From positions 203,418 through 267,417 of the forward strand of contig CAYWDM010000002.1 of NCBI GenBank assembly GCA_964457085.1: DNA of 64,000 nt, written 5' to 3'. Numbering within the stretch: position 1 is the first letter of the stretch; each line of letters opens with the position of its first letter. The translations under genes and the position numbers were made by a program. Of this stretch, positions 1 through 64,000 are shown one piece after another. The notes under the pieces were generated by a model. That model was given only the letters and a program-made list of their open reading frames with translations, did not search any database and had not been told where the DNA came from. The DNA comes from an uncultured Pseudomonadales bacterium (GTDB lineage Bacteria; Patescibacteriota; Microgenomatia; UBA1400; PJMF01).

Positions 1-603
1 TGCAAAAGTGGCGATAGAGTAGTGAAAGAGCACTCCAATGGTGAAAACTATATGGAATAGTAGTAGCACTTTTAGTGAGCTATTTTTTATAACCTTAATA
101 CCCAGCATCACGATCAGTAGCGAAAGTGTGGGCAGATAACTACGTTGATAGATTGAAATGTTGTGTTGAGCAAGTGAGCTACTGAGGCTGAGGGCTAAGA
201 GGCAGAGCAAGCCCAACCATTTCCCGCCAATATCTTTGCCAATTTGATACCCGAAAAAAAGTGACAGAACATTAATTGCTGTAAAAATGTGCAGCATCGT
301 TATCTCATTTCCACCGATAGTCCAGAGAAATCCGAGCCAGTTATAGTAGAGGTATGAGTTTTTGAGATAGCCCTGCCCCATATTCGCTTTTGGCGAGATG
401 GGTACGAATGTTCTTGACTCACTGATCTTTTTGGCGATCAAAACGTCTCTAGCAGAATCATCAAACCATTGAGTACGATCCCAAATTGCATGAAATCTAG
501 TAAAGATTGCAATGCTAACGACCAAGCAGAGCAGCACAGAGAATAGTATCGCAGCAATTCTAGGGGTAAATTTTGAACGTAGTTGTGAGAGTATCGAAGA
601 CAT
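1..603 (-). CDS. partial integral membrane protein, GT-C/ArnT-like glycosyltransferase (5' part only; runs off window)
   Basis: Manual translation of the minus strand from the ATG at 603 gives an open frame to position 1 with no stop (MSSILSQLRSKFTPRIAAILFSVLLCLVVSIAIF...AIWDRTQWFDDSARDVL...). The sequence has multiple hydrophobic TM segments. It is absent from the ORF track because it has no stop within the window. Confidence 0.45.
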   Translation of the reverse strand, partial: MSSILSQLRSKFTPRIAAILFSVLLCLVVSIAIFTRFHAIWDRTQWFDDSARDVLIAKKISESRTFVPISPKANMGQGYLKNSYLYYNWLGFLWTIGGNEITMLHIFTAINVLSLFFGYQIGKDIGGKWLGLLCLLALSLSSSLAQHNISIYQRSYLPTLSLLIVMLGIKVIKNSSLKVLLLFHIVFTIGVLFHYSIATFA

Positions 604-715
604 AAGCAAATTGAGTTGACTATAAAAGTAATCATTAGTTTCTCATAAATCTACGGCAACACATAGCTGAGATCCAGATACAATATACTTAGAGCTTGGT
701 ACTATATATATTATT

Positions 716-2500
716 TTGAGTATGTGGGTTATTAAACGCCTCTATCAGTTCATTTGGCAGCAACCATTTAGCTATTGGTTCGGATCGCTGTTTATGGTGT
801 CAGGCATGGTGCTAGCAAACTTCGCACCATTTTTTGTCAAATGGTTGACACAAAGCGTTCAGGCAGATCAGTTGGATCATGCACTACAGCTCATTTTATT
901 GTTTGGAGCAATTTTGGTTGCTAGCAATGCTTTTGAGAGTTTAGCGTATTTCATCACTGATAAAAACATGGTTGGGACATCAACTCGAATATCGCAAGCG
1001 GTACTGACACACATTCATAATTTGGACTTTGCATATCACACTAATAAAAGCTCAGGACAGTTAATTAGTTTGATGAAGCGTGGTGACGATGCTTTTTTCG
1101 CCTATTACGATATTTTCAATCGACAGTTTTTAAATATTTTTATTAGTTTTATGGTGATGCTAGGAGCATTTACTCAGCTGCAATCACACTACATCTTTTT
1201 TGTTCTTGGACTAGTACTGCTTAGTTCATTAGTTTCAACATCATTGGTTAAGCTAAATATTAGTAAACGAAATATTTTTAATGCGGTCGATGATGAACTG
1301 TCTTCAGTACGTGTCGATAACTTAGTCAATTTTGATACGGTTAAATATTTTGCACACGAGGTGTTTGAACAGCAGCGATTTCAGTCTTTACTCAATGCAT
1401 GGAATAGAGCACTGCAAGGTTATTTTTTTACATTTCGTTTTTTTGATTTAATTTTGGGCAATATGATCAATGTAGCTCTGGTTGGCATGATGCTGCTGGC
1501 ACTTTGGGATGTGCAAAGAGGAGCGATCACCTTAGCAGAGTTTTTATTGGTAACGACTTTCTCAATGACGCTGTTACCCAAAATGATGAACTTTCTATTT
1601 AATTTGCGAGATTTGGCAAAAAAATACTCGGACTTAAATACCTATTTTTCACTTTTAGAGGAAAAAGTTTCAGTAACTGATCCATTGCAGCCACAACTTT
1701 TATCTAAAGGTGGAGAAATTGCGTTCAATCAAGTTACTTTTACATATGGTAATTCTGACACTCCCGTTTTAAAAGACTTTAATTTATCAATTAAAAGTGG
1801 CGAAGCGGTGGCACTCGTCGGATACTCTGGAGCAGGCAAGACAACTATCGCCAAGTTATTGATGCGTATGTATGACGCTCAGACAGGAGCTATTACAGTC
1901 AACGGAGTAGACGTGCGGCAACTAACCAAGCAGACACTGCGTCGTCGCATCGGCATAGTGCCTCAGGATCCGTTACTTTTCAATAACACTATTTACTACA
2001 ATATTGCCTATGCCAGAGACAAAGTTACTAAAGCTGAGGTGTTGGCTGCTGCTGAAGCCGCTCGGGTCAGTGATTTTGTCAAAAAACTAGCTCAAGGTTT
2101 TGAAACTGTTGTGGGTGAGCGAGGTATTAAATTGTCAGGAGGGCAGCGACAGCGATTAGCTATTGCACGAGTGCTTTTGGAGCAACCTGACATTTTAGTT
2201 TTCGATGAGGCAACCAGTGCTCTAGATTCCGCTTCAGAGCAAGTCATTCAAACAGCTTTTTGGAATTTAGTTCGTGATCCAAAGCGACCTCGCACTGCCA
2301 TCGTCATCGCCCACCGACTCTCAACAATTATGAAGGCGGATCGAATAGTGGTTATGGATAAAGGAAGTATCGTGGATATCGGTACCCATAGTGAATTACT
2401 TGCTAAGGGCGATGGTATTTATAATCAACTTTGGTCACTGCAGCGTAATGGGTTTATTGGAGATGGTGAATCCGAAGAGAACGACGAAATATCATTGTAA
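716..2500 (+). CDS. ABC transporter, fused permease/ATP-binding exporter (MsbA-like)
   Basis: 594 aa with an N-terminal 6-TM region, Walker A GYSGAGKTT, ABC signature LSGGQRQR and Walker B ILVFDEATSALD. Confidence 0.85.
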   Translation: MSMWVIKRLYQFIWQQPFSYWFGSLFMVSGMVLANFAPFFVKWLTQSVQADQLDHALQLILLFGAILVASNAFESLAYFITDKNMVGTSTRISQAVLTHIHNLDFAYHTNKSSGQLISLMKRGDDAFFAYYDIFNRQFLNIFISFMVMLGAFTQLQSHYIFFVLGLVLLSSLVSTSLVKLNISKRNIFNAVDDELSSVRVDNLVNFDTVKYFAHEVFEQQRFQSLLNAWNRALQGYFFTFRFFDLILGNMINVALVGMMLLALWDVQRGAITLAEFLLVTTFSMTLLPKMMNFLFNLRDLAKKYSDLNTYFSLLEEKVSVTDPLQPQLLSKGGEIAFNQVTFTYGNSDTPVLKDFNLSIKSGEAVALVGYSGAGKTTIAKLLMRMYDAQTGAITVNGVDVRQLTKQTLRRRIGIVPQDPLLFNNTIYYNIAYARDKVTKAEVLAAAEAARVSDFVKKLAQGFETVVGERGIKLSGGQRQRLAIARVLLEQPDILVFDEATSALDSASEQVIQTAFWNLVRDPKRPRTAIVIAHRLSTIMKADRIVVMDKGSIVDIGTHSELLAKGDGIYNQLWSLQRNGFIGDGESEENDEISL

Positions 2501-2511
2501 TCGGCTCAAGA

Positions 2512-3567
2512 CTAAGATTCTAACAATTCCTGTAGATATTTTTCCAATTCTTCATCCCCATTCCAAGCAATAATATGCTGTTCGGTGATTAAATCGAGAT
2601 GAATTTTTGGTGTTTTTCCCTGAAAATTTAAGACTTTGCCTCCAGCAGCTTCTACGACTCCAATAATTGGAGCTAGGTCATATGAAAGCTGCTTGGCTCG
2701 AATCAGTGCATCTAATTGTCCTCGAGCCGTCATGGCACCAGCATGCTGAATGTCGATGCCTGCATAGAGTCGCTGTGCGTGTAGTGCGAGTTTCTTGATG
2801 CCAGCATCCCAAACATCAGCTCTAAGATCTTTATGCCCAATCGAGACCACACAGCGTCTCACATCGTTTTGTACGTATTGGGATTTACTGACGTGAATGG
2901 TCTCACCGGCTAGATTCCAACAACCTGATCCTGGAATCCCAAGTACAAGTTGCTGCTGAGTCTGAACTTGGGGAAGAGCAATGGCTGAAGCAATAATGCC
3001 GCTATGTGTTTCATCTACAACTGTTGCATCGTATAGTGCCATGCCTACAGCCCAACCTTCATCGATCCCTCGAGTAAAACTAATTGATCCATCGATAGGA
3101 TCAATTGTAATAATCCTTCGACCTGAAAGGTTATATCCGCCGCTTTCTTCATCGAGGATTCCATAGGTTGGAAAATACTCTTTTACTAATGAGCTGAGTA
3201 CTAAACTTGAAATTGTGTCTCCTAGTGAGTAGGTTTCCCTTCCAGCTGCATCTTTGCTTTCCCCTAGGCCCACAAGATGTTTGACACTATCAGCGAGCGT
3301 TAGGCCGATGAGACAGGCTTGTGCCATGAGTAGACTAGCTTTCGCTGTCTCAGCTTGTGTTGTCGAGCTGACTGAAGAAACTAGCTTCTCATTGAGGATA
3401 GGTGTTCTCTTAAGACTTATTAAGAGTAAGTCTAATGTTCTTTGATCTATTCGTAGTTGCTGTTTTTTTGTGACCAAAACTTTTTGAGCCGAATCGAGTA
3501 ATTGTTGGGGAATCTGCGATAGAGAGTCAGACATATTTTCATTGTATATGTTTGCTCTAGTTGGCAA
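2512..3567 (-). CDS. inositol monophosphatase family protein with N-terminal extension
   Basis: Motifs ILDEESGG, IDPIDGS and a C-terminal YDLAPIIGVVEAAGG (WDxAAG-like) are typical of the IMPase/SuhB family. About 90 aa of unrelated N-terminus precede them. Confidence 0.7.
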   Translation of the reverse strand: MPTRANIYNENMSDSLSQIPQQLLDSAQKVLVTKKQQLRIDQRTLDLLLISLKRTPILNEKLVSSVSSTTQAETAKASLLMAQACLIGLTLADSVKHLVGLGESKDAAGRETYSLGDTISSLVLSSLVKEYFPTYGILDEESGGYNLSGRRIITIDPIDGSISFTRGIDEGWAVGMALYDATVVDETHSGIIASAIALPQVQTQQQLVLGIPGSGCWNLAGETIHVSKSQYVQNDVRRCVVSIGHKDLRADVWDAGIKKLALHAQRLYAGIDIQHAGAMTARGQLDALIRAKQLSYDLAPIIGVVEAAGGKVLNFQGKTPKIHLDLITEQHIIAWNGDEELEKYLQELLES

Positions 3568-3859
3568 TAGCAGCTAGTTTTTTGAGGTATATTTGATCAC
3601 AAACTACCCTGTTGTATTCTCGATACTACTCTTGTAAAATACAGCTTTGTTACTCAAGCAGATAACTCGAGGAAATATGCAGAAATGCATTATTTTCCAC
3701 TTCAACCGCCTGCACAAGTGTGTGCAGTGTTGATACAGAAATTTGACTTGAGGACTACTACGAACTCTGGGCTATACAGAAGATAAAACAACCGATATAA
3801 TTACGGCCTGTAGTTTTTAGACAGAAAATTGTACAAAAAGTAAACCTTAACAAAAAGCA

Positions 3860-4192
3860 ATGGCGAACAAAACCAGTAGCACCCAAAACAGTTATAAAAT
3901 CAGAGTCAGACTTAAGTCTTATGACCATCGAGTTATAGACGAAGCCTCACGCAAGATTTTGCAGACCGCGTTGTCTACCGGTGCGAAAATTGTGGGTCCA
4001 GTACCTTTACCGACCGATACCCGGTCGTTCACCGTATTGTCTTCACCTCATTCCGACAAGAATGCTCAAGAGCATTACGAGATGAGAACACACAAACGCT
4101 TAATTGATATTGTTAATCCAACTAATAAAACTATTGATTCGTTAATGCACCTGGAATTGCCCGCTGGTGTAGATATTCAAATCAAGATGTAG
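3860..4192 (+). CDS. rpsJ: 30S ribosomal protein S10
   Basis: [23 protein letters not shown]...GPVPLPT is conserved S10 sequence; it is the first gene of the S10 operon. Confidence 0.9.
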
Positions 4193-4298
4193 TTGGAAGG
4201 AATTTTTGTATATACCTTAAGTAGAGTCAACAGAAACGATTACTGGCTTAATCAGCTTGAGATCATAACTTAGTGCGGAGAGTTGCACACAACGACAT

Positions 4299-5093
4299 AT
4301 GCTAAATACTATTATCGCAACCAAAATTGGCATGACACAAGCCTGGTCTAAAGACGGCAAACGTCTTGCTGTGACCAAGTGTAAAGTTGGTCCAAACATG
4401 GTTGTTGGCCAACAACTTACCAAAGCACTCGAGAAAACATATAAAGCCTCAGATCTTAAACCATGTACCATTTTTGAAATTGGTTATGGCAAGAAGAAAA
4501 TTGCAAACACTAATAAACCACTCCGATCTAGATTAGAAAAGAGCGGTTTTTCGGTTGGCGTCCGTTCAGTCTCTGGCATTCGTCAATTTGAAGGTGAGAA
4601 CTTTGACTTAAAGGTGGGTGATACATTGGCAACTGATCGAGTATTATCGATCGGTGACGTAGTCGCAGTTCAGGGCCAAACTAAAGGTCGCGGTTTTGCA
4701 GGTGGTGTGAAGCGACATGGTTTTAAAGGTGGTCCTAAGACTCATGGTCAATCAGATCGTCAGCGTGCTATCGGTTCAATTGGTTGTCGTACTACTCCAG
4801 GTCGTGTTTGGCCAGGCAAACGCATGGCAGGTCATATGGGTAATGTTACTCAGTCAGTTTCTGGCTTAGTAGTGCTTTTCATTGACACTGACAACAACGA
4901 GATTTGGCTGAGTGGCCCAGTTCCAGGATCTAACACCTCCACAATTAAAATCACCAAAACTGGTGACAAAAAAGCTATCGAATTAGATTTATCACTAATG
5001 GGACTTGAGAAGGTTGCTCCAGCTGTAGAAGCTGTTGAAACTGCAGAAGTCGCAGAAGTTGCAGCAGAAACCACCGAGGAAATAAAGGCCTAA
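4299..5093 (+). CDS. rplC: 50S ribosomal protein L3 (with acidic Ala/Glu-rich C-terminal tail)
   Basis: KIGMTQAW...GVTKGRGFAG-like L3 core; the position after S10 supports the call. Confidence 0.9.
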   Translation: MLNTIIATKIGMTQAWSKDGKRLAVTKCKVGPNMVVGQQLTKALEKTYKASDLKPCTIFEIGYGKKKIANTNKPLRSRLEKSGFSVGVRSVSGIRQFEGENFDLKVGDTLATDRVLSIGDVVAVQGQTKGRGFAGGVKRHGFKGGPKTHGQSDRQRAIGSIGCRTTPGRVWPGKRMAGHMGNVTQSVSGLVVLFIDTDNNEIWLSGPVPGSNTSTIKITKTGDKKAIELDLSLMGLEKVAPAVEAVETAEVAEVAAETTEEIKA

Positions 5094-5096
5094 GAC

Positions 5097-5732
5097 ATGC
5101 AATTAACTTCAATCTCAGCAACCGGCGATAAAGGTACATTTAAAGCACAAGACACTGTCTTTGCAGTACCTGCAAATGATTCTTTATTGAGTCAAGCAAT
5201 TCACGTTTACCGCAATAATCAACGCCAAGGTACAAGTAAGGTTAAGACTCGTAGTGAGACTAATCGTACTAAGAAGAAATGGTACAAGCAAAAAGGTACT
5301 GGTAATGCACGACATGGTGCTCGTACACCAAGTTTATTTGTTGGTGGTGGTGTGGCTCATGGTCCTAATGGCATGCAAAACTGGTCACGTTCAATGACCA
5401 AGGCCATGGCTCGCCAGGCTATCAAAGTTGCATTATCTGCTCAAGTTAAAAACATCGTTATCTGTGATAGTTTGGAGAGACTTGATGGTAAGACTGCAAC
5501 TGCAGCCAAAATGCTCAAGAAAGTAGTGCCTAACAGTGTTCGCACTTTGGTAGTACTTCCAGAGACACAGGCTTTGATTGTTCGCGGTTTCCGCAACATG
5601 AATAGCGTTTTGACCACAACTGCACTTCGCTTAAATGTATATCAAGTTGCTGCCGCTGATACTATTTTGACTACTACCAGTGCTATTAAAGCTTTAGAGA
5701 CCCGCTTGTTGGGTGAGGAGGCAATAGCCTAA
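5097..5732 (+). CDS. rplD: 50S ribosomal protein L4
   Basis: Operon position plus L4-like sequence (KKWYKQKGTGNARHGARTPSLFVGGGVAHGP). Confidence 0.9.
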   Translation: MQLTSISATGDKGTFKAQDTVFAVPANDSLLSQAIHVYRNNQRQGTSKVKTRSETNRTKKKWYKQKGTGNARHGARTPSLFVGGGVAHGPNGMQNWSRSMTKAMARQAIKVALSAQVKNIVICDSLERLDGKTATAAKMLKKVVPNSVRTLVVLPETQALIVRGFRNMNSVLTTTALRLNVYQVAAADTILTTTSAIKALETRLLGEEAIA

Positions 5733-5735
5733 AGA

Positions 5736-6041
5736 TTGGACACTATCATGAAACCATATATCATTCGTCGCCCCATCATCACTGAAAAGTCATTACACAT
5801 GGCAAACCAGATGAATGTCTATGTGTTTGAAGTTGACCGTATGGCCAACAAAACCGAGATAAAAGAAGCAGTAGAAGATATTTTCAAGGTCAATGTTGAG
5901 GCCGTAAACACTGTGATGAGTCATAGTGCTACCAAATCAACTGGTCGCCGCCGCATTAAAGTGGTAACTGCCAAAACCAAGAAAGTCATGGTCAAGGTCA
6001 AAACAGGAGAGAAGATTCCCTTGTTTGATATTACCGGCTAA
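5736..6041 (+). CDS. rplW: 50S ribosomal protein L23
   Basis: Operon position; sequence EKSLHMANQMNVYVFEVDRMANKTEIKEAVEDIFKV. Confidence 0.9.
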   Translation: MDTIMKPYIIRRPIITEKSLHMANQMNVYVFEVDRMANKTEIKEAVEDIFKVNVEAVNTVMSHSATKSTGRRRIKVVTAKTKKVMVKVKTGEKIPLFDITG

Positions 6042-6053
6042 GGAATTATTACA

Positions 6054-6887
6054 ATGATACGTATAGCTACCCCAACCACTCCCGGAAGACGCAATCTCGC
6101 TTTAATTGATCGTAGCGACTTGAAGAAAACCGGTCCAGAGAAATCACTATTAGTTCCAGGACACAAGAAACGTCAGGGTCGTGGCTTTAGAGGTCACATC
6201 ACTGTTAGACATCGTGGTGCTGGTGTAAAGAAGAGATTGCGTGTCATTGATTGGCGCCGTGACAAATTGGACGTAGTTGGTATCGTTAAGAGTCTCGAGC
6301 ATGATCCCATGCGTTCAGCTCATATTGCTTTGATCTGGTATAAAGATGGCGAGAAGCGCTATATCGTTGCTCCTCATGATCTCAAAGTTGGTGCTGAGAT
6401 CATTGCCTCGGAAAAAGCTGAGCCTTTGGCAGGTAATGCTATGGCTCTCAAGAATATTCCTATTGGTGTGCCTATTCACTGTATCGAATTAGTTAAAGGC
6501 AAAGGTGCACAATTGGTTCGAGGTGCAGGTAACGCAGCATTGGTTCAAGCCAAAGATGAGAAATATGTCACCATTCTTTTACCTTCCAAGGAACAAAGAT
6601 TGATAAATGCGGATTGTTTCGCTACAATCGGCCAGGTTGGCAACTCAGATTGGAAGAATCAGAAGTTAGGTAAAGCTGGTCGCAAGCGTCTGATGGGTAT
6701 TCGTCCTTCAGTTCGTGGTACTGCTATGCATCCCAACAACCATCCACATGGTGGTGGTGAGGGTCGCTCAGGTGCTGGTTTGAAATATCAGAAGACCAAG
6801 TGGGGTAAAAATGCAGCTCCAGGTAAGAAGACCAGAAGTGTGCGTAAGAGCACCAAGATGATCGTCAAAGATCGAAGGGCCAAATAA
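6054..6887 (+). CDS. rplB: 50S ribosomal protein L2
   Basis: Conserved L2 motifs GRRNLALI...HPHGGGEGRS. Confidence 0.95.
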   Translation: MIRIATPTTPGRRNLALIDRSDLKKTGPEKSLLVPGHKKRQGRGFRGHITVRHRGAGVKKRLRVIDWRRDKLDVVGIVKSLEHDPMRSAHIALIWYKDGEKRYIVAPHDLKVGAEIIASEKAEPLAGNAMALKNIPIGVPIHCIELVKGKGAQLVRGAGNAALVQAKDEKYVTILLPSKEQRLINADCFATIGQVGNSDWKNQKLGKAGRKRLMGIRPSVRGTAMHPNNHPHGGGEGRSGAGLKYQKTKWGKNAAPGKKTRSVRKSTKMIVKDRRAK

Positions 6888-6899
6888 GGTTATAAAACT

Positions 6900-7184
6900 A
6901 TGTCGAGATCAAGTAAAAAAGGACCATACATTGACCCAAAGCTGATGACTAAAGTCAGTAAGCAGAAGTTAAGTGGTGACAAAGCTGGTATCAAAACTTG
7001 GAGTCGCGCTTGCGTGATTGCTCCAGATTTTGTTGGCCACACCTTCATGGTACATCAAGGTCGCAAATTTATTGAGGTATTCGTTACTGAAGCCATGGTT
7101 GGACATACTTTGGGTGAGTTTTCTCCCACTCGTACTTTCCGTGGTCACGGTAAAGTCATTAAACGAGTGTTGAGTAAGACTTAA
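6900..7184 (+). CDS. rpsS: 30S ribosomal protein S19
   Basis: [14 protein letters not shown]...[11 protein letters not shown] matches S19. Confidence 0.95.
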
Positions 7185-7203
7185 CATTTGAAAGTGGATT
7201 AAC

Positions 7204-7683
7204 ATGATAATTACTGCAGAACAAAAAAACTCTCGCCAATCGGACCGCAAAGTCTTGTTGGTGGCCAATGCTGTTAAAAAGCTTGAGATTCCTGAAGCAA
7301 TTAAACAACTTGGTGTAATCGAGAAAAAAGCTAGTATCGTGATACTCAAAGTATTGCGACAGGCTATCGCTAATGCCACTCATAACCATGGTTTGGCAGT
7401 AGCTGACTTAGCTATCAAAGCTATCATCATTGGTGGTGGCACACCATACAAGCGTTTCCGTGCAGCTAGTCGTGGTCGTGCTCACTCAATTTTGAAGAGA
7501 ACCTGTCACGTTCGTGTGGAGCTGATCACCAAAAGTGATATCCCCGTTAAAGCACTGAAGACTGATAAAAAAGCTATCGTTGCAGCTGATGTGAAGAAAG
7601 CAACCAAGGTCGTAGCTAAAGCTGCTAAGGCCACAATCGAGAAAACAACTAAGAAAGCAACTAAATCTAAGAAGGCTGAGTAA
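7204..7683 (+). CDS. rplV: 50S ribosomal protein L22 (with K/A-rich C-terminal tail)
   Basis: Operon position plus L22 core; the C-terminal KKATKVVAKAAKA tail is low-complexity. Confidence 0.9.
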   Translation: MIITAEQKNSRQSDRKVLLVANAVKKLEIPEAIKQLGVIEKKASIVILKVLRQAIANATHNHGLAVADLAIKAIIIGGGTPYKRFRAASRGRAHSILKRTCHVRVELITKSDIPVKALKTDKKAIVAADVKKATKVVAKAAKATIEKTTKKATKSKKAE

Positions 7684-7688
7684 ATAGT

Positions 7689-8339
7689 ATGGGACAAAAA
7701 GTTAATCCTACCGGTTTCAGATTGGGCATTATATTCGACTGGAAGTCTCGTTGGTTCGCCAACAAAAGTGACTACCCTTCTAAAGTGCTCGAAGATTATA
7801 AGCTACGCAAGTTCTTAAACGAGAAGTTGGTCAGTGCTGGTTTGGTGGATGTCTCAATTGAACGCTCGATTTCAAAGATGCGCATCGTTCTAACTGTTGG
7901 TCGCCCAGGTGTAGTGATTGGTAAGGGTGGCTCAAATCTAGAGATCTTGAAAAAAGATATCGAGAAATTAATTAACGTTGCTAAAATTGCTAAAGATAAA
8001 GTCAAGATCGACCTCAAAGTTGAAGAGGTGAGAGATCCAAATTTGAGTTCAAAATTAGTTGCTGAGAGAATCGTGAGTCAGATGTTGGCAAGATATCCTC
8101 ATCGACGCGCAGTTAACCAGGCTTTGGAAAAAGTTATGGCAGCTGGTGCTAAGGGTATTAAAATTCAGCTCTCAGGTCGTGTAGGCGGTGCAGAGATTGG
8201 TCGCAGTGAGAAATATTTCCGCGGTAGTGTGCCTACTCAAACACTTCGCGCCAACATTGATTATTTTGAAACTCCAGCTAAGACTCGATCAGGCTACGTC
8301 GGTATTAAAGTCTGGATTTATCGGGGAGAAATAGTTTAA
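7689..8339 (+). CDS. rpsC: 30S ribosomal protein S3
   Basis: MGQKVNPTGFRLGI...KH domain...GIKVWI matches S3. Confidence 0.95.
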   Translation: MGQKVNPTGFRLGIIFDWKSRWFANKSDYPSKVLEDYKLRKFLNEKLVSAGLVDVSIERSISKMRIVLTVGRPGVVIGKGGSNLEILKKDIEKLINVAKIAKDKVKIDLKVEEVRDPNLSSKLVAERIVSQMLARYPHRRAVNQALEKVMAAGAKGIKIQLSGRVGGAEIGRSEKYFRGSVPTQTLRANIDYFETPAKTRSGYVGIKVWIYRGEIV

Positions 8340-8357
8340 CTCAACTAGGTACTTACT

Positions 8358-8762
8358 ATGTTACAACCAAAGAAATCAAAACATCGCAAAGCCTTCCGAG
8401 GTAAAATTCGTGGCGTCGCGATTCGTGGCTCACAATTAGCCTTTGGTGAATTCGGTCTTCGTGCCACCACCAGTGGTCGCGTGACTGCTAAACAAATTGA
8501 AGCTGCTCGTAAAAAAATCTCCTTTGTGACCAAGCGTGTTGGTAAATATTGGATTAAGATTTTCCCTCACAAGCCATTCACTTTAAAACCACTTGGAGTC
8601 AAGATGGGCTCAGGTAAGGGTGCTGTGGATAAATACGTCGCTTCAATCAAACCAGGAATGATTCTATTCGAACTTGGTGGTGTGACTGAAGAGATGGCTA
8701 AAACTGCATTTACAAAAGCTGGTCATAAATTATCGGTGCAGACTGCCTTCATCAAGAAATAA
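8358..8762 (+). CDS. rplP: 50S ribosomal protein L16
   Basis: MLQPKKSKHRKAFRGK...GSGKGAVDKYVA matches L16. Confidence 0.95.
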   Translation: MLQPKKSKHRKAFRGKIRGVAIRGSQLAFGEFGLRATTSGRVTAKQIEAARKKISFVTKRVGKYWIKIFPHKPFTLKPLGVKMGSGKGAVDKYVASIKPGMILFELGGVTEEMAKTAFTKAGHKLSVQTAFIKK

Positions 8763-8774
8763 TCGGAAGTTATC

Positions 8775-8972
8775 ATGAAACACAAAGACATTGCTATCCT
8801 TCACCAAAAAACCACCACTGAGTTGGAGGTTGAATTGGAGAAGTTACTTAAAGAGTTAACTAAAGCTCGGTTGGAAAAAGCCACCGGCAAGCTCAGCAAT
8901 GTGGCATTGGTTCACACTTTGGCAGATGACGTTGCTAGAGTGCGTACCATCATAAAGGAGAAACTCGTATGA
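8775..8972 (+). CDS. rpmC: 50S ribosomal protein L29
   Basis: 65-aa coiled-coil protein located between L16 and S17. Confidence 0.85.
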   Translation: MKHKDIAILHQKTTTELEVELEKLLKELTKARLEKATGKLSNVALVHTLADDVARVRTIIKEKLV

Positions 8973-9211
8973 GAACCATCATCGGTAAAGTGGTTTCGTT
9001 AAAAACCCCACAGACTGCACAAGTGTTGGTGACTCGCCAATGGCAGCATCCCTTGTACAAGAAGTCGGTAAAACGAAGCAAAAAATACGCCTGTCACGTG
9101 AGCGAACTCGAGTTGGCAATGGGTGACAAGGTGGAAATTGCAGAGTGTGCACCTATCAGTGCTACGAAGCGATTTAAAGTAGTTTCCAAGATTGCGATTA
9201 AGGCATCTTAA
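8969..9211 (+). CDS. rpsQ: 30S ribosomal protein S17
   Basis: GKVVS.KTPQTAQVLVTR...YKKSVKRSKKYACH matches S17; there is a 4-nt overlap with L29. Confidence 0.9.
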   Translation: MRTIIGKVVSLKTPQTAQVLVTRQWQHPLYKKSVKRSKKYACHVSELELAMGDKVEIAECAPISATKRFKVVSKIAIKAS

Positions 9212-9281
9212 CCGTATAATATGCTTCTCCTGAAAAGGGGTAAGCAGTCAAGACTAAAATATAATTTGACTGGTACAAAAA

Positions 9282-9656
9282 ATGATACAGTTACGTTCGG
9301 TACTACAAGTAGCAGATAACAGTGGCGCAAAGAGAGTTCGCGTCATCCAAGTTTATGGTGGCTCAAAACGCCGCTTTGGCTATGTGGGTGATGTGGTCTG
9401 TGCTTCAGTAATCGTGGCAAGTCCTCAAGGTACACTTAAAAAAGGTGCTAAGATTCGTGCTGTGATTGTTCGCACTCGCAAAGAGAGCCGCCGCAGTAAT
9501 GGTGAGTACATTAAATTTGATGATAACGCAGTAGTGATCGTCGAGGCTCGAGATAACCCCAATCCAGTTGGAACTCGTGTTTTTGGTCCAATCGCTCGCG
9601 AAGTCAAAGATAAAGGTTTCGCCAAGATTTCCAGTTTAGCCCAGGAGGTACTATGA
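9282..9656 (+). CDS. rplN: 50S ribosomal protein L14
   Basis: [17 protein letters not shown]...VIVRTRKE matches L14. Confidence 0.95.
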
Positions 9657-9985
9657 AGTTACATATCGGCGACAGAGTTTTAGTTACTGCTGGTAAAGAC
9701 AAAGGCATTAAAAGTGAGATTACTAAAGTGATCCCTAAAGAGGCCAAAGTCGTGGTGAAGGGTGTGAACATTTACACTAAACACGTTAAGCCAATGGGTG
9801 ATCGCCCAGGTGAAAAACGCAAGATAGAACGACCTTTAGATATTGCTAAGGTGGCTATCTTAAATGACAAAGATCAAAGAGACAGAGTGGGATATAAAGT
9901 TATGGCTGATGGTCGCAAAGAGCGAGTATTCAAGAAGACTGGTAAGGTCGTTCCTGATGCTAAACAGCCAGCTAGTAAGAAATAA
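9653..9985 (+). CDS. rplX: 50S ribosomal protein L24
   Basis: [18 protein letters not shown] (KOW motif) plus operon position. Confidence 0.9.
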
Positions 9986-9987
9986 CT

Positions 9988-10554
9988 ATGAACCGTTTGA
10001 AGCAGAAATACCAATCAGAAGTGATCGCAGCTTTAACCAAAGAGTTCAAGCACGCTAATGTTTTTGAAGTCGCTACTGTGAAGAAAGTTACTTTGAACAT
10101 GGGTGTGACTGATCCTCAAGAGCCAAGAGCTCGCGAGCGAGTCATCGCTGGCATCATGAAGCAATTTGAATTAGTTGCAGGCCAAAAGCCAATGATGACC
10201 AAAGCCAAGAAAGCCATTGCTAACTTTAAGTTACGTGCTGGTGATCCACTCGGAGTCATGGTGACTCTTCGCGGTGAGTTAATGTGGGAGTTCATGGATA
10301 AATTGATCTCAATCACCTTACCTCGTGTCAAAGATTTTAGAGGTGTTTCTCGAAAAGCATTTGATGGTAAGGGTAATTATAGTTTAGGTCTTGAAGAGCA
10401 AATTGCTTTTCCAGAAATTGACTACGACAAGATTGACCGAATTCGCAGTTTACAAGTAAATATTACTTGTAAGTCAAAGAGTGACGCAGAGACATATCGT
10501 TTATTGGAACTCCTCGGCATGCCTTTTGCTAAGGAAGAAGACAAGAAGAACTAA
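9988..10554 (+). CDS. rplE: 50S ribosomal protein L5
   Basis: GVTDPQEPRA...LRGELMWEFMDKLISITLPRVKDFRG matches L5. Confidence 0.95.
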   Translation: MNRLKQKYQSEVIAALTKEFKHANVFEVATVKKVTLNMGVTDPQEPRARERVIAGIMKQFELVAGQKPMMTKAKKAIANFKLRAGDPLGVMVTLRGELMWEFMDKLISITLPRVKDFRGVSRKAFDGKGNYSLGLEEQIAFPEIDYDKIDRIRSLQVNITCKSKSDAETYRLLELLGMPFAKEEDKKN

Positions 10555-10566
10555 GGCAAGATAATT

Positions 10567-10797
10567 ATGGCTAAAAAATCGAAAATTGCTAAAACCGAAA
10601 AAATCCAAGCTCTACGCTCAAAGTATATTGCTTTAGGTGTAAAAAAAGTCAACAAAGTGTCGACTCGAGCAAACAACCGTTGTAAAATCACTGGTCGTCC
10701 CAGAGGTTTTATGCGCTTCTTTGGTTTAAGTAGAATTACATTTCGTGAGCTGGCTGTGAAGGGTGAATTACCCGGAGTAGTCAAAGCCAGTAAATAA
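10567..10797 (+). CDS. rpsN: 30S ribosomal protein S14 (76-aa intermediate, non-zinc form)
   Basis: The C-terminus [39 protein letters not shown] matches the S14 C-terminal signature; the gene lies between L5 and S8. Confidence 0.8.
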
Positions 10798-10814
10798 TTG
10801 AGAAAGATATACTA

Positions 10815-11204
10815 ATGACAGACCCTATTGCAGATATGATCGCCCGCATTAAGAATGCAGTTTTGGCACGCCATGAAACTGTGAGTATTCCTCATTCAGT
10901 TATCAAGCAGTCAATTGCAAAAATTTTGCAAGAGAATGGGTATATCGAGAGTTTTATAGTGACTGATGCTAAGCCTCAGCCAGAGATTATTGTGACCCTT
11001 AAGTATGTTAATAAAGCGCCCGTCATCACTGACATCAAGCGAACATCTAAACCAGGACGCCGCCTTTACAGTGGTTCCGGTTCAGTACCTCGCGTTTTGA
11101 ATGGTTATGGCATGAGTATCTTATCCACCAGTAAGGGTGTGATGAGTAACGCTCAAGCCAGAAAACAAAATGTTGGTGGCGAGCTTATTTGTCAAATTTG
11201 GTAA
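10815..11204 (+). CDS. rpsH: 30S ribosomal protein S8
   Basis: MTDPIADMIARIKNA...GGELICQIW matches S8. Confidence 0.95.
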   Translation: MTDPIADMIARIKNAVLARHETVSIPHSVIKQSIAKILQENGYIESFIVTDAKPQPEIIVTLKYVNKAPVITDIKRTSKPGRRLYSGSGSVPRVLNGYGMSILSTSKGVMSNAQARKQNVGGELICQIW

Positions 11205-11210
11205 ACTTTT

Positions 11211-11750
11211 ATGTCAAAGATCGGCAACAAACCTATTACTCTTCCAGCAAACACTACAGTCGTAGTTGAAAACGGCATGGTGTTGGTGAAGGGACAAAAA
11301 GGCGAGTCACAAGTTTCGCTCCCAGAGCTAATCACTTTGGTCGTTGCTGATGGCTTGGTTAAAGTAACTCGTGCTAATGATGAGAAACAAACCAAATCAC
11401 TGCACGGCTTAGTTCGCAGTTTGGTTTCTAATGCATTAACTGGCGTCACTGTCGGTTACCGCAAAACCCTTAAACTGATTGGTACAGGATATAAAGCTAC
11501 CTCAAAAGGCGTTGGTATCTCGCTCGCACTTGGTTATTCACATCCAATTGATGTGATGCCATTGCCAGGTATTAAAATCACCTTAGAAGGTCAAGATACT
11601 ATTCATGTTGATGGAATTGAAAAAGCAGTAGTGGGTCAGATGGCTGCGGATATCCGCACTCTTCGACCACCTGAGCCATATTTGGGCAAGGGTATTCGCT
11701 ACAGTGATGAAGTAGTTAGAAGAAAGGCTGGTAAAGCTGCAGCCGGCTAA
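11211..11750 (+). CDS. rplF: 50S ribosomal protein L6
   Basis: MSKIGNKPI...GYSHPI...GIRYSDE matches L6. Confidence 0.95.
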   Translation: MSKIGNKPITLPANTTVVVENGMVLVKGQKGESQVSLPELITLVVADGLVKVTRANDEKQTKSLHGLVRSLVSNALTGVTVGYRKTLKLIGTGYKATSKGVGISLALGYSHPIDVMPLPGIKITLEGQDTIHVDGIEKAVVGQMAADIRTLRPPEPYLGKGIRYSDEVVRRKAGKAAAG

Positions 11751-11768
11751 ACCCAGACCAAAATTTGT

Positions 11769-12131
11769 ATGCCAAAAGTAAGTCATAAATTATCAGCCAA
11801 ACAATCTCGCAAACAACGCGTTAGCGGTAAGATGAGCGGAACTGCAGAGCGACCTCGCTTGTCAGTTTTTCGTTCAAATGCTCACGTATTTTTGCAAGCC
11901 ATTGATGATCAGGCTGGTCAAACTCTTGCCAGTGCAAGTAGTTTAGGTAAAAAAGCTGCCAAATCGAAATTAACAAAGACTGAAAGTGCTGTTGCTGTGG
12001 CCAAAACCATGAGTGATGCACTTAAAGCCAAAAAAATATCCGCGGTGGTGTTCGATCGCGGTGCCAGTAGATATCATGGTCGAGTCAAAGCAGTAGCTGA
12101 AGCTCTTCGTGAGTCAGGCGTTAAGGTTTAA
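11769..12131 (+). CDS. rplR: 50S ribosomal protein L18
   Basis: [20 protein letters not shown]...FDRG...YHGRVKA matches L18. Confidence 0.9.
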
Positions 12132-12145
12132 CACATAAGGAATAA

Positions 12146-12922
12146 TTGGTGCAAACACATTCAGGAAAATCACGCATGAACGAACAAGCTAGTAGACGCC
12201 CTAACGCAGGTGAAGAGCGTTCGGACTTTGAGGAGAAAGTAATTTCTATCTCTCGCGTTTCAAAAAAGACCAAAGGTGGTAATAAAGTTGGTTTCTCAGT
12301 GCTGATGGTTGTTGGTGATAAAAAAGGCAAGGTTGGTTTAGGCCTTGGTAAAGCCAATGATGTTGCTTCAGCAATTAAAAAAGGTATCCGCAAAGCTAAA
12401 AAGAAAATGTTGGAAGTTCCTTTGGATGGAACAACCATTCCTTTTGCTATCACTCACAAAAAAGGTGCTGGCAAAGTAATGTTGAAGCCATCTCCAGCTG
12501 GTACCGGTGTTATCGCTGGTGGTCCAGTGCGAGCTGTGGTCGAGGCTGCAGGTATCCGTGATATCTCTGCCAAAATCATGGGTAGTGACAACCAATCTTC
12601 AAGTGTTTACGCTACATTTGCTGCTTTAGAGAAAATTGCTCAAATCGTTGCAGTTAAAAACATTAAACTGCGTTCAATCATTGAGGTTGAAGAGGAAGAC
12701 AAGAAGACACAACAGAAGTTACAAGAAGAAGCCAAGAAGCATGCAGTTGAAAAAGCTGCTGAGACTGCTCCAGTAGCTAAATCAGTCGCTGGAAAAGTTG
12801 CTGCTAAATCAACCGGTGCAGTTGCAGAGAAAACCGCAACTGAAAAGGTTGAAAAACCAGTCAAAAAAGTGATAGCCAAAAAACCAACAGTCAAGAAAAC
12901 AGCAAAAAAAGCTGTTAAATAA
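12146..12922 (+). CDS. rpsE: 30S ribosomal protein S5 with ~85-aa K/A/E-rich C-terminal extension
   Basis: S5 core (RVSKKTKGGNKVGFSVLMVVGD...GTGVIAGG) followed by a histone-like low-complexity tail. No L30 gene follows. Confidence 0.9.
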   Translation: MVQTHSGKSRMNEQASRRPNAGEERSDFEEKVISISRVSKKTKGGNKVGFSVLMVVGDKKGKVGLGLGKANDVASAIKKGIRKAKKKMLEVPLDGTTIPFAITHKKGAGKVMLKPSPAGTGVIAGGPVRAVVEAAGIRDISAKIMGSDNQSSSVYATFAALEKIAQIVAVKNIKLRSIIEVEEEDKKTQQKLQEEAKKHAVEKAAETAPVAKSVAGKVAAKSTGAVAEKTATEKVEKPVKKVIAKKPTVKKTAKKAVK

Positions 12923-12946
12923 TAAGCAGAATTCGTAAAGATCACT

Positions 12947-13384
12947 ATGTCGTTACTACACGCACTTATCAAAAGCACCAAGGTCGGCTCCAAGCGAGTT
13001 GGTCGTGGGTATGGCTCAGGTATTGGTGGCCACACTTCTGGTCGTGGTACCAAAGGTCAGCGTGCACGCGTAGGATCAAAGATTCCATTGTGGTTTGAGG
13101 GTGGCCAATTACCTTTGACCAAGAGATTGCCAATGCTTCGTGGTAAAGCACGTTTTAATGTGCTGAAGCCAACCATTGAATTGACTTTATCCGACTTACA
13201 AGCTTTAAAGATCGACACCATTACCCTTGAGTCACTCAAGCTAAACAAAGTTGTTGATCACAGAGCCAAAAAAGTCAAAATCATCAGTAAAGGTAAGTTG
13301 AGTAAAAAACTGACCATTTCTGGTATCGCTGCTACGCCGATGGCAAAAGCCGCGATCGAAAAAGCTGGTGGTTCTGTTAGCTGA
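12947..13384 (+). CDS. rplO: 50S ribosomal protein L15
   Basis: [26 protein letters not shown] matches L15. Confidence 0.9.
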
Positions 13385-13419
13385 TTTTCCAATCATAGAA
13401 GTTTGGAATAAGGGCAAGC

Positions 13420-14709
13420 GTGCTACAAACAATTGAACGTAAATTGAAGGCAATCCTTGCAAACGAACAGCTCAAACGTAAGCTCGGTTTTACCGCACTT
13501 ATTTTCTTAGTTTATAGACTCCTAGCTCACATCCCAGTTCCAGCTGTTGATATCACACGACTGCAATCTTTATTTTTAGATAATCAATTTTTGAGCCTAT
13601 TAAACGTTTTCTCAGGTGGTACTTTATCGCAATTTTCTTTAGTAGCTGTCGGTATCAATCCATATATTACCGCTTCCATCGTGTTGCAGCTTGGTGGCAT
13701 GGTATTTCCAGCCCTCAAGGAGATGCAAAAAGATGGCGAGAGTGGTCGAGCTAAAATGAATCAGTACACTCGATTATTGAGTGTACCTTTGGCGATTGTG
13801 CAGAGTGTTTCCATTATTACGTTACTCCGTTCTCAGTCCCTAATTACTACATTTGAACCATTACATTTAATTGCTATGGTGATGGCTTTAGTTGCTGGTG
13901 CCATGATTTTGATGTGGCTAGGTGAATTAGTCTCTGAATATGGCGTGGGCAATGGCATCTCAATGGTGCTGTTTGCCGGTATTATCAGTCAGCTTCCTGT
14001 TGCTTTTGCCCACACTTTTAGTGTCATTGATTCTGCACAGTGGATTACACTTATCACTTTTGCAGTGGTGGTGGTTGGCTTGATTGCTATGACCGTGTTC
14101 ATGAATGAAGCAATCCGTAAGATCAATATCCAGCATGCAAAGAGAATGCGTGGTAGTCGATTATATGGTGGCCAAACCACTCACTTGCCAATTAAAGTAA
14201 ATGTAGCTGGGGTGATGCCAATTATCTTTGCGGTTACCATCATGATGGTACCGTCTTTCTTGTCGAAATTCATGCTTGGTTCTACTAACAAGCAGTTGAT
14301 AAGCTTTGGACAGCAGCTGGGAATGGCATTTAGTCAGACTTCTTGGATATACATGGCAGTTTATTTCTTAATTGTGTTTGGTTTTACCTATTTTTCAGCA
14401 TTAATTTTCTTTAACGCTGGCGATATTTCCGAAGAATTGAAGAAGAGTGGTGCTTTTGTGCCGGGTATTAGACCAGGAAGTCCAACCAAAAAATTCTTAG
14501 AATTTGTAGTTACACGAATCACCTTTGCTGGAGCTATCTTTTTAGGATTGCTCGCAATTGTGCCTTCACTAGCTCAAAGTCTGACTGGTGTTGGATCACT
14601 AGCAATCGGTGGTACTAGCGTACTAATCGTGGTCTCGGTGGTATTGGAGACTGCCAAGCAAGTGGATAGTTTACTAGTCGGTCAAAATTACCAAAAATAT
14701 AAATTGTAA
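13420..14709 (+). CDS. secY: preprotein translocase subunit SecY
   Basis: 429-aa 10-TM protein; GINPYITASIVLQL is the SecY signature, and the gene sits between L15 and adk. Confidence 0.95.
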   Translation: MLQTIERKLKAILANEQLKRKLGFTALIFLVYRLLAHIPVPAVDITRLQSLFLDNQFLSLLNVFSGGTLSQFSLVAVGINPYITASIVLQLGGMVFPALKEMQKDGESGRAKMNQYTRLLSVPLAIVQSVSIITLLRSQSLITTFEPLHLIAMVMALVAGAMILMWLGELVSEYGVGNGISMVLFAGIISQLPVAFAHTFSVIDSAQWITLITFAVVVVGLIAMTVFMNEAIRKINIQHAKRMRGSRLYGGQTTHLPIKVNVAGVMPIIFAVTIMMVPSFLSKFMLGSTNKQLISFGQQLGMAFSQTSWIYMAVYFLIVFGFTYFSALIFFNAGDISEELKKSGAFVPGIRPGSPTKKFLEFVVTRITFAGAIFLGLLAIVPSLAQSLTGVGSLAIGGTSVLIVVSVVLETAKQVDSLLVGQNYQKYKL

Positions 14710-14730
14710 CAGCACGTTTGAGGGATATTC

Positions 14731-15267
14731 ATGAAAATTATTCTGATTGGAATCCAAGGCGCAGGAAAATCAACTCAGGGAAATATGCTCTCCCAAGAAC
14801 TTGACATTCCTTACCTCTCATCTGGCCATATTTTTCGAATGATGACCAAAGAGAAGACCGAGACAGGTCGATGGTTGAAGGAGACGCTTAACTCAGGTGC
14901 ACTCGTACCAGATGAAGAAGCGGTTAAAATCGTAATGGAATACCTCCAGAAACCTGAATATGACAAGGGGTATATTTTGGATGGTTTCCCACGAACTATT
15001 GCTCAAGCAAAAATCTTAAGTGATGGCACTGAGAAAGCTGTATTTATCAATGTTTCGGACAAAGAAGCACTGTGGCGTATTTCTGGTCGCACGAGTGACC
15101 GCGAAGATGAATCGCTGCAGGCAATTCGCAAACGTATTGGTCTCTTTCATGAGCTGACTGAGCAAGTAATTGAATACTATCGAGATAAAGGTAGTCTTAT
15201 CCAAGTTAATGGTGAAGAGGATGTTCAAGAAGTCTTCGGACAGATCATGAAGCATCTTCGTGACTAA
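14731..15267 (+). CDS. adk: adenylate kinase (short form, no zinc LID)
   Basis: P-loop GIQGAGKSTQ and LDGFPRT motifs in a 178-aa protein. Confidence 0.9.
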   Translation: MKIILIGIQGAGKSTQGNMLSQELDIPYLSSGHIFRMMTKEKTETGRWLKETLNSGALVPDEEAVKIVMEYLQKPEYDKGYILDGFPRTIAQAKILSDGTEKAVFINVSDKEALWRISGRTSDREDESLQAIRKRIGLFHELTEQVIEYYRDKGSLIQVNGEEDVQEVFGQIMKHLRD

Positions 15268-15292
15268 TCGTCTTTTGTTTGTATTTTAGAGA

Positions 15293-15322
15293 CCACCGGC
15301 TAAAAACCGGTGGTTTTTTGTT
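15293..15322 (+). terminator. rho-independent terminator after adk
   Basis: The hairpin accaccggc-taaaaa-ccggtggt is followed by tttttg. Confidence 0.7.
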
Positions 15323-15569
15323 ATTGACTTTTTTTGACTCGAAAGTCTCTAAATGATATACTATAGGATGTTTGTAATTACCTTCCATCAGATGATGGAG
15401 TGGGTGAAAGCAGACAATTCGCTCTTTGAAAATTTGCTAATTAAACCTGAAAATTTCATGAAACATGTCGAGGTGACGGCGCTGGCCATTTGACCAGAAT
15501 GGTGAGCGCCGTTACTTCAAGGCAAATCTAATTTTTGTGGCGGATTGAAATCTGTCACTTTGGAGAAAC

Positions 15570-16121
15570 ATGAACCGAATACTTGTTTTGCTCTCGCTTT
15601 TGCTTGTCGCCTGCACAGCAGTGACACCGTCCACCCCAAAGGCGACTATGCCGGTTGCCACTGAGACTCCGCTTGTTGCTACCGAAACTCCAGCAGCTGA
15701 GTCAACTGAAGACGCGTTCGCTGCCACTACGATTGTGGAGTGGACTCGAATTGGCGAAGAACCGAAACGCTTTACGATCCGCTCCCAAGGTCCGTTTGCG
15801 CAGATGCAAATAGACGAAGGCGAGTTGGATGGTACAGTTGTCTGCGGTGATACAGTGTTTGAGCTTGGTAACGAGCATTTACACACAATCACCGCCAAGC
15901 AATGCCCCGAACTCCTCACTACAGGAGCTGTGGTCCAGTTTATAACCACAGCTCGTTGGTATTTTCCCGCTGGAGTTGGTGGCACTTTGACTTTCGCCGA
16001 AGGTAATAACGGCGTTTGGACAGAGGTAAACGACCTCTGGGTTTGGAGGGCAGTCATTAAATTGACACCTGACGATTCGGGAATTCCGCCTAAGATCGAA
16101 ATCGAGAGGATGGTCGGCTAA
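15570..16121 (+). CDS. predicted lipoprotein, paralog 1 (inserted in r-protein cluster)
   Basis: Signal peptide with lipobox LLVAC and a T/P/E-rich linker. It shares the C-terminal pattern CG.TV...KQ.CPEL...WRA...L.P...P.I.IE with the next ORF. Confidence 0.6.
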   Translation: MNRILVLLSLLLVACTAVTPSTPKATMPVATETPLVATETPAAESTEDAFAATTIVEWTRIGEEPKRFTIRSQGPFAQMQIDEGELDGTVVCGDTVFELGNEHLHTITAKQCPELLTTGAVVQFITTARWYFPAGVGGTLTFAEGNNGVWTEVNDLWVWRAVIKLTPDDSGIPPKIEIERMVG

Positions 16122-16474
16122 TTGCCGACAAGGGGGGTTGATTGGCAAAAAACTTAAGGAGCAACATGTCCGCTTGGGTTAAACCTGGCGGACATTTGCG
16201 TTTAAGATCATTTTTACACCGATACATACTTGATATAGTTTGACATATTAATCCCCAGATATTAGACTATAGGCTAGTTTGGCTTTGCTGCTGCATATTT
16301 TTGTGTGGTTAGCGGTGTCAAGCTATCGCTCTTTGAAAAATTGTGATTTTATTGTCTTCATTGGGTTAATGGTGCTTGCTCACGCAATTTATTTTATTAG
16401 TTGTTTGGGTTAGCACCATTCAACCATTTTTTTTTATTCTTAGGTCGCATTTGTGATCTAAGACTGGAGGCAAT

Positions 16475-16990
16475 ATGCAAGCAGGAAAAAAGAATAAGTT
16501 CGAACGACACCACTGGATTTTGCTTTTGGTGGTGACGCTAATCGTGTTGTTGCTGTTGTTTTTTGGTAACTACACACCGGCACAGGTGCCAGCTAAGGAT
16601 GAGCTGATTTTACAGTACGCAGTGATGCGTGATGGAGTAAGACACTTCCCTTTTGTTGCTGAGGGGGTATATCCCGACATTTCTGTTGGGGTAAATGGAG
16701 TTGAGGTAAAAGTAATGTGCGGCCAAACCGTACATTACTTACCAAGTCCTCCAGTTAATGCCATTGGGAAGCAGGCTTGTCCAGAGTTGTTTTCAGCTCA
16801 GGGCGTCGCCATCATCCTAGTCAATTCCTCAGACGAGCACAACGAAATAGTGCCTGTCGATGCCGAGATGCAAATCTTGGAAGGTGGGGAATGGACTCAC
16901 GAATATGGTGGTGTAGTCGAGGTCTGGCGAGCGATCGTCAGGCTGGAGCCGCATGCTGGGGCTAAATACCCCGAAATCACAATCGAATAA
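16475..16990 (+). CDS. secreted/membrane-anchored protein, paralog 2
   Basis: N-terminal TM anchor and the same conserved Cys pair and C-terminal motif as paralog 1 (VMCGQTVHYL...KQACPELF...WRAIVRLEP...YPEITIE). Confidence 0.6.
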   Translation: MQAGKKNKFERHHWILLLVVTLIVLLLLFFGNYTPAQVPAKDELILQYAVMRDGVRHFPFVAEGVYPDISVGVNGVEVKVMCGQTVHYLPSPPVNAIGKQACPELFSAQGVAIILVNSSDEHNEIVPVDAEMQILEGGEWTHEYGGVVEVWRAIVRLEPHAGAKYPEITIE

Positions 16991-16992
16991 GA

Positions 16993-17036
16993 GCACTATG
17001 CTCGCCAGGGTAAAAACCTGGCGAGCATTTTGCGTT
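16993..17036 (+). terminator. rho-independent terminator after paralog 2
   Basis: The hairpin atgctcgccagg-gtaaaaa-cctggcgagcat is followed by a T-run. Confidence 0.7.
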
Positions 17037-17097
17037 TTAGTGCCAGAACACTTAAAAAGGTACTTTAAACCGAATAGAAAGCAAAACATGATCTGGC

Positions 17098-17126
17098 CTG
17101 ACTTTTTGAGGTTTTTTTGGTATAAT
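17098..17126 (+). promoter_or_regulatory. putative sigma70 promoter with extended -10 (TGgTATAAT) for infA transcription unit
   Basis: TATAAT at 17121-17126 preceded by TGg and a weak -35 (cTGACt) 17 nt upstream. It lies about 40 nt upstream of the infA start and just downstream of a terminator. Confidence 0.5.
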
Positions 17127-17168
17127 TGCCAGATCGAATGAGCCTTTTGTCATCGATGTGGAAAAAAT

Positions 17169-17483
17169 ATGGGTAAAGTTCAAGATCACAAGCGTTCGGC
17201 GAAAGCCAAACGACAAGTTGATACCACCGAGCAAAAAGCAGATCGTTCTGATCGTTTTGAGGTGGTTGGCTTGATCGAAGAATGTTTACCAAACACCATG
17301 TTCCGCGTGAAAGTAGTCGAGAGCGAAGTGGAACAGATGAAAGATCGGACATTACTTGGAAGCTTAGCAGGAAAAATGCGCCTGTTTAGAATTCGAGTTT
17401 TGCCTGGTGACATGGTTAAAGGTTATGTTTCTAAATATGACCTCACCAAGTGCAAAATCACCTATCGCACAATGAAGCGGTAA
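17169..17483 (+). CDS. infA: translation initiation factor IF-1 (with ~30-aa basic N-terminal extension)
   Basis: S1-like core EVVGLIEECLPNTMFRVKV...GKMR...RVLPGDMV matches IF-1. Confidence 0.9.
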   Translation: MGKVQDHKRSAKAKRQVDTTEQKADRSDRFEVVGLIEECLPNTMFRVKVVESEVEQMKDRTLLGSLAGKMRLFRIRVLPGDMVKGYVSKYDLTKCKITYRTMKR

Positions 17484-17600
17484 GTGTTTTTGAGAGATTG
17501 ACGGTGACGTCAGTACAAAATCAGTATGAATTAGCAAGCATTATCGGATAAACTGCATCTTTAATTTTTCGAGAAGTTGCGGTATATTTCAAGTTCGTCT

Positions 17601-17717
17601 ATGAAAGTGCGAGCATCATTAAAGAAAATCTGTAAAGAGTGTAAATTTATTAAACGCAAAGGAGTGCTGCGGGTGATTTGTCCTGTCAATCCTAAGCACA
17701 AGCAGCGTCAAGGGTAA
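17601..17717 (+). CDS. rpmJ: 50S ribosomal protein L36
   Basis: Found manually because it is below the ORF-track size cutoff: [38 protein letters not shown] is a C-C-C-H zinc ribbon typical of L36. Confidence 0.85.
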
Positions 17718-17722
17718 TTTGT

Positions 17723-18127
17723 ATGCCACGTATCGCCGGTATCGATATTCCAGATCATAAAAAAATTGCGTTTTCACTACGCTATGTATATGGTGTGGGT
17801 CCAAAAGTCTCAGCCGATATTCTTGAGAAGACTCGAGTCAATCCAGATAAGCGTTGTAGAGATTTAACTACTGATGAAATCAACAAAATTCAAGCAGCTT
17901 TAGAGAAGTATATGGTTGAGGGTGACCTTCGCCGAGCTGTGAGTGACAATATTAACCGCTTAAAGCGCGTTAAGGCGTATCGCGGTATTCGACACATGAT
18001 GGGTTTACCAGTTCGAGGTCAGCGAACTCGCTCAAACGCCCGTACCAAACGTGGCGGTCGTCGAACAATTGGTGCAATGAGTAAAGAATTAGCAACTAAG
18101 CTGGATTCAGCCAAATCTGCTAAATAA
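17723..18127 (+). CDS. rpsM: 30S ribosomal protein S13
   Basis: MPRIAGIDIP...RGQRTRSNARTKRG matches S13. Confidence 0.95.
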   Translation: MPRIAGIDIPDHKKIAFSLRYVYGVGPKVSADILEKTRVNPDKRCRDLTTDEINKIQAALEKYMVEGDLRRAVSDNINRLKRVKAYRGIRHMMGLPVRGQRTRSNARTKRGGRRTIGAMSKELATKLDSAKSAK

Positions 18128-18149
18128 GAAGTAAATCGAAGATACAAAT

Positions 18150-18545
18150 ATGGCAATCGTCAAGAAAGAGACTACAAAAAAGAAAATCACCCGAGTGGTG
18201 CCAAAGGGACGACTATACGTAGCCGCCACTTTTAACAACACTATCATCAGTATTACTGATGAAAAAGGTGGGGTATTGTGCTGGTCATCCACAGGTGTGG
18301 CTGGTTTTACTGGTTCACGTAAATCTACTCCTTACGCAGCCACCATCACAGTTGAGAATGTTTTGAATAAAGCTAAAACATACGGTATGAGTCAGGTTGA
18401 CGTTTTCATTAAGGGTCCAGGTCCAGGTCGTGATGTGGCACTTCGAGTGCTGCGTGCGCAGGGTATTAGAGTCGGCATGATTGCTGACATTACTCCCATT
18501 CCTCACAATGGTACTAGACCACGGAAAGCTAAACACAACAGGTAA
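18150..18545 (+). CDS. rpsK: 30S ribosomal protein S11
   Basis: ATFNNTIISITDEKGGVLCWSSTG...TPIPHNG matches S11. Confidence 0.95.
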   Translation: MAIVKKETTKKKITRVVPKGRLYVAATFNNTIISITDEKGGVLCWSSTGVAGFTGSRKSTPYAATITVENVLNKAKTYGMSQVDVFIKGPGPGRDVALRVLRAQGIRVGMIADITPIPHNGTRPRKAKHNR

Positions 18546-18548
18546 ACT

Positions 18549-19157
18549 ATGGCAAGATATAACGGTCCAAAACAACGCTTACAACGCCAAATCGGCGAAG
18601 ATCTTGGTCTTAAAACTAATGCTTTGCGTACAGCCAAGCGTATTTCTAGTAGACCAGGTCAACATGGTGCAAAACAACGCCGCAAGTTGTCAAACTTTGG
18701 CGTGCAGCTAAAAGAGAAGCAAAAAGTTAAATATATCTATGGTATTTTGGAAAAGCAGCTAAAGGCTTTATACGAAAAAGCCACCAAGAATCCAGGTGCC
18801 ACTGGCTCAGCATTGCTTGGTTTATTAGAGCGACGCTTAGACAATGTGGTTTACCGTTTGGGTTGTGCTCCTACCAGAGCAGCAGCTCGCCAAATTGTGA
18901 GTCACAATCAGGTGATGGTGAACAACAAAAAAATGAATATCCCTTCATATCAAGTTAAGGTTGATGACATCATCGTCCTTAAGGATAAAGCAGCTAAGAT
19001 CCCAGCTGTGGCTGATTTACTCAAGAGTGAATCAATTGCTATTCCAGCTTGGTTAGTTCGCAAACAACAGGTAGCTAAAGTTACTCGTTTGCCAGAACGT
19101 GAGGATATTAAAGAAACAATTGATGAGCAGCAGATTGTTGAGTATTACAGTCGTTAA
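18549..19157 (+). CDS. rpsD: 30S ribosomal protein S4
   Basis: MARYNGPKQRLQRQ...S4 domain RLDNVVYRLG matches S4. Confidence 0.95.
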   Translation: MARYNGPKQRLQRQIGEDLGLKTNALRTAKRISSRPGQHGAKQRRKLSNFGVQLKEKQKVKYIYGILEKQLKALYEKATKNPGATGSALLGLLERRLDNVVYRLGCAPTRAAARQIVSHNQVMVNNKKMNIPSYQVKVDDIIVLKDKAAKIPAVADLLKSESIAIPAWLVRKQQVAKVTRLPEREDIKETIDEQQIVEYYSR

Positions 19158-19272
19158 TAAGTCACATGCCAGTTAGAAAATTGGCAAAATAATAAATAGA
19201 TATTAAATTATAAATAATCCAGATACAGATTCTCACTAAATAGGTGAGGAGAAGAAACAAGGAGACACAGAT

Positions 19273-20217
19273 ATGAGTCAAGATTTAAGCAAATATGCAC
19301 CAATGAACCCAAGTTTCGGCGTCACCGAGACCGAGAGTTTGGCGGATCGTGCCACTTTAGTGATTGAACCTCTTGAACAGGGTTATGGTCACACTTTAGG
19401 CAACGCTCTTCGTCGCGTGCTTTTAACCTCACTGCCAGGTTGCGCCATTACTTCAGTGACCATTGAAGGCGTAGATCATCAATTTTCAACCTACCAAGGT
19501 TTGAAAGAGGATATCGTTGAATTGATTTTAAATCTTAAGTTAGTGCGTGTCAGAGCCACCGGTGATGAAAAAGGTGTACTTCGCTTAAACGTCAAAGGTG
19601 CTAAAGAAGTTACTGCAGCTGATATTGAATGCGAAGCTGGTTTTGAGGTTATCAACACCACTCAACACATTGCAACTTTAGCTAAAGGCAAGAACTTATC
19701 CATCGAAATGACTGTCGAGCCAGGTATGGGATATCGCGTCGCCGCAGATACCAAAGCTGAGCTATTAGGTCAGATCATGGTTGACGCATTGTTTTCACCA
19801 GTCACCAAAGTTTCATACAAGGTTGAGGCAACTCGTGTCGGTCGCAAGACTGACTATGATCGAATTGTTCTTGATGTACAGACTGACGGTAGTATCACTC
19901 CAGTTGAGGCAGTTCGCCAAGCTGCAAAGATTCTAGCTCGTCAGTTCGCTCAAGTTGTGGAGCCAGTGTTGCCAGAAGTGCACACTGAGAGTCCTTCACT
20001 TAGTCCTGAAGAGGCAGAAGTATTGCGTTTAACAGTAGAAGAGCTTGATTTGCCAACTCGTATTGCTAATGCACTGCGAAAAGGCGGATATAAGACTGTG
20101 GGTGATTTGCTCAGTTCCACCAAACCCGTAATTGCCAAGGTTAAGAACTTGGGCGGCAAGAGTGTAGATTTGATCAATGATGCCTTGCAGAAAAAAGGCG
20201 TCACTTTAGAGGATTAA
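19273..20217 (+). CDS. rpoA: DNA-directed RNA polymerase subunit alpha
   Basis: [23 protein letters not shown] in the N-terminal domain, and a C-terminal domain with helix-hairpin-helix ([11 protein letters not shown]). Confidence 0.95.
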   Translation: [314 protein letters not shown]

Positions 20218-20221
20218 TCAA

Positions 20222-20740
20222 ATGAGACATCGTATTAAAAACAAAAAATTCAACCGTGATGCTAACCACCGCAAAGCTTTGCTTCGCAACTTGGTGAGAT
20301 CATTGGTCGAAAATGGTGAAGTTACTACCACTGAGATCAAAGCTAAAGAGCTGCGACGCTTGAGTGACAAGTTAATTCACAAAGCACAAACAGATACCAT
20401 TGCGAGTCGTCAATTAATCCACAGATTTTTTGGCAAACGCGATGTGGTCAACACTTTAGTTGATCGAATTGCTCCATTGATGACTGATCGTGTTTCTGGT
20501 TTTACCACTTTGGTGAAAATCGGCAAACGTAAAGGTGACAATAGTCCAGTAATTAAAGTTGCTTTGGTTAAAATGCCAGCAGGCATGGGCTCATTAAAGG
20601 CTCCCAAGGCAGCTGAGGTAGTCGCTTCAAGCACACCAAAAACATCAGTTAAGGCTAAAGTAGCTGTCAAAGCTGCTCCAAAGGCTAAGGTTGAGAAGAA
20701 AGTGGTTGCTAAAAAGGCGAGTAGCGCGAAAGCAAAATAA
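20222..20740 (+). CDS. rplQ: 50S ribosomal protein L17 (with K/A-rich C-terminal tail)
   Basis: MRHRIKNKKFNRDANHRKALLRNL matches the L17 N-terminus; the gene follows rpoA. Confidence 0.9.
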   Translation: MRHRIKNKKFNRDANHRKALLRNLVRSLVENGEVTTTEIKAKELRRLSDKLIHKAQTDTIASRQLIHRFFGKRDVVNTLVDRIAPLMTDRVSGFTTLVKIGKRKGDNSPVIKVALVKMPAGMGSLKAPKAAEVVASSTPKTSVKAKVAVKAAPKAKVEKKVVAKKASSAKAK

Positions 20741-20746
20741 GTATCT

Positions 20747-21166
20747 ATGCAGCACAAAACCTTCATGCAGCGTACAGAGGATGTTAAGAGAGATTGGCAT
20801 ATTGTTGATGCCACCGATCGAGTTCTTGGTGACGTTGCTTCAGAAATTGCACTTAAGTTAATGGGTAAGGCTAAACCAACCTTTACTCCACATACTGATG
20901 GTGGCGACTTTGTAGTAGTGATTAATGCCGTTAAGGTAGTAGTTACTCGCAACAAGGCAAATACTAAGATTTATTCATGGCACTCTGGTTTTCCAGGTGG
21001 CTTAAAGCAAAAAACATTTGCTGAATTAATTACTTCCGATCCAGGATATGTGTTTGCTCACGCTGTGAGTGGCATGTTACCAAAAAATAAGCTTCGCGAT
21101 GTGCGATTGGCACGTCTCAAGGTCTATCCAGACACTGAGCATCCACATCAAGGTCAAGTCAAGTAA
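20747..21166 (+). CDS. rplM: 50S ribosomal protein L13
   Basis: WHIVDATDRVLG...HTDGGDFVVVINA matches L13. Confidence 0.95.
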   Translation: MQHKTFMQRTEDVKRDWHIVDATDRVLGDVASEIALKLMGKAKPTFTPHTDGGDFVVVINAVKVVVTRNKANTKIYSWHSGFPGGLKQKTFAELITSDPGYVFAHAVSGMLPKNKLRDVRLARLKVYPDTEHPHQGQVK

Positions 21167-21181
21167 GAGGAATCAATCGAT

Positions 21182-21697
21182 ATGGCAATTAAAATGTCCA
21201 AAAAAACCACAAAGGTGCAGCGAGTAGTCAAGAAAGCTACCCCTGTAACTGCTGCTGGTCACTCAAAAGCTGCTGTCACTTTGGCCAACTTTAAGATTCC
21301 TAAGAAAGAATATATTGGAGCTGTAGGTCGACGCAAAACTGCTATTTGTCGTGTTCGTATTTACGAAGGACAAGGTGATTTTGTGGTCAACAATATGGTT
21401 GTTGGTGAGTACTTCACTACAGTCCGTAATGCAGTTGCCAAATACAATCTACCATTTGAGCTAACTGGTACTAAGGGAAAGTTTGCAGTCACCGCTAAGG
21501 TAAGTGGTTCAGGTACCGCAGCTCAGCTTGGTGCGTTAACACATGGATTATCAAGAGCTTTAGTGAAGTATAACGGCGAATTCCGTACTTTCCTTAAAGC
21601 AGCAGGATTGTTAACTCGTGATGACCGCATGAAAGAAACTCGTAAAATTGGTATGGGTGGTAAGGCCCGCCGTAAGCGACAATCGCCAAAGCGTTAA
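21182..21697 (+). CDS. rpsI: 30S ribosomal protein S9
   Basis: GRRKTAICRVRI...C-terminal GGKARRKRQSPKR matches S9. Confidence 0.95.
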   Translation: MAIKMSKKTTKVQRVVKKATPVTAAGHSKAAVTLANFKIPKKEYIGAVGRRKTAICRVRIYEGQGDFVVNNMVVGEYFTTVRNAVAKYNLPFELTGTKGKFAVTAKVSGSGTAAQLGALTHGLSRALVKYNGEFRTFLKAAGLLTRDDRMKETRKIGMGGKARRKRQSPKR

Positions 21698-21720
21698 TCA
21701 GCTTTTGTTATATTGTAATC

Positions 21721-21746
21721 AAATCCCAGCTTCGGCTGGGATTTTT
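21721..21746 (+). terminator. rho-independent terminator after rpsI
   Basis: aaatcccagc-ttcg-gctgggattttt. Confidence 0.75.
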
Positions 21747-21810
21747 GGTTTGTGTTAATTCTAGTAAATTTGAGTTGAACTAGTTGACCCCTGTGAGGTG
21801 ATCGACCACA

Positions 21811-23277
21811 ATGTATCAGATGCGTGGTTTTATAAAACAAAATATACATAGATTTAAAACAGCTGCGAAAAAGTATCGTGAGTTTTTAATTGGGTTGTTT
21901 TATTTAGTTGTGGTTGCGATCGTGATGTGGCCACAGTTTTTACAAAAAAATCCAGCACTCATAGATGATGGAACTGACTTGCTACAAGTGAGGCAATTGA
22001 GTTATGGACAGTTATTCCAGATCGATTTGTTGGAGCAACAGCGTACTTGGCCTCTGAGACTACAAGTTCGTAAGGTTATGTATGATCTATTCGGAAGTAA
22101 AATAGGTTTGCACTTTTTGGTTTGGGCTGGCATTCTTTGGTCGGTGATTTGGCTCTTTCGTCAAGTTTGCAAAAAGAATGCAGTGCCAGACATAGTAGCT
22201 GTCACTGTTCCTTTGCTGCTGTTGGCTGAACCGAGTATTTACGGCAATTTTTATCGCTTAGGTACTGCTGAGCCGCTGCAAACAGCACTCCTTTTTTTAG
22301 GAATCTTTTTTCTAATGAGCGAGAAAATTACGATTGCTACAGTTTTTTTTGTGGCTAATTTATTTGTAAAAGAAACCTCGATTTTTTACCTATTACCATT
22401 TCTGACTTATTTACTGATTAGCAAAAAAAAATGGCATTTTGTTGTTAGTTTATTATTTTTTTTGGAATTTGCTGCACTATTGGTTTTTAAGCACGAGTTT
22501 GTTTCTGGATACTATACAGCGAGAACATATTTCTCAATGGAGTATCTTGCTAGAGCAATGCATTGGCAAACATGGACTTTCGGCTTATTGCTGATAGTTA
22601 CTACGTTGCTGTTTTTTAGCAATCACTTTAATGTAAAAAGATTTTTCTTGTTATTTTTATACTTGAGTACATTTGCACCTTTTTTTATCTGGAATATGGG
22701 GATACAGGAATATTATCAATTACCAAACCATAGTATTGGAATGGTAATTGTCATCATTCTACTCGCCGACTTTTTGAGAGATGAATTTAAAAAACAGCAT
22801 TTATTACTATTATTATTTATTTTTATGTTCTACGGGTACTATTTAACAAAAGTGTTGATTCCAAACACACTGCTTACAATTAAGTACTGGCAAAGGGAGT
22901 ATGAGATTGGTGGAAATTTAGTTGGATACCTCTTGATTACCGATTTGTCAGAAAAATCAGTTTACAATGCAGTGCGTGATTTTGAGCGTCATGACAAGAT
23001 CTTGTTATTTGTTAATGGGTGGAGAAACAATAAAGCATATATTGTTCCAAGCGGTGATAAATGGACTGCAGCTCAGAGTGATGACTTTATTCGTCAGCAG
23101 TTAGTGGATGAGGCAATAAGTGAATTTTCAAAAAGCACTACTCAGGATAAAATTTTAATCACTGATCAGCCGATTTTCGATTTGGAAAGTACAACAGAGA
23201 GAGTTGCCTTTTGTGGTGATTTTATGAGTAATTTCCAAAGTTGTTGGTATTATGTGTATCTACCAAAATCGAAGTAA
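21811..23277 (+). CDS. polytopic membrane protein, possible GT-C family glycosyltransferase
   Basis: 488 aa with at least 10 predicted TM helices and a DDGTD loop after the first TM. No catalytic motif could be confirmed by eye. Confidence 0.4.
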   Translation: MYQMRGFIKQNIHRFKTAAKKYREFLIGLFYLVVVAIVMWPQFLQKNPALIDDGTDLLQVRQLSYGQLFQIDLLEQQRTWPLRLQVRKVMYDLFGSKIGLHFLVWAGILWSVIWLFRQVCKKNAVPDIVAVTVPLLLLAEPSIYGNFYRLGTAEPLQTALLFLGIFFLMSEKITIATVFFVANLFVKETSIFYLLPFLTYLLISKKKWHFVVSLLFFLEFAALLVFKHEFVSGYYTARTYFSMEYLARAMHWQTWTFGLLLIVTTLLFFSNHFNVKRFFLLFLYLSTFAPFFIWNMGIQEYYQLPNHSIGMVIVIILLADFLRDEFKKQHLLLLLFIFMFYGYYLTKVLIPNTLLTIKYWQREYEIGGNLVGYLLITDLSEKSVYNAVRDFERHDKILLFVNGWRNNKAYIVPSGDKWTAAQSDDFIRQQLVDEAISEFSKSTTQDKILITDQPIFDLESTTERVAFCGDFMSNFQSCWYYVYLPKSK

Positions 23278-23302
23278 TTTTTAGGATTTACGTCTGAGTA
23301 CA

Positions 23303-23328
23303 AAAAACCCGGTTTTGACCGGGTTTTC
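23303..23328. terminator. bidirectional terminator between convergent genes
   Basis: aaaaaacccggt-tttga-ccgggtttt has A and T runs on both sides. Confidence 0.7.
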
Positions 23329-23348
23329 AAATTCTAACTTTACAACTA

Positions 23349-23624
23349 TTACCAGACTAAGCGTTTGAGTGGCTTTCCAACGCGGAAGTTTACTACACGG
23401 TGGCCCTTAACGACCTGACGTTTGTCTTTAGCTCCAAATGGCTCAACATGCTTGTCTTTTACTTTTCCAACATAAAACGTGCCAAAACTACTGATGACGA
23501 CTTTGTCACCTTTTTTCAAAGCACGACTCACCTCATCAAACATTGCCTCGACAGCGTCGTTGGAAGCTTTCTTGGTCAAATGAGCTTTTTTTGCTACAAC
23601 ATTGATCAATTGGGATTTTGTCAT
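23349..23624 (-). CDS. hup: DNA-binding protein HU
   Basis: MTKSQLINVVAKKAHLTKKASNDAVEAMFDEV...FGTFYV...PFGAKDKRQ is the HU/IHF fold. Confidence 0.9.
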   Translation of the reverse strand: MTKSQLINVVAKKAHLTKKASNDAVEAMFDEVSRALKKGDKVVISSFGTFYVGKVKDKHVEPFGAKDKRQVVKGHRVVNFRVGKPLKRLVW

Positions 23625-23786
23625 AATACTCCTTTACTAGTTATAAATTGTTACTTTAAGAATTAGATAACAAAGTGAGCTTTTAGTGTAATAGTTTGAT
23701 CTAACAAGTCAATGGGTAATCAATGCAGCAAATGCAGCCTTCTATAGCGATAATTAACTGTTTTGACTATTAGAAAATGTTTGAGT

Positions 23787-24167
23787 TCAGATTACTTTAA
23801 ATTTCCAAAACATCGCGATGCTGGCACCCAAAAAATCATAACCAATATCACGTAGTGTTGCGGTTCTGCCAAGAACAAGTGATTGATGGAACTCATCTGT
23901 AAGTGCATACGCCACAGACAACACTAACGGTAGATAATAAATAGTATGTGCGTGATTATGGTGATTAAGTGTCAACGCTAAACCTCTGAAAATCCAAAAA
24001 TACAGACCAGCATACACAAATATATGTGCACATTTTTTAAACACAAAATTGAAAAATACGTCATTTGGTCCTGGCAGTGCTTTTTGTGAGCTGAACACGT
24101 AAATCATTACCGCCCAGATAATTACTGGAGTGTATGCGATAAAGTATTTCTTGAAATACATGCTCAT
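23787..24167 (-). CDS. VanZ-like family membrane protein
   Basis: Four TM segments and a C-terminal DEFHQSLVLGRTATLRDIGYDFLGA pattern typical of the VanZ family. Confidence 0.5.
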   Translation of the reverse strand: MSMYFKKYFIAYTPVIIWAVMIYVFSSQKALPGPNDVFFNFVFKKCAHIFVYAGLYFWIFRGLALTLNHHNHAHTIYYLPLVLSVAYALTDEFHQSLVLGRTATLRDIGYDFLGASIAMFWKFKVI

Positions 24168-24187
24168 ATGTAAACCCTAAACCACAT

Positions 24188-25105
24188 TCAGAATAACAAC
24201 TGCTGGGATTTCCAATAGTGCCAAACAATCCAGCCATAATAACTGGCTATTATTAAGCCACCAATTATAACATTTACTGGTGCCCATGGATTCTGTTTTT
24301 TTGAAAAAAAGACTAGTTTTGATCTGGAAAAATATAGTTTATTTGTTGAAGCTGTAGCAACAGCTTGAGTTTGAAGTTGTTGCCTATTCGTTTCGGCTGA
24401 GGGTGAGGCTCTTTTCCCTAGATTAGGAGTTGGTTGCGTTTTAATGATTAGATTGATTCTGTTTGCTAGGTTAGTGGTTGTTTCCGAAACTACGGTTTCA
24501 TTTTTATTGATGAACTGACTGAATTCACTTTGTAAGGATGCAGTCGGAGTCGGTGGCTGTGTGTGGTTTTTTGTTGGTGTGGGTTGTTTCAGGGTAGTGA
24601 CTGTGGCACTAAGTTTTGGGGTTGGTGAAGAAAAAATAGTGGTGGGTTGCGACTGATTTTCTGTCTGTGTTGGGGTATTTAGGTTGGTTGGCGTGGGTGT
24701 AGTTTGTATTGTGATGGTTGGGCTTGCGACTGGTGGGATTATGAAAAAATTAGGACTGGGAGTTTGCCATTCGTAGATGTTCTCTCCAACTAGGGTATAG
24801 CCCAGATCAGTTTTTGCATTTGTATACACAATAGAGCTAATTGGTTCACCAATTTCATTGTAGAGAATTACTCCATCACCAGAGTCATTTAATTTCTTAG
24901 TGACTTCTACCAAAACAGTGCTGTTTGGTGCAAGACTAAAATCACCAAAAGTGTAGAGCAAGCTGGGTTGACTCAACTGATCCCAAAGGGTCCAGCTTTC
25001 TAAACTAAAGCTGGTGACAGCTGGGTTATATAGTTCGATCCATTCAAGGCCATCACTTGGCTTGGGAAAAATCTCGGTAATATATGGCAGTACTGTGGTT
25101 AACAC
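24188..25105 (-). CDS. cell-surface protein with lamin-tail-like domain, Thr/Pro-rich linker and C-terminal TM anchor
   Basis: The N-terminal ITEIFPKPSDGLEWIELYNP resembles an LTD domain. A long PT-rich low-complexity linker and a C-terminal hydrophobic helix follow. Confidence 0.5.
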   Translation of the reverse strand: MLTTVLPYITEIFPKPSDGLEWIELYNPAVTSFSLESWTLWDQLSQPSLLYTFGDFSLAPNSTVLVEVTKKLNDSGDGVILYNEIGEPISSIVYTNAKTDLGYTLVGENIYEWQTPSPNFFIIPPVASPTITIQTTPTPTNLNTPTQTENQSQPTTIFSSPTPKLSATVTTLKQPTPTKNHTQPPTPTASLQSEFSQFINKNETVVSETTTNLANRINLIIKTQPTPNLGKRASPSAETNRQQLQTQAVATASTNKLYFSRSKLVFFSKKQNPWAPVNVIIGGLIIASYYGWIVWHYWKSQQLLF

Positions 25106-25250
25106 GATAACAGTATGTTGCTGTTATCTGACACGACACTGTTAATCAAATTAGTTGGGCTCACCTGATTATCAAGTGGCTTTAATTGACCAATAATTTA
25201 TCTTGGTCAAGAGTACCAGTCATGATATACTGGCAACGTTTTAAGGCACT

Positions 25251-25337
25251 GGAAGCGTCGCATAGTGGCCTAGTGCAGCGGGTTGCTAACCCGCGGTATC
25301 GAAAGATGCCTCGTGGGTTCGAATCCCTCCGCTTCCG
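25251..25337 (+). tRNA. tRNA-Ser (anticodon GCU), class II with long variable arm; CCA not encoded
   Basis: Hand-folded: acceptor GGAAGCG/CGCTTCC, 3-bp D stem, anticodon stem GCGGG/CCCGC with loop TTGCTAA, an 18-nt variable arm, and T arm GTGGG-TTCGAAT-CCCTC (one U-U mismatch). Confidence 0.7.
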
Positions 25338-25470
25338 CACCGTTTTTCAATCCTGCGAAGCAGGTATTGGAAGACGGTATGAATTGGATGAGAAAGCAAG
25401 GTACCTCGCCAAGCGAGTACTTTGATATAAGTCATAATCGAGCCTGGAAAGGTAAATCCCTCCGCTTCCG

Positions 25471-25509
25471 CTGTATATCTAAACTGCCGTTGGCAGCTTA
25501 GATATACAG
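25471..25509. repeat. near-perfect 18-bp-stem palindrome
   Basis: ctgtatatctaaactgcc-gtt-ggcagcttagatatacag has a single mismatch. Confidence 0.6.
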
Positions 25510-25529
25510 TTGAGTTAGCTAAGTAATTC

Positions 25530-25605
25530 TTTGATCCTGCCGGCAAGAGCAGAGCTCCTGCCTAATGCCGCGAAGCGGCCTCCGCTTCCGCACTCAATTT
25601 TTTTG
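25530..25605 (+). other. element A: conserved tRNA-adjacent RNA-like motif plus terminator
   Basis: CCTGCCGGCAAG...CTGCCTAATGCC-GCGAAGCGG-CCTCCGCTTCCGCAC (the last 15 nt match the tRNA 3' end), followed by a T-run. It is related to elements B and C at 56057 and 56607. Confidence 0.5.
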
Positions 25606-25742
25606 TCAAAACATTCCAATTTTGTGTATTTAGACTGTATTTGTTGTGGTTGGTAAACAAAAATACTTGCTTGTAAAACAATGGTACCTTTGTCTGACCA
25701 GATGTTTGACAGACGAACAGAATATGCCCACAATGGGTGTAG

Positions 25743-27044
25743 ATGGAAAAGGCTCGCACAGAAAAGAAATGGTCTTTAGTGGCCAAAATTGTGTTGTCAG
25801 TTACGCTAATTATTTTGGTCTTTGGTGCTGTCGCTGTTTCACTAGTTTCAAAATTGGTCTATGGACAACTGCTGCAACAAAAACAGGAGCAGTTGTCAAA
25901 CTTGACACTCGAGCAAGCACATGAGTCTGAGATCGTACTGTCAAAGACACATGCCATTATTGGACAAATTGCTAAAAATCGAGAGCTAATTGCTTACCTA
26001 ATAAAAAAAGCTCCTGAAGTTCAGAATGGTGAGATCGTGGAATTACTAAATGAATTCAACATTGGCAATTCATTTTCAGCACTATATTTAATTGCAGTGG
26101 ATGGAACGACCATGGTTTCAACTGATCAGAAACTTGTGGGTCAAAATTATGGTTTTCGAGAATATTTCACTCAGGCGATGGAAGGAGAGCCAGGGTTTGA
26201 TGTGGCTGTTGGAGTTACCACAGGTGAATTGGAGTATTACTTGGCGATGCCGGTAGTGTTAAATGATCATGTATTGGCAGTCGTTGCTGGAAAGATGCGA
26301 CCGACTGTTCTGTTGGCGGAAATTAGGCAGAACGATGCAGAAGCATTAATAGAAAGCAGGCCAAAAAAATATTTGGTGGATAAATATGGTGTGGTGATTT
26401 TTACCAGTGAACAAAAAAAACTATTTAGTAGTTTAGGAGAGTTGCCAGTGAATCTACTTGATGAGACTACTAAACGACAGCGGTATGGCAACTCAACAAT
26501 TTCAGCACTAGATTATCAAGTTGAACTAGATGCAGTATTAAGTGGAACAACGCGAAACCAGAGAAAATTCGATGATGTGAAAGATGGCGAGTTTGAGATC
26601 CTGACGCTAGCCAAAGTTAATAATTATCCTATATATGCGTTTTCTGAGATGGATGTGGACAAGACGCTTGCTGCAGTTAAAGCTGTTGTGCTAATGATTA
26701 GCTCAGTTGTGATTGTGGGAGTATTCGTAACTGCATTGATCGTTGCGGGACTCATTGCTGCTTGGCTGAAACCATTGGCAAATATGCGTCAGCTAGCAAC
26801 TAAAATAGCTGAGGGAGATTTTGATAGTAGAATCACTGATTTGTCAGATGACGAGCTTGGTGATTTGGCCAGATCATTTAATAGAATGACCGACTCTTTG
26901 GTCAAAGCCAAGAAGAATGTTGAGCAGCAAGTAGACATTCGTACCTCAGAACTATCAAAACTGAATCAGTTTATGGTAGGTCGAGAATTAAAAATGGTTG
27001 AATTAAAAAAACAATTGAGGGAAGTTGAAGATGAGAAAAACTGA
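25743..27044 (+). CDS. membrane sensor protein with extracellular Cache-like domain and HAMP domain, no kinase core
   Basis: N-terminal TM, an extracellular region of about 280 aa, a second TM, then HAMP (LANMRQLATKIAEGDFDSRITDLSDDELGDLARSFNRM) and a coiled coil. There is no H-box or ATPase. Confidence 0.65.
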   Translation: MEKARTEKKWSLVAKIVLSVTLIILVFGAVAVSLVSKLVYGQLLQQKQEQLSNLTLEQAHESEIVLSKTHAIIGQIAKNRELIAYLIKKAPEVQNGEIVELLNEFNIGNSFSALYLIAVDGTTMVSTDQKLVGQNYGFREYFTQAMEGEPGFDVAVGVTTGELEYYLAMPVVLNDHVLAVVAGKMRPTVLLAEIRQNDAEALIESRPKKYLVDKYGVVIFTSEQKKLFSSLGELPVNLLDETTKRQRYGNSTISALDYQVELDAVLSGTTRNQRKFDDVKDGEFEILTLAKVNNYPIYAFSEMDVDKTLAAVKAVVLMISSVVIVGVFVTALIVAGLIAAWLKPLANMRQLATKIAEGDFDSRITDLSDDELGDLARSFNRMTDSLVKAKKNVEQQVDIRTSELSKLNQFMVGRELKMVELKKQLREVEDEKN

Positions 27045-29250
27045 AACTGCCATCAAATGGGGTCTGGGAGTTGCACTATTTACACTATTGGTGGGTTATC
27101 TTAATTTACTCGCGTATCAACGAATCAAAGCCGATATTTTGCAGGATTGGGAGTTATTCGCTCAAAATATTGTAAACGGTTTAAATCCAGTAAGCATCGG
27201 TGGCCTGCAAGCGAGTAGCGAGGACTTGGGGTCAGCTGATTATCTGTATATCCAAGATCAGTTGCATAAAATGATGACGGTTGGAGTCATAAAAAATGTG
27301 CGTTGGTTGTACTTGATGAAAGTAGTAAATGGTGATCAAGTAAAATTTACTATAGATTCTGTTCCAGAAAATGATTCCAATCATGCAGTTCCTGGTGAGG
27401 ATTATCTTGATTATCCACAAGCAATTTTAGATGCTCAAGCAACAAAAAAGCGACAATTAGTCGAAAATTATGTTGATGAGTGGGGTAATTTTCTGTCGGT
27501 TTTTGTTCCAGTTATGGATTCAAACAATGAGGTGGTGGGTGTCTTAGGTTTGGATGTTGATGGATCAGCATATCTCGCGGATATTCGTCAAAAAATGATG
27601 TGGCCATTGTTGGTGACAGTGATTGTAGCTGGTCTTTTGATGCTGCTGGCTATTGAATTAAACAGCCAAAAGACCTTACGAGAAAATGCAGCACTCTTCC
27701 ATGCATTGTCTGAAGGGGTGTTGGACGCAATCGTGGCGGTTGATGGTTCGGGACACATAGCATTGTGGAATAAGGCTGCGGAGAAAATGTTTGGCTGGAG
27801 TGATGAAGCGGCAATTGGCCAGCAATTATTCGAACTAATTGCTTCAAAGGATGCCGACAAGGCTATTTGGGAAGAATTGAAGCATTTTTCTCAAGTTAAT
27901 CACGGTATGTTGACGGGCAAAGTTGTGGAGTTAGAGGTTAAACGTAAAAATAAGGATTTGTTTAATGTACAAATCTCTGCATCTACAGTTCAGCTCTGGG
28001 GTACGTGGCATGTAATTGGGATTGTGCACGACATAACGATGAAGGTACAAGAAAATAAAGAACTGCTTTCTAAGAGTCTGGAAATTGAGGATCAACGAAA
28101 AGCAATATTAAATGTGTTGGAAGATGTGAATGAAGAGAAGGATAAAGTAAAGAAACATGCCGAAGAACTCAAAAAGTTCGAGGCTGCTGTACATCTATCA
28201 AATGAAATGATGGTGTTCGTTGATTCGGAGGGAATAGTACTGTGGGGTAATCCAGCAGTTAAAAAAGTTACTGGTTTTACTGCTGCTGAAGCAAGAGGTA
28301 AAAAGGCTGGAGTCTTGTGGGGTAATTTGATGAATGACGAGTGGTATGCACACTTGTGGCATAGAATTAAGGTGGAGAAGAAGATTTTTATTGATACGAT
28401 CACTAACCATCGTAAGAGTGGTGAAAAATTTGTTTCATTACTAACTATTTATCCACTGCTTGATGATCAGGGCGATGTGAAGATTTTTGTGGCTACCCAG
28501 CGTGATGTGACCAGAGAAAAAGAAATTGATCGGATGAAGACTGATTTTATTTCGTTGGCCTCACATCAGTTAAGAACTCCATTGTCGGCAATGAAATGGT
28601 TTTTGGAAATGTTACTTGCGGGTGACATGGGAAAATTGAGTAAAGAACAAAAAGAGGCGGTAACAAATGTGGAAACCTCTAATGAAAGAATGATTTCTTT
28701 GGTAAACGGTTTACTCAACATCTCTCGTATTGAATCTGGTCGAATCATTATTGAACCAGAACCGACTAACATAGCGACTCTGGCAAAATCTATAATAACC
28801 GAATTAACGCCAAAGTTTAAACAAAAACAGCAAACAATACTAATAAGTGCCAGCAGTCGTTTGCCAGAAATCAATCTCGATCCTAGGTTAATACGTCAAG
28901 TATTTATGAATTTGCTTACCAATGCAAATAAATACACTCCTAAAAAAGGTGAGATTACGATATTTATTTCAAAGAAAAATGATGAGGTGGTGGTACAAGT
29001 ATCTGATGATGGCTATGGCATACCAGAGGATGAACAGAACAAGATATTTATGCGGTTTTTCCGTGCTTCTAATGCAGTCAAGCAAGAAACAGATGGCAAT
29101 GGTTTAGGACTTTTCTTGGTCAAGGCAGTTGTGGAGTCATCTGGTGGAAAAATTTGGTTTAAGAGTAAAATAGATTCAGGCACCAGTTTTTGGTTTACTT
29201 TGCCAGTAAAAGGTGTTAAAGCTAAGAAGGGTGAAGTACGATTAAGTTAA
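27025..29250 (+). CDS. sensor histidine kinase with PAS domains
   Basis: Two TM segments flank a periplasmic domain, followed by PAS repeats, H-box SLASHQLRTPL, an N box, and G1 DDGYGIPED / G2 GNGLGLFLVK. Confidence 0.85.
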   Translation: MKMRKTETAIKWGLGVALFTLLVGYLNLLAYQRIKADILQDWELFAQNIVNGLNPVSIGGLQASSEDLGSADYLYIQDQLHKMMTVGVIKNVRWLYLMKVVNGDQVKFTIDSVPENDSNHAVPGEDYLDYPQAILDAQATKKRQLVENYVDEWGNFLSVFVPVMDSNNEVVGVLGLDVDGSAYLADIRQKMMWPLLVTVIVAGLLMLLAIELNSQKTLRENAALFHALSEGVLDAIVAVDGSGHIALWNKAAEKMFGWSDEAAIGQQLFELIASKDADKAIWEELKHFSQVNHGMLTGKVVELEVKRKNKDLFNVQISASTVQLWGTWHVIGIVHDITMKVQENKELLSKSLEIEDQRKAILNVLEDVNEEKDKVKKHAEELKKFEAAVHLSNEMMVFVDSEGIVLWGNPAVKKVTGFTAAEARGKKAGVLWGNLMNDEWYAHLWHRIKVEKKIFIDTITNHRKSGEKFVSLLTIYPLLDDQGDVKIFVATQRDVTREKEIDRMKTDFISLASHQLRTPLSAMKWFLEMLLAGDMGKLSKEQKEAVTNVETSNERMISLVNGLLNISRIESGRIIIEPEPTNIATLAKSIITELTPKFKQKQQTILISASSRLPEINLDPRLIRQVFMNLLTNANKYTPKKGEITIFISKKNDEVVVQVSDDGYGIPEDEQNKIFMRFFRASNAVKQETDGNGLGLFLVKAVVESSGGKIWFKSKIDSGTSFWFTLPVKGVKAKKGEVRLS

Positions 29251-29274
29251 GGTTGAATAAAATAAAGGTTTTTT

Positions 29275-29679
29275 ATGAGTGATACAAGAAAGTACACTGT
29301 GTTGGTTTTAGAGGATGAGCCGCTATTACTGAGGGCGATTACACTCAAGCTTAAAAAGCTGGATATTGACTCATTGTCCTGTACTACTGGCAAGCAGGCA
29401 TTGGGCTATTTGGAAGATTTGACTGGTACGGATGATTTACCAGATGCGATCTGGCTCGACTATTATCTTACTGATATGAATGGCTTGGAGTTTATTCAAG
29501 AACTGAAGATACATGAAGGTTGGCAGAATATTCCTGTAGTAGTGGTATCAAATTCCGCTAGCGATGAGAAAGCAAAAAACATGTTGGCACTTGGAGTTAA
29601 AAAGTATATTTTAAAGGCCGATTATCGTTTAGAAGAGATTGTCGATATCCTGAAAACAGTGGTTAAGGATAATATATGA
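29275..29679 (+). CDS. single-domain response regulator (CheY-like receiver)
   Basis: LVLEDEP, phospho-acceptor D in IWLDYYLTDMNG, VVVVSNS and a conserved K in KKYILKA. Confidence 0.8.
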   Translation: MSDTRKYTVLVLEDEPLLLRAITLKLKKLDIDSLSCTTGKQALGYLEDLTGTDDLPDAIWLDYYLTDMNGLEFIQELKIHEGWQNIPVVVVSNSASDEKAKNMLALGVKKYILKADYRLEEIVDILKTVVKDNI

Positions 29680-29758
29680 GGAAATTTCTAGTAGTGGAGG
29701 ATGACCCCTAGCTAATACATATCCCGTTAATTTGTTTTTATAATGAAATGTGATTCTT

Positions 29759-29790
29759 CCCGGGTGTATTCAATACACCCGGGTTTTTTT
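29759..29790 (+). terminator. rho-independent terminator after response regulator
   Basis: cccgggtgtat-tcaa-tacacccggg is followed by ttttttt. Confidence 0.75.
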
Positions 29791-29848
29791 ATTCAGGCTT
29801 TTTAGGTAGTGTAGATCTATCTCAAGAACTGTTATATTTCTGTAGCAT

Positions 29849-31039
29849 ATGTTGGCACATTTTTCTAGAATTTACCGATTAATTTGTGATTTTTTCACAA
29901 CTGAAAGACGCTATATTTTAGGGCTGTTTATAGTGTCGAGACTCTTTTTCTTTGTGAGTGCATATATCTTGCCACAGTTTGTGATGAAGGGACCTTTTCC
30001 TGAGCAAATATATGACGGAAATGGCATTTTTGATTATTTTATTTTTTGGGATGCAAATTGGTATCAGGTAATTGCAAAGCAAGGTTACTCATTGGTAATT
30101 GGTGGCCAATCAGCCACTGCTTTCTTTCCCTTTTATCCATTACTTACCCGATTAGCTAGCTATATTTTTGTCGATTATAATTTTTCACAGATACTGGTTT
30201 CAAATGTTTCCTTTTTGTTGGCAATGAATGTGTTGTACAAATTGGTGTTGGATGAAAGTAAAAATAGCACAACTGCACGCTTATCATTGATTTTTTTGAG
30301 TTTTAGTTATGGCACGCCTTGGTTGGCTACTGGATATAGTGAATCACTTTTTCTATGGCTAACAATCAGCTACTTTTACTACGCAAAAAAAGATAAAAAC
30401 ATATTGGCGTTTATTTTTGGATTTTTAACTGGCATAACCAGAGGTGGTGCAATATATAGTCTGCTTTTGATTGCAGTAATGTATTCAAAGAAAATGTTTA
30501 CTATCAGCACAAAAAAATTCTTGATGGTATTACTTGTTTCAATTGCTCCATTGATTGGTTTTGTTGCATATTTATTTTTTCTACAACTCGCAGTTGGGGA
30601 TTGGCGAGTTTATTTTCAGACGAACCAGTCTGGTTGGGGGGCAGTGTATACATTCTCACTTGAAGTGATTAAGCAAAAAATCCCGTTGATTGGGTATCAG
30701 TTGGTTACTGCTGATCCACATTTAAATTTTATTAACTGGTCTTGGTTAGGGATGAGTTTTTTTGCAGGACTGTCCATAGTTGTCTTGCTGTGGAAGAAAA
30801 CTGCACTTTGGTTGCCAGCATATATCCTTTGCTTTATTGGTTTTTTTCTGTTCACGCTTCAACGAGAGGGTCTAATGGACTCAATGGCCAGATACTCGAT
30901 TACTGTTTTCCCGATATACTATGCGTTGGGTATTGTCAGCACTCACAGTGAGTTGTTTAAAACTGTGCTGCTCTCACTATTTGTGATGGCTCAGTCGCTA
31001 ATAACAATTATGATTTTTACTGGATACATTGTTAACTAA
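29849..31039 (+). CDS. polytopic membrane protein, possible mannosyltransferase-like glycosyltransferase
   Basis: 396 aa with at least 9 TM helices and aromatic-rich loops; there is no soluble domain. The function is a guess. Confidence 0.35.
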   Translation: MLAHFSRIYRLICDFFTTERRYILGLFIVSRLFFFVSAYILPQFVMKGPFPEQIYDGNGIFDYFIFWDANWYQVIAKQGYSLVIGGQSATAFFPFYPLLTRLASYIFVDYNFSQILVSNVSFLLAMNVLYKLVLDESKNSTTARLSLIFLSFSYGTPWLATGYSESLFLWLTISYFYYAKKDKNILAFIFGFLTGITRGGAIYSLLLIAVMYSKKMFTISTKKFLMVLLVSIAPLIGFVAYLFFLQLAVGDWRVYFQTNQSGWGAVYTFSLEVIKQKIPLIGYQLVTADPHLNFINWSWLGMSFFAGLSIVVLLWKKTALWLPAYILCFIGFFLFTLQREGLMDSMARYSITVFPIYYALGIVSTHSELFKTVLLSLFVMAQSLITIMIFTGYIVN

Positions 31040-31048
31040 TTTTTTTAT

Positions 31049-31666
31049 ATGGCGATCACTTTTTATTTAGCTCGGCATGGAGAGTCATTTGGCAATATTG
31101 GTGGCGATATTACCGGATCAAATCCAGAGCTAACTCCACTTGGGTGGCGACAAGCTGACACATTGGCAAAGAAGTTTTCGCATATTCCGCTGACTGCTGT
31201 ATATGCCTCAACCTTAATACGTTCTCAACAGACGGCAATGGCAATAGCCTCCGCTAAGAATATTCCATTGCAAATAACTGCCGCTTTGAATGAACGACAC
31301 TTTGGGTCTTTAGAGGGCGTGTCTGGATTACAAGTGCAAGCACTTCACGGTGAGAAATATCGTGCATTTAGCAATGCACCACTTACTGAACAGTTGAATT
31401 GGAAGTTGGTTGCTGATGAAGAAACATTCGGAGAGGTCATTGGTCGGATGCTGGATTTTTTTGATGGTTTTGATGATGAACAGCCCAATCAACAAGTTTT
31501 GTTGGTGTCACATGCAAATGTATTAGTGCCTCTGTTGGTCCATCTTGGTTTTGCAACTTTTAGTGAGATACCAAAAGGCTCAGTTACCAATACAGGTTTT
31601 ATCAAAATAATTAAGGATGTGGCTGGAAATAGAATCGTAGGAGTAGATGGTATCTCCAAGGAGTAA
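31049..31666 (+). CDS. histidine phosphatase family protein (phosphoglycerate mutase-like)
   Basis: N-terminal YLARHGESFGN (RHG catalytic motif) and SHANV later. Confidence 0.8.
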   Translation: MAITFYLARHGESFGNIGGDITGSNPELTPLGWRQADTLAKKFSHIPLTAVYASTLIRSQQTAMAIASAKNIPLQITAALNERHFGSLEGVSGLQVQALHGEKYRAFSNAPLTEQLNWKLVADEETFGEVIGRMLDFFDGFDDEQPNQQVLLVSHANVLVPLLVHLGFATFSEIPKGSVTNTGFIKIIKDVAGNRIVGVDGISKE

Positions 31667-31677
31667 GTTTTTGAAAA

Positions 31678-33105
31678 TTAGGGAGTAGCTGTTTCGGCGA
31701 TAATATCGTCGATTATCTTGTCTACAGAAACGGCACTGCTGGCCATTCCATCAAGATTCAGAGAAATTCGATGTTGCAAGGCGGGGCGAATGAAAGCTTG
31801 AATATCTTCTATTGAAACCGTGGTCCTATTATCCAGCAATGCACGTGCTTTCGCTCCACGTATGATGGCATGTTCACCACGTACTGAAGCTCCAATTTCG
31901 ACATATTTTTGTACTGAGGCAACTGTTGATTTTTTTGGGTGAGTGTTGATTAAAATTTTGCCAGCATATTCAATTAACTTTGATGAAACTGCGATGCTTT
32001 CAATAGTTTTTTGAATAGCTAGTACGTCTTTTACATTGGCTAGTTGTTGGTGTTTTTCATTGTTTTCTCCAACTAATGTTTGTCCAATTATTTGGTTTAA
32101 TACTGATAACTCTGGCAAGTCCAAATGTACTATGAAACCAAATCTGTCCAATTGAGCTTCAGGTAAGGGATATGTCCCAACACTACCATGATTGTTTTGA
32201 GTAGCAATTACGAAAAAAGGCCTGGGTAGGGAGCGCATCCTACCATTTGTTACTTGCCTCTCTTCCATTGCTTCGAGTAGTGCAGCTTGTGTTTTAGGAG
32301 TGGCTCGATTAATCTCGTCAACTAATACGATATTTGCAAATATTGGTCCTTTTTTAAACTCATCGGCATTTTTAGTGCCAGCAGCTCCATGCATTGAAAA
32401 ACCGAGTATGTCTGTGGCCATTAGATCTGGGGTACATTGTATGCGAGTAGATTTTAAGCCTAATATTTTTCCTAATGATTTAGCTAGTTTTGTCTTACCC
32501 AGTCCTGAATTACTCTCTAGAAGTACGTGCCCTCCAGTAAATAAGGCGATGAGAACTAAACGTACTGCCTCCTCCTGACCGATTAGTATTTCATTCAATT
32601 TCTTTTCGACAGTTGCTATTTTTTGAGTTGCTTCTTTGTAGTTAAGCGGTGCCTCATTATTTGACCCAGTTTCCCACTCTTTAAATAAATCAAGGTATGA
32701 TTGCAAAAGCGAAAGTAACTGAGTTAGTTTATCTACAACCTCTGAAGTATCTTCTGTTTTTTTAGGAAATGTGGATTCCAGTTTTCCATCAAAGACTTCT
32801 GCTAACTCAGCAGTATTAATAAGCTCATCAATCTTGTCGATAGCTGTATGAATTATTTTTTCATATAACGCTATTTTTCTTTTGTCTCGTGCAACTTCAA
32901 TGTTACCAATACCTTTGGTTGCATCTTCATACAGATGCAGTGCTGACGCAAAGGTACCACCATCATTGGTGAATAGTTTTTCCTCAAGTACTTCAATCAG
33001 GTTCATAACACTTTGTGCACCTTCAACTTGCAAAGAGTTTATATCTATTGCAGCCTCAATTTGCTGTATTTGCTGTTCTACCTCTGGTCTCATATACAGT
33101 ATCAT
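31678..33105 (-). CDS. MoxR-family AAA+ ATPase with ~170-aa N-terminal coiled-coil extension
   Basis: Walker A NSGLGKTKLAKSLG, RIQCTPDLMATDILG, and Walker B/sensor VLVDEINRATPKTQAALLEAMEERQVT. Confidence 0.8.
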   Translation of the reverse strand: MILYMRPEVEQQIQQIEAAIDINSLQVEGAQSVMNLIEVLEEKLFTNDGGTFASALHLYEDATKGIGNIEVARDKRKIALYEKIIHTAIDKIDELINTAELAEVFDGKLESTFPKKTEDTSEVVDKLTQLLSLLQSYLDLFKEWETGSNNEAPLNYKEATQKIATVEKKLNEILIGQEEAVRLVLIALFTGGHVLLESNSGLGKTKLAKSLGKILGLKSTRIQCTPDLMATDILGFSMHGAAGTKNADEFKKGPIFANIVLVDEINRATPKTQAALLEAMEERQVTNGRMRSLPRPFFVIATQNNHGSVGTYPLPEAQLDRFGFIVHLDLPELSVLNQIIGQTLVGENNEKHQQLANVKDVLAIQKTIESIAVSSKLIEYAGKILINTHPKKSTVASVQKYVEIGASVRGEHAIIRGAKARALLDNRTTVSIEDIQAFIRPALQHRISLNLDGMASSAVSVDKIIDDIIAETATP

Positions 33106-33186
33106 CGTAGCATTTTAAAAATTGAAAAACTACCAATAATCGACAGCAAGTGGTGGTTTGATTGGGATAATCTAGCTATACTGTTG

Positions 33187-36100
33187 ATGATAATGACCGA
33201 AAAAATTAGTATATTTGTTGGCAATAAACTGGCCGAGTTGGGTCTAAAACCACCTAGTTTAACTGATGGATTACTACTTGCTGATGATCCCATCCTGCAT
33301 CGTCATGTCAAACAGCGGATTCGACATAGGTTGGAAGAGAGCGGACAACCACTAAGATCATCGGAAGTTGATGCTGTATTGTCTAATGAAACCTCCATTT
33401 ACTTGATCGAAGAGGTCGAGTTGGAGAGTGTTGACTTTCTAATTGCAAGTGAAAAACTACACAAGCCAGTTTTTGAAAAGATACTGAGGAACATAGCACA
33501 TTTAGACTTTAGAAGTTTTGCGAGTGCACAACAGAGTGAAATCTCTCTTTATGATCCAGAGGTGATTACACCTCAAGTTTCTTGGGCGGTGGAACAAATT
33601 TTTCAAAATTTACCTGGTTTCTTTGAGTCGTTTGAAATAATGATGCAGCATGATCAGGCTTTTGAAGAAGAGCAAACCGATATTGTTCGCAATATCTTCA
33701 TTATTGGATATCTGCATGGCTTTTTAAGCGAGGAAAATCAGAATTTAACCACAGCCAAAGTATTTTTAGCTCATGCTATTAGAAAAAGTAACTCTGACGA
33801 AGAAAAACTAAAGCCATATCCTGCTTTCTTAAGGAGAATAGTGGATAAAGATGAATCAGCTCAGGTTTCACCAAGACTTGAACATCTAAAAAATCATTGG
33901 CTACAGCAACTTGCTCGTCGTTGGTTGTTGTTGTCCAGAACAGATGAAGCTTCAGCTGACACCTTAAGTCAATCGACCAGACAACAGTTGGATGAGCATT
34001 TACCAAAAGACAGAAGACCCGCTGAGAATAGTGCTGTTGCGAGAAAAATGGATTCATTGAATAAAACGAGAACAACATTTCAAGGTGAAGTTGGTAGCTC
34101 CAACGGAAATGCTGATCAGGGATTTAATGAGAGTGCACAAATTAGAGAAGAACTGCAACTTACGGTTGATGTTGCCCAACAGCAACAGTCGACAATTATG
34201 CACATGAGAGATATCTTGCGTCTCTATCAGGGAAATAACCAAGAAGTTTTTCATAATGGTCATCAAAATACAGAAAAATGGTTGCCATTTAAAGTTGCTG
34301 CAGAACCCATTTTGCAAAAGTTAGTTTTAGGTTTTGGTTTGCTTAACGATTCAAAAAATGATGATGCCAGATTTGATTCTGCCGTGGACACAATTGTTAA
34401 ATCAATGATTCAGAGTTTAGCAAATTCTGGTGATGCCCAACACATCAGAGGGATGTTTGGGGCAGATTTTTTTAATTTGGCTCAAGTTGAACAGCTTTGC
34501 TTACTGTCATTTACAGCTCTTTCTTTTATCAATAGGGAGACCAGTACATCTAAGTTGGCAATTCAAATTTTAGATAGAACGGTTATTCCTCGTCTCAATC
34601 AGTATTTCGATTTAGATCGTTACAAAGAGCTATCAACCGAAAATGTACCAGCCTTCAATTTTTCTACTTATGATCAGCGAGTATATGAAGATAAATCTCA
34701 GCACGCAAAATCAGTACTTGGAGATCTGCAGCCAGCTGATGAATTAGTGGGTGTTGATAGTGCTGTTTTTCGGCAGTTGCTTGAAAGAAATAAACAACAA
34801 TTATCAGGTGTCTCCAAGATTTATTCTTTATTTGCTTCACTAACCAGTGAAAACTGGGGAGAACATACGAAGCCGCATACAATAATCTTAGGCGAGATTT
34901 TTGTGATGACGGCTTTTATTTCTGGTCATCTCAACTTTAATTTATCTGAGAGTTTATTAACTGAATCATTAAAAACAATTTTCTCTGAAGACCCATATCT
35001 CTTTTTATTGAAAATAGCCCCAATACCACTAACACTGGCAAGTGGAGCTCTATTGATGGGTGATAAGGCTAGGAAAGACTTTAAGAAATTATTATTATCT
35101 TCTTCAGAATTAAAAAAAGATCTAAAGAAATTTTCTAAAGGTGGATGGAGGCAGATTGCGATGATGCTCATGTTAAGCACATATGCTTTGAGTTCAACCT
35201 TTCCTTTATGGCAAAACCAAGCTGATGAACTGTGGGATTCTGCCAAGGATCGTTGGGAAGAGCTGTTCGATGATGATGAGGTAGTAGAAGGAGAAGATTC
35301 TACTGATGGTATGAGAAATTTTTGGGAGGATAGAAATCCTGAGGCAGTTGATGCCAATGATTTGCTGGACATAGAGAAAGTTGACTGGGGAGAAATTGCA
35401 ATTGAAGAAGACGTGTATGGTAAAGATCCTAATGCCCCAATAGGTTTTATAAACACTTATGTTGTTTCTCCTATAGTAGCTGAGTCTGAGGATCAACAAT
35501 ATAACACTGAGTCAAACATGACTGATTTTGACGCCTTATCTAATGCAGACGATATTATCGTAAATGCGAGTGGCTATGTAATTAGAAATGACGAGATTGA
35601 ATTTACACTTGCAAATGGCGATACCTACATTCAACCTGCTGCAGGTGCAGATTTTGTTGTTAAAAATGGCATAGTTAATGGTCATAATTGGTTTGCAAGA
35701 TTCTTAGAAACAGGCAAATATCTTGACAAAATTATTGTTGTGTCAAAACCTGACAGCCCGAATAATTTTTTCTCCAATGGAGAATTGTTTAATAGATATG
35801 ATTATCCTGACCGATATGTAGCTTCTCTTACTGAGAGTCATGATGAATATTTTGTGGTATATAAAACAAATCCAGATGCTGCAAACGAATTGAATCGATA
35901 TAAGTTGCGACTTGATGAAAATTTAGTCTTTTGGCAAACTCATGCTGCAGATCGAGAAATTGCCCTGACAGTTTTAGAAAAAGAGAATCCAGCAGCAGCA
36001 GCTCTTTATGCACAAATGTTAGCAGAACAGAACCTATTCTGGGCAAATTATGATCCTCAGAATAATCATGAAATTGACTATCTTAAAATGATTGATAAAC

Positions 36101-37389
36101 AGATAACTGCGTATACTCTTTTTGTAAAAACTAACCATGTATACAGTCTTAAATACAAGCCAAAAACGAATTATGCAGAGAAGTATCCTGATGTCGGCGT
36201 TATGCTCGATGTGATGGCACTTAAAAAAGGTGGCTATTATTGTTTAACTGCACATTTGGCTGCACAGGAATGGTTTCTTTCTCTAGGAGTTCCGATGGAT
36301 GGTTTGTATGGATATCATATATATGATGATGCAGGCATGGCTAGATCACGCATTGGTCATGTTCAGACTGGTATTTATGGAGCAGTTCATGATTTTACTC
36401 CTTCCACTCCAAATCCTGGAGAAGATTTACGAGCATTAGATTTCAATAAAAATACTGCTGTGAGTGGACAATTAGATACTCAGGCTGTTGAGCAACCCAC
36501 TATTGTCGATTTATTACAAAAATTTGCAAACGTTGATAATTTATCACTACTTATTCTTTTGTTATCGACAGTGGGAGTTGGATATTCCATTAAATTGGGA
36601 ATACAACAAGCAATGGGTAAAACCACCAAAGATGACTTTGATACAGTAGAACAAGTTAAAAATATTTTGCCCGATACTGAACTTGCATTGAGAGGTTTAA
36701 CCTCGGCATTACTGCAATTATTAAATTTGATTGCAGAAGTTGATCCATCATTTCCAGATAGTGAGGATGGCAGTAAAGACCGAAGGCAGATACTTTCGCA
36801 AATTGTTACGGAGAGTTTGATTTTGGCAACCAAACCCTCAAACACGCAAGCTGAAATATCTAGCAGCATGTCAATGAATCCCGAGGTACTTGCATTGCTG
36901 CAGTTAGTGGGATTAGGTAATGGTACATTGAGTGAGAATGCTCGAGAGCAAGTGGAAAGTTTATGGCAAAAACTCAATAGCAATCAAAGACAGACGAAAC
37001 AGCTACTACAAGAAGTTCTTGGATTACTGGATAGCATATCAACCAACTTCGGAAAAGCATCAGAGATCAAAAGGAAACTGGTGGGTAAGTCAGTGAGAAA
37101 ATTACAAAAGCAACTGATGAGAACGAGAAAAAAAGAAAATAGAATATATGGCATGTATGGTGCATTTTTAGAAAAATCACACTTGGCAAAAGATGAGAAA
37201 ATCAATGAACTTAGAAAATCAATTACTGCAGATTATTTAGCCATTCATCATCAATTAGAGCAACAAAGTAATGAGTTACAACAACTAAACACGCAAGCAA
37301 AACTATTACCTACAAATGTAAAAAGTCTCAAAAAAGTTTTGAGGTTTATGCTTAACCATAGTACAGCACACGACATAGCTCATGAATAA
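33187..37389 (+). CDS. giant hypothetical protein (1401 aa), MoxR-associated
   Basis: The track ORF begins at 33013, inside the divergent MoxR gene. The start is revised to ATG 33187 (MIMTEKISIF), the first ATG after the MoxR start. No recognisable catalytic motifs. One hydrophobic segment (LSLLILLLSTVGVGY) and a C-terminal coiled coil. Confidence 0.55.
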   Translation: MIMTEKISIFVGNKLAELGLKPPSLTDGLLLADDPILHRHVKQRIRHRLEESGQPLRSSEVDAVLSNETSIYLIEEVELESVDFLIASEKLHKPVFEKILRNIAHLDFRSFASAQQSEISLYDPEVITPQVSWAVEQIFQNLPGFFESFEIMMQHDQAFEEEQTDIVRNIFIIGYLHGFLSEENQNLTTAKVFLAHAIRKSNSDEEKLKPYPAFLRRIVDKDESAQVSPRLEHLKNHWLQQLARRWLLLSRTDEASADTLSQSTRQQLDEHLPKDRRPAENSAVARKMDSLNKTRTTFQGEVGSSNGNADQGFNESAQIREELQLTVDVAQQQQSTIMHMRDILRLYQGNNQEVFHNGHQNTEKWLPFKVAAEPILQKLVLGFGLLNDSKNDDARFDSAVDTIVKSMIQSLANSGDAQHIRGMFGADFFNLAQVEQLCLLSFTALSFINRETSTSKLAIQILDRTVIPRLNQYFDLDRYKELSTENVPAFNFSTYDQRVYEDKSQHAKSVLGDLQPADELVGVDSAVFRQLLERNKQQLSGVSKIYSLFASLTSENWGEHTKPHTIILGEIFVMTAFISGHLNFNLSESLLTESLKTIFSEDPYLFLLKIAPIPLTLASGALLMGDKARKDFKKLLLSSSELKKDLKKFSKGGWRQIAMMLMLSTYALSSTFPLWQNQADELWDSAKDRWEELFDDDEVVEGEDSTDGMRNFWEDRNPEAVDANDLLDIEKVDWGEIAIEEDVYGKDPNAPIGFINTYVVSPIVAESEDQQYNTESNMTDFDALSNADDIIVNASGYVIRNDEIEFTLANGDTYIQPAAGADFVVKNGIVNGHNWFARFLETGKYLDKIIVVSKPDSPNNFFSNGELFNRYDYPDRYVASLTESHDEYFVVYKTNPDAANELNRYKLRLDENLVFWQTHAADREIALTVLEKENPAAAALYAQMLAEQNLFWANYDPQNNHEIDYLKMIDKQITAYTLFVKTNHVYSLKYKPKTNYAEKYPDVGVMLDVMALKKGGYYCLTAHLAAQEWFLSLGVPMDGLYGYHIYDDAGMARSRIGHVQTGIYGAVHDFTPSTPNPGEDLRALDFNKNTAVSGQLDTQAVEQPTIVDLLQKFANVDNLSLLILLLSTVGVGYSIKLGIQQAMGKTTKDDFDTVEQVKNILPDTELALRGLTSALLQLLNLIAEVDPSFPDSEDGSKDRRQILSQIVTESLILATKPSNTQAEISSSMSMNPEVLALLQLVGLGNGTLSENAREQVESLWQKLNSNQRQTKQLLQEVLGLLDSISTNFGKASEIKRKLVGKSVRKLQKQLMRTRKKENRIYGMYGAFLEKSHLAKDEKINELRKSITADYLAIHHQLEQQSNELQQLNTQAKLLPTNVKSLKKVLRFMLNHSTAHDIAHE

Positions 37390-40300
37390 TCAGGAATTTT
37401 TATCAGTTGAACCAGAAGGTAAGCAAATAGATACTGCAGTGGATGCAGCAGCCTCTGAGTCTGATATGTTGGAGCTTAAAATTGCTGAAATTTTGGGTCA
37501 ATCCTCTGTAGATTTTATTGAAAAGACTGTTTCTGAACATTTGGGAGATGGTTATGAAAGCAATGACTTAGGACTTGTTGAAAAAATTAATTTAATTTTA
37601 ATCTTAGCTTCAAAAAAGAAAATAGTTGTCTCATCTGGATTACTACGAGCTGTAAAGAGTGTCACTACTATTTTGCCGAATGGTCAAATTGATATCGAGT
37701 ATCTAATCCATCTAAAAGGTGAAAAAAGAAAACACTTATTTCAAGTTATAAGTTCATTGATTCTATTGCTTGGATTAAGTTTCGGTGTCGGAAATGAATT
37801 AGTTGGTCGGATTCAAAATACGGAGAATCGAAATAAAGTTGAGTTGTCAGCAAGTGCGGTTGATGATGAGAATGCTAAGGCATTGGAGTCACGAACTAAA
37901 TTTGAAAGACAATTTAGTAGTGATCTGGAGACTGTAGTGGCAGAGATGGGATGGCAAGACTTCTTAGGTGAATATACCAAAGAAAATAATGAGAGTGTGT
38001 GGTCATCAGAGGAGGTTTTCCAGTTGTTGCGCACACAAGAGCCACGGTATTGGGGTTATTACATCATCGCTTATCCAAATACTTTTGTCGAAGCTGTTGA
38101 TACTTCACAAGTATCACAAGTTGAGTTTATGAGTTCGTGTGGTGATGTCCGCTTTTTCAGTTATTTACAGACTCAGATGGGTGGTGACGTTACTTGGCTT
38201 GATTTGTGGAGTGCTGATGAATTGTTCGAAACACTTAGAATGACAAACCCAAATTGGGGAAAAATAGTGGCAAATAATCAGGTGTTATTTGTTGGTGTTT
38301 TGGATAGAGAAGATTTGACACCACTGGTTCACATGCTAGCTCCTACTGCTAATTCTGCAGATATGCACTATTTCTTGAGAGATTACGAAAACGACTGGGA
38401 TCAGACATGGTCAAGGCGAGAACTTTTAGATGCAATGAAGGCAGACGGTAGTGTCAGCTGGGGGTTCTATGTAAAGCGCTACATGCACCTTTTTGCGAGC
38501 GACATAACCGAAGAAGAATTGTCGGAAGTTATAGAGGATATTTCATTTAGCAGTTCAGGTCTTTACCCTAGCACAAATGACTTAGCATTTTTTTCTGACT
38601 ACTATAAATTGCAGCTTTATGAGGTCGTTGATCCTGCAGCATTTGTACGACTTATTGAAACACATTTTAGCAAAGAAATTGCAGCTCAAATTCTTGCTAA
38701 TTATCCAGAGTTAAATCAATTAGAGCAAAGTAACATTGAGCGATTATTTGAAACTGAAGCAATTAATTATGTATTAGATAACTATGCTCAGTGGGAGTCT
38801 GTATATCCAATAGTAGATATCATGACCTTTTTACGGGACAGTGACCAGAAATATCATTACGCTTTAATTGTGCCGCATCCAGAGTTGTTTCAAGAAATAT
38901 CATTCACTGATGATGAGGTTGTCTTACTTGCTTTTCGAAACAATTTTATGGAAACAACTGGTGAAAAAAAGAAATTTTTTCACAACTATCAGGGACAATT
39001 TGGCTGGGAAAATCAAATTCCTGTGGAGAGAATGCTGAAACTTGGAAGAAGTAAACCAGGTGACGGTATGTATACTGCCGCTCTTTATTTTCCAGAAATA
39101 TTTTTACCTCATTTCACGGATGAGGATATGTATCAATTAGTGCTTTCAAATTCTATTGATTTAGAAGAAGTGGATGTTTTACATTCCACAAATCCAATCT
39201 GGAAACCTTTTACCACTGTAGAGCGTAGGCACACGATGCTTGAATTAGCAAAAAATGATACTGAGCAAGATTGGGAAGAGTTGGTGGCTTCTAGATTCTA
39301 TTTTTTTGAGGATATTTTGACTTTTGATGAAGCAAAAGATATTTTGAGTAAGTATCACTCTAGTACCATTAGAAATAGTCCGCTTTGGCAGAACAACGTA
39401 ACTCCTGAGTGGGAATATTCTTTTTTCAAAGAATCAAATGAAGATATTTTTATTCATTTAATTGCCAATGATCCTGTCTATTTTAGTGAGCAACTTACAG
39501 AAGGTGATAAGTTGTTGGTGTTAAAAAATAAACCAGAGGTAATATTAGATAATTATCTTTTTTGGCAAAAGTTTTTTTCACCAGAATTTATCTTAGACTA
39601 TTTTTACAGTGGTCAGAGTGCGGAGAATTATGGTTATTTTGTTTTAAGAAACAAACACATATTTGGGCATGTTTTTTATAACAGTGGATATGATTTAAAA
39701 AACTCAATTATGCATGGTGGATTAGATACCCTGTTTGATACTAACTATGATACCGACCAATATTACTATGAGGAGTGGTCCGAGTTCGTAAGCATTGAAG
39801 AATTGTTTTACATACTGGAAGGATTTGAAGATGGCAGAGTGAAGATACTTACCAGACCAAACTTATTCTTTGAATTTGTTGAGTTTTCTGACCTAAACCA
39901 GTTTGTGCAAACTGAACATTGCATTTCAGCATTACTAGGTAGCTATGACGATTGGCAGGAGTTATGGAGCTTTGCAGATATCTATGAGGCTGTTAAGGCT
40001 ACTGATCCAAGTTATTCGGCATTCGAACTATTTAGCAGTGATTATGCCGAAGATTTTATTAAATTGACTAGCCATGATGATTTACAATTTTTGATCAGGT
40101 CATATCCTGATGACCTCTCGTATATATTTGGGAGTAACTTGGAAATACTCTTGAAAAAATGGACTGCTGAAGAAATATTAACGGCTCTAAAACAAGAACA
40201 TCCAGATACCTGGGGTGCATTCGTAACGGATGGAATTGTACATTTTGATGCGTTATTATCGCAAAGTGATTTAGAATCGCTGATCGCTCATGGGGCAAAT

Positions 40301-40594
40301 CCGGCTGGATTAATGGAGACTGGTTTGTGGGAGGTAGACGAAGTCTTTGATGTCTATAAAAATAATTTCCCTGAAAAGTGGGGAGAAATTATTCTTACTA
40401 ATAGTGAAATTTTCATGGAGGAGGTTATTCGAAGAGACGTGTCATTACAACAGCTACTTGAGTTTACAGACATTACTATCGCATACGAATATACATACTA
40501 CTGGAGAGATGTCTGGTCAGAAATTGAGATTGAAGACGCTCTGCATGCAGTGTATGGAGATGCACTTCCAGTATATGATGAGGCAGCTGGTTAA
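37382..40594 (+). CDS. giant hypothetical protein (1070 aa) built from ~12-14 degenerate ~75-aa tandem repeats
   Basis: The start overlaps the upstream stop (ATGAATAA). Repeats follow the pattern [D/E]E[V/L]F..L....P..WG..[I/V]...P.LF.E........L (e.g. EEVFQLLRTQEPRYWGYYIIAYPNTFVEAV, DELFETLRMTNPNWGKIVANNQVLFVGV, EEILTALKQEHPDTWGAFVTDGIVHFDAL). The protein is acidic and aromatic-rich. Confidence 0.6.
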   Translation: MNNQEFLSVEPEGKQIDTAVDAAASESDMLELKIAEILGQSSVDFIEKTVSEHLGDGYESNDLGLVEKINLILILASKKKIVVSSGLLRAVKSVTTILPNGQIDIEYLIHLKGEKRKHLFQVISSLILLLGLSFGVGNELVGRIQNTENRNKVELSASAVDDENAKALESRTKFERQFSSDLETVVAEMGWQDFLGEYTKENNESVWSSEEVFQLLRTQEPRYWGYYIIAYPNTFVEAVDTSQVSQVEFMSSCGDVRFFSYLQTQMGGDVTWLDLWSADELFETLRMTNPNWGKIVANNQVLFVGVLDREDLTPLVHMLAPTANSADMHYFLRDYENDWDQTWSRRELLDAMKADGSVSWGFYVKRYMHLFASDITEEELSEVIEDISFSSSGLYPSTNDLAFFSDYYKLQLYEVVDPAAFVRLIETHFSKEIAAQILANYPELNQLEQSNIERLFETEAINYVLDNYAQWESVYPIVDIMTFLRDSDQKYHYALIVPHPELFQEISFTDDEVVLLAFRNNFMETTGEKKKFFHNYQGQFGWENQIPVERMLKLGRSKPGDGMYTAALYFPEIFLPHFTDEDMYQLVLSNSIDLEEVDVLHSTNPIWKPFTTVERRHTMLELAKNDTEQDWEELVASRFYFFEDILTFDEAKDILSKYHSSTIRNSPLWQNNVTPEWEYSFFKESNEDIFIHLIANDPVYFSEQLTEGDKLLVLKNKPEVILDNYLFWQKFFSPEFILDYFYSGQSAENYGYFVLRNKHIFGHVFYNSGYDLKNSIMHGGLDTLFDTNYDTDQYYYEEWSEFVSIEELFYILEGFEDGRVKILTRPNLFFEFVEFSDLNQFVQTEHCISALLGSYDDWQELWSFADIYEAVKATDPSYSAFELFSSDYAEDFIKLTSHDDLQFLIRSYPDDLSYIFGSNLEILLKKWTAEEILTALKQEHPDTWGAFVTDGIVHFDALLSQSDLESLIAHGANPAGLMETGLWEVDEVFDVYKNNFPEKWGEIILTNSEIFMEEVIRRDVSLQQLLEFTDITIAYEYTYYWRDVWSEIEIEDALHAVYGDALPVYDEAAG

Positions 40595-40602
40595 TTTTCT
40601 AT

Positions 40603-40632
40603 AAATAGAGTAAAAACGTCTCGGGGACTACG
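40603..40632. terminator. possible bidirectional terminator between convergent genes
   Basis: aaaacgt-ctcggggact-acgttttt. Confidence 0.4.
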
Positions 40633-42415
40633 TTTTTAATCTACTAGCTCTAATTGCATTGAGTATTACTAGTACGTCAATAACTTCTTGTGTTAATGCT
40701 CCTGCAATCGGCGGAATTTTACCCATACTTGAAAGAATCATGCCGATGATACTGAGTCCGAGTCCGATCCAAATACTTTGTAGCGCAATCGCAATTGTTC
40801 CGTTCGAAATGGTGATTAATTGAGTTACGGCGGATAGTTTGTTAGTGATTAGCACTACGTCTGCTGCATTTGACGATGCTGACTCCTCATCATGACTGAA
40901 AACAATGCCCACGTCGGCAGTTGCGAGTGCAGGAGCATCATTAATGCCATCACCGATCATTGTCACCACTGCGTGCTGTTTTTGCAAATCAGTAATATAG
41001 TCAGTTTTTGATTTAGGAGTGCACTTTGATTTTGACAGAATAGGAACTTTTAATACAGCGACTAGCTCAGAGACTCTAGAGGCAATATCGCCACTAAGCA
41101 GATGCAACTTAAGCCCAGCCGACTGTAATTCCGAGAGGATTTTTGATGATTCTGGTTTAGGTTGATCTTGAAGTTCAATCTCACCGATCATCATCTTATT
41201 TTCGTACAATGTAATTACCATTCCCTCATGTGAGGAGTTTTTGAGTGAGTATTTATTATTTTTAATTTCTGCAGAAATGCCAGATCCAACGACTTCGATG
41301 GTATTTTCTGTTTTTGGTAACAGCAACTGTTGTTTGTTGGCTTCACTCACTATAGCTTTTGCGATCGGGTGCAGCGAACTTCGTTCAATAGCTGCAGCAA
41401 TGGTAAGAATTTGTTTTTTTGTGTACGACCTAACTAATGGAGTCACTGCAGATACCTCCAGCTCTCCGAGAGTCAGTGTGCCTGTTTTATCAAAAACTAA
41501 ATCAGTTGTTTGGCTGAGTAATTCGATGCTCGCTAAATTTTTGATAATGATGCCTCGCTTTGCAAGCGAATTCATGCCTCCCAGTAAGGCGATTGGGGTG
41601 GCAAGAATCAGCGGGCAAGGTGTCGCCATCACCAAAACTGCTAAAGCTCGATCAATCGAACCAGAAAAAAGCCAGGTGATGAACGCTAAGAAAAAAGTGA
41701 AAATAGTGAAGAATCCACTATATCTGTCTGCCAAACGAATCAATGGACTTTTATTATTCTGTGCCTTTTCTACTAATGCGATAATCTTATGATAGGTTGA
41801 TTGTGCACCAGTCTTTGTTACTTCAATAATGAGTTGATCGCCAACATTTACTGTGCCACTTGAAACCAGATCTCCACTGGTTTTATGGGCAGGCAAAGCT
41901 TCGCCAGTGAGTGACGATTCGTCAATCTGTGCCTCATCAGAAATGAGTCTTCCGTCTATTGGGAGTACTTCGCCACGTCTGACCACAACATGCTGGCCAA
42001 TTTGAACATCTTTCACCAATATTTCTGCACCTAGGGCATTATTAACCCAGAGATAAATAGTATCTGGAATGCGGCTCACTAAGGCTTTAAGTGAGGATTT
42101 GGCTCTGTTTCTAGCATATTTCTCCAGTTCGTTACCGCCAGCGAGCATTAGACAAATGACTGCAGCCACAAATAATTGTCCAGACAACACTCCAGTCACA
42201 ATTGCAGTCAAAGCAATATAGTCCAGTGCAAATCTTTTGTGTTGCAGTGAATAAATTGTTTGTTTAACAAGTTCAAAACTACCAATCAAGATAACTACGA
42301 TTAATACTATCTGTGCTAAAAATGGTTGTGAAGCTTGAGTCAATACGAATGCAACGACCATTCCGATTAAAATAGTTAGAGGAACAAAATGAGTAAATAG
42401 TTTCAGCGACTGCAT
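40628..42415 (-). CDS. P-type cation-transporting ATPase (P1B-like, no N-terminal metal-binding domain)
   Basis: TGE (SLTGEALP), phosphorylation site DKTGTLT, hinge GDGINDAPAL and a TPC motif in a TM helix, all in 595 aa. Confidence 0.8.
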   Translation of the reverse strand: MQSLKLFTHFVPLTILIGMVVAFVLTQASQPFLAQIVLIVVILIGSFELVKQTIYSLQHKRFALDYIALTAIVTGVLSGQLFVAAVICLMLAGGNELEKYARNRAKSSLKALVSRIPDTIYLWVNNALGAEILVKDVQIGQHVVVRRGEVLPIDGRLISDEAQIDESSLTGEALPAHKTSGDLVSSGTVNVGDQLIIEVTKTGAQSTYHKIIALVEKAQNNKSPLIRLADRYSGFFTIFTFFLAFITWLFSGSIDRALAVLVMATPCPLILATPIALLGGMNSLAKRGIIIKNLASIELLSQTTDLVFDKTGTLTLGELEVSAVTPLVRSYTKKQILTIAAAIERSSLHPIAKAIVSEANKQQLLLPKTENTIEVVGSGISAEIKNNKYSLKNSSHEGMVITLYENKMMIGEIELQDQPKPESSKILSELQSAGLKLHLLSGDIASRVSELVAVLKVPILSKSKCTPKSKTDYITDLQKQHAVVTMIGDGINDAPALATADVGIVFSHDEESASSNAADVVLITNKLSAVTQLITISNGTIAIALQSIWIGLGLSIIGMILSSMGKIPPIAGALTQEVIDVLVILNAIRASRLKT

Positions 42416-42498
42416 ACTAGTAGATAAGTATACGAGTTGGCGGAAGATATTGACACAACATTTTGTGTTTTTAGCTGCAAAAAGCTTATACTAATTAA

Positions 42499-43401
42499 AT
42501 GTCAGAAAAATTGGATACTCCAATAGCAAATGAATTGCCCCAATTAGAGATTCCACCCGAAAGCTTGGTTGAAAGTCCAGTAACTCTAGTCAAAACAAAT
42601 CAGAAAAAGCCATTTTTTTTGCTGTTATTGCTGTTGGCAATGGTTTTTGTCAGCATTGGAGTTTGGCTATTCACTCAAAACCAGTTCTCTCAGAAACAAG
42701 TAACAGAAGATACGCTTGAGGAGGAGATGCAGCTAGCTGAAGAATTATCGCCTACACCCAATCCAGGCGAATTTCCATTTGAGGAGGATCAATCATTGGT
42801 TGCAACTGATGAGGCGACTCCTAGTCCAACAGTGGCAGTTAAGTCTGGTGTGTATACAGTGAAGATGACTTTGCTCGATAGTTTAAAAAAACCGACTACT
42901 CAAAATGGATATTTTACTTTGGTTAAATATCTTGCATCGCGGCTCAAATTTTCTGCTGATGAAGCTGCTGTTTATTTTGATACACGAATTACCCAGGACA
43001 TGAATCGTGATAGTGGTATGTTTAATGGTCAATATATTTTGTGGCTCAAATCTGGATTGTTAGAAACTCCAATTGAGGATGAAGATGGCTTTGTGAAGTT
43101 GTTAGTGACTTCACTGGATGAAAAAATCATACCGTATCTACACAATCCACAAACAAATGCCAATGACGCAATGTATTGTGAAGTGAATGGTGACTGCTCT
43201 GTTCGAGATAATATTTGTTCGATTGGTGCATACAATTCATACCAAATATTTGTCGATGTCTATGGTTGTGGTCCTGATGGACAGTACGAAATTAGTAAAG
43301 ATGGTAGTTGTTGGCGTAAAAAAAAGCTCAGCAATCCTCGCTGTATTAAGAATACTTGTACTGCCACAGTTGAACTGGGTGTTTGTCAGTCTGGCCCCTA
43401 G
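42499..43401 (+). CDS. membrane-anchored secreted protein with Cys-rich C-terminal domain
   Basis: N-terminal TM (FFLLLLLLAMVFVSIGVWLF), an acidic linker and 10 Cys in the last 90 aa. Confidence 0.5.
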   Translation: MSEKLDTPIANELPQLEIPPESLVESPVTLVKTNQKKPFFLLLLLLAMVFVSIGVWLFTQNQFSQKQVTEDTLEEEMQLAEELSPTPNPGEFPFEEDQSLVATDEATPSPTVAVKSGVYTVKMTLLDSLKKPTTQNGYFTLVKYLASRLKFSADEAAVYFDTRITQDMNRDSGMFNGQYILWLKSGLLETPIEDEDGFVKLLVTSLDEKIIPYLHNPQTNANDAMYCEVNGDCSVRDNICSIGAYNSYQIFVDVYGCGPDGQYEISKDGSCWRKKKLSNPRCIKNTCTATVELGVCQSGP

Positions 43402-44009
43402 TTTTTTATAGTTTTTCGAGCCAAGATAATTTGGTGAGCTTCTTGATTGCTGCGATCAATTTCATCAACCAAAATCTCAAATCCAGCTTCGGCGAGTAGC
43501 TGTCTATTTTTATTTGGTCCGAATTGACTTGACCACATTTGTTGTCCATAAAAATCGTGCCAATCTTCAAAATCACTTTCTCCCATGCTGATCAACAGCA
43601 ACCCATTTTCAGGTAAAAAACTAGAAATAGTTTTTAACCATTCACCATGTGTTTCTCGTTGGAGATGAAAAAGAGTGTACAAGCAAATAATTGCGTTAGT
43701 AGAAAATTCAAATGGTTTGAGCAATGCGATGTCTTGTTGCAGATATCGACCTGCAGGACAGTCTCGACGAGCTAAAGCTAGTTGTGATGCCGAAAAATCA
43801 ATGCCGGTGAGTAAATGACCTTTTTTAATAATCTGGTCGTCAATTGGCGTCCCCGCACCACAGCCAAGATCAAGCACTTCTGATTGGGGAGGAAGTAATT
43901 CTAAGAATTTAGTGAGGTATTTTTGGGTTCGGAAATGTTGACGATCTTGATTGTATGCTTTAGTTGTTTGGTTATAGGCTTTGCGAATGAGATCTCGAGT
44001 GTCGGACAT
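43398..44009 (-). CDS. class I SAM-dependent methyltransferase
   Basis: Motif I VLDLGCGAGT. Confidence 0.8.
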   Translation of the reverse strand: MSDTRDLIRKAYNQTTKAYNQDRQHFRTQKYLTKFLELLPPQSEVLDLGCGAGTPIDDQIIKKGHLLTGIDFSASQLALARRDCPAGRYLQQDIALLKPFEFSTNAIICLYTLFHLQRETHGEWLKTISSFLPENGLLLISMGESDFEDWHDFYGQQMWSSQFGPNKNRQLLAEAGFEILVDEIDRSNQEAHQIILARKTIKN

Positions 44010-44105
44010 AGGTACAGCATATCATGCGAGGTGTGTTCTGGAATTTGTCGTTACTGTTGGTTTGTTGTTAGTTTTGGCCACGATGATTGCGGTACAATTA
44101 ACAAC

Positions 44106-45170
44106 ATGTTGCAACTCTTTAGCTATACAGATGAATTATCAAAAAGAACTAGTCAGGCAGTGCGAGATTTTCAAGAGCAGTATCGACAATTTGATTTCGA
44201 TGCTGAATTATTGGCTCCAGCAAGTGCTTTTGTTACTCGAGGCAAGTTATTTAGAGGCTCGTTGTGTCTAGTAACTTCTCAGCTGTTGATGAGACAAGCA
44301 ACTCCTGTTGCCGGTGCATGGAGTGCAGCTGTGGCTTTGGAGTTAGCTGGATCGGCTATCTTGATTCAAGATGATGTCATGGATGCATCTGAGATGCGAC
44401 GCGATCAACCTACGCTGCATCGTCAATATCAAAAACACTGGCGTGGTGATGCGACCACCGCATCATTATTTGGGGAGAGCATGTCGGTCTGTGTTAGCGA
44501 CACACTGTTTTTTTGGTCTAGTCGATTGCTGACAGCAGCTGATTTACCTGCATCGGTTAAGCTTGACTTGGTAGCGGCCATGGGTCTCGAAATTGCAACT
44601 TTGGCAATGGCTCAAGCAGAGGAGATGCGCTTTAGTGCTTTGTCACTATCCGATCCCACGGTCAACCAAGAAAGCATTTTAAAAATACTAATTGGAAAAA
44701 CTGCCAGATATACAGCAGCTTGGCCCCTGAGATTTGCAGGCATTATTGCTGGAGCTGATGAGCCGACCACAAAAGCACTACAAGAGTTTGGCGAAGCAAT
44801 GGGTTTGGTTTTTCAGCTGAGTGATGATCGATTGGGGTTGTTTGGTGATCCAACAAAAACTGGTAAAGACGTGGACGGCGATGCAAAGTCAGGTAAAAAA
44901 ACACTCTACGCATTGTTTGCTAGAGATTATCTGACTGGGGAGAGTGAGCAACGATTTATGGAGTTGTATGGAAAGTTGGATTTAACAGCGGTAGAACTCA
45001 GCGAACTGCAGCAATTACTGAAAATAAATGGCATCTATGATCGATTTGAAGCATTTACAGCCAATCAGGTTGAAATCGCCAAAAACTGTCTAAAAAAACT
45101 CGAGGAATATCCAGAATTAGTGGCGATGCTCACGCAAACAGTGGAGTTTTTAGCTACTCGCCAGCGATAA
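44106..45170 (+). CDS. polyprenyl (isoprenyl) diphosphate synthase
   Basis: First DDxxD motif LIQDDVMDASE and second Asp-rich motif FQLSDDRLGLFGD. The start is revised from 43923 (which overlaps the divergent methyltransferase) to ATG 44106. Confidence 0.8.
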   Translation: MLQLFSYTDELSKRTSQAVRDFQEQYRQFDFDAELLAPASAFVTRGKLFRGSLCLVTSQLLMRQATPVAGAWSAAVALELAGSAILIQDDVMDASEMRRDQPTLHRQYQKHWRGDATTASLFGESMSVCVSDTLFFWSSRLLTAADLPASVKLDLVAAMGLEIATLAMAQAEEMRFSALSLSDPTVNQESILKILIGKTARYTAAWPLRFAGIIAGADEPTTKALQEFGEAMGLVFQLSDDRLGLFGDPTKTGKDVDGDAKSGKKTLYALFARDYLTGESEQRFMELYGKLDLTAVELSELQQLLKINGIYDRFEAFTANQVEIAKNCLKKLEEYPELVAMLTQTVEFLATRQR

Positions 45171-45172
45171 GC

Positions 45173-45409
45173 TTACTTCTTGTCGATAATTGAGTTGGCT
45201 AGTTTGGCCACAAGTCCGAGTGCTAGCGGATAGCCAACCAATAACCAGAGTGCGGAGATAAATGGCAAGTGAATAGCTTGATTGAAGAAACTGCTCACCG
45301 AAGTACCCTGAAAAAAGCTATACCAATTCGGCATTTTTAATGTTGCTGCCAACCAGTTGACTATCATTGCACCAATTAATATCAGAACACCATGAAGATA
45401 TGTTTTCAT
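45173..45409 (-). CDS. small two-TM membrane protein
   Basis: 78 aa, hydrophobic; tightly packed between neighbouring genes. Confidence 0.4.
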   Translation of the reverse strand: MKTYLHGVLILIGAMIVNWLAATLKMPNWYSFFQGTSVSSFFNQAIHLPFISALWLLVGYPLALGLVAKLANSIIDKK

Positions 45410-45426
45410 ACGCTATAGTATAAAGC

Positions 45427-46389
45427 GTGCACATAAATGAATCCAATCCACCCCAATTAGTGTTAGCTGGTTCGCTCTCAATTGACCACATTTTGCAGTA
45501 CGGTGGCTCATTGTCTGAGCAGTTACAGTCAGCACCGCTCGAGTCATTGTCATTATCAGTTTTGTTGTCCGGAGTGACCAATTCTGAGGGTGGAATTGCG
45601 GGTAATATTGCTTATTCATCAGCTCTGCTTGGAGAACAGCCAATTTTGTTTGGCTCAATTGGCGATGATCAACCGAGCTATTTGGCCAAATTAACAAAAA
45701 TGGGTGTGCAAACTGACCAAACGCATATCTCTAAGTTGCCTACTGCTAGCTTTACCGTTATTACTGACGCAAAAAGTTGTCAAATTGGTGGCTTTCATCC
45801 GGGAGCGATGACTGACTCAGAGTCATTATCGCTTGAAAAGTTTATCGATCAAAATGTCTTGATTGTGCTCTCTGCACATGATCCGGCTCAGATGCAGCGA
45901 CACATTGAACAAGCTGCAAAATATAAGCTGCGATTAGTGTTTGATATTGGTCAACAAATTGCTGCCTTAAGTACTGAGGTGGTTTTAGCAGGATTAAGAA
46001 CTGCTGAGTTACTACTGGTGAATGAATATGAGCTGGAGCTAGTCTTACAGCGTGCCGCAATTACCAAGGCCGAGTTATTAGATATGGTGCCATTAGTGGT
46101 GGTGACATTGGGGAAAGAGGGCTGTCAAATCTATCAGCAAGGTAAAGAACTGCGGGTCAAAGCAGTTACTGCAAAGATGGTTGATCCAACTGGAGCCGGT
46201 GATGCGTTTCGAGCTGGTTTTTTCTATGGCTATGTGCGAAACTGGCCTTTGACTCTGAGTGCACAACTTGGTGCTACAGTCGCAGCTTTCGCTGTAGAAA
46301 CTAGTGGCACACAGCAACATGTTTTTACTAGAGCTCAACTTGATCAGAGGTATAAGAAACAATATCAAGGAATTATTAACTGGACATGA
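45427..46389 (+). CDS. PfkB-family carbohydrate/nucleoside kinase (adenosine kinase-like)
   Basis: C-terminal [13 protein letters not shown] is the PfkB signature. The gene overlaps adenosylhomocysteinase by 4 nt. Confidence 0.75.
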
Positions 46390-47714
46390 AAAAAAGCAAT
46401 TCAAATATGAAAAAAACTGACTATAAAGTCGCAGATATTAAATTAGCTGAGTGGGGTCGCAGAGAAATAACCTTAGCTGAGAAGGAAATGCCAGGCTTGA
46501 TGGCTGTACGGGCAGAATATTCCAAGGAACAGCCACTCAAAGGTGCTCGTATTGCTGGTTCACTGCACATGACTATCCAAACTGCGGTGCTGATTGAGTC
46601 ACTCGTCGCACTAGGTGCACAGGTTCGTTGGGCCTCATGCAATATTTTTTCAACTCAAGATCATGCAGCCGCAGCAATTGCAGCACAAGGTATCCCCGTT
46701 TTTGCTTGGAAGGGTGAAACCGAGGAAGAATATTGGTGGACGACTGAGCAAACACTGCTTTTTACTGATGCTAAAGGAAAAGTAATTGGTCCAAACATGA
46801 TTTTGGATGATGGCGGTGATCTCACTGGTTTAGTGCACAGCAAACACCCAGAATTACTTGACCAAATTAAGGGAGTTTCAGAAGAGACAACTACAGGGGT
46901 GCATCATCTCTACCAGATGCTGAAAGAGGGCAAGCTTAAATTACCAGCAATCAATGTTAATGACAGTGTCACCAAATCTAAGTTTGATAATTTATACGGT
47001 TGCCGTGAATCCTTGGTTGATGGCATTCGTCGTGCAACCGACGTGATGTTGGCTGGCAAGGTTGCTCTAGTGGCCGGTTTTGGTGATGTCGGTAAGGGCA
47101 GTGCCCAATCACTTCGAAATAACGGTGCTCGGGTAATTGTCACAGAAGTTGATCCCATCTGTGCTTTGCAGGCCGCAATGGAAGGGTATGAAGTGAGGCG
47201 GATGGAGGATGTGGTTGATCAAGTAGATGTGTTTGTGACCGCCACTGGCTGTAGCGATGTAATTAGAGTGGAACACATGAAGAAAATGAAAGATACCGCC
47301 ATCGTTTGTAATATCGGCCACTTTGATGTGGAGATTGATGTAGCTGGTTTGAAAGCAATTAAAGGTATCAAACATCAGGTGGTTAAACCTCAGGTTGATA
47401 TGTTCACTTTTGCCGATGGTCGACGGTTAATCTTATTGGCCGAAGGTCGACTGGTAAATCTTGGTTGTGCCATGGGTCATCCTTCATTCGTAATGTCTTG
47501 CTCATTTACTAACCAGGTTTTAGCTCAAATTGAACTCTTCACCAAGAAATATGACATTGGCGTGTACATGTTGCCCAAGCATCTTGATGAAAAAGTTGCA
47601 GCTTTGCACTTAGCTCATGTAGGTGCAGACTTAACCAAGTTGTCTGCAAAACAAGCCAAGTACCTTGGAGTACCTGTTACAGGACCATTCAAGGCAGTTC
47701 AGTACCGATATTAA
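46386..47714 (+). CDS. ahcY: adenosylhomocysteinase
   Basis: NAD-binding [20 protein letters not shown] and conserved S-adenosylhomocysteine hydrolase N- and C-terminal blocks. Confidence 0.95.
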
Positions 47715-47741
47715 TTTAAAGTTATTTGTAAGGTCGTTAAA

Positions 47742-48008
47742 ATGCTCAAAAATCATTTGAATCAGCCAGTTACACAGATCACTGTCTACGGTGCAGAGTG
47801 GTGTGGTGATTGTTTTCGTGCCAAGGCTTTTTTTGATTCACATCACATTGTGTACCAAAGCTTTGATATCGACCAGTCAGCTGAAATGGCTGAGTTCGTG
47901 ATACAGGTCAATAATGGCAGTCGCAGTATTCCAACTATTTTATTTCCAGATGGCAGTATTTTGGTGGAACCAAGCAACCAAGAGTTGGCCGAAAAATTAG
48001 AGAAATAG
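47742..48008 (+). CDS. glutaredoxin-like thioredoxin-fold protein
   Basis: VYGAEWCGDCFRAK (CxxC) in an 88-aa protein. Confidence 0.75.
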   Translation: MLKNHLNQPVTQITVYGAEWCGDCFRAKAFFDSHHIVYQSFDIDQSAEMAEFVIQVNNGSRSIPTILFPDGSILVEPSNQELAEKLEK

Positions 48009-48050
48009 TTTTTGCAGTATTTTGTTGGTATATAAGTGTAAAAATCCACG

Positions 48051-48080
48051 AAAAAGGCGCCCCTTGCGAGGCGCCTTTTA
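48051..48080. terminator. rho-independent terminator
   Basis: aaaaaggcgcc-ccttgcga-ggcgcctttta. Confidence 0.75.
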
Positions 48081-48091
48081 TCTTGTACATT

Positions 48092-48811
48092 TTATTGCTG
48101 AAAACTCCAGTCAAAACCGTATTTGAGCTGTCGTATGATCTCTCGTAGAAACACGATCGTCATCATAGTCCACAGCACTGCACCGCTAAGGAACCAGAAA
48201 TGCGGGAAGACTGCTGAGGCACAAACAAAGCCAACGCCGATGATCATTATCCAGCCGTTACCATCATCAGTGCTGTCTGAGTCAGTATCCGGAATTGTGT
48301 CTCCCGCATAATAACTCGAGTAATAGAGGATTTGGTTCGCCGCTCTACCACTGATGGTGCTGTCGTATGAATAGACCTCTTGTCTGGGGCCATTTTCAGT
48401 CAAGAAAACGCCCACCAGTGTTGAGGACACAAGAAAAATGACTAACATGAGCATGGTAGCCCATTCAGTCACTTCTTCGCGATATGTAAACCAATTTGTG
48501 AACACCAGGATAAGTGTCACGAAAATGGCACAAATCGCGGCATATATCCAGACAGGTGTGTTAAACCATGTCGAGGATATTTTGTTAAATCCGGTTACAA
48601 AGATCCAGAACCATCCCAACGATCCCATGCAAACGAATCCAAATATCAACGAGCGGATGCCGTCAAATGGAGCTAAAGCTTTTTCAAGCCGCTTGCTGAA
48701 TCGTTTGTAAACTTTCATGGTCTCTTTGAAGAGATGTGAAAATAGGGGATATAGAACTGGAACAAGTGCCGGCAATGATGTTGCACAAATGGTGAGTAGA
48801 ATGTCTGACAT
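48092..48811 (-). CDS. polytopic membrane protein, hypothetical
   Basis: 239 aa with at least 6 TM helices. Confidence 0.5.
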   Translation of the reverse strand: MSDILLTICATSLPALVPVLYPLFSHLFKETMKVYKRFSKRLEKALAPFDGIRSLIFGFVCMGSLGWFWIFVTGFNKISSTWFNTPVWIYAAICAIFVTLILVFTNWFTYREEVTEWATMLMLVIFLVSSTLVGVFLTENGPRQEVYSYDSTISGRAANQILYYSSYYAGDTIPDTDSDSTDDGNGWIMIIGVGFVCASAVFPHFWFLSGAVLWTMMTIVFLREIIRQLKYGFDWSFQQ

Positions 48812-49131
48812 TAGATTACCTCCATGTAATCTGGTTTTAATTTTGATTATGATTTTGATTGCAAAAATAGCCTCGAGACAGACAGTACTTTTTATATCTG
48901 CCTTGTGGCTATTTCTGCTAAGAGTGTTCAGCTGTTAATGTGCCAAGATATTTGTTGTTTGAGTAGAAACATATCTGTCGCAATGACGGAGCGCTCCAGA
49001 TCAAACACTATAATGATACAGATTTACGTCTCAATTGTCAATATTATAGGCTTATATTTAGCCTCGGCCTTGTGTGAGAGTCAATTTCTAACAGCTTTTT
49101 AGTGAATGCCAATTGAAACTTACCGTACATT

Positions 49132-49911
49132 ATGGCTATCATAGAGCTTGAGGAAAATAATATGGGTGAAGCTCCAGCATATGTTCCAGAAGATGAAGTT
49201 GCGTCGTTACCTGATGTAGATGATGGTTCTGTTACTGCGGCTGGTGAGGCAGCTGCTGTTTTGCCAGATGTGGATGGTGATGCTAATCCAGATAAATTTG
49301 CTGAGTATAAAGATAAAGGGAGAGATGTTTATGATGCTGCTTGGAATGCACTCCAAAAGCGAATGCAGGCAATTCGTGCCCGAATGACGACGGCTTCGGC
49401 GAGAGAGATGGGCCGTGAGCTTATGGGGCAGGCATTTACCGTTCCTGCACGACTTGAGACAGCATGGCAGTCTGGTCGAACACGTTTAGGTGAAATCATG
49501 ACCAGTTCTGACGGTAGAATTGGTTCAGCTCGGGCAGGTTTTAATCGAGCTCGAGAGGCAATTTCTAGTGGCGTTTCTGATCGACTGGCAAGTATCCGTG
49601 CGAGTTCTGCAGAACGATCAAAGGCTAAAAAAGAAAAAAATGCAGCAGAATTTACTCGAATTCGCCAGGAACAAATTGATCGATTGTTGGGTAAAGTGAC
49701 TGATCTACGTGCGGAGCGCGATGCTAAAAATATGGAGATTATGCAAGCTGCTTATGCAAAAGTAAAAGAGAATCGAGCTGAGTATCGAGGAAAGATCGGT
49801 GAGAGTCAAAAAGCGATCGCTGAGCTACAGGCAAATACTTCTGGAAATGTAAACAGCTTAAATCACATGGCTTATGATTACTCGAATACCTATATTATGC
49901 ATCCAGTGTAA
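49132..49911 (+). CDS. hypothetical alpha-helical protein
   Basis: 259 aa with an acidic N-terminus and an R/A-rich helical region; local GC is higher than neighbouring sequence. Confidence 0.45.
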   Translation: MAIIELEENNMGEAPAYVPEDEVASLPDVDDGSVTAAGEAAAVLPDVDGDANPDKFAEYKDKGRDVYDAAWNALQKRMQAIRARMTTASAREMGRELMGQAFTVPARLETAWQSGRTRLGEIMTSSDGRIGSARAGFNRAREAISSGVSDRLASIRASSAERSKAKKEKNAAEFTRIRQEQIDRLLGKVTDLRAERDAKNMEIMQAAYAKVKENRAEYRGKIGESQKAIAELQANTSGNVNSLNHMAYDYSNTYIMHPV

Positions 49912-49936
49912 TTTATTCTTGAAAAGAAACTAATAC

Positions 49937-50299
49937 ATGACTGATACCAATACCAATTTACCTCCACCAGTTGAGAAAAAAAGTTTTCTTGCAGGGATAC
50001 AGGCTGCAGCATTATCAGACGATATTAAAGTTGTGATGCAAAATTGGGTTGTAGACCAACCTGGGGAAACACTGAGTCCAGATGATATTCGCATCTTTTT
50101 GATGGAACTGACGGAGATCGAGCAAACTGCGGCCAATACTCTCTCAGATGCCAGACGAGAATTATCTAGGGCGGCGGAGGATGAGGATAGAATTGATGAG
50201 CGTGAAACCATTGAAGAGCTCGAAATCATGCACAGCACGCTACGAGATGGCGAACAACAAGTTGCTTTGCTGGAGCAACTCACTCAAAGCCCAGACTAA
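49937..50299 (+). CDS. hypothetical acidic protein
   Basis: 120 aa, downstream of the previous ORF on the same strand. Confidence 0.4.
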   Translation: MTDTNTNLPPPVEKKSFLAGIQAAALSDDIKVVMQNWVVDQPGETLSPDDIRIFLMELTEIEQTAANTLSDARRELSRAAEDEDRIDERETIEELEIMHSTLRDGEQQVALLEQLTQSPD

Positions 50300-50302
50300 C
50301 TT

Positions 50303-50944
50303 TTATCTCTCGATTACACCTCGAAAAATATAGCCGACTGTCTTGTTGTCTACCACGACAGGCACAATGACTTCTTTGCCCCCGGTATACATGATGAAAT
50401 CTTGCCACATCAAAATTGGTTGCTGCTTGAGCAAGTAATTTGCCAGATCATTGCGTACAGTGTCGTCAAAACTGAAGTGACTGAATGGTTGCCCATCATG
50501 CAATGAACGAAGCTGGTTATATTTACCAGATGCTTCGATGAGCTCGTAATCACCATTGGTAATTCTGACATAGGCAACTGCTGATGAATCTTTTAGTTGA
50601 TTTACATCGAGCTTGGCCAGCTGAGTAATGGCCGCAGGACAGCTGATATCGGAACTTTTCTGGACAACTGACTCGAGTGACTGCTGCTTCTCAAGGGTTT
50701 TTTTACAGTCATCAAAAGTGTTTGTGAATAGCTCTAGACTTGCTGCCTGTTTATTACCAACTAAATCAGTAGTTTCTTTGGTGTACCGATCAATGATTAC
50801 TTTGCGGCGTTGCTGATTGAAATACAGTGCTCCTGTGATGGCAAAGCCTACAATAATCACAATCAAGGCAAAGCTAGTGAGGGCAGCTTTTAATGATAAA
50901 TTATCACTGGGATCTGGGGTGACGAGGGTATATGGTTCTGACAT
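50303..50944 (-). CDS. single-pass membrane protein with extracytoplasmic domain, hypothetical
   Basis: N-terminal TM (LTSFALIVIIVGFAITGALYF). Confidence 0.5.
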   Translation of the reverse strand: MSEPYTLVTPDPSDNLSLKAALTSFALIVIIVGFAITGALYFNQQRRKVIIDRYTKETTDLVGNKQAASLELFTNTFDDCKKTLEKQQSLESVVQKSSDISCPAAITQLAKLDVNQLKDSSAVAYVRITNGDYELIEASGKYNQLRSLHDGQPFSHFSFDDTVRNDLANYLLKQQPILMWQDFIMYTGGKEVIVPVVVDNKTVGYIFRGVIER

Positions 50945-50946
50945 GT

Positions 50947-51252
50947 TTATTTCCGTTTCTGTTGTCGAGATTCGTCAAGAATACGGCCAGCATATTCTGC
51001 CAATCGTGAAACATTAAGCATAATATTTATTAATGCGGACGACATAATTAAAACCAAGATGGAAGCACCAAAAAAGTAGAGTATTTTCTCGAGAAATGGA
51101 GGAAAAATATCCCAAGCAAAAATACCATTGGCAATGAGTAAAATGCTGCCAAATGCTAGTGTGGTAGTTAGGGCTACCACTAGTGAGGCAGTGATGCGCT
51201 CGAGAAAAGTGCGGGACATAAAAGTTCTCCTTAAATTCATTATAGCTGACAA
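50947..51252 (-). CDS. small membrane protein
   Basis: 101 aa with two or three TM segments; a 2-nt gap separates it from the downstream gene. Confidence 0.45.
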   Translation of the reverse strand: MSAIMNLRRTFMSRTFLERITASLVVALTTTLAFGSILLIANGIFAWDIFPPFLEKILYFFGASILVLIMSSALINIMLNVSRLAEYAGRILDESRQQKRK

Positions 51253-51300
51253 TCTAAACTGAAGCTGAAAAAATGCTACTCTCGATTACAATACAGGTAC

Positions 51301-51651
51301 ATGCACTCACAACCAACAGCAATTAACTCATTTGCAGGGCTCAAGACTGATGACTCGCTGTTGCAATTGATGAAGTCATTTCCAATTGGTTGGGTAGTCT
51401 ATATCCTCGAGTGTGAGGATGGCAGTTTGTACACTGGAGTTTCCAATGATCTGGCAAAGAGACTGAAGACACACATCACAGGTCGAGGTGCCAAATACAC
51501 CAGAAGTCATATTCCAACTCGACTGGCATATGTTGAGCCACGTCACAGTCAGTCTGATGCATTGCAGCGTGAAGCAGAGATTAAGCAATTTCCCCGAGAG
51601 AAAAAACTCAAGTTAATCCGTGCACTCACTGCAGTAGCTTCAAAATTCTAA
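51301..51651 (+). CDS. GIY-YIG nuclease domain protein (UPF0213-like)
   Basis: GWVVYILECEDGSLYTGVSNDLAKRLKTH is a GIY-YIG motif. Confidence 0.8.
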   Translation: MHSQPTAINSFAGLKTDDSLLQLMKSFPIGWVVYILECEDGSLYTGVSNDLAKRLKTHITGRGAKYTRSHIPTRLAYVEPRHSQSDALQREAEIKQFPREKKLKLIRALTAVASKF

Positions 51652-52689
51652 TTTTTTTTTGAGAATTGAAAAAGGCTTCAGGGCTTTGTGGAATCTTTCC
51701 AAGCGTTCTGGGTTAAGCAGGTTAAATTTGAGGTTGTGGACTACTTTCCAGATGATGGTTCGAAGTCGATATAGATGTATCATTTCTTGATAGTTTTCTG
51801 GAAGTATGGCGACAGACTGATAACCTTTAAGTAGTTGCGACTCGCGTTCATACAACGTTTTCCAAGTTGGAGCTGAAGCTAAATCAAGCAATGGATCTGA
51901 GACGCAAACTGCTTCCCAGTCAAACAAGCCCGTAATCTTGAATGTTTGTGGGTCGTAGAAAAAATTATGATCGGCAAGATCATAGTGGACGATTGATCCG
52001 GGACAATTATTGATTAAATCTTTGGCATCTTGGAAAATTTGGAGTATTTTGGCACCTTGGCTGTCGTTGAGCAGCTTGGCTTCAATTACGGTTTGAATTT
52101 GACTTTCAAGTTCCAGAGAAATGTATTCAAAATTTGAGTTGCAGGTGGCGACGAGACGGTTTTCAGTCAGAGCAATCTGCTTATCGAATCGTCCGAAACC
52201 ATCAATGTGAACTGTTGATAATTTACCGATTATCTGTCCCAGTTCAAATGATAATTTGTCGTAGTCCTGCTGTGTGCCTTGAAAATTATGCTCTGGAGTT
52301 TTGCCAGAAATTTTTTCTTGAATCTGAAAATCAAATTGGTATTTTTGGCGTGAGCAATCCACATGGATAATGGTATTTGAGGGAACCCCAGCTTTTTTGA
52401 CTAAATCAGCAACTAGTTTTTCGATTAACAGTTCAATTTCAGGTGATTCATTTCCGAGGTTAGCTCTAAAACAATATTCGTGATTGTCTTGAGTTTTTAC
52501 AAAATAAGTGACATGTGGCAAACCTACAATTTCTGGTTTGGTGATTTCAGTGACTTCAAGTTTCAGGACGTGATTGAAAATTTCTTTAATAATCTTGGTA
52601 TCAAAGAGTTCATATTTTCGTTGTAACACCGCTACCTCAGCCAGGGTTTTGGCAGCACCACCACCAACATAGAAGAAATCTTTTGTCAT
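51640..52689 (-). CDS. aminoglycoside/choline kinase-like phosphotransferase (APH family)
   Basis: Brenner motif IVHYDLADHNFFYD and a DWE motif (LFDWEAV). Confidence 0.7.
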   Translation of the reverse strand: MTKDFFYVGGGAAKTLAEVAVLQRKYELFDTKIIKEIFNHVLKLEVTEITKPEIVGLPHVTYFVKTQDNHEYCFRANLGNESPEIELLIEKLVADLVKKAGVPSNTIIHVDCSRQKYQFDFQIQEKISGKTPEHNFQGTQQDYDKLSFELGQIIGKLSTVHIDGFGRFDKQIALTENRLVATCNSNFEYISLELESQIQTVIEAKLLNDSQGAKILQIFQDAKDLINNCPGSIVHYDLADHNFFYDPQTFKITGLFDWEAVCVSDPLLDLASAPTWKTLYERESQLLKGYQSVAILPENYQEMIHLYRLRTIIWKVVHNLKFNLLNPERLERFHKALKPFSILKKKLEF

Positions 52690-52789
52690 AGGGTTGACTG
52701 ATTATACCTATACATTTGACTAGTGTCATAAGGACTACTTTGGCTAATTTTCTTGAGCAAAATTGGAAATAAATTAGGTGTGATACAAT

Positions 52790-53059
52790 ATATTTTGAAA
52801 AGCGTTTGAGTCTATCGCAATAGATGAGCAGCGTAGCAGAAAGCCATTTGTGGCATAACTACGACGGAAGTCCACCGTAAAATCAGACAAGGAGTGTCGG
52901 CAACGGAGCTCTGAAATAAGGTTTGACCACTTGTTTTCAGTTGTTCCGCCGTAAGGCGGATTTTTAGTGGTAAAACAAAGAAGGGTGGTACCGCGACATG
53001 ACAGTCGCCCCTTTCAATCTTTAGGCATTTTCCTAGAGGTTGGGAGGGGCGATTTTTTT
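52790..53059 (+). promoter_or_regulatory. T-box riboswitch leader upstream of argH-argG
   Basis: Conserved T-box sequence AAGGGTGGTACCGCG at 52981-52995; a terminator hairpin cgcccct...aggggcg plus T-run at 53006-53059 overlaps it; a GATGAG K-turn-like start sits near 52828. Confidence 0.65.
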
Positions 53060-54424
53060 ATGAAAAAATTATGGCAAAAAGATTGGCAACTAAATGTTGT
53101 GATCGAAGCATTTGAAACGAGCGGTGATTTACTGCTGGATCAAATGTTGGTTGAGTCAGATGTATTTGGGTCGCTGGCACATGCAAAAGGATTGAAAAAA
53201 AGTGGCATTCTGAGTCAACAGGAATTATCAAAAATAATACTGGGATTACAGCAAATAATCCAATTAAATCAACAGGGCAAATTTCAGCTTGTTGCCGGTG
53301 ATGAGGATATTCATACTAAAATTGAAAATTATTTATTAGAATCATTTGGTGAAGTAGGCAAGAAAATTCATACCGGTAGATCTAGAAATGATCAGGTGCT
53401 TACAGCAATTAGACTTTTTACCAATGAGCAGTTGCTGCTGATTTGGGATGCGTTGTTGGTGCTAATACAAACGTTATTAGTTTTCTCAAAACAGCATGAA
53501 TTCGATGTTATTTCTGGATATACCCATACGCAGAAGGCAATGCCATCTACTGTAGGCATGTGGTCAACTGCTTTGGTTGAGGGATTATTTGACAGTCTAC
53601 TTTCATTGAAGTCAGCTTATGAATTAAACAATCAGTCACCATTGGGGTCAGCAGCAGGTTATGGAATTCCACTGAGAATTGATAGAGAGTATACGGCGAA
53701 ATTGTTGGGGTTCAAAAAAGTTCAAGCAAATTCGTTGTATTGCCAAAATTCTAGAGGAAAAATCGAGGCCATAATTCTTGCTTCGTTGATCTCAATTTTG
53801 CAGGACATCAATAAATTTGCTACAGATGTGGTTTTGTTTTCAACTTCCGAATTTGGATATTTTGCTGTAGCCAAAGAACTGTGTACTGGTAGCAGCATCA
53901 TGCCACAAAAGAAAAATGTTGACGTGGCTGAATTACTACGGAGCAAATTGCATTTAGTGGTGGGCAACTATATGCAAATGGTAGGACTATCTGCAAATTT
54001 ATTGTCTGGTTACAACCGAGATTTTCAAGATAGTAAAAAACCATTATTTGAAAGTTTGGCAATTACACTGGGCTCGCTTAAGGTGGCGACAATTTTGGTG
54101 AATGGGATCAATGTTAACCTGCAAGCATTGCAAAAGTCGCTCACTCCGGAAATTTTTGCCACCCATCAGGCTCTAGATTTGGTTGCACATGGCATGCCAT
54201 TTCGAAGTGCTTATCAACAGGCTGGTAAGGATATTATGACGATTAAGTTCGACCCTATTAGTGCTGTTAAAAAGTCTACACATATTGGTAGCACAGGCAA
54301 CTTAGGACTTAAACAACTGTCAAAGTTGCGTCAAAAAGAGTCGGCTTTTTTTAAAATCGAAACAACTGCTTACTGTACAAATAAAAATAATCTTTTAGAA
54401 AAGGATACTAATAATGAAAAATAA
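53060..54424 (+). CDS. argH: argininosuccinate lyase
   Basis: Signature GSSIMPQKKNVD. The start is revised to ATG 53060, just after the leader terminator and preceded by GGAGGGG. Confidence 0.9.
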   Translation: MKKLWQKDWQLNVVIEAFETSGDLLLDQMLVESDVFGSLAHAKGLKKSGILSQQELSKIILGLQQIIQLNQQGKFQLVAGDEDIHTKIENYLLESFGEVGKKIHTGRSRNDQVLTAIRLFTNEQLLLIWDALLVLIQTLLVFSKQHEFDVISGYTHTQKAMPSTVGMWSTALVEGLFDSLLSLKSAYELNNQSPLGSAAGYGIPLRIDREYTAKLLGFKKVQANSLYCQNSRGKIEAIILASLISILQDINKFATDVVLFSTSEFGYFAVAKELCTGSSIMPQKKNVDVAELLRSKLHLVVGNYMQMVGLSANLLSGYNRDFQDSKKPLFESLAITLGSLKVATILVNGINVNLQALQKSLTPEIFATHQALDLVAHGMPFRSAYQQAGKDIMTIKFDPISAVKKSTHIGSTGNLGLKQLSKLRQKESAFFKIETTAYCTNKNNLLEKDTNNEK

Positions 54425-55664
54425 AACAAATTATATTAAGGCTGCTTCGTACGAAGCAAAAATTGGCGAAGTAAAAAATATTTTACTGCTCTATTCTGGC
54501 GGACTAGACACAAGTGTGATGCTGAAGTGGATACAAGATCAGTATCATGCCGATGTGATAGCTCTGACTCTAGATATCGGTCAGCAGCATGATGATCTGG
54601 AGAAAGTTCGGCTCAAAGCACTTAAGCTGGGAGCAGTCAAAGTAATTATGCTAGATGCTAAAGACGAATTTGCTAATGAGTTTTTGTCTCATGGTATTAA
54701 GGCGAACGCTAGCTATCAAGGTGACTACCATTTATCAACTCCAATTGGTCGGGCTATTTTGGCAAAAAAAGCTGTGGAAATAGCGAAGCAAGAAAACGCA
54801 GACTGCATTGCACATGGGTGCACCGGTAAGGGCAACGATCAAGTTAGAATTGAAGGATACGCTCTTACTCTGAATCCTGCAATTAAAATAATTGCACCAG
54901 TGCGAGAATGGGCGATGGACAGAAATGAGGAAATTGCATACGCTAAAAAGCACGGCATTGAAGTCCCAACCTCAATTGATTTTCCGTATAGTGTTGATGA
55001 CAATATGTGGGGGATGACTTGGGAAGGTGGTGAGATCGAGGAGCCAGAAATTATTTCTCCAATTGAGAAATTTTTGACCACGTATACGTTAGCAAAGAAC
55101 GCTTCAAATGATGGTGAGCTAATCAACTTAGAATTTTATCAAGGTTTACCCATCTCATTAAATGGCCAACAGTTGTCACTTGCTGATTTAATTATCAAAC
55201 TAAATACTTTGGCAGGTAAACACGGAGTTGGGGTAACTCACATGTTTGAGGATAGATTAGTGGGAGTTAAAAATGGTGGTGTGTATGAACTCCCTGCGGC
55301 TCATGTGATTATAGAGGCACATAAGGCTTTGGAAAAATATGTTAGCACCAGACAACTTAATGAGCTAAAAGCTACTATGGACATCAAGTGGGGCTACTTG
55401 TGTTACGGTGCATTGTGGTACGACCCAATCATGAGTGCACTGAATGCTTTTAATGACTTTGTAAATCAAAAAGTTACTGGTAAAGTCACCATCAAGCTTT
55501 TTAAGGGGAGTGTCACTGTGGTGGCAATGGAGTCTGCGTATGGTTTAGATCATGCCTCATTTAATAACTTGGGTGGATATAACTTCAATGTGAACGCAAG
55601 TGCAGGTTTTGCAGAAATATATTCACTGCAGATGAAGTTAGCTAATCAAGTGCTTGTGCCGTGA
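54414..55664 (+). CDS. argG: argininosuccinate synthase
   Basis: LLYSGGLDTSV signature; 11-nt overlap with argH. Confidence 0.9.
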   Translation: MKNKTNYIKAASYEAKIGEVKNILLLYSGGLDTSVMLKWIQDQYHADVIALTLDIGQQHDDLEKVRLKALKLGAVKVIMLDAKDEFANEFLSHGIKANASYQGDYHLSTPIGRAILAKKAVEIAKQENADCIAHGCTGKGNDQVRIEGYALTLNPAIKIIAPVREWAMDRNEEIAYAKKHGIEVPTSIDFPYSVDDNMWGMTWEGGEIEEPEIISPIEKFLTTYTLAKNASNDGELINLEFYQGLPISLNGQQLSLADLIIKLNTLAGKHGVGVTHMFEDRLVGVKNGGVYELPAAHVIIEAHKALEKYVSTRQLNELKATMDIKWGYLCYGALWYDPIMSALNAFNDFVNQKVTGKVTIKLFKGSVTVVAMESAYGLDHASFNNLGGYNFNVNASAGFAEIYSLQMKLANQVLVP

Positions 55665-55714
55665 TCTTTTGACAGTGAACAAAACTAGAGTGCGGGCTTA
55701 AGTGACGCTAAAAC

Positions 55715-55834
55715 TTAGTCGTCAAATGGTTCATACTCTTTTTGTCTGGCATCGGTGTAGGTCTCGGTTTTGGCTGTGACCTTCAAAACACCGATTTTCT
55801 TCAAAAACGCCATCAGTTTTTGGAATATGTTCAT
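55715..55834 (-). CDS. possible 39-aa small protein
   Basis: Manual translation gives MNIFQKLMAFLKKIGVLKVTAKTETYTDARQKEYEPFDD; no other support. Confidence 0.2.
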   Translation of the reverse strand: MNIFQKLMAFLKKIGVLKVTAKTETYTDARQKEYEPFDD

Positions 55835-55927
55835 GTGGCAATCATAGCACTGTTACTTACTCAAGTGATTTGATACAATTCTGATGTTTTGATTGGCCAC
55901 TCTGATGGCATAATCAAAGTCACAATT

Positions 55928-56015
55928 GGAGAGGTCGCATAGTGGCCTAGTGCAGCAGTTTACTAAACTGCCGTATCGCAAGATACCCAGGGTTCGAATC
56001 CCTGCCTCTCCGCCA
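55928..56015 (+). tRNA. class-II tRNA, Ser-like paralog with atypical anticodon loop UUACUAA (anticodon ACU); CCA encoded
   Basis: Acceptor GGAGAGG/CCTCTCC, the same D arm as the tRNA at 25251, anticodon stem GCAGT/ACTGC, a 16-nt variable arm, and T arm CAGGG-TTCGAAT-CCCTG followed by GCCA. Confidence 0.65.
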
Positions 56016-56027
56016 GATAAAAACTAA

Positions 56028-56052
56028 GCCCGCAATAGCGGGTTTTATTTTT
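56028..56052 (+). terminator. terminator after tRNA
   Basis: gcccgc-aata-gcgggt is followed by tttattttt. Confidence 0.7.
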
Positions 56053-56056
56053 ATCT

Positions 56057-56170
56057 GATGGAACTTGGAAGTGACTTCCTTAAATCCTGCCGGCAAGCGA
56101 ATTGGTGTTATTGGTGGGGAACTAAACTAACAAACGCCTGCCTAATGCCGGAACGGCCAGCCTCTCCGCA
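56057..56170 (+). repeat. element B: conserved structured repeat (GATGGAAC-GGAAGtgaCTTCC-CCTGCCGGCAAGCGAA...CTGCCTAATGCCGGAACGGCC...GCCTCTCCGCA)
   Basis: Shares a conserved core with elements A and C; compensatory changes relative to C support RNA helices. Confidence 0.55.
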
Positions 56171-56252
56171 ACCATTGGTTTCCATCAAAATAGCAGCTTT
56201 ATTTGATGCCAGTGCTATACTTTCACTTAAGTACTATTTTATTTCTTTTTTT

Positions 56253-56462
56253 ATGTCAGAAATATCTCGATTTCAAGGACTAAAGCTTAAAGACTTAAGC
56301 GATGCTGATGCTGAGAAAGTATTGGTTGAAGCAGGTTTCCCAGCCGGAAGTGCAAGAATAGCTAAGTCAGGATGGTCGGGCAATACTGAAGTGAATCCAA
56401 TAGCATTAGCGACGCTTTTGGCTGGAGCTATAGCAGAAGCTGAAGCACAGTCACACAAGTAG
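56253..56462 (+). CDS. small hypothetical protein (69 aa)
   Basis: The track ORF from 56058 overlaps element B, so it is trimmed to the first downstream ATG (MSEISRFQGLKLKDL...). Confidence 0.35.
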   Translation: MSEISRFQGLKLKDLSDADAEKVLVEAGFPAGSARIAKSGWSGNTEVNPIALATLLAGAIAEAEAQSHK

Positions 56463-56550
56463 ACAGCTGGTTAGTTATTTTTCGCTGTTAACGCTCGCGT
56501 TATTTCTGCGTGAATAAATCACCACTCTTAGCTAAAATATTTCCAACAGC

Positions 56551-56600
56551 TACCCAGGCACTCCGCCAAGTACAGAAAACCCGCGTATGCGGGACTTTTT
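56551..56600 (+). repeat. degenerate copy of tRNA 3' end plus terminator preceding element C
   Basis: tacccaggcactccgccaag matches the tRNA T-arm/acceptor (acccagg...ctccgcca); it is followed by cccgc-gtat-gcggg and acttttt. Confidence 0.5.
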
Positions 56601-56606
56601 GTACTT

Positions 56607-56706
56607 GATGGAACAAGGAAGAGACTTCCATAAATTCTGCTGGCAAGCGAACGGTGGGGAAGGTATATAAAACGTCTGCCTAATGCCAGAATGGCGTGCC
56701 TCTCAA
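56607..56706 (+). repeat. element C: second copy of structured repeat
   Basis: GATGGAAC-GGAAGagaCTTCC-TCTGCTGGCAAGCGAA...CTGCCTAATGCCAGAATGGCG-TGCCTCTC. Confidence 0.55.
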
Positions 56707-56780
56707 TACATTAACTAATGGTTGGGATGCTGTATATGCATACATAATTAAGCTATCATTGGTGGAATTAGGAAAGAACC

Positions 56781-57509
56781 ATGTCTGAAACAATTGAAGT
56801 GGCCGGCTTACAAACTCCAAGTGTTGAAGTAGAATTTAAAATAGGCACCACACCAGAGATGGCAGCTGAATTCTCAGTGAGGTTGATGGATGAAATTTTG
56901 CTCTATCTTGAGACGGAGGCACAACAGGGAGAGAAGCCGACAGTACTCGGCGGATTTTGGGTAGATACCCCAGGTGGAGAGATGGATCACATCAATTTAA
57001 GTTTTGCCAAAACCACTTATATTGGAAATCTAACCAACACAGCAAGACTTTGCGGTGTGAGATTGGTTGGTCCAGTTGAAGCAGAGCGCATCGGGAGAAT
57101 TACTGATGCAAAGCTTGCTATTAAAATTATCCCTATTCTAAAAGAAAAGTTGTCGCCAAAGCTGCTTGGTATGCTTGAAGCTACTTTGCCAAAAATTGGT
57201 GAATTACTCAAATCAACTCTTCGAAACAGAGAAATTTTAGAAAATGAGGTGTCAAATCGTCCTGGTGCACACAAAATTGATATAAAAAGAGTCTTGGCAT
57301 CTGTTTTTTCTCCTTTGCAGCCTATTTTTGAGCGTAAACCAAAGCCTCAAAAAATTGATGATGATGAGGAGTTACCAAAAGTTGCAGTTGAAGTTGTTTT
57401 TGAAAAAAGTCGCGGTACACTGAGTTCAGGTAAGAAACAAAGGTTATATTTGATAAAAACATTTCCTCTCAAGCAATTAGAAGAAAAAATGACTGAAGAA
57501 TGGAATTAG
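56781..57509 (+). CDS. hypothetical protein
   Basis: 242-aa soluble protein with no recognised motif. Confidence 0.5.
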   Translation: MSETIEVAGLQTPSVEVEFKIGTTPEMAAEFSVRLMDEILLYLETEAQQGEKPTVLGGFWVDTPGGEMDHINLSFAKTTYIGNLTNTARLCGVRLVGPVEAERIGRITDAKLAIKIIPILKEKLSPKLLGMLEATLPKIGELLKSTLRNREILENEVSNRPGAHKIDIKRVLASVFSPLQPIFERKPKPQKIDDDEELPKVAVEVVFEKSRGTLSSGKKQRLYLIKTFPLKQLEEKMTEEWN

Positions 57510-57690
57510 GTGGTAAATCTTTGGCTGAAATCGTTTCAACAGTCGACCACGCTTTTTACCACTTTTCATTGAAAAAATGAATAGGTTCTTAAGTACTGCT
57601 CCAGGCAATCTCTGTCCCCTCCATATTATCAGTGCATGATGGGGTCCAAGAATTCTTATGAATTTATCTAGATTTTTTCTAATTTATTTT

Positions 57691-58443
57691 TTATTCATTA
57701 AAAAGTTCGATGGGGTTAATTTTGAACTGGAGCATATTGGCAGTATTCCTACCACCATCACCACCTTTTCGCTGCATTGTTACTTTACCTATTTTAAGAC
57801 TTCCTAAATGAGTTACTACAACATCACCTTTACTATATGTGTTCAAAACAGAATTCATGTTTTTAAGAACCCATTTTGTACTATTTCCCACCTTAACTGC
57901 AACAAGCATCCAATTGGCAGAAAACTGTCCATTTCCCTTTAAAATATCGGCAATGACAAGAGTTTTTTTATCTGTAAAGAATGTTACGACTGCAGCTTGC
58001 TCTTCAAAAGAGAGTTCATTTAAAAATACTCGTCTCTCATCTCTTCCTTTAATACTTGGGGCAATTTCACCAGTGAATCTCATTAATACATTCTCTATCT
58101 GAATAGGCATATCCCACATTGAGACATAATTCTTAACCCATCTCTTATCTACTTGATTAAATCCGGTTGGATTACTCACCAGTTTTATGGAAATATTTTG
58201 TTCATCAGCAACTTCTTTAGAGGAAGTAGTTATCTGAACTTGAACATCAGTCTTATACCCATGAAGTTTGATGGCAATTATTTTTTTAATTTCAGCCAAC
58301 TCATATCCCATTATTTTCAACCACACTTGTGCGTCATGATCAGATTTCCAGTTATTGAATTTAGCAACGATATCATCCTCATTCGAAAAACCATTTTTCG
58401 CTGTAGTTGATCCTAGTTCAATCAGTGCATCTTTATTTCTCAT
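57691..58443 (-). CDS. putative type II restriction endonuclease (cognate to adjacent C5-methyltransferase)
   Basis: Immediately downstream of the dcm-like gene on the same strand, overlapping it by 11 nt. No homology could be verified by eye. Confidence 0.45.
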   Translation of the reverse strand: MRNKDALIELGSTTAKNGFSNEDDIVAKFNNWKSDHDAQVWLKIMGYELAEIKKIIAIKLHGYKTDVQVQITTSSKEVADEQNISIKLVSNPTGFNQVDKRWVKNYVSMWDMPIQIENVLMRFTGEIAPSIKGRDERRVFLNELSFEEQAAVVTFFTDKKTLVIADILKGNGQFSANWMLVAVKVGNSTKWVLKNMNSVLNTYSKGDVVVTHLGSLKIGKVTMQRKGGDGGRNTANMLQFKINPIELFNE

Positions 58444-59437
58444 TTGTATTCTTTTCTACTGTTATTATTATTTGATTAAGAATCGCTTTTAAAACATCAA
58501 CTACAACACTATTGCCAAATTGCTTATACGCTTGAGCATCGGTAACCGGTATTTTAAAATTTTCTCCAAATCCCATTATATTTGCACACTCTCTTGGAGT
58601 TAACTTTCGAATTAAGCCATCGATCAGATATGCTCCTGTCTTACTTGCGGCACCACCGCCATACGCAGAGAATGTAATTGCATGGCCAAGTGGACTATAT
58701 ATCCGCTCTCCTTGTCCACCCTTGCCAATGGTACCAATTCTAATGGGTTTTTGTGGATATTTACCATAAATATCTGGGAATATCTCAACATTCTTAAGTC
58801 TTATGTCATCTCTCTTAATAATACATTTAGCATTTTGGTCAACTTTTTCAAGAAAATCCAACACTTTATGATGCGAAACAATTGGATCTGGATAGGTGAA
58901 GTTCTTTATTCCCAGATCCTTTCTAAAGCAGATTATGTAGATTCTTTCTCTTGCTGTTGGAGCTCCATAATGACTAGCGTTAAGAACCTTATGGTTAACA
59001 TCGTAACCAATTTCTTCTAAGGTTTTCACAACTGTTTGAAGAGTTTTCCCATTATCGTGTTTACCAAAGTTCTTTACATTCTCCAAAAATAATATTTCAG
59101 GCTTATGCTGTTTGGCTATTCGTGCAATATGAAAAAATAATGTTCCACGAGTATCTTCAAAACCTCTTCTTTTGCCTGAAATGCTAAATGCCTGACAGGG
59201 AAATCCAGCACATATGATGTTGTGTTCTGGAATTGTTTTCTCGTCAACTTTTGTAATATCTCCGTCAGGATTGTCGCCATAATTAGCAACATACGTTTTC
59301 TGTGCAAATGTATCCCATTCAGATGAGTAAACGCACTGCAAACCACGCGATTCCAATGCTGCTCTAAAACCACCTATACCTGCAAACAAGTCGATGAACT
59401 TTGCACTTTTTATATCAAATTTATTTCGATTTTTCAC
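58433..59437 (-). CDS. DNA (cytosine-5)-methyltransferase
   Basis: Motif I FIDLFAGIGGF, motif IV GFPCQAFS, motif VI ENVKNF, and a C-terminal QFGNSV. Confidence 0.9.
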   Translation of the reverse strand: MKNRNKFDIKSAKFIDLFAGIGGFRAALESRGLQCVYSSEWDTFAQKTYVANYGDNPDGDITKVDEKTIPEHNIICAGFPCQAFSISGKRRGFEDTRGTLFFHIARIAKQHKPEILFLENVKNFGKHDNGKTLQTVVKTLEEIGYDVNHKVLNASHYGAPTARERIYIICFRKDLGIKNFTYPDPIVSHHKVLDFLEKVDQNAKCIIKRDDIRLKNVEIFPDIYGKYPQKPIRIGTIGKGGQGERIYSPLGHAITFSAYGGGAASKTGAYLIDGLIRKLTPRECANIMGFGENFKIPVTDAQAYKQFGNSVVVDVLKAILNQIIITVEKNTNEK

Positions 59438-59560
59438 TGTAATATCCTACCATGTGGCTTTTTTATTAGTGAAAGGAGACCAAGTGATTCACTCTTGTGA
59501 TTCATGATTCACTGGTTCGTAACTGTGTGTAGAATAATGCCAGAGATGCAAAGTATTTTT

Positions 59561-59875
59561 TTAGTCAGCCTTATCTCGTTTTTTTTCTAAACCTTCAACA
59601 AACGCTATCATATCAGTATCGTTAACTGTCATTCTTGTTTCACGACTTCCACTTCTAATACGTTGGCTTGCCATTGAAATACGCTGACCAGCCATTGCAA
59701 AACGTGATTTATATCCTTCAAATATTCCTCTATTTTTTTCATTCAGTGCTGGCAATTTAAATACTCGTTCTGCCCAAGTAGTCGACGTAAAGGTAATACC
59801 ATCACCATATCTTTCACTCATAACATTTACTATAGCAGCTTGTAGCAATTTCACACCGCGTTTTTCGCCATCACA
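59561..59875 (-). pseudogene. degraded vsr-like (very short patch repair endonuclease) remnant
   Basis: The in-frame upstream extension reads ...IFCDGEKRG (compare Vsr xIFVDGCFWH), then TSTTWAERVFKLPALNEKNRG (compare P.TN..FW..K...N..RD) and GQRISMASQ (compare GWRVLIVWE). The active-site FWH is lost and the N-terminus is truncated by the terminator. Confidence 0.3.
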
Positions 59876-59892
59876 AAAAATCCCGCTGTAGC
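59865..59892. terminator. bidirectional terminator (serves eno on minus strand)
   Basis: aaaaaatcccgc-tgta-gcggga is followed by ttttta. Confidence 0.7.
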
Positions 59893-59923
59893 GGGATTTT
59901 TATACTCTAATAAAACTCTAGCT

Positions 59924-61210
59924 TTATTTCTTGAATGGAAACACAAAATAGCGAGCTTTATCACCTAATTGACGCTCAATTCTCATCAGGCGGTTGTATT
60001 TAGCAACGCGCTCACTTCTAGCTGGAGCACCAGTCTTGATTTGGCCAGTTCCCATGGCAACCACAAAATCAGCAATGAAAGTGTCTTCAGTTTCACCGCT
60101 ACGATGTGAGACAACTGAGGTCATGCCATGCTTGCGAGCAAGCAGAATTGCATCAATGGTTTCAGTCAGTGTCCCAATTTGATTAAGTTTAATCAAAATT
60201 GAGTTTGCTGCTTTGTTATCAATACCTTTTTGCAAGCGACTGACATTTGTGACATATAGGTCATCACCCATGATTTGTACATGAGAGCCAATCTCGGCAG
60301 TCATCTTCTGGAATCCAGACCAGTCGTCTTCAGCAAAGATGTCTTCACAGGAAACGATAGGGTATTTTGCTATTAATTGCTTAAAGAACTCAGCGAGTTC
60401 ATCACTGGATACTGTCTTACCTTCCTTCTTCAAGGTATAGCTGCCATCTTTGTAGAATTCAGTGGCTGCTGGGTCAATTCCGAATGAAATATCTTTTCCA
60501 AGTTCATAGCCGGCTTTTTTAATGGCTTCGGACATAAGTTGGAAAGGTTCTTCGTTGGAAACCGAGTTGGGAGCGTAGCCGCCTTCATCACCCACACTAA
60601 TGGCATATCCTTTAGCTTTCAGAATACCTTTGAGTTGCTGGTAGACCTCAGCGTTCATCCGAACTGCCTCAACCACATTTTTTGCCCCAATAGGGAACAG
60701 CATGTACTCTTGGATATCAGTTGCCCAGTTAGCATGTTTACCACCGTTCATGACATTCATTTCTGGAATAGGCATGATGTAGGTACCATCGAAATCAGGG
60801 TTGAACTTGGTCAGGTATACGTATAGCTCTTTCTTTTCAGATGTAGCTTGAGCACGAGCAGCACTCAGTGATACAGCTAAAATGGCATTAGCACCAAGTT
60901 TGGCTTTATTTGCGGTACCATCCAGCTTAATCATTGTTTCATCTAACAGACGTTGGTCTGCTGCATCAAGACCGATCACTGCTGGAGCAATGATGGTATT
61001 AACATTGGCAACTGCTGTGAGCACACCGGTTCCTAGAAATCGAGTGGAGTCACCATCTCGAAGCTCTACGGCCTCATATTGGCCAGTTGATGCTCCAGAG
61101 GGAACAGCTGCCCAGCCAGTTGAGCCATCTTCCAATGTGACAACTGCTTCGACAGTGGGATTTCCACGACTATCTAAAATTTCTTGTGCTTGAACGGATA
61201 CAATTTTCAT
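59924..61210 (-). CDS. eno: enolase (phosphopyruvate hydratase)
   Basis: [24 protein letters not shown], catalytic-loop residues SHRSGETED and the [10 protein letters not shown] block. Confidence 0.95.
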
Positions 61211-61340
61211 AGTGTTATTTTCCCTCCTTGGAGAAACGATTTATCTCCCTTAATAATACGGTAGGCTTTATTTCTGTCAAGCCAGCCAGTGACTTTGGCC
61301 CATTTATTTTTCTATATGTTATTTTACTTTTTCGTCTATA

Positions 61341-62048
61341 TTATTTTGCCATCACTTGTAATTTTAATTCTTTTGGCATTTTCTCTATTGCATAGCGAAG
61401 AGCTGTTCGGGGCATTGTAGCTTTATGTTTTAGTACATATTCGAACACTTCATTTTGATGAGCTTGACTGGCGACTTTGAGCATCCATCCGTACCCTTTT
61501 TGTACTAGATCATCTTCGTCCATCAGTAACTCCTCAGCAATGCCAAAAATTTCTGGCAAAAATTTACCCTGTCTGGCCGGAACAATCAAGGAAACTGCCG
61601 CGGCTCGACGCATCCAGCGGTTTTTTGACTTTGTCCATTTTTTCAAATTCTCTAAATATTCAGGATACATTTCTATAAACTTTCCAATTGTGTGGTTACA
61701 TAAAGTGTCGCAGGATGCCCAATTAGAAACGTACTCGTTTACCCATTTTTCAAAGACCTTAAAATCTGCCGGCTGATACGATTTACGGATTAGATAAGAA
61801 AAATGGCAGGCGATAAATGATTCTTCCATGTAGCCCGATTGCCACAATTCATCGCATAGTGTAAATGCTGCTTTTTTATCTAATGCTGCCACATCTTTGT
61901 CATAAGCTTTACCTATCTTGATGACAGTAGCTGTTTTAATACCATACATTTTTACTTTTTCTTTAAAAAAACTTTGGCCTGTGGTTTGAGTTTGTGGATC
62001 GCTGTTTTGTTTTAGTTCTTTTCTGAGTGTGATGACAATTGATTCCAT
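61341..62048 (-). CDS. DNA alkylation repair protein (AlkC/AlkD-like HEAT-repeat glycosylase family)
   Basis: HEAT-like repeats with KNRWMRRAAAVSL and an EKW/NW aromatic cage pattern. Confidence 0.7.
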   Translation of the reverse strand: MESIVITLRKELKQNSDPQTQTTGQSFFKEKVKMYGIKTATVIKIGKAYDKDVAALDKKAAFTLCDELWQSGYMEESFIACHFSYLIRKSYQPADFKVFEKWVNEYVSNWASCDTLCNHTIGKFIEMYPEYLENLKKWTKSKNRWMRRAAAVSLIVPARQGKFLPEIFGIAEELLMDEDDLVQKGYGWMLKVASQAHQNEVFEYVLKHKATMPRTALRYAIEKMPKELKLQVMAK

Positions 62049-62108
62049 ATGTGCAGTATATCAATTCTGCACTCTGACATTTAATTTTTCTCTCAGAGAA
62101 GTCCTTAA

Positions 62109-62146
62109 AACCAAATTGACCCTGTTCTCACGAACAGGGTCAATTC
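62109..62146. terminator. strong hairpin terminator
   Basis: ttgaccctgttc-tcac-gaacagggtcaa is followed by a T-rich run. Confidence 0.7.
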
Positions 62147-62166
62147 TTCTTGCAATATTAGCGTAC

Positions 62167-62550
62167 CTACAGTTCCAGATCGTCTCTGACCACGGTCACT
62201 CCTTTCGGATGACCTTCCAAGGTGAACTGGAAGGAGTCGTGATGAGTTTGTCTCGGCAAAACTGTCATCCAGATTTGGTCGTTGCCGAGGTCTACCAGCA
62301 TGCTCATGCAGTCACCTGAGTGGCTTGCACGTGCAAGCATCTCGCGAGTGACATCACCGCAATCAAACAACCCAGTGACCATGTGTTGTTCAACCTGCAA
62401 TTCGATGATGCTAATCTGCAACTCACTCTCGGCAATTTGCCGAGTGAGGTGCCGATATGCAGCCGTGACTTGAGCCAGGGTCTTGGGACTAACGGGCTTG
62501 AGGTACATGCCATTGAACTTGAGAACGTCATCTTCAATTCGCCAATCCAT
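62167..62550 (-). CDS. hypothetical protein (127 aa), locally GC-rich
   Basis: Single ORF; GC is visibly above the window average. Confidence 0.45.
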   Translation of the reverse strand: MDWRIEDDVLKFNGMYLKPVSPKTLAQVTAAYRHLTRQIAESELQISIIELQVEQHMVTGLFDCGDVTREMLARASHSGDCMSMLVDLGNDQIWMTVLPRQTHHDSFQFTLEGHPKGVTVVRDDLEL

Positions 62551-62794
62551 ATTCGTTTTTCTCCTAAACAGTGAAATGTGGCCTGCTACTTATATTGGAT
62601 GTCCGAGCAGGGTGGTAGAAAGACAAAAAATCTTACCACCACCCTGCTCTCGAAATTATCTGTAACTAGTACGCTGTTAAAGTGCAAAAAGAACACCTTC
62701 ACTTAATCGCCAACAATTCGCAATAAATCCAGGCAATGTAATTGAAGTTGATGATTATACCAAATTGTATTGAATTATGGCTATTTTTATATTC

Positions 62795-63787
62795 TTACCA
62801 TCTTTGATGAACCAAAGGCTTAATGTCAGTGGTGTAGATTCGGTCAATTTCAGCTAAGGTTTGTGGATCTAAATTTGGCAAGTCACTAGCCTTACAGTTT
62901 TCTAAAACCTGAGCTGGAGTCTTACCACCCGCGATCACCGTAGATACTGCTGGGTGCATTAATATCCATTTCAGGGCAAGTTGCGGTAAAGTAAAACCTG
63001 CAGGGACAATCTTCTTAAGTTTCTCAACAGCTCGAAGGCCAGTCTCAAAATCTACACCTGCAAAAGTCTCACCAACATCAAATGCTTGGCCTTGACGGTT
63101 GTATTGGCGATGATCATTGGCAGTAAATTTTGAGTCTGAGGTAAATTTGCCAGTCAGCAAACCACTTGCCAACGGCACTCTGACAATTACTCCAATGTTC
63201 TTTTCAGCTGCCAATTGGAAAAATTGTTCCATCGGTCGCTGTCGAAAAATATTAAAAATAATCTGGACAGTAGCCACTCCCGGAAACTCTAAGGCTTTGA
63301 AGGCTTCCTCAACTTTTTCGACACTTACGCCATAGTGTTTAATCTTACCTTCGGACACCAACGCATCAAGGGCGGCAAAAGTATCTGGTTGGTAATAGAC
63401 CTGAGTGGGTGGGCAATGAAGCTGTAATAAATCCAAACTATTTGTCTGAAGATTTTGCAGACTTCTAGTCACAAATGCAGATAAATTTTGGGAATTGTAA
63501 CCTTCTGCACTATGAGGACTGAGTCGACGACCAGCTTTAGTGGCTACGGTAAAATCATAATCAGTTGCGGCTGGACTCTCTAAAAATTTCGCAATGATTT
63601 TTTCACTGCGACCATCGCCGTACACATCAGCAGTATCTATGAAATTAACCCCAGCTTTTGGAAGAGTTTCGAGAACACTTTGAGCTGTAGCTTCAGAGAC
63701 ATCCCCCCAATCAGCACCAAGTGACCATGAGCCATACCCAATTTCAGAAACTTGATAGCCTGTTTTACCTAGAGTGCGATATTTCAT
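62795..63787 (-). CDS. aldo/keto reductase family oxidoreductase
   Basis: MKYRTLGKTGYQVSEIGYGSWSLG...INFIDTADVYGDGRSE is the AKR N-terminal signature. Confidence 0.9.
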   Translation of the reverse strand: MKYRTLGKTGYQVSEIGYGSWSLGADWGDVSEATAQSVLETLPKAGVNFIDTADVYGDGRSEKIIAKFLESPAATDYDFTVATKAGRRLSPHSAEGYNSQNLSAFVTRSLQNLQTNSLDLLQLHCPPTQVYYQPDTFAALDALVSEGKIKHYGVSVEKVEEAFKALEFPGVATVQIIFNIFRQRPMEQFFQLAAEKNIGVIVRVPLASGLLTGKFTSDSKFTANDHRQYNRQGQAFDVGETFAGVDFETGLRAVEKLKKIVPAGFTLPQLALKWILMHPAVSTVIAGGKTPAQVLENCKASDLPNLDPQTLAEIDRIYTTDIKPLVHQRW

Positions 63788-64000
63788 GACCCTAGTATAA
63801 AGTGCTGAAGTGGTACAAGCGAGGTCGGATTTTAAAATAGTTCAGGCTATTAAGAATCTCATGTATTTACCGAATTAATGCCATGGGTTCTGTACTGATG
63901 ATCAGCGACCATGTCGCAGCAAAAAAAACAGTGGCAGCAATTATTACACCTGCAAAGTGGGGATAGAATCGATGTAAAGAAGACTTTTTTTTGATTAAAT

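Follow-up and report, generated by a model that had tools for sequence, protein, structure and literature searches.

The interval between adk and infA in the window, a 64,000-nucleotide stretch of DNA, is filled by two open reading frames on the same strand, par1 and par2, each of which is a full expression cassette with its own sigma-70 promoter, a very stable leader of about 200 nt, a coding sequence and a terminator. We propose that adk and infA are separated here by a clade-specific gene island, which consists of two tandemly duplicated, self-contained expression cassettes, and we give the best explanation, taken jointly in all its parts, an even chance of being right. The boxA-bearing structured leaders with their own promoters are the most unusual feature of the cassettes. 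The upstream flank is a short adenylate kinase of 178 amino acids (adk, 14731-15267, + strand; Pfam ADK, E=4.6e-33), and the downstream flank is a 104-amino-acid infA product with an N-terminal extension (17169-17483, + strand; Pfam eIF-1a, E=4.5e-15). par1 (15570-16121, + strand) encodes a lipoprotein precursor of 183 amino acids with a lipobox (LVAC), a Thr/Pro/Ala/Glu-rich linker and a Cys-pair beta domain; par2 (16475-16990, + strand) encodes a membrane-anchored member of 171 amino acids and is the positional counterpart of the gene that adjoins infA in relatives. According to the repeat analysis, the duplicated unit spans promoter, boxA and terminator. An origin from a diversity-generating retroelement or a mobile element was considered and rejected, since the site has neither template/variable repeats nor direct repeats on its flanks, and no integrase or tRNA either.

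Judged by BLASTP (24% identity across 144 amino acids, E=6e-10), par1 and par2 are true paralogs, which bears out the tandem pair that the first-pass annotation had recognised between adk and infA. The lipobox that it assigned to par1 and the signal anchor that it assigned to par2 are both seen in the N-terminal sequences, and the shared motifs that it quoted (CG.TV, KQ.CPEL, VWRA..L.P and P.I.IE) are found in the paralogs. The N-terminus of par1 (MNRILVLLSLLLVAC) is a canonical lipobox, with an n-region, a hydrophobic h-region and the [LVI][ASTVI][GAS]C pattern (MNRILVLLSLLLVA-C), while that of par2 (MQAGKKNKFERHHWILLLVVTLIVLLLLFF) falls outside this definition, being a transmembrane anchor devoid of Cys. 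Members of the family carry either a lipobox or a transmembrane anchor together with Thr/Pro-rich linkers; the lipobox of P0006 is LLG-C, and P0003, P0004 and P0005 have an atypical Pro at lipobox position -1 (VGPC, LSPC). Six family members share without exception two Cys, the WRA motif, two Gly, two Leu and one Pro. par1 is lipid-anchored and par2 anchored by a transmembrane helix, both predicted to be small two-cysteine all-beta proteins at the outer face of the membrane. The AlphaFold (AF2) model of par2 is confident and all-beta (pLDDT 86.3, pTM 0.80); a first AF2 run with 2 sequences reached a pLDDT of 55.8, and its Foldseek matches are meaningless.

The proteins form a tiny family of unknown fold. 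Foldseek searches with the par2 model found no match in the PDB (best E=0.27, TM <=0.35) or in BFVD (best E=0.11, TM <=0.38), the best PDB profile match of an island protein had only E=0.23, and neither par1 nor par2 gave a Pfam or NCBIfam match above noise. Among 1.84 billion representatives the family comprises 6 clusters only, and when par1, par2 and a 6-sequence profile served as queries in word-seeded homology searches, nothing came back beyond the query clusters themselves and two relatives already known. HMMs of family A and family B, which are blind to each other, added no members when run on 88 loci and the window, and none in 120 metagenome loci among the matches listed. In 5/6 clusters, those with recoverable flanks, a family member is the direct upstream neighbour of infA; par1 alone is parted from infA, by the intervening par2. 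Family members at other genomic locations were never seen in the loci searched.

Each cassette is delimited by its own transcription signals. The intrinsic terminator after adk (15288-15330, + strand; terminator scan) consists of a hairpin at 15288-15318 with the stem GACCACCGG/CCGGTGGT followed by a T-run, and equivalent post-adk hairpins with other stem sequences occur in L084 (GCA_043754035.1) and L086, two loci from relatives. The promoter of cassette 1 (15334-15362, + strand) has TTGACT, a 17-nt spacer and a TG-extended TATACT followed by ATAGG, and TATACTATAGGAYG is kept in L084, L085 and L086. Cassette 2 is preceded by TTGACA, a 17-nt spacer and TAGACT, again followed by ATAGG (16240-16268, + strand). 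The par1 terminator (16166-16207, + strand), a hairpin plus TTTGCGTTTAAG, is a copy of the par2 terminator (repeats I8 and D5); its hairpin at 16166-16195 is followed by TTTGCGTTT and aligns with the par2 terminator (16998-17040, + strand), in which a 12-bp stem (hairpin 16998-17028) precedes the conserved tail ATTTTGCGTTTTA. When 6 terminators taken from 5 loci are compared, 97% of the cells are paired, and compensatory changes are present in 8/12 pairs, a level of covariation reached by 0/500 shuffles. The promoter of the infA operon (17098-17126, + strand) comprises CTGACT (-35, at 17098), a 17-nt spacer and a TG-extended TATAAT; the extended -10 (TGGTATAAT) lies at 17118-17126, and an 18-mer of this promoter (TGGTATAATTGCCAGATC) is identical in L084, L086 and L087. 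The three terminators, one past adk, one separating the paralogs and one past par2, are real, as is the extended -10 promoter 5' of infA, just as the first-pass annotation had it; what it overlooked is that each paralog has its own promoter and a structured leader that bears a boxA.

The leader of cassette 1 (15366-15569, + strand; inverted repeat I2) folds into a 5' hairpin, H1 (approximately 15369-15416), followed by the boxA, by H2 (15470-15518) and H3 (15537-15558) and by the Shine-Dalgarno (SD) sequence GGAG (15562-15565), with a minimum free energy of -78 kcal/mol (z=-7.4, 0/200 shuffles). The leader of cassette 2 (16272-16474, + strand; inverted repeat I1) has the same order of parts, H1 (approximately 16275-16325), boxA, H2 (16362-16426), H3 (16438-16462) and SD GGAGG (16466-16470), and a minimum free energy of -79 kcal/mol (z=-9.2, 0/200 shuffles); a T9 run (16427-16435) directly 3' of its H2 is terminator-like. 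A third island leader gave z=-6.4 (0/200 shuffles). In independent folds this architecture is common to five promoter-proximal leaders from four genomes, and in 5/5 of these a 45-50-nt 5' hairpin stops 0-4 nt before boxA; independent folds were used for H1 because its MAFFT alignment does not agree with the structure. In the predicted folds the 3' part of the leader consists of hairpins and a long-range helix over the Shine-Dalgarno sequence and the start codon. We rejected the possibility that the leaders contain a small upstream ORF, since the block of nucleotides that they share lies in different frames in par1 and par2, the substitutions between L084 and L085 are 4 non-synonymous to 1 synonymous, and L085 has an in-frame stop.

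All of the island leaders (7/7) contain the boxA-like motif TCGCTCTTTGAAAAWTTG, which reads TCGCTCTTTGAAAATTTG in leader 1 (15419-15436, + strand) and TCGCTCTTTGAAAAATTG in leader 2 (16326-16343, + strand; repeat D4); in two family-B leaders it is more divergent (GATCTTTAACAG and GCTCTTTCACAG). In the promoter-proximal leaders it lies at +53 to +58, directly past the 5' hairpin. Within the window GCTCTTTRAMAA was found only twice, both times in the island leaders, with 0.12 occurrences expected. Among 208 loci, the module of promoter and boxA is confined to those with an island. The motif on its own is less telling: among the matches listed from the metagenome scan the exact 18-mer occurred in 0 island loci and 3 rRNA spacers, with mostly unrelated occurrences and no rRNA operon from a relative, and since 117/120 of the matches listed lie away from rRNA, the 18-mer sequence alone is not diagnostic. 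The three remaining matches among those listed are 7-77 nt upstream of 23S rRNA in L106, L128 and L166, three unrelated metagenomic rRNA operons, and in L166 GGCTCTTTGACAATT also follows a hairpin upstream of 16S.

The closest parallel is the antitermination site of rrn operons, in which a boxB-like hairpin and boxA are bound by NusB-NusE/S10 together with NusA, NusG and SuhB. The island core GCTCTTTGA(A/C)AA, and likewise the window motifs GCTCTTTGAAAA, fit the boxA consensus GYTCTTTAANA, which is gamma-proteobacterial (PMC5725501), at all positions but the 8th, where G replaces A; the E. coli rrn boxA is TGCTCTTTAACAA. In metagenomic rRNA operons the boxA that precedes 23S has exactly the island sequence and the one that precedes 16S is near-identical to it, and, as in rrn leaders, the island motif sits in a transcribed leader, just past a hairpin and at a fixed distance from the promoter, although this placement, 53-58 nt downstream of the promoter in 5 leaders, is a prediction. 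Unlike an rrn site, it precedes genes for secreted proteins and not rRNA; the Rfam scan detected no rRNA gene within the 64-kb window. S10 (NusE; 3860-4192) and a SuhB-like IMPase (Inositol_P ORF; 2512-3567) are encoded in the window; the scanned ORFs of the window included none of nusB, nusA, nusG and rho.

Nus-factor control reaches beyond rRNA, since boxA also sits in mRNA 5' UTRs (PMC5725501). The boxA-regulated protein-coding genes are suhB of E. coli and Salmonella and a parE-like toxin gene of C. koseri (Baniulyte et al. 2017, PMC5725501), which share with the island genes a boxA in the mRNA 5' UTR. In suhB, however, boxA is near the SD and represses translation, leading to Rho termination (PMC5725501), whereas the island boxA precedes the SD by about 140 nt and lies past the 5' hairpin, so that an rrn-like antitermination role is the more likely one for it. 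The island genes are also unrelated to translation. In the literature we found nothing on boxA or on an adk-infA island in Patescibacteria.

We consider it unlikely, though not remote, that the CGCTCTTTGAMAA element is not a Nus-factor site but a part of a novel cis-regulatory leader RNA (an anti-Shine-Dalgarno, a switch or a site for another protein, e.g. a ribosomal protein) that controls translation or mRNA stability. The exceptional stability of the leaders and their common H1, H2, H3 and SD-sequestering architecture would suit such an RNA. In the fold of leader 1 a part of boxA, CUCUUUGA, pairs with UUUGGAG at the SD, and in the consensus fold of the five leaders the 5' end of boxA is paired to a GGGCGA that precedes it (RNAalifold joins GGGCGA to TCGCTC in 5/5 sequences), so the conservation of boxA could reflect RNA structure and not Nus binding, and its accessibility is uncertain because it is partly paired in some predicted folds. 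The Rfam 15 covariance models gave no match of the island to a leader or riboswitch family, only tRNAs passing in the window; the best match in the island was the rimP leader with 27.9 bits, compared to a gathering score of 47. Against this, the SD of leader 2 and of L086 is sequestered by other sequences, with boxA unpaired or weakly paired, and the motif is a genuine rRNA boxA in other bacteria and is kept at a constant promoter distance past a hairpin, like in rrn leaders.

This genome is not alone in having the arrangement, since family members occupy the same site in four further loci from relatives. Family members lie directly 5' of infA in L084, L086 and L087/L088; in L085, the cut end of the locus shows a family member 5' of the infA -35 region; adk is visible upstream of the island in L084 and L086. 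Rather than a lineage-wide order with a characterised family at this position, it is the order of a small clade only, with a family that is uncharacterised. The flanking genes are 86-93% identical to those of L084, compared to only 20-38% for the island proteins, which by these identities diverge far faster than the neighbour genes.

This extreme divergence relative to the flanks would also be expected if the cassettes were laterally exchanged or foreign DNA (e.g. phage- or relative-derived surface or exclusion lipoproteins) in a recombination-permissive gap, whose ribosomal location carries no functional meaning. Two further observations point the same way, the GC3 of par1 and par2 (about 50.5%, compared to 30-43% in the neighbours) and the variable content of the island among close relatives, which is family B plus family A in L084 and L085, a single copy in L086 and an unrelated reverse-strand ORF in L004. 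A foreign origin is nevertheless quite improbable in view of the repeat and gene scan of the site, which found no integrase, flanking direct repeats or tRNA, of the Foldseek search in BFVD, which gave no viral structural match, of the regulatory sequences that are kept in place, and of the family itself, which in the loci searched was seen at no other genomic location and is directly 5' of infA in 5/6 clusters.

In the wider lineage the usual occupant of the site is map, as the first-pass annotation presumed: it comes after adk in 42/80 related Patescibacteria loci, where the 250-aa ORF is an M24 peptidase (E=3e-33). The island genes share the chromosomal slot of map; however, they have no sequence or fold relationship to it, par1 and par2 having no Pfam match and hence no M24 domain, and they encode exported proteins, each with its own transcription unit. 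Likewise as presumed, map is absent, as far as the 64-kb window goes, since tblastn with four Map (Peptidase_M24) proteins from relatives found nothing there. The annotation went on to read the insertion as having displaced map and so broken the S10-spc-alpha cluster into two transcription units. The terminators and the infA promoter do exist, but an extended -10 of the TGGTATAAT type is present 5' of infA in most relatives, with map or with adk abutting infA, which contradicts this reading; the operon split therefore predates the island, and so does the infA promoter. Besides, a rough SecY neighbour-joining tree places the island clade as sister to L049 and L010, which have neither map nor island at this site. 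As the infA promoter occurs throughout the lineage and map is already missing in the closest relatives that have no island, the island neither made the operon split nor clearly displaced map, and we regard that reading as very unlikely. In this lineage, then, the "universal" ribosomal cluster varies in content at the adk-infA junction, a slot that holds map, nothing or different islands.

That the ORFs are non-functional ORFan debris, as the absence of known domains and the very narrow distribution might suggest, is scarcely credible given that at least 5 genomes have the ORFs intact and preceded by an SD, and given the invariant Cys pair, WRA and Gly residues, a confident fold supported by co-evolution, and promoters and terminators that are conserved, with compensatory changes.

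We propose that the nascent boxA would recruit NusB-S10 and other Nus factors to the RNA polymerase, and that the resulting Nus complex would render transcription of the long untranslated leader resistant to premature termination. In cassette 2 the leader itself holds a terminator-like signal, the hairpin plus T9. Against this, complexes of the rrn type are known chiefly for countering Rho and not intrinsic terminators. The leader structure may then gate translation, and the products would be cell-surface proteins, abundant and quick to diversify, with a role in the envelope or in partner interaction of a bacterium that is ultra-small and probably host-dependent. The island proteins resemble the lineage-specific surface lipoproteins of host-associated bacteria in having a lipobox signal peptide, a low-complexity Thr/Pro stalk and a small Cys-pair beta domain, and in their tandem duplication and rapid divergence; they differ from these in having no homology to described lipoprotein families and no Foldseek match, and in their fixed position inside a ribosomal-protein cluster. 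We infer that the cassettes serve to make an abundant surface protein by Nus-dependent transcription. More tentatively, and with considerable doubt that it holds in full, an undescribed module (promoter, 5' hairpin, rrn-type boxA and SD-sequestering leader) may have been co-opted in this Patescibacteria clade, so that hypervariable surface proteins of novel fold would be under rRNA-style Nus antitermination and the interaction surface would be coupled, from a fixed slot in the ribosomal superoperon, to the growth-rate and ribosome-synthesis machinery.

If true, this would be a clear example from nature, in bacteria other than Proteobacteria, of an rRNA-type boxA serving genes that are not involved in translation, and Nus regulation beyond rRNA would reach the Candidate Phyla Radiation, a group whose regulation has hardly been studied. 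The predicted fold, which is confident and matches nothing solved, makes the island proteins attractive for structural and interaction studies, and they are good candidates for abundant, fast-evolving surface molecules of ultra-small, probably host-dependent bacteria.

The S10-spc-alpha ribosomal-protein cluster of the window lies on the forward strand (S10 start at 3860) and runs through SecY (13420-14709, +) and adk (14731-15267, +) to infA (17169-17483, +), which is followed by L36, S13, S11, S4, RpoA, L17, L13 and S9. The 1.9-kb adk-infA interval is occupied by two ORFs on the same strand, par1 (15570-16121, +; 183 aa) and par2 (16475-16990, +; 171 aa), whose products share 24% identity across 144 residues (E=6e-10) and are paralogs by this comparison. 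Both carry export and tethering signals: the N-terminus of par1, MNRILVLLSLLLVAC, is a textbook lipobox followed by a Thr/Pro/Ala/Glu-rich linker, while par2 opens on a charged segment and then a hydrophobic helix of 20 residues that lacks cysteine, a membrane anchor. The public NCBI model of par1 (P0001, 157 aa) starts at the internal Met27 (15648) and lacks the signal peptide and lipobox; the ATG at 15570 is backed by a Shine-Dalgarno sequence (GGAG, 15562-15565) and by the Logan gene call. Two cluster proteins are extended: S5 (12146-12922; 258 aa in total) by a long Lys/Ala-rich C-terminus, and InfA by a basic N-terminus of ~30 aa that is kept in relatives.

The first-pass annotation had described tandem paralogs bearing a lipobox and an anchor, a set of shared motifs, terminators after adk and par2, a hairpin between the paralogs and an extended -10 element (TGGTATAAT) before infA. 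Its observation is confirmed, since all of these are present, the two terminators in a terminator scan and the -10 element at 17118-17126. Absent from that description was a sigma-70-type promoter before each paralog, TTGACT-17-TATACT with an upstream TG in cassette 1 (15334-15362) and TTGACA-17-TAGACT in cassette 2 (16240-16268), both with ATAGG directly after the -10 element. Alignment of the three intergenic regions showed that the duplicated unit comprises promoter, leader, coding sequence and terminator. Comparative evidence supports the terminator stems: for six stems taken from five loci, 97% of cells are paired, compensatory double changes occur at 8 of the 12 pairs, no shuffle out of 500 equals this pairing, every slid register collapses, and the tail ATTTTGCGTTTTA is conserved. 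Each paralog is thus a complete cassette with conserved regulatory parts.

The encoded proteins (family A) belong outside every described family or fold. They gave no Pfam or NCBIfam match above signal-peptide-level noise and no match in a PDB profile search. The structure prediction suggested by the first-pass annotation, which had considered a small beta fold possible, yielded a confident AlphaFold2 model of the par2 ectodomain (six sequences; pLDDT 86.3, pTM 0.80), made up of about 13 beta strands plus a single short helix, which falls on the CPELF motif. Foldseek found nothing significant for this model in the PDB (best E=0.27, TM 0.35 or less) or in BFVD (best E=0.11, TM 0.38 or less); the all-beta fold, confidently predicted, is a new one. 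Two Cys, WRA, two Gly, two Leu and one Pro are invariant in the family, and the beta domain is probably stabilised by a disulfide. Membrane tethering is kept by different means (lipobox, atypical xSPC/VGPC box, or TM helix); taken with the Thr/Pro linkers, this argues for a beta domain that is extracytoplasmic and tethered to the membrane.

Elsewhere in the window, two overlapping giant ORFs (33013-37389 and 37382-40594, +; 1458 and 1070 aa), neither with a Pfam domain, lie beside a MoxR-type AAA ATPase (31678-33105, -). At 55928-56015 (+), ARAGORN predicts a tRNA-Ser whose anticodon is ACT, in addition to a normal tRNA-Ser(GCT) at 25251-25338; a Ser tRNA with A34 is unusual. A type II restriction-modification pair (57691-59437, -) consists of an R.HinP1I-family endonuclease and a C5 cytosine methylase.

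Upstream of each coding sequence lies an untranslated leader of ~200 nt that folds with unusual stability (z-scores of -7.4 and -9.2 for the window leaders and -6.4 for that of the related locus L086; 0/200 shuffles match any). Five promoter-proximal leaders, drawn from four genomes and folded independently, have a common architecture despite differing sequences: a bipartite hairpin of 45-50 nt (H1) at the extreme 5' end, a conserved motif 0-4 nt after it (+53 to +58), a long hairpin (H2) and a short hairpin (H3) just 5' of the Shine-Dalgarno sequence. A long-range helix covers the Shine-Dalgarno sequence and AUG in three family-A leaders, the two of the window and that of L086. In leader 2, H2 (16362-16426) is followed at once by nine T, the canonical shape of an intrinsic terminator.

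The motif, found in seven island leaders (TCGCTCTTTGAAAATTTG and TCGCTCTTTGAAAAATTG in window cassettes 1 and 2, TCGCTCTTTGACAAATTG in L084, TCGCTCTTTGACAATTTG in L086, and GCGCTCTTTATCAT, GATCTTTAACAG and GCTCTTTCACAG in the other three), matches boxA, an rRNA-operon element that in the rrn operons of E. coli reads TGCTCTTTAACAA. The gamma-proteobacterial consensus is GYTCTTTAANA (PMC5725501). GCTCTTTRAMAA occurs twice in the 64 kb, both times within these leaders, with 0.12 occurrences expected, and the promoter-plus-motif module is restricted to island loci among 208 loci examined. In at least three loci (L106, L128 and L166), a metagenome scan with the motif 18-mer placed it ahead of a full 23S rRNA gene, at a distance of 7-77 nt; the leader motif is, at the sequence level, identical to genuine rRNA boxA in metagenomic operons outside this lineage. 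In L166 the 16S leader carries GGCTCTTTGACAATT after a GC-rich hairpin, the hairpin-then-boxA order of the island leaders. These four observations are evidence that the resemblance exceeds chance. By sequence and position, the island motif is assigned to the boxA class. The main competing explanation, an unlikely one in our estimate, gives the motif some other RNA-structural or protein-binding role; it has to be weighed between these rRNA contexts and, on the other side, the partial pairing of the motif in some predicted folds and the 117 other matches among the 120 listed in the scan, which are unrelated to rRNA. A SuhB-like IMPase ORF (Inositol_P family, 351 aa; 2512-3567, -) neighbours the S10 gene in divergent orientation. 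In E. coli, SuhB acts as the fifth factor of the Nus complex, and this ORF may have a bearing on the boxA leaders.

Family A is extremely rare. SecY-based retrieval placed the window in Patescibacteria (best matches Pacebacteria, Paceibacterota and Woesebacteria, 75% identity or less). Word-seeded searches retrieved the query clusters alone, and an HMM run exhaustively against 1.84 billion cluster representatives added four relatives, P0003-P0006 (189-194 aa); a 712-aa repetitive protein matched over 9 stretches (E=1.8e-05) was taken as spurious. All four lie directly upstream of infA, and adk is also visible in L084 and L086, where the contigs extend upstream. The order is adk, a family B protein of 185 aa (annotated as 246 aa), P0003 and infA in L084; adk, P0004 and infA in L086; P0005 and infA in L087/L088; and a family-B gene and P0006 in L085, whose contig ends within the infA -35 region. 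Family B is a second, unrelated TM-anchored two-Cys family, the first island gene in L084 (5015-5571) and L085 (345-914). Its leaders (L084 4756-5014, L085 83-344) carry H1, a boxA variant and a block of ~100 nt, GAGGAGTGA..TGTGTGCG.AAGTGCA..TCGGCGGTAGCGCGTGTGCT.TCGCGGCC.CAAGGCTAGAT, which has no Rfam match and is ~92% identical between the two loci, above coding-sequence conservation. HMMs of both families found no further members, whether in 80 related loci, elsewhere in the window or in 120 listed metagenome loci.

The chromosomal slot is fixed within this small clade and is also a variable hotspot, because L004 (UBA9650, the closest GTDB species representative) has there an unrelated, helical 182-aa ORF on the reverse strand (6436-6984, -) without a Pfam match; an island may hold a pair of family-A genes, one gene of each family, a single gene, or this ORF. 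The island proteins diverge fast: identity between the window and L084 is 86% for the flanking SecY, 89% for Adk and 93% for InfA, but 38% for par2 against P0003, its positional counterpart, and par1 reaches 26% at most with any family member. The GC3 of par1 and par2 is about 50.5%; all flanking genes lie at 30-43%, and the window averages 40.5% GC. These values are compatible with, and do not prove, an exchange of cassettes by recombination among relatives. That the genes are laterally acquired cassettes, a reading to which the GC3 values also speak, is less likely beside their constant place upstream of infA.

The first-pass annotation noted the lack of map and held that the insertion splits the cluster. 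In 42 of the 80 related loci the gene after adk is map (Peptidase_M24), which was found neither in the 64-kb window nor in the available parts of L004, L084 and L086. That the insertion caused the split is not supported: most relatives, with map or without it, have a TGGTATAAT-type extended -10 ahead of infA, and L010 has a terminator-like hairpin after adk. The transcriptional break in front of infA therefore predates the island. About a dozen relatives have adk immediately next to infA. A rough neighbour-joining tree of SecY groups the window with L084, L086 and L004, next to L049 and L010, which have neither map nor island. Most likely the island entered a slot already emptied of map, and displacement of map by the insertion is the less likely course. 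That par1 and par2 are junk ORFs, for which one could cite their lack of database matches, is also less likely beside their invariant residues and compensated terminators.

We propose that the island module works by analogy with the nut site of the rrn leader and with the boxA-regulated mRNAs of suhB and a parE-like gene (PMC5725501). It differs from these in that its targets encode secreted proteins, its boxA lies far from the Shine-Dalgarno sequence, behind a 5' hairpin, and its setting is the Candidate Phyla Radiation. NusB-S10 would bind the nascent boxA and an rrn-like elongation complex would assemble, carrying RNA polymerase through the long, untranslated, structured leader; without the complex, such a leader would be an ideal Rho substrate, and that of cassette 2 also has its terminator-like hairpin. 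The helix over the Shine-Dalgarno sequence would add translational control, and the products would be abundant surface proteins under diversifying pressure. We give an even chance to the joint package, in which rrn-like Nus antitermination and translational control by this helix would together serve the expression of abundant, diversifying surface proteins.

Follow-up and report, generated by a model that had tools for sequence, protein, structure and literature searches.

Does a tRNA gene followed by copies of its own 3' end record the insertion of foreign DNA, or does the structured sequence between those copies regulate the genes downstream? The locus that begins with the tRNA gene at 25251 of the window (the whole 64-kb stretch of DNA that was analysed) raises both possibilities, since a sequence-only reading had seen in it the direct repeats that mark site-specific integration at tRNA genes and, alternatively, a cis-acting RNA for the sensor-kinase genes that follow. 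Analysis reveals that the conserved boxes of this locus are parts of a repeated non-coding module of ~110-150 bp located downstream of two tRNA-Ser genes, and that such modules most likely mark sites of repeated foreign-DNA insertion rather than a regulator of neighbouring genes. The parts found at the first tRNA gene are as follows.

25251..25338, plus strand: tRNA-Ser(GCU), here tRNA1 (ARAGORN; Rfam tRNA model, 51 bits)
25322-25340, plus strand: first core copy, the last 17-19 nt of tRNA1
25339..25454, plus strand: segment X, the 116 bp that separate tRNA1 from the second core, without boxes and beginning with the box1-like TTCAATCCTGCGAAGC
25455..25471, plus strand: second core copy, an exact 17-nt copy of the tRNA1 3' end, AATCCCTCCGCTTCCGC; left boundary of unit A
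25471..25509, plus strand: H0(A), a palindrome with a 17-18 bp stem and a GTT loop, in the same position as the terminator hairpins of B, C and D
25535..25579, plus strand: conserved body of unit A (box1 25535-25547; H1 25542-25562; box2 25558-25569; H2 25567-25579)
25579..25593, plus strand: third core copy, an exact 15-nt copy of the tRNA1 3' end, CCTCCGCTTCCGCAC, plus the trailer bases AC; right boundary of unit A

The succession of a tRNA-Ser(GCU) and two exact copies of its own 3' end, as first proposed from the sequence, is borne out by ARAGORN, Rfam and exact matches, with the adjustment that the second of these copies had been placed 2 nt too far to the right and truly occupies 25579-25593. 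The 13-mer CCTCCGCTTCCGC occurs three times, against 0.33 occurrences expected from shuffles. The long, near-perfect palindrome at 25471-25509 likewise stands: its 18-nt arms are 94% complementary around a 3-nt loop, and no other inverted repeat in the 64 kb ranks higher. Downstream of it, unit A is built around two further stems, H1 (GGCA-A-GAGC/GCTC-C-TGCC) and H2 (GCCGC-GAA-GCGGC). The terminator formerly assigned to element A is not recovered by the terminator scan, and the T-run at 25598-25604 lies 9 nt beyond the nearest stem. Segment X may be an unrelated or decayed insert. Its candidacy as a decayed module was set aside: local alignment with module B gives only marginal support (z=2.2, p ~0.04), and nhmmer with the module HMM does not recover it.

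The second tRNA-Ser gene of the window is followed by a longer series of such parts, together with several genes.

55928..56015, plus strand: tRNA2, the second tRNA-Ser, anticodon ACU, CCA encoded (ARAGORN; Rfam); its 3' end serves as left core for unit B
56014..56057, plus strand: H0(B), an 18-bp hairpin, terminator-like on both strands
56056..56157, plus strand: body of unit B, with TGATGGAAC, a small hairpin (56067-56079), box1 (56085-56097), H1 (56092-56142), box2 (56138-56149) and H2 (56147-56157)
56157..56170, plus strand: tail of B, CCAGCCTCTCCGCA, with 12/14 nt as in the tRNA2 3' end
56253..56462, plus strand: ORF69, an orphan gene between the B tail and the left core of C
56552..56568, plus strand: degenerate left core of unit C, ACCCAGGCACTCCGCCA, resembling the 3' part of tRNA2 without its T-loop
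56567..56607, plus strand: H0(C), a 17-bp hairpin, terminator-like on both strands
56606..56704, plus strand: body and decayed tail of unit C (box1 variant 56635-56647; H1 56642-56680; box2 56676-56687; H2 56685-56695)
56697-56704, plus strand: decayed tail of C, TGCCTCTC
56781..59833: cargo-like stretch of an orphan ORF242, a restriction-modification pair and a small ORF
56781-57509, plus strand: ORF242, orphan
57691-58443, minus strand: HinP1I-type restriction enzyme
58433-59437, minus strand: C5 methylase
59567-59833, minus strand: small ORF
59861..59916, plus strand: third and most decayed unit start, with a core-like TTTTTCGCCA, a CCCGC-N4-GCGGG hairpin and CTCTAATAAAAC, abutting the enolase stop codon

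The boxes had been reported to recur beside this second tRNA at 56057 and 56607. They are real in A, B and C, at the positions given in the two lists, and the reported positions are the starts of units B and C, not of their boxes. The sequence-only reading also lacks a further property: each of elements B and C closes with a copy of the tRNA2 3' end. In addition to these three copies (A, and B and C after tRNA2), a fourth, D, is located in a distant Patescibacteria metagenome-assembled genome (MAG). The acceptor stems of all three tRNAs involved (tRNA1, tRNA2 and the tRNA beside D) are perfect and their scores normal; within the window, tRNA1 and tRNA2 are the only features to reach the Rfam gathering score.

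Multiple alignment establishes an order of parts that is common to all four copies: core, H0, linker, box1-H1-box2, H2 and core. Specifically, the module opens with a core that is the 3' end of a tRNA-Ser, and the long hairpin H0 (15-18 bp) begins 0-1 nt after the discriminator, its sequence differing in every copy. The linker of B, C and D holds ATGGAAC, the complement of the tRNA's TCCG, which lengthens the inverted repeat to arms of 17-25 nt; the H0(B) repeat reaches into the end of tRNA2 (TCCGCC... paired with ...GATGGA). The central part consists of TCCTGCCGGCAAG, the H1 stem (GGCA-A-GCG/CGC-C-TGCC) with a variable tip of 3-33 nt, and CTGCCTAATGCC, followed by TAAT, the triloop hairpin H2 of 4-6 bp and the second core. 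Since composition and size are alike in all four copies, the module is not a random remnant.

The bracketing cores always copy the 3' end of the tRNA that adjoins the module. The distal core accordingly follows the adjacent tRNA and not the element family, reading CGCTTCC in A, CCTCTCC in B and GCCTCCGCCA in D, while in C it is a decayed version of the tRNA2 3' end. Exact matches extend over 17 and 15 nt in A and over 10 nt in B (GCCTCTCCGC at 56160-56169, within the 12/14 match of the tail), and the repeats of D measure 8-10 nt.

At tRNA2, successive cores lose their likeness to the tRNA with distance, from 14/14 through 12/14 in the B tail to 11/14 in the left core of C; the C tail matches ~9/14 of the tRNA2 3' end by eye, and beyond it lies the core-hairpin remnant beside enolase. 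The cores of this series bracket the orphan genes and the restriction-modification system. Decay that rises with distance from tRNA2 is the pattern that successive insertions at a live tRNA end would produce. The remnant at 59861..59916 is proposed to be the original 3' end and terminator of tRNA2; hairpins of the form CCCGC-N4-GCGGG occur only three times in the window, with 0 expected. The ancestral state of the locus was also sought through ArgG synteny, a route that was abandoned when ArgG homologues of 80-82% identity proved not to be followed by a tRNA-Ser.

ORF69 has no Pfam (even at E<=10), PHROG or PADLOC match, and its AlphaFold2 model, which is confident (pLDDT 85.7), finds no fold match in the PDB; the candidate assignment as an AlpA/Xis-like excisionase, suggested by a GFP...W...EV motif seen by eye, was rejected on these grounds. 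ORF242 was considered as a hidden recombinase and likewise rejected, having no domain match and only two distant relatives among 1.84 billion representatives.

Copy D allows the same architecture to be compared between strains. The sequence-only reading had made its case depend on whether the boxes are conserved outside this genome, and such conservation is found in one copy: a scan of genomes from 185,579 species with the exact two-box pattern, which tolerates little divergence, returned one true match, D, in the Patescibacteria MAG PAT3 (L001). There the module directly follows a tRNA-Ser(GCU) and ends in GCCTCCGCCA. The names of its ArgG homologues suggest that the window organism is a Microgenomates-like Patescibacterium. 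Its enolase and that of PAT3 are only 60% identical, and despite this distance B and D share unaltered box stretches of 17 nt and 15 nt, which fits either horizontal spread or strong constraint on the boxes.

The synteny of SurE and tRNA-Ser(GCU) is conserved in the relatives of PAT3. Among them, L021 is a conspecific strain of the MAG, with an identical SurE, an identical tRNA and 95% nucleotide identity over 6.2 kb. The two sequences part 5 nt past the tRNA, and D is absent from L021: past the break, the 942 bp of the MAG, which comprise H0, D, its tail and ORF254, correspond in L021 to 7.5 kb of metabolic genes, and homology returns at the next shared gene. In five further relatives (SurE 73-87% identical) the tRNA is nearly identical, D is absent and five different genes lie downstream, the divergence starting 0-6 nt after the discriminator in each. 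Because D is missing from the conspecific strain and from these five relatives, the module is dispensable and strain-specific and sits at a recombination hot spot, on the tRNA-proximal edge of strain-variable DNA. This presence/absence polymorphism concerns D; at A, B and C, the only other assemblies of the window organism show no difference.

In one relative, the tRNA gene includes CCA and thereby gives exactly the GCCTCCGCCA of the D tail. Because this allele equals the tail, the tail can be a displaced DNA copy. An RNA-mediated origin, in which the tail would derive from a mature tRNA with CCA whose own gene lacks it, is therefore unneeded. Two further candidates at this locus were discarded: a tRNA remnant at the far end of the 7.5-kb segment of L021, T-arm-like by eye and matching no tRNA model, and a conserved downstream gene as partner of the module, ORF242 and ORF254 being unrelated.

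A cis-acting RNA for the downstream sensor-kinase genes, which the sequence-only reading had offered as its alternative, is not supported and was rejected. Orthologous dCache-HAMP/PAS-kinase operons (49% identity in L009 and L010; 37% in L011 and L012) have neither a tRNA nor the module upstream, so that the module cannot be counted as the leader of this operon, and the four copies precede unrelated genes. A promoter-like TTGACA-17-CACAAT is located at 25706-25734, between element A and the sensor gene.

What the comparisons show directly, namely the order of parts, the cores that match their own locus, the presence or absence of D and the tandem decay series, is best accommodated by integration. 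We give about even odds that each unit is the attachment-site module of an islet without an integrase, such islets being stacked at tRNA-Ser genes. For the recombinase, for what the boxes and hairpins do and for the succession of events, we infer the following course. Small islets that carry no integrase would insert site-specifically at the extreme 3' end of Patescibacteria tRNA-Ser genes, the core of the element recombining with the identical core of the tRNA (T-stem 3' strand, acceptor strand and discriminator). Insertion would leave the tRNA intact and a second core behind it, and repeated insertion at the functional tRNA would stack units in tandem, with the newest adjoining the tRNA. H0 would supply a terminator to the rebuilt tRNA gene, a role that is plausible because H0 scores as a terminator in B and C. 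The CCTGCC-containing boxes, together with H1 and H2 beside the distal core, may serve as recognition sites for the recombinase and accessory proteins, and the recombinase itself would act in trans, encoded at another place in the genome or by an autonomous relative. It counts against this course that no one attP could fit all three acceptor strands, which differ, so that each copy must have had a core adapted to its own tRNA.

What had been suspected as the footprint of integration is supported in part, by its tRNA-end brackets, by the strain-variable edge of the DNA and by the absence of the module from relatives. Direct repeats of the tRNA 3' end beside an intact tRNA are present in A, B and D, and in D the polymorphism has its breakpoint at the tRNA 3' end. 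The shortness of the intervening DNA, already a concern of the sequence-only reading, continues to be one: units of ~110-150 bp are too small for plausible double-stranded circles, which counts against integrase-less islets. Around D (8 kb) and in the scanned ORFs of the window (those flanking both tRNAs and the other large ORFs except 45427-47714 and a block presumed to encode ribosomal proteins), Pfam detects no integrase, recombinase, transposase or reverse transcriptase. Pairing that is kept while sequence changes, entirely in H0 and by one pair each in H1 and H2, is not typical of integrase arm sites, and four known copies lend no statistically strong support.

A parental element was sought in several collections. 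In blastn searches, phage and plasmid collections yield no related sequence and no attP, and the exact two-box pattern finds nothing among IMG/VR viral contigs. A relaxed pattern returns 17 matches in viral contigs, all lacking the CCTGCC prefix and the tRNA-like tail after box2 and attributed to chance; the two-box pattern finds no true copy in JGI metagenomes, where the single match, inside clpP, is also due to chance. Neither the pattern scans, which tolerate little divergence, nor blastn reveal a larger integrative and conjugative or mobilizable element (ICE or IME) with the same att sites, and the module HMM finds no further copy over 210 kb of sequence (nhmmer).

The secondary structure of the module raises a different explanation. 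Across the four sequences, 92% of H1 and H2 cells are paired; sliding the partners lowers this to 17-42%. H1 and H2 each show one compensatory pair, a G-C to A-T change in H2, whose length runs from 4 to 6 bp, and H1 has one G-U in addition. The H1/H2 structure is plausible on these alignments, with covariation measures that are reached by 66 of 500 shuffles at four sequences. Such a structure might belong to a small RNA gene or a mobile 5' leader that acts on tRNA-Ser or on the expression of the following gene, an explanation that we consider unlikely. On the plus strand, the RNA would be transcribed from a TAAAT-like sequence before box1 and would comprise H1, UAAU, H2 and a tail mimicking the 3' strand of the tRNA acceptor; on the minus strand, its 5' end would be complementary to the tRNA-Ser 3' end and it would end at the bidirectional H0 terminator. 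The single-stranded linkers AATCC and TAAT, conserved beside varying stems that keep their pairing, speak for an RNA, as do the slid-partner comparison and the co-variation of the tail with the adjacent tRNA. The A-C mismatch of H1 on the plus strand, which becomes a G-U pair on the minus strand in all four copies, and the terminator scores of H0(B) and H0(C) on both strands point in the same direction. The strand signals nevertheless conflict, with G-U pairs of H0(B) and H0(C) favouring the plus strand and H1 and H0(A) favouring the minus strand, and no promoter-like site for the module is found on either strand. Folding energies are no better than those of shuffles for B (z=0.31) and C (z=-0.07) and modestly better for A (z=-1.9) and D (z=-2.3), and the frequency with which shuffles equal the covariation, like the dispensability of the module in a conspecific strain and close relatives, argues further against a functional RNA.

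A known RNA family was also considered for the module and rejected: Rfam 15 gives no match at or near the gathering score and nothing credible overlapping the module at E<=10. Partial resemblances of the module to the cores of twister (CUGCC-AAU-GCCGG) and hammerhead (CUGAUG) led to no Rfam match.

The module could instead be a miniature non-autonomous transposable element that targets tRNA-Ser 3' ends, the cores then being target-site duplications. A defined unit of similar composition and size occurs in four places and two distant genomes, its flanking repeats come from the local target, and it shows presence/absence polymorphism. The ends of the units carry no terminal inverted repeats in A, B or D and one weak 9-nt pair in C only, and the length of the repeats differs from copy to copy (13-17, 10-14 and 8-10 nt), where DDE transposases and their miniature derivatives (MITEs) would make duplications of fixed length. 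Single-strand transposons of the HUH type (IS200/IS605) do use subterminal hairpins and make no target duplication, a further point against this explanation. With no transposase nearby in the scanned ORFs and only four copies, none of them away from a tRNA-Ser end, a miniature transposon is quite unlikely. Local duplication and decay without mobility, in which unequal crossing-over or slippage copied the tRNA 3' half with its terminator and left the element as a decayed half of a pseudo-tRNA, is very unlikely: the left core of C does resemble the tRNA2 3' part with its T-loop deleted, box1 is loosely like the anticodon-stem/variable-arm junction of tRNA2 (CTGCCG...GCAAG) and B and C are clearly paralogous (linkers z=13.6), but module bodies do not align significantly with tRNA 3' halves (z<2, p>=0.05, 12 comparisons), D is absent from the conspecific strain, and the identity of the boxes at two different tRNAs and in a genome with a 60%-identical enolase excludes independent local decay as their source.

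Insertion of foreign DNA at tRNA-Ser ends, the preferred explanation, has consequences beyond this locus. To our knowledge, mobile elements and routes of gene gain are poorly characterised in Patescibacteria, whose genomes are very small. If the explanation is true, their tRNA-Ser genes would be hot spots for the acquisition of orphan genes and defence systems, and the non-coding module would be a marker for finding such islets and their recombinase in metagenomes. If the units are scar tissue only, the finding is an ordinary one. A bolder possibility, which we hold to be doubtful, is that the module serves as an active recombination site that depends on structure, in the form of a folded single strand or of RNA, and makes tRNA-Ser genes a gene-capture platform, or that the ~130-nt unit is itself a miniature mobile element. 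Cassettes of a module and one to few genes would then be inserted successively at the tRNA 3' end by a trans-acting recombinase, and a module that works via its hairpins and not its sequence would represent an as yet undescribed kind of compact recombination site.

Comparison with known systems places the proposed repeated insertion of foreign DNA at tRNA-Ser ends closest to several families without coinciding with any. Casposons target the 3' end of tRNA genes, produce flanking duplications of ~14-15 bp and can occur in tandem; their ends are terminal inverted repeats, and their genes include those for Cas1 and a polymerase. The units share with them the target, the flanking duplications and the tandem occurrence, and differ in that neither terminal inverted repeats nor such genes are found here.

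The CIMEs (cis-mobilizable elements) that have been described arose by decay from recognisable ICEs or IMEs and are kilobases long. For the present unit, pattern scans and blastn found no parent element with the same att sites, and the unit is miniature and uniform in four copies. CIMEs are elements that keep attL and attR without recombination and transfer genes, and they accrete in tandem at att sites (PMC5704250). The units resemble them in this respect, with cores on both sides of each unit and no integration or transfer genes between them, whether lost or never present.

With integron cassette arrays the likeness is one of analogy only. No IntI is seen, the fixed site is a tRNA 3' end, and the cores are direct copies of that end instead of inverted core sites. 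Within these terms, one or a few promoter-poor genes would alternate with a structured, recombination-site-like module, pairing is conserved over sequence, the length of the stem tip is variable and the newest unit would lie nearest the fixed site. Under the gene-capture possibility described above, the units could be a functional analogue of attC/attI arrays built on a tRNA end.

P4-type integrase islands are usually recognised by flanking repeats that copy 13-17 bp of a tRNA 3' end. Unlike the P4-type tyrosine-integrase islands and prophages at selC, leuX, pheV and asn tRNAs, this locus has no integrase or excisionase gene that was found, the DNA between its cores spans ~110-150 bp (units), ~0.5 kb (B and ORF69) or ~3.3 kb, and a conserved, hairpin-rich non-coding module lies beside the core. 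It agrees with them in direct repeats that copy 13-17 nt from the 3' end of an adjoining, intact tRNA, in variable DNA that starts exactly at the tRNA end, in several tandem cores and in a cargo of orphan genes and a restriction-modification system. We know of no described tRNA-integration system of this kind in Patescibacteria, and literature searches found none; with moderate confidence, we regard the repeated unit as an undescribed conserved module that marks tRNA-Ser integration sites in this group.

The hairpin H0 of the non-coding module, which follows a copy of the tRNA 3' end (the core), forms an inverted repeat that extends into the final tRNA bases in units B and C, located behind the second tRNA-Ser gene (tRNA2), and in unit D of a distant Patescibacteria MAG, with TCCGCC... 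pairing with ...GATGGA. The conserved ATGGAAC box is thus complementary to the 3' terminus of the tRNA. In unit A, which follows tRNA-Ser(GCU) (tRNA1), H0 does not extend into the tRNA in this way. These repeats and the neighboring features are positioned as follows.

Window 56009-56062: H0 inverted repeat reaching into the tRNA end, unit B
Window 56562-56612: the same, unit C
Contig L001 1714-1761: the same, unit D
Window 25339-25454: segment X, separating tRNA1 from the second core
Window 59861-59916: third unit remnant, adjoining the enolase stop codon
Window 56253-56462: ORF69
Window 56781-57509: ORF242
Window 57691-59437, minus strand: HinP1I-type restriction endonuclease and C5 cytosine methylase
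Window 33013-40594: two adjacent very large ORFs, downstream of the sensor operon

Segment X opens with the box1-like TTCAATCCTGCGAAGC and contains two triloop hairpins (GAA/CAA), its similarity to the module being only marginal. The third remnant combines a core-like TTTTTCGCCA, a CCCGC-N4-GCGGG hairpin, a type found only three times in the whole window, and CTCTAATAAAAC.

The restriction endonuclease and methylase genes lie within the variable DNA that separates tRNA2 from enolase. Within the same interval, ORF69 yields a confident single-sequence AlphaFold2 model (pLDDT 85.7) that matches no fold in the PDB, and ORF242 has only two relatives, both distant, among 1.84 billion representative proteins searched. 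The sign of the GC skew flips close to 57 kb (around 57000), where gene orientation also switches at the tRNA2 islets. Downstream of the sensor operon (dCache-HAMP/PAS-kinase genes), the two large ORFs encode 1458 and 1070 aa, occupy a lower-GC stretch (0.34-0.38) and lack any Pfam match.

At the tRNA-Ser(GCU) locus of copy D, two strains of one species carry wholly different DNA (L021 10982-18511 versus L001, reverse strand, 6250-7191), bounded in each by tRNA-Ser(GCU) on one side and, on the other, by a glyoxalase-family gene common to the two. The interval spans 7.5 kb with metabolic genes in L021, the strain devoid of D, and 942 bp in L001. Close to the right-hand junction of L021 lies a T-arm-like string for which a tRNA model search returned no hit.

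An independent assembly of the window's genome, Logan contig L003, ends within tRNA2 (window 55928-56015) at window 55956, a break that likely stems from the sequence stretch common to both tRNA-Ser genes. The two genes share 82% identity across the first 61 nt, and CCA is encoded in tRNA2 but absent from tRNA1. tRNA2 may be a paralogue either carried by mobile DNA or captured along with it. Its anticodon is ACU, within the loop TTACTAA, and a serine tRNA with A34 is unusual in bacteria.

Follow-up and report, generated by a model that had tools for sequence, protein, structure and literature searches.

A conserved three-gene locus of CPR bacteria joins a MoxR-family ATPase to two giant membrane proteins, one with a predicted TgpA-like transglutaminase domain

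Introduction

To our knowledge, the role of MoxR in the widespread MoxR-DUF58-transglutaminase clusters, that of the essential Pseudomonas TgpA included, is still unexplained. In the window studied here (the whole stretch of DNA that was analysed, 64,000 nucleotides), a MoxR gene on the minus strand is divergent from two plus-strand genes encoding giant proteins of about 1400 aa (giant A) and 1070 aa (giant B). Do these three genes form one system, and of which kind? The original prediction, made from the sequence alone, saw in them a tightly coupled functional module and a candidate novel system. The best explanation as a whole, which we hold with moderate confidence, is that this Pacebacteria-like CPR bacterium has here a single conserved envelope module of three genes.

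Results

The coordinates of the features are collected in Table 1. The open reading frame of giant A begins at 33187 or 33193; the homologues and the NCBI gene call favour the latter, which suggests 1398 aa in place of the 1401 aa proposed originally, and the 1070 aa proposed for giant B were recovered. The two frames overlap as had been predicted, and this 8-nt overlap was found at the same position in five lineages (loci L003, L005, L007, L009 and L017) with TAA, TGA or TAG as the stop. Every close relative of giant A that was found (46–61% identity, about six lineages) belongs to a trio with identical order, orientation and 8-nt overlap, and the flanks of the trio are different housekeeping genes in each lineage. 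A trio that stays constant amid changing surroundings is therefore a real module, as the original prediction had supposed. Absence of MoxR from related genomes with these genes, which had been named as an observation that would count against it, was not encountered among the close relatives, where MoxR adjoins the A/B orthologues throughout.

Table 1. Features of the locus, numbered from the first nucleotide of the window.
Feature	Position	Strand	Basis
MoxR-family AAA+ ATPase gene	31678..33105	-	475-aa ORF; Pfam, solved structure, invariant motifs
AAA+ core of MoxR, residues 193-322	32140..32529	-	Extent of AAA_3 match
Module-specific N-terminal extension of MoxR, residues 1 to ~165	32611..33105	-	No family; conserved
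Divergent intergenic control region, putative	33094..33192	.	Sequence and alignment of 5 module loci
Giant A, 1398-aa polytopic membrane protein with TgpA-like ectodomain	33193..37389	+	ORF; homologues
Giant A, N-terminal helical domain, residues 1 to ~550	33193..34842	+	Predicted cytoplasmic
Giant A, TM segments 1-3, residues ~564-582, 602-623, 652-672	34870..35208	+	Hydropathy scan
Giant A, acidic region between TM3 and TM4, residues 673-1115	35209..36537	+	Predicted extracytoplasmic; charge, secondary structure
Giant A, TgpA-like transglutaminase / papain-fold domain, residues about 905-1085	35905..36447	+	Profile comparison, triad
Giant A, catalytic candidates	Cys1017 36241-36243; His1056 36358-36360; Asp1067 36391-36393	+	Conserved triad
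Giant A, TM segment 4, residues 1117-1138	36541..36606	+	Hydropathy, all 5 full-length homologues
Giant A, C-terminal basic region, ~260 aa	36607..37389	+	Charge, alignment; predicted cytoplasmic
Giant A/giant B start/stop overlap, ATGAATAA	37382..37389	+	Sequence; translational coupling
Giant B, 1070-aa single-pass membrane protein, acidic aromatic-rich alpha-solenoid	37382..40594	+	ORF
Giant B, TM anchor, residues 118-141	37733..37804	+	Hydropathy peak in all 5 homologues; translation checked
Giant B, twelve repeats of 57-65 aa, residues 203-1035	37988..40486	+	Iterated HMM

In alignments, the module proteins are 41–67% identical across the lineages carrying the trio, which points to purifying selection. 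The module is single-copy and conserved without hypervariability; it is rare, the copies found all come from a single small group of ultra-small (CPR) bacteria, and a genome-collection scan with window-specific peptides gave no match. Remote relatives of giant A (about 15–22% identity) are solitary, lacking both MoxR and giant B, and the enzyme family is therefore independent of MoxR in general. A phage or mobile-element origin was rejected, as all copies lie amid housekeeping genes and the window contains a ribosomal-protein/SecY/RpoA cluster. A Cache-HAMP protein, a PAS histidine kinase and a response regulator are encoded just upstream of the module in the window; this two-component system was rejected as part of the module, since none of the other four contexts has it beside the trio.

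The region separating the divergent genes was also found to be conserved. The MoxR start is probably M5 at 33093, giving 471 aa in agreement with the homologues and with an NCBI gene call of that length. With this start and that of giant A at 33193 as the likely ones, the spacer measures about 99 bp and not the 81 bp first estimated. It contains an inverted repeat with the arms AAACTACCA (33127–33135) and TGGTGGTTT (33151–33159), which co-vary among the five aligned loci (AACTACCA/TGGTAGTT in L003, AACCACCA/TGGTGGTT in L005 and AAACTAC/GTAGTTT in L009), and a -10-like TATACT at 33177–33182, just 5' of the giant A start. From these features we infer a control function for the region. Scans for promoters and terminators gave no useful signal: promoter-like sites numbered 40, against 32 ± 5 expected, and terminator-like sites 12, against 5.5 ± 2.6 expected.

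The minus-strand gene proved to encode a MoxR-type ATPase, as predicted. The protein matches the Pfam families AAA_3 (E 7.5e-49, 165.4 bits, cut-off 27) and AAA_lid_2 (E 9e-15, 54.6 bits, cut-off 22.7), and its nearest solved structure is that of the MoxR-family protein 2r44 (E 1e-54 across residues 154–470). Walker A (G201/G203/K204/T205), Walker B (D263/E264), sensor 1 (N304) and the arginine finger (R321) are invariant in the alignment of five lineages, which indicates intact ATPase motifs and places the protein in the MoxR family. The bpMoxR family (PF20030) scored 29.6 bits, just over its cut-off of 27 and far below AAA_3, and a PADLOC scan of the protein returned weak generic AAA matches only. 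The unusual N-terminal extension noted originally is acidic (pI 4.6); it had no real match in Pfam or NCBIfam, and the one hint of the coiled coil proposed originally is weak, coiled-coil-like profile noise against solved structures. Every copy of the module nevertheless keeps the extension (tblastn E 5e-16 to 2e-41), in agreement with the alignment of the lineages.

Giants A and B belong, by database searches, to unannotated, extremely rare families. Searches of Pfam, NCBIfam, PADLOC and PHROGs with the two proteins gave nothing real, and none of 40 giant A family members matched Pfam at E ≤ 0.01. Only six relatives of giant A were found among 5.8 billion proteins (39 among 1.84 billion representatives), and only five of giant B among the same 5.8 billion; a further search for giant A homologues with the 40-sequence alignment brought up no more than those six. 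HMM profiles of A, of B, of the extended A family and of the Cys-His-Asp block of giant A were compared with all PDB sequences and returned noise only. This noise comprised antibody 'YYC' motifs, designed helical proteins and coiled coils.

Giant A had been described with a single hydrophobic segment. Hydropathy peaks conserved among the homologues indicate three to four instead, the third being weaker than the others, and the region of the first three has a low pLDDT in the AlphaFold model, which spans residues 1–1140 of the 1398. The loop at 624–651 is probably cytoplasmic, because its net charge of +6 follows the positive-inside rule. The N-terminal domain is the best-conserved part of the protein across the wider family, and no informative relative was found for these 550 aa. 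The region between TM3 and TM4 has a net charge of -43 (pI 4.3) and, in the model, contains a beta-rich part (about 725–900) followed by the TgpA-like domain described below. The basic C-terminal region (pI 9.1) is conserved in the alignment and is probably coiled-coil-like; its comparison with solved structures gave coiled-coil or helical-bundle noise only. Only about 200 of the 1398 residues of giant A are explained.

No catalytic motif had been recognised in either giant by eye, and profile comparison revealed a Cys-His-Asp transglutaminase-like core in giant A. On this comparison, the domain that holds the core and the periplasmic transglutaminase domain of Pseudomonas TgpA are homologous, and the putative triad is intact: the profile-profile alignment (hhalign) scored 27, versus 8.9 ± 1.5 for shuffles, and placed the giant A Cys on the Cys of the TgpA domain and its DxT on DAT. 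Cys1017 and His1056 are invariant in 26 aligned family members, every MoxR-linked copy included, and position 1067 is Asp in nearly all of them and Glu in a few remote ones; the Cys is lost in some remote members of the family (P0039, P0047 and P0048). In the model, a helix (1017–1029) begins at the Cys and is followed by strands (1036–1066), in the predicted arrangement of a Cys at a helix N-terminus with His and Asp on the next strands. The domain has a predicted transglutaminase or papain-like fold. Giant A of the window did not reach the Pfam gathering threshold for Transglut_core (PF01841), with no match at E ≤ 0.1, and the same family recurred below threshold in 2 of the 26 domain segments (best E 0.01) and in P0037 (E 0.23). 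Foldseek gave an E-value of only 0.16 for giant A of the window. Neither DUF3488 nor DUF4129 of Pfam matched giant A or its 40 family members. The match to LapG-type transglutaminase-like cysteine proteases (4fgo) was much weaker than that to TgpA; LapG, a small protein, is soluble in the periplasm and is not known to be linked to MoxR.

The original prediction had noticed no obvious DxSxS MIDAS motif in either giant, and no VWA/MIDAS partner of the ATPase came to light. VWA and DUF58 families were absent within ±10 kb of the module in four independent contexts, and neither matched the giants or their family members in Pfam. That A or B conceals a VWA domain, the search for which had been recommended, or a DUF58 domain was rejected on the predicted secondary structure and the lack of a profile match: the model of A (residues 1–1140) combines helical and beta-rich parts and shows nothing like an alpha/beta Rossmann region, and that of B is all-alpha.

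Giant B had been portrayed as wholly built from aromatic and acidic repeats. This holds for most of its length, where an iterated HMM detected 12 repeats in each of the five homologues (i-E 1e-12 to 3e-18), with the core motif W-x(3)-E-[VIL]-[FL]...P-x(2)-W-G...F; residues 142–1070 carry a net charge of -102 and 15.7% F/W/Y. It does not hold for residues 1–180, a poorly modelled, non-repeat N-terminal region with one TM anchor. An off-diagonal hhalign self-comparison supports the repeats (P 1e-23); self-BLAST found none, and profile methods were needed for their detection. The AlphaFold model (pLDDT 75) displays a general alpha-solenoid architecture. No Pfam repeat family, TPR included, matched at E ≤ 0.1, and no solved-structure profile at E ≤ 10. 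Foldseek, a check proposed at the outset, retrieved from the PDB generic HEAT/ARM-type solenoids only (E > 1e-3, TM about 0.1), so that neither the sequence nor a specific fold assigns giant B to the TPR, HEAT or ARM-type families. The aromatic/acidic helical repeat of about 60 aa is of a new type. The orientation of giant B in the membrane is suggested by a weak charge difference.

Discussion

Clusters that combine a MoxR ATPase with a transglutaminase are known. In Pseudomonas aeruginosa, PA2875 and PA2874 are presumably a MoxR-like and a DUF58 protein, respectively. The two genes are co-transcribed with tgpA, which encodes a 6-TM protein with a periplasmic transglutaminase domain, and residues 180–544 of TgpA have been assayed for transglutaminase activity in vitro (PMC3507681). 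Giant A is double the size of this inner-membrane enzyme (1398 versus 668–688 aa; structures 6g49/6g4h): the 550-aa helical domain, predicted to be cytoplasmic, and about three N-terminal membrane segments replace the DUF3488 membrane domain, a beta-rich region is additional, and TM4 is followed by the 260-aa basic region with no DUF4129 match. Compared with the Pseudomonas locus, the module has no DUF58 gene and has gained a 1070-aa solenoid partner, and its MoxR gene is divergent and not part of one operon, encoding a 165-aa N-terminal extension of its own. Related clusters occur in bifidobacteria, where PFNA comprises the Pkb2 kinase, an FN3 protein, a MoxR ATPase, a DUF58 protein and a transglutaminase (PMC12067865), and in actinobacteria, where Esr comprises MoxR, vWA, the surface filament EsrA, the transglutaminase EsrD and kinase/FHA proteins (PMC13622651). 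The Esr transglutaminase is hypothesised to link the surface protein to a surface component, and deletion of its gene leads to shedding of that protein into the supernatant (PMC13622651). What PFNA and Esr share with the module is a gene set that combines a MoxR ATPase with a transglutaminase and a large, repetitive surface protein. In contrast to them, the module is without vWA/DUF58, kinase, FHA, FN3/Ig repeats or beta-propeller; its repeat protein is an alpha-solenoid bearing its own membrane anchor, and its transglutaminase domain forms part of a giant polytopic protein.

Bat-type operons (Bacteroides, Leptospira, Francisella) encode MoxR, DUF58, the VWA proteins BatA/BatB and the membrane-anchored TPR proteins BatC/BatE, and thus share with the module a MoxR ATPase encoded with membrane-anchored alpha-helical repeat proteins. 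We know of no transglutaminase in them; in the module, giant B matches no TPR and there is no VWA or DUF58 protein. The module is best read as a divergent form of the MoxR-DUF58-TgpA envelope module that is specific to CPR bacteria and does without VWA. Given these precedents it is a stripped-down, much enlarged variant of a known, poorly understood operon type, and not wholly new. The original interpretation is supported in part: the trio is a tightly coupled module, and neither giant has full-length homology to characterised proteins.

How might such a module work? We lean towards a TgpA-like envelope module in which giants A and B would form a stoichiometric membrane complex. The transglutaminase or thiol-peptidase domain of A would face outward along with the B solenoid; the N-terminus of B and both ends of A, its N-terminal helical domain and its basic C-terminal region, would face the cytoplasm. 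A cytoplasmic MoxR hexamer would dock on these cytoplasmic parts through its own N-terminal extension, which might conceivably substitute for the absent VWA/DUF58 adaptor, and would spend ATP to assemble, remodel or switch the complex. By analogy with TgpA-type and Esr-type proposals, the outward-facing enzyme may cross-link or trim surface or cell-wall proteins, possibly B too. Against this reading speak the sub-threshold Transglut_core matches and the Foldseek E-value, the small explained share of A and the lack of an informative relative for B, the solitary remote relatives of A and the divergent position of the MoxR gene. A doubtful elaboration makes the module a VWA-independent MoxR machine with the extension as adaptor: ATP-driven remodelling of the cytoplasmic domains of A would pass through the membrane helices and switch the extracellular transglutaminase, which would staple B, or proteins from the surface of the host, to the cell surface.

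Surface sensing or host attachment of the Esr/PFNA type is possible, if on the unlikely side; an epibiont life is common among CPR bacteria. Giant B, huge, acidic and probably exposed, would then be a sensor or adhesin for the host of a presumed episymbiont, the transglutaminase domain of A would covalently anchor B or another protein, and MoxR would relay or reset a transmembrane signal and not act as an assembly chaperone. The Esr transglutaminase (PMC13622651) and the similar composition of PFNA (PMC12067865) speak for this, as does the upstream two-component system; however, the latter adjoins the module in the window lineage only, the conserved module has no vWA protein, kinase/FHA pair or beta-propeller, and giant B, with 41–57% identity among homologues and a fixed number of 12 repeats, is unlike diversifying sensors or adhesins. 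We think it unlikely that the giants are mainly envelope or scaffold proteins, with a TgpA-like domain that binds without catalysis and MoxR as an assembly or insertion chaperone only. The bulk of A and B is predicted to be non-enzymatic helical or repeat structure, and loss of the Cys in remote members indicates that the fold can persist without catalysis, but the conservation of the triad in the 26 aligned members, all MoxR-linked copies among them, argues for retained catalysis in this clade.

An anti-phage or conflict system centred on MoxR, with the thiol-peptidase domain of A as effector, seems very unlikely. MoxR-vWA ternary conflict systems also combine a MoxR ATPase with large multidomain partners, and rarely carry a transglutaminase-like thiol peptidase domain (Kaur et al. 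2020, PMC7159879), and bpMoxR does exceed its cut-off here. Against this, AAA_3 fits the protein far better, the giants have no PADLOC match and MoxR only weak generic AAA matches there, and the pairing with vWA and a third component that defines such systems is not found: vWA is absent, and so are VMAP, iSTAND, FtsH and beta-propeller. All five contexts consist of housekeeping chromosomal genes and not of defence islands, and the proteins, single-copy, are conserved rather than diversifying. That MoxR is a chance neighbour, functionally unrelated to the giants, is highly improbable and disfavoured; it is encoded on the opposite strand and is missing beside the remote giant A relatives, but the extended MoxR is adjacent and divergent in every lineage with close A/B orthologues while the other surroundings differ, and the intergenic region is conserved too.

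If the TgpA-like envelope module is the right reading, the MoxR-transglutaminase association persists in a minimal CPR genome without a VWA/DUF58 adaptor and with an ATPase bearing its own extra domain, a natural experiment that suggests a direct functional link between MoxR and the transglutaminase membrane protein. It would offer a simpler, three-part system in which to ask by what means an AAA+ protein of the cytoplasm influences an enzyme that faces outward. Should the rather improbable VWA-independent machine prove true, it would represent a device, specific to CPR episymbionts, in which extracellular cross-linking or attachment is coupled to energy. The analysis also provides a first domain-level annotation for two giant orphan protein families and defines a new helical repeat. 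The giants occupy about 7.4 kb of a genome of roughly 1 Mb, which implies that in this uncultivated lineage they play an important part in the envelope or in host interaction.

The three-gene locus

ORF scanning confirmed the genes of the original prediction, namely MoxR, a minus-strand AAA+ ATPase gene, and the divergent plus-strand genes of two large proteins, giant A and giant B, whose ORFs overlap by ATGAATAA. Searches of Pfam, NCBIfam, PADLOC and PHROGs gave no match for either giant. For MoxR, the NCBI gene call (471 aa) and the homologues point to M5, at 33093, as the true start; the most likely start of giant A is 33193, which gives a protein of 1398 aa. With these revised starts, the MoxR/giant A spacer is of ~99 bp and not of 81 bp as initially proposed. 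The overlap between the two giant genes is of 8 nt and its position is constant despite stop codons that vary between lineages (ATGAATAA, ATGCTTAA, ATGATTGA, ATGAATAG), which argues for translational coupling of A and B.

Alignment of the intergenic region between MoxR and giant A revealed conservation across the module lineages. It contains an inverted repeat with arms AAACTACCA ... TGGTGGTTT, which covary in other lineages (AACTACCA/TGGTAGTT, AACCACCA/TGGTGGTT, AAACTAC/GTAGTTT), and a conserved TCTAGnTATACT box only ~10 nt ahead of the giant A start codon. The repeat and the closeness of the box to the start suggest an operator or a hairpin, with a very short or absent leader for giant A.

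Features of the three-gene locus and of the rest of the window (the first three rows are from the ORF scan)
Feature	Position	Strand	Length
MoxR ORF	31678-33105	-	475 aa
Giant A ORF	first ATGs 33187 and 33193, end 37389	+	
Giant B ORF	37382-40594	+	1070 aa
Inverted repeat	inside 33127-33159		
TCTAGnTATACT box	33177-33182		
ORF	21811-23277	+	488 aa
Lamin-tail (LTD) protein	24188-25105	-	305 aa
tRNA-Ser(GCT)	25251-25338	+	
dCache-HAMP sensor ORF	25743-27044	+	433 aa
PAS-PAS-HisKA-HATPase ORF	27025-29250	+	739-741 aa
Response regulator	29275-29679		
ORF	29849-31039	+	396 aa
ORF	42499-43401	+	300 aa
tRNA-Ser(ACT)	55928-56015	+	

A rare but conserved module

Only 6 relatives of giant A and 5 of giant B were recovered from 5.8 billion clustered proteins, and 3 loci turned up among the 241 million metagenome records scanned. 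In the species-representative collection, the sole genome with a giant A relative (61-63% identity) was that of 'Candidatus Pacebacteria bacterium CG_4_10_14_3_um_filter_34_15', classed in Minisyncoccota, CPR/Patescibacteria; the window thus probably derives from a CPR bacterium related to it. The comparison covered the window lineage and ~5 others (loci L003/4/18; L005/6; L007/8; L009/10/11/17/19; P0006/P0013 contig). All loci with a close giant A relative (46-61% identity) displayed the same trio, with a divergent MoxR directly upstream of A, N-terminal extension included, and a giant B relative directly downstream; the extension alone was detected at these loci by tblastn (E 5e-16 to 2e-41). 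The flanking genes were wholly different from lineage to lineage: His-phosphatase and P-type ATPase in the window, and elsewhere BipA/MazG-like and MgsA, class-A PBP and cytidylate kinase/SmpB, or SOD/RNase H-like and NUDIX. The 396-aa and 300-aa ORFs that flank the module in the window, which had no match in Pfam (E <= 0.001) or PHROGs (E <= 0.01), are not kept beside it in other lineages. Neighbourhood conservation thus bears out the proposed module, while the interpretation in the original prediction is supported only in part. The lack of a VWA partner was confirmed as well, no VWA or DUF58 gene being found within +/-10 kb of the module in any context inspected.

Giant A carries a transglutaminase-like domain

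The original prediction gave giant A one hydrophobic segment and no recognisable catalytic motif; both statements proved wrong. Hydropathy analysis indicated conserved segments at residues ~564-582, 602-623, 652-672 (weaker) and 1117-1138. The loop 624-651 has a net charge of +6, region 673-1115 a net charge of -43 (pI 4.3), and the C-terminal 260 residues a pI of 9.1. From this charge pattern and the positive-inside rule, we infer that the N-terminus would be inside, 673-1115 outside and the C-terminus inside.

Inspection by eye of residues 1013-1070 led to the motif GGYYC...GY...IGH...DFTP, from which a transglutaminase/papain-like core was predicted ahead of the tests. An exhaustive HMM search of 1.84 billion representatives with residues 1-1140 matched only 39 proteins, mostly of 1200-1370 aa and 15-20% identity, in two stretches corresponding to the N-terminal domain (~100-545) and the motif block (~930-1095). 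None of the 40 family members had a Pfam match at E <= 0.01. In 26 aligned domain segments (consensus G-x-Y-C ... SRIGH ... D-x-T-P-x-x-P-x-PGEDLS), the Cys and His were invariant and the Asp nearly so; the catalytic Cys is absent from three remote members. No Pfam family other than Transglut_core was matched by two or more of these 26 segments, and its matches were sub-threshold. In an independent test at the sequence level, the family profile was compared by hhalign with aligned PDB transglutaminase-core sequences (3isr, 6g49, 2f4m, 9crn). The score was 27.0 (P 1.9e-4), and the alignment paired the Cys residues and placed DxT on DAT; 100 column-shuffled controls scored 8.9 +/- 1.5 (maximum 14.1) and the reversed control 6.7.

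The AlphaFold model, built from a 41-sequence alignment (mean pLDDT 74), comprises a helical domain (residues 1-550, pLDDT ~90), a membrane region of low confidence, a beta-rich region (725-900) and a segment predicted at pLDDT 90-97 (905-1085), in which a helix starting exactly at Cys1017 is followed by four strands bearing His1056 and Asp1067. Judged by profiles and model, this is a highly divergent yet bona fide TgpA-like transglutaminase/thiol-peptidase domain with its Cys-His-Asp triad intact. About 1200 residues of giant A have no informative relative.

Members of the wider family (P0015-P0049; loci L012-L016), unannotated in Pfam, share with giant A the Cys-His-Asp block and the helical domain at the N-terminus, and one member lies on a 1.23-Mb contig adjoining dockerin and beta-propeller proteins. 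Remote relatives (~22% identity in the N-terminal domain) stand by themselves, with neither MoxR nor a B-like gene. The association with MoxR and B is thus an elaboration specific to one clade, and the enzyme family does not in general depend on MoxR.

Giant B and MoxR

Giant B has one conserved hydrophobic segment (residues 118-141, hydropathy), followed by a region (142-1070) with a net charge of -102, a pI of 4.3 and 15.7% F/W/Y. Profile self-comparison gave a strong off-diagonal signal (P 1e-23), and an iterated repeat HMM found exactly 12 repeats of ~57-65 aa (residues 203-1035; i-E 1e-12 to 3e-18) in each of five homologues, with the core motif W-x(3)-E-[VIL]-[FL] ... P-x(2)-W-G ... F, which matched no known repeat family. 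The AlphaFold model (pLDDT 75) is all-alpha over ~180-1060, with many short helices, and Foldseek returned only generic HEAT/ARM-like solenoids (E > 1e-3, TM ~0.1). Flanking charges weakly favour an orientation with the N-terminus in and the solenoid out.

MoxR matches Pfam AAA_3 (residues 193-322, E 7.5e-49) and AAA_lid_2 (398-467, E 9e-15), and its closest solved relative is 2r44 (residues 154-470, E 1e-54). Walker A (G201/G203/K204/T205), Walker B (D263/E264), sensor 1 (N304) and the arginine finger (R321) are invariant between lineages; by these motifs, MoxR is an intact AAA+ ATPase. Its first ~165 residues, an acidic extension (pI 4.6), matched no family and are 42-59% identical among module copies.

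Comparison with known systems and proposed mechanism

In Pseudomonas, PA2875-PA2874-tgpA are co-transcribed; the TgpA protein is essential, has 6 TM segments and shows transglutaminase activity in its periplasmic domain (PMC3507681). In the PFNA cluster, too, a transglutaminase is encoded together with a MoxR ATPase and a DUF58 protein (PMC12067865). The association of MoxR with a transglutaminase is thus already known, and by analogy the present module may work like a MoxR-(DUF58)-TgpA cluster. However, what giant A has in common with the TgpA family is limited to the fold, the triad and a general layout in which membrane segments are followed by an outward enzyme domain, a last membrane segment and a cytoplasmic tail. 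The Pfam profile tests for DUF3488 - Transglut_core - DUF4129, which define that family, fail, and giant A therefore falls outside it. Unlike classical MoxR systems and MoxR-vWA conflict systems (PMC7159879), the module is missing the defining vWA partner. We found no published description of such a module in CPR bacteria. The module brings together two families of giant proteins, both extremely rare and unannotated, a new helical repeat, and a MoxR without VWA partner bearing its own N-terminal domain.

Giants A and B could form a membrane complex exposing the enzyme domain and the solenoid outward, whose cytoplasmic parts would be contacted by a MoxR hexamer, its N-terminal extension substituting for a VWA adaptor. 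MoxR would then assemble or switch the complex, and the enzyme might cross-link or trim surface or cell-wall proteins, possibly including B itself. As a clean, conserved and minimal system, the module could shed light on how MoxR and transglutaminases are connected, a long-standing puzzle.

Other features of the window

The window is chromosomal, with a ribosomal-protein L3 ... SecY ... RpoA cluster, an ABC transporter, AdoHcy hydrolase and arginine-biosynthesis genes. The 488-aa ORF had no Pfam match at E <= 1e-5. The lamin-tail protein (LTD, E 9e-12), which adjoins tRNA-Ser(GCT), is probably a surface protein. The dCache-HAMP and PAS-PAS-HisKA-HATPase ORFs overlap by ~14-20 nt, as if the sensor and kinase parts of one histidine kinase had been separated into two genes; next comes a stand-alone response regulator. 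A second tRNA-Ser gene, above the Rfam threshold and 88% identical to tRNA-Ser(GCT), has the anticodon ACT, with A at position 34. Unmodified A34 is unusual in bacteria beyond tRNA-Arg(ACG), and this A34 may function as inosine; alternatively, the gene could be a duplicate in decay.

Follow-up and report, generated by a model that had tools for sequence, protein, structure and literature searches.

A rare, acidic helical repeat in a membrane-anchored protein encoded beside a MoxR-type ATPase

Does the long reading frame at 37382..40594 (+) of the 64,000-nucleotide stretch of DNA analysed here (the window) encode a genuine tandem-repeat protein and, if so, to which family does the repeat belong and with which neighbours may it work? 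The host group consists of uncultured bacteria with small genomes, whose large proteins mostly lack annotation. The frame exists as described in an earlier sequence-only reading, with an ATG start and a product of 1070 aa, and this product is membrane-anchored, very acidic (17% Asp+Glu) and all-helical, with 13 diverged repeat copies. It is a single-pass membrane protein whose C-terminal 860 residues form an all-alpha tandem-repeat array.

The repeat array

The sequence-only reading had proposed a protein composed of about 12-14 repeats of about 75 residues. There are 13 full units (aa 207-1044) and a partial 14th (aa 1045-1070), and all six peptides that it quoted are present (aa 210, 279, 346, 479, 930 and 986); the unit is shorter than it supposed, at 56-71 aa (mean about 64.5), and repetition extends over aa 207-1070 and not over the first 206 aa, which comprise a non-repeat N-terminal region, a transmembrane helix and a linker (Table 1). 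The tandem repetition itself was borne out by the best off-diagonal Smith-Waterman self-score of 218, which lies 25 standard deviations over that of 20 composition-matched shuffles (48.7 +/- 6.8). BLASTP of the protein against itself returned the identity match only. A seed HMM built from the six quoted examples recovered five more units, and a core HMM built from units 1, 2, 3, 12 and 13 of five orthologues recovered four further units at 2 bits or more (0.01 expected per shuffled protein). The non-circular test was a foreign-family HMM, which was trained only on the repeats of three other proteins of unrelated architecture (P0148, P0154 and P0156). It matched 12 units at 2 bits or more, where chance would give 0.03, and one more unit scored -0.6 bits; all 13 matches were in register (aa 207, 276, 343, 413, 475, 546, 611, 674, 732, 799, 862, 927 and 983). 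Iterated self-trained HMMs, whose scores were circularly inflated, were left out of the evidence.

It is next to impossible that the repeats are only apparent, an artefact of composition in a helical protein rich in acidic and aromatic residues. Such a reading could point to the seven of 13 units that are individually weak (<6 bits) and to pairwise unit-profile comparison, in which only units 1, 2, 3, 7, 12 and 13 are recognisably alike (hhalign probability 75-97 for related pairs) and the middle units have diverged far more strongly; since it links just six of the 13 units, pairwise hhalign is insufficient alone. The artefact is nevertheless refuted by the self-alignment, by the in-register matches of an HMM derived from other proteins and by the reciprocal E-value of 1.9e-41 that this HMM gives against the whole repeat protein, and the helix pattern of the structural model is likewise periodic.

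Table 1. Features of the repeat gene and its neighbours, in positions of the window
Feature	Position	Strand	Details
MoxR-family AAA+ ATPase	31678..33105	-	divergent; Pfam AAA_3 1e-49 (165 bits), AAA_lid_2, AAA_5
Divergent control region (putative)	33127..33182	.	inverted repeat AAACTACCA (33127-33135) / TGGTGGTTT (33151-33159)
Partner protein, 1398 aa	33193..37389	+	no Pfam, NCBIfam or PADLOC match
Repeat protein, N-terminal region (aa 1-117)	37382..37732	+	non-repeat; no similarity to units (control blocks c1-c3)
Single transmembrane helix (aa 118-141, HLFQVISSLILLLGLSFGVGNELV)	37733..37804	+	Kyte-Doolittle 19-residue mean 2.04; kept in 5/5 orthologues
Linker (aa 142-206)	37805..37999	+	conserved KFERxxS and MGW motifs (alignment A1); no unit match
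Unit 1 (aa 207-275)	38000..38206	+	foreign-family HMM 28.8 bits; hhalign probability 97 with unit 13
Unit 2 (aa 276-342)	38207..38407	+	foreign-family HMM 26.8 bits; hhalign probability 97 with unit 3
Unit 3 (aa 343-412)	38408..38617	+	foreign-family HMM 15.5 bits; hhalign probability 97 with units 2 and 7
Unit 4 (aa 413-474), degenerate	38618..38803	+	foreign-family HMM 2.8 bits, in register; P0002 orthologue 14.9 bits
Unit 5 (aa 475-545), degenerate	38804..39016	+	foreign-family HMM 4.1 bits, in register; quoted in the sequence-only reading as DIMTFLRDSDQKYHY
Unit 6 (aa 546-610), degenerate	39017..39211	+	2.1 bits with core HMM and foreign-family HMM, in register
Unit 7 (aa 611-673)	39212..39400	+	core HMM 8.7 bits; hhalign probability 97 with unit 3
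Unit 8 (aa 674-731), degenerate	39401..39574	+	foreign-family HMM 5.8 bits, in register
Unit 9 (aa 732-798), degenerate, Tyr-rich	39575..39775	+	core HMM 3.7 bits, foreign-family HMM 2.3 bits, both in register
Unit 10 (aa 799-861)	39776..39964	+	foreign-family HMM 17.5 bits
Unit 11 (aa 862-926), weakest	39965..40159	+	seed HMM E = 6e-5; foreign-family HMM -0.6 bits, in register
Unit 12 (aa 927-982)	40160..40327	+	foreign-family HMM 35.1 bits
Unit 13 (aa 983-1044)	40328..40513	+	foreign-family HMM 27.8 bits
Partial unit 14 (aa 1045-1070, WSEIEIEDAL...), then stop codon	40514..40594	+	W-x3-E-I start motif; one helix (aa 1047-1061) in model

The unit consensus is W-x3-E-[IVL]-[FL]-x2-[LM]-[KR]-x3-P-x1-2-W-G-x2-[IV]-x3-P-x-[ILF]-F-x3-[IVL]-x3-[DE]-L-x2-[LIV], in which the conserved Trp, Phe and Leu are probably buried, and every unit carries a net charge of -5 to -10. 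The partial unit 14, which consists of the first helix only and has a weak seed HMM match at aa 1041-1054, is probably a cap. Among the five orthologues (1058-1079 aa) units have been neither gained nor lost and all are evenly conserved (pairwise identity 0.38-0.52), which, together with their acidity, points to a single structure under constraint over the entire array.

Predicted fold, known families and distribution

An AlphaFold2 model based on the five-sequence orthologue alignment has a pLDDT of about 80-90 over aa 190-1060 and of about 85 across the array, with no systematic drop at the unit borders. DSSP assigns helices only, with four to five short ones per unit and essentially no beta structure: helices A, B and C are joined at a proline kink and are followed by D and E. 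The solenoid-type protein envisaged in the sequence-only reading is supported as far as an all-helical repeat array, and its 'beta-like stretch' is a proline-kinked helix in the model. Confidence is low for aa 1-117, which are probably cytoplasmic and in which the orthologue alignment reveals conserved LDFIEKT and LVEKINL motifs. The best structural neighbours of the model are generic alpha-solenoids, at TM-scores of about 0.12, and the model pTM is 0.48; in overall shape the array may be a continuous, elongated superhelix of stacked units, as in a solenoid, a straight rod or a string of jointed beads.

The suspicion that the repeat has no named class was upheld, as Pfam-A hmmscan found no family, be it TPR, HEAT, ARM, Sel1, WD40 or any other, for the whole protein (E <= 0.01) or for unit-rich fragments (up to E = 10). 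NCBIfam and PADLOC searches gave no match, and profile searches of PDB sequences returned only centrin (E = 0.05) and a neurotoxin (E = 0.17). The centrin match (14.5 bits, aa 308-396) was rejected as evidence of an EF-hand pair, whose two helix-loop-helix motifs have 12-residue Ca-binding loops, there being no Pfam EF-hand match and no conserved DxDxDG-type Ca-binding loop in alignments A1 or A2. The repeat is an uncatalogued family.

It is also a very rare one. Orthologues of the repeat protein form five clusters among 5.8 billion proteins, the named members being Candidatus Pacebacteria/Paceibacterota MAGs, and no relative was found in viral contigs. Across searches of 1.8-5.8 billion sequences, the unit was seen only in this orthologue group and in one family of large soluble proteins, P0148 (1637 aa), P0154 (1521 aa) and P0156 (1323 aa). 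The repeats of this second architecture are true homologues (profile E 1e-39 to 1e-5, besides the reciprocal match given above) and share the W-x3-E-[IL], P-x2-W-G and P-E-I-F-K-E motifs with the repeat protein. Unlike it, these proteins are without a signal peptide or transmembrane segment; their three to nine units are confined to the C-terminus, behind an unrelated N-terminal region of 850-1290 aa without a Pfam match, and their genes stand alone, with neither MoxR nor the partner protein described below nearby. At an hhalign probability of 0.8%, homology of that partner to the N-terminal region of P0148 was rejected, as were three further proteins from the representative search (P0152, P0155 and P0157), which by eye are spurious matches with unrelated simple tandem repeats.

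A conserved three-gene module

The repeat gene is the last of a module that begins with a MoxR-type AAA+ ATPase and continues with a membrane protein of about 1400 aa. The transmembrane anchor and this conserved context had been missed in the sequence-only reading. Walker A (GLGKT) and Walker B (VLVDE) motifs are readable in the translation of the ATPase, which probably starts at its second Met (33093); it scores 29.6 bits against Pfam bpMoxR (cutoff 27). Ordinary MoxR proteins, thousands of which are so annotated, are 45-47% identical over the AAA part, and the ATPase of the module bears in addition a helical, module-specific N-terminal extension of about 150 aa. This long N-terminus occurs in only about five clusters, the other matches being ordinary MoxR proteins of about 335 aa. 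The ATPase gene has the same position and orientation in lineages L005, L008 and L009, and a contig end cuts the copy in L010.

Between the ATPase and partner genes lies what may be a conserved divergent control region. Its intergenic DNA has a mean column identity of 76% across lineages, compared with 50-62% identity of the flanking proteins; the inverted repeat is kept in four of the five lineages, with one two-sided change, and the CTAG-TATACT element in all five. The latter (CTAGnTATACT) resembles a -10 box, with TATACT at 33177-33182, 11 nt before the partner ATG.

The partner is as rare as the repeat protein, with six clusters among 5.8 billion proteins, in the same lineages and 47-62% identical, and so is the MoxR with the long N-terminus. 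The partner has four conserved hydrophobic segments (aa 564-582, 603-621, 655-673 and 1119-1137), and the region of about 430 aa that separates the third and fourth contains the invariant motif GGYYC(1017)xTAH...RIGH(1056)V...D(1067)FTPS. This local sequence (G-x-C-x2-A...G-V-P...G-Y...H...D-x-T-P) resembles a transglutaminase-like core. In that fold, as in papain-fold cysteine peptidases, a Cys at a helix N-terminus is followed by His and Asp on strands. The usual client of a MoxR protein carries a vWA, MIDAS or DUF58 domain. Neither large protein, whole or in fragments, gave a VWA or DUF58 Pfam match, and a MIDAS search of the partner found no conserved DxSxS motif apart from DFTPS at aa 1067; the partner, which gave no confident structural model, may still contain a cryptic domain of this kind.

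The operon inference draws on five lineages. The partner stop overlaps the repeat-gene start by 8 nt, in ATGAATAA, and gene order, orientation and this overlap are common to the window, L005-7, L008 and L009, in which the housekeeping flanks are completely different; in the partial fifth lineage, L010, the overlap with the repeat gene is 4 nt and the partner gene is in two pieces. The transmembrane helix of the repeat protein and the last helix of the partner both read S-x-[LI]-I-L-L-L...G-[VI]-G, a likeness that fits helix-helix packing. With constant MoxR and 1400-residue neighbours, the uncatalogued repeat thus represents a rare new repeat family in an undescribed three-gene module of a few uncultured bacteria labelled as Paceibacteria.

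Topology, possible role and known systems

MoxR ATPases assemble, mature or switch other membrane and envelope complexes. On balance, we lean towards reading the repeat protein as a scaffold subunit, tethered to the membrane, in a complex that the MoxR protein of its operon services. Its topology is probably N-in, C-out, judging by the positive-inside rule, as a charge asymmetry around the transmembrane helix favours this orientation in all five orthologues (net +1 to +3 in the 20 residues before it, 0 to -3 in the 20 after). The array, tethered to the membrane as a rigid or semi-rigid scaffold with its C-terminus out, would then lie on the cell surface beside an external domain of about 430 aa of the partner. 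The two proteins would be made in fixed proportion and form one complex, which a cytoplasmic MoxR hexamer may assemble, mature or switch, and the long acidic, aromatic-cored surface of the array could offer proteins, envelope polymers or cations a platform for binding rather than act as an enzyme.

The opposite topology, which we regard as unlikely though well worth weighing, would place the array in the cytoplasm at the inner membrane face, serving the MoxR ring directly as client or adaptor, next to N-terminal (560 aa) and C-terminal (260 aa) cytoplasmic regions of the partner. MoxR is cytoplasmic, the array contains only two Cys and shares its acidity with many cytoplasmic proteins, and P0148, P0154 and P0156, having no signal peptide or conserved hydrophobic segment, indicate that the repeat can function in the cytoplasm without export; yet the pre-transmembrane residues are positive in all five orthologues, with a conserved K-R-K cluster, and those that follow are neutral to negative, and it would be unusual for a charged N-terminus of 117 aa to be exported with no signal peptide. 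A role as sensor of a MoxR-based conflict or defence system, reporting a threat to the ATPase through its repeats and related to MoxR-vWA ternary systems, appears highly improbable. MoxR-vWA sensing systems with surface repeat proteins have been described (PMC13622651), the ATPase passes Pfam bpMoxR (29.6-31 bits) and has weak PADLOC matches, and the flanks of the module are unrelated in each lineage. These flanks are nonetheless housekeeping genes and not defence islands, the ATPase is fitted far better by AAA_3 than by bpMoxR, its PADLOC matches are generic AAA ones (DolB 4.5e-6) and neither large protein has any, and no vWA domain, beta-propeller, recognisable effector (nuclease, TIR, caspase, kinase or FHA) or match in viral contigs was found. 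We also consider it improbable that the protein is an effector or adhesin with which an episymbiotic bacterium targets its host, in a modular fashion like that of oomycete (L)WY effectors with their tandem five-helix modules; each unit would then present its own surface for binding host molecules. A further reading, speculative and rather doubtful, is a new, lineage-restricted Paceibacteria-type (candidate phyla radiation) membrane machine, in which the MoxR motor would drive the partner, possibly a papain/transglutaminase-like Cys-His-Asp enzyme of the outer face, coupled to a 13-module acidic surface rod for attachment to or remodelling of the envelope of a partner cell. If so, the repeat, as a five-helix 'WG' module present also in giant soluble proteins, would constitute a structural family of its own.

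Scaffolds of tandem helical repeats are well known, and the novelty here lies in an uncatalogued, extremely rare and unusually long unit (about 65 aa, 4-5 helices). Its fixed association with MoxR and a large membrane protein provides a concrete, testable three-protein module. MoxR ATPases are widespread and few of their clients are known, and a MoxR module without a detectable vWA or DUF58 partner would widen the view of MoxR chaperone targets. The practical yield is modest: a new family that could be defined in the manner of Pfam and, for structural work, a candidate envelope complex.

The closest known systems to the repeat include the alpha-solenoid proteins (HEAT, ARM and TOG repeats of importins, CRM1, PP2A-A and CAND1) and the (L)WY tandem modules of oomycete RxLR effectors (PSR2). 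HEAT, ARM, TPR and Sel1 repeats have two to three helices in about 34-47 residues, compared with four to five helices in 56-71 aa here, and WD40 or beta-propeller blades are four-stranded and of about 40 aa, unlike a model that is essentially without beta structure and a sequence without a Pfam match. An (L)WY module has five helices, conserved L, W and Y motifs and a loop-in-pocket link within a secreted RxLR protein; the unit described here was considered as such a module and rejected.

Among MoxR systems, Bat-like operons encode the ATPase beside membrane proteins and a TPR protein, which supposedly form an envelope complex (PMC5700661). Our module resembles them in that an ATPase of the MoxR-proper type lies beside genes for membrane and helical-repeat proteins, but it lacks their defining DUF58 and vWA (BatA/BatB) proteins, its repeat is of another kind than TPR, and its partner is a single 1400-aa protein without a known domain. 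The PFNA cluster of Bifidobacterium combines MoxR with FN3 and membrane transglutaminase proteins, and in such MoxR-DUF58-transglutaminase clusters MoxR lies beside a polytopic membrane protein and a large surface protein that is not an enzyme (PMC8430577), an arrangement which the module in the window would share; with their transglutaminase may be compared the invariant Cys...His...Asp motif of the partner.

Reality, register and predicted fold of the repeat array

The repeat array of the 1070-aa protein is real. BLASTP of the protein against itself gave the identity match alone, and we therefore computed the best off-diagonal local self-alignment, which scored 218 vs 48.7 +/- 6.8 for 20 residue shuffles, bearing out both the periodicity and the degenerate tandem repeats claimed in the sequence-only reading. 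The six peptides quoted there are present at aa 210, 279, 346, 479, 930 and 986, and an HMM built from them recovered five additional copies; an HMM from units 1, 2, 3, 12 and 13 of the five orthologues added four units at 2 bits or more (0.01 expected per shuffled protein). A non-circular test used a unit HMM trained solely on the repeats of P0148, P0154 and P0156, which belong to a different protein family. At 2 bits or more it found 12 units, for an expectation of 0.03, with one more unit at -0.6 bits, all in the predicted register (starts at aa 207, 276, 343, 413, 475, 546, 611, 674, 732, 799, 862, 927 and 983), and matched the whole protein with 136.5 bits (E = 1.9e-41). The array thus comprises 13 units of 56-71 aa (mean ~64.5) plus a partial 14th, which corrects the earlier count of ~12-14 and unit length of ~75 aa. 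Pairwise profile comparison showed clear likeness only among units 1, 2, 3, 7, 12 and 13 (probability 75-97), the middle units being strongly diverged.

The unit consensus is W-x3-E-[IVL]-[FL]-x2-[LM]-[KR]-x3-P-x1-2-W-G-x2-[IV]-x3-P-x-[ILF]-F-x3-[IVL]-x3-[DE]-L-x2-[LIV], and the cleaner copies end in G-W-x-E-L, leading into the W of the next unit. Every unit carries a net charge of -5 to -10, in a protein with 17.4% Asp+Glu vs 7.2% Lys+Arg and 25 Trp, and the units are evenly conserved and fixed in number across lineages. AlphaFold2, run on the five-orthologue alignment, gave a mean pLDDT of 75 (~80-90 across aa 190-1060, with low values confined to the first 180 residues), and DSSP assigned only helices to the model. 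Each modelled unit consists of helix A (10-11 residues), a P-x2-W-G turn, short helices B and C meeting at a conserved proline, then D and E; helix A corresponds to the previously described acidic helix, whereas the supposed beta-like stretch is modelled as helices B and C, with no beta structure. Since confidence does not dip at most unit borders, the model suggests that neighbouring units pack against one another, at a pTM of only 0.48 for the overall shape.

Pfam-A returned nothing relevant for the whole protein (just a sub-threshold zinc-finger match) or, up to E = 10, for unit-rich fragments, and NCBIfam and PADLOC gave no match. Profile searches of PDB sequences yielded only centrin (E = 0.05) and a neurotoxin (E = 0.17), and Foldseek placed the model near CRM1, importins, Ski3 and mTOR in the PDB (E ~1e-3, TM ~0.12). 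Because none of these searches gave a family match, the unit itself is uncatalogued, being neither HEAT, ARM, TPR nor WD40, and its class, a helical tandem repeat that probably forms a solenoid or rod, is already known. The sequence-only reading, which could name no repeat class and proposed a solenoid type, is upheld on the former by Pfam-A, NCBIfam, PADLOC and PDB profiles, and is consistent on the latter with the helices-only model and the CRM1/importin-like neighbours at their low TM. In architecture the five-helix (L)WY module (PMC11799481) comes closest, with a resemblance too weak for a relationship to be claimed.

Distribution and a second architecture

Among 5.8 billion proteins, word-indexed searching returned five clusters only, the window protein and relatives 57, 49, 44 and 41% identical to it, all 1058-1079 aa long; in NCBI the 57% cluster appears as 'hypothetical protein' in several Candidatus Pacebacteria/Paceibacterota MAGs. 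Source samples include SRR12261223-25 and, for the 57% orthologue, JGI samples 3300025845 and 3300025150. When the unit profile was run exhaustively with HMMER over 1.84 billion representatives, 13 proteins matched, among them the orthologues, four gene fragments of orthologues, and P0148, P0154 and P0156. Matches P0152, P0155 and P0157 were unrelated simple repeats, judged spurious by eye. Three additional metagenome loci were assigned to already-known lineages, viral contigs held no relative of the protein, and no other repeat-bearing ORF was found in the 64-kb window or the fetched loci.

In P0148, P0154 and P0156 very regular units stand at the C-terminus in 3-9 copies. This family (27% identity to P0148) has a conserved N-terminal region of 850-1290 aa, including an ALWD...KMLTRNNL motif; the region matches nothing in Pfam and shows no relationship to the membrane protein encoded beside the window repeat gene. 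No signal peptide or transmembrane segment was found in the three proteins, and their genes stand alone amid housekeeping genes, with no MoxR seen in their loci.

The window ribosomal-protein operon (~3860-13400) has S5 (long form, 258 aa) and L15, identified from gene order and size, 24 nt apart with no L30 gene between them. Members of the candidate phyla radiation typically, though not exclusively, lack L30, and the arrangement fits such an organism. Separately, one window tRNA gene was called by ARAGORN as tRNA-Ser(ACT), which places A at the wobble position; it is an 88% identical paralogue of the window tRNA-Ser(GCT); A34 is unusual in bacteria outside tRNA-Arg(ACG).

A three-gene module with a MoxR-type ATPase

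The window and three other lineages (loci L005-7, L008 and L009) share an identical layout: an opposite-strand gene for a MoxR-type ATPase of 470-476 aa, a gap of 50-100 nt, the gene for a 1398-1418-aa membrane protein (the partner), and the repeat gene, with an 8-nt overlap between its ATG and the stop of the gene before it (window sequence ATGAATAA). A fifth lineage (L010) keeps the gene order on a short contig, with the partner gene split in two, a 4-nt overlap with the repeat gene and the ATPase interrupted by the contig end. Genes flanking the module differ wholly from lineage to lineage. The operon is conserved and probably translationally coupled. Two window ORFs flanking the module, of 396 and 300 aa, are apparently not kept beside it in other lineages, according to the gene tables.

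The ATPase matches AAA_3 with 165 bits, with Walker A and B readable, and the relatives of its AAA part are ordinary MoxR proteins of ~335 aa (45-47% identity). The ~150-aa helical extension at its N-terminus is limited to ~five clusters, those of this module, matching the module in rarity, whereas thousands of other MoxR matches are ~335 aa long and lack it. Searches of the module proteins for the usual MoxR client, a vWA, MIDAS or DUF58 element, were negative. The DNA between the divergent genes has 76% column identity, above that of the flanking proteins; an inverted repeat, AAACTACCA-N15-TGGTGGTTT (arms of 8-9 bp), is kept in four of the five lineages, a single two-sided change included. 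A CTAGnTATACT element is present in every one of the five; in the window it lies 11 nt ahead of the ATG, and elsewhere it is similarly near. This conservation suggests that the divergent genes are under shared regulation, and the intergenic element may be an operator or short leader hairpin.

The partner (six clusters) equals the repeat protein in rarity, is somewhat more conserved and had no match in Pfam, NCBIfam or PADLOC. Between its last two hydrophobic segments lies a ~430-aa region with the invariant motif GGYYC-x-TAHLAAQ-x-WFLSLGV...GLYGY...RSR-x-GHV...DFTPS-x-PNP, in which Cys1017, His1056 and Asp1067 are spaced by 39 and 11 residues in a predicted helix-strand-strand arrangement. We take this local pattern to recall a papain/transglutaminase-like catalytic core; profile and fold searches gave no support for that identity, and the candidate catalytic motif is only a lead. 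The partner's last helix also has in common with the helix of the repeat protein the pattern S-x-[LI]-I-L-L-L...G-[VI]-G, which may serve helix packing or be a relic of shared ancestry.

Coordinates of the repeat protein, its module and related features
Feature	Location	Remarks
Repeat protein ORF	window 37382..40594(+)	ATG start
Conserved hydrophobic helix	repeat protein aa 118-141	Kyte-Doolittle 2.04; all orthologues
Partial 14th unit	repeat protein aa 1045-1070	first helix only
Partner hydrophobic segments	partner aa 564-582, 603-621, 655-673, 1119-1137	conserved
Invariant partner motif	window 36241-36393	aa 1017-1067
Matching TM stretch, repeat protein	window 37751-37792	SSLILLLGLSFGVG; Ser/Gly-spaced, all orthologues
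Matching TM stretch, partner	window 36547-36588	LSLLILLLSTVGVG; Ser/Gly-spaced, all orthologues
Conserved intergenic DNA	window 33127-33182; L005:5735-5808, L008:5708-5781, L009:5724-5796, L010:557-630	between MoxR and 1398-aa genes
Longest ATPase ORF	window 31678-33105 (-)	starts 4 codons upstream of the database copy's start (471 aa)
Flanking ORF, 396 aa	window 29849-31039	~6 hydrophobic segments; no Pfam or NCBIfam match
Flanking ORF, 300 aa	window 42499-43401	one N-terminal hydrophobic segment, 8 Cys; no Pfam or NCBIfam match
P0148	L011:1120-6033	1637 aa; second architecture, HMMER unit-profile search
P0154	L012:10001-14566	1521 aa; as P0148
P0156	L013:10001-13972	1323 aa; as P0148
S5	window 12146-12922	
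L15	window 12947-13384	
tRNA-Ser(ACT)	window 55928-56015	
tRNA-Ser(GCT)	window 25251-25338	

Proposed role and known MoxR neighbourhoods

Residues 1-206 of the repeat protein form a non-repeat region containing the conserved hydrophobic helix. The 20 residues before this helix carry a net charge of +1 to +3 in five of five orthologues (with a K-R-K cluster) and the 20 after it 0 to -3, and because of this asymmetry the positive-inside rule favours an N-in, C-out topology. The data show the repeat architecture, a helical fold and a conserved membrane anchor (both of them predicted), evenly conserved units and the MoxR operon, and we hold the structural part of our reading with high confidence. 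Its functional part, a membrane-tethered scaffold in a MoxR-serviced complex, is tentative and rather less than an even bet, and the combined statement is slightly favoured. The array would be tethered to the membrane and made stoichiometrically with the 1400-aa partner and, by the charge rule, would most likely be displayed outside, adjoining the partner's external domain, while assembly or switching of the complex would fall to the cytoplasmic MoxR ring, acting via the cytoplasmic parts of both membrane proteins.

The same scaffold with opposite topology, its array cytoplasmic, would accord with the soluble second architecture bearing the same repeat, but runs against the charge asymmetry around the helix, and we consider it unlikely. 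Units fixed in number and evenly conserved, together with the anchor in the membrane and the operon setting, make a modular host-targeting effector resembling LWY proteins improbable, and slightly more doubtful still is a sensor in a MoxR-based conflict system, given that no vWA, propeller or effector domain was found and the flanks are housekeeping genes. A compositional artefact, to which we give almost no credence, is refuted by the shuffle-tested self-alignment and the foreign-family HMM hits with their E = 1.9e-41.

What is new here is a helical repeat, uncatalogued and of unusually long period, carried by a rare membrane protein, and around it an undescribed MoxR-linked three-gene module. 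The finding stands as a solid candidate both for structural work and for the definition of a new family, with no sign so far of a new biological principle. Precedent for MoxR beside membrane proteins and a repeat or large surface protein comes from Bat-like operons with TPR proteins (PMC5700661) and from the PFNA cluster of Bifidobacterium, in which FN3 occurs alongside a membrane transglutaminase (PMC8430577). Since no vWA/DUF58 was found in our module, it is analogous to these MoxR systems rather than a member of them.
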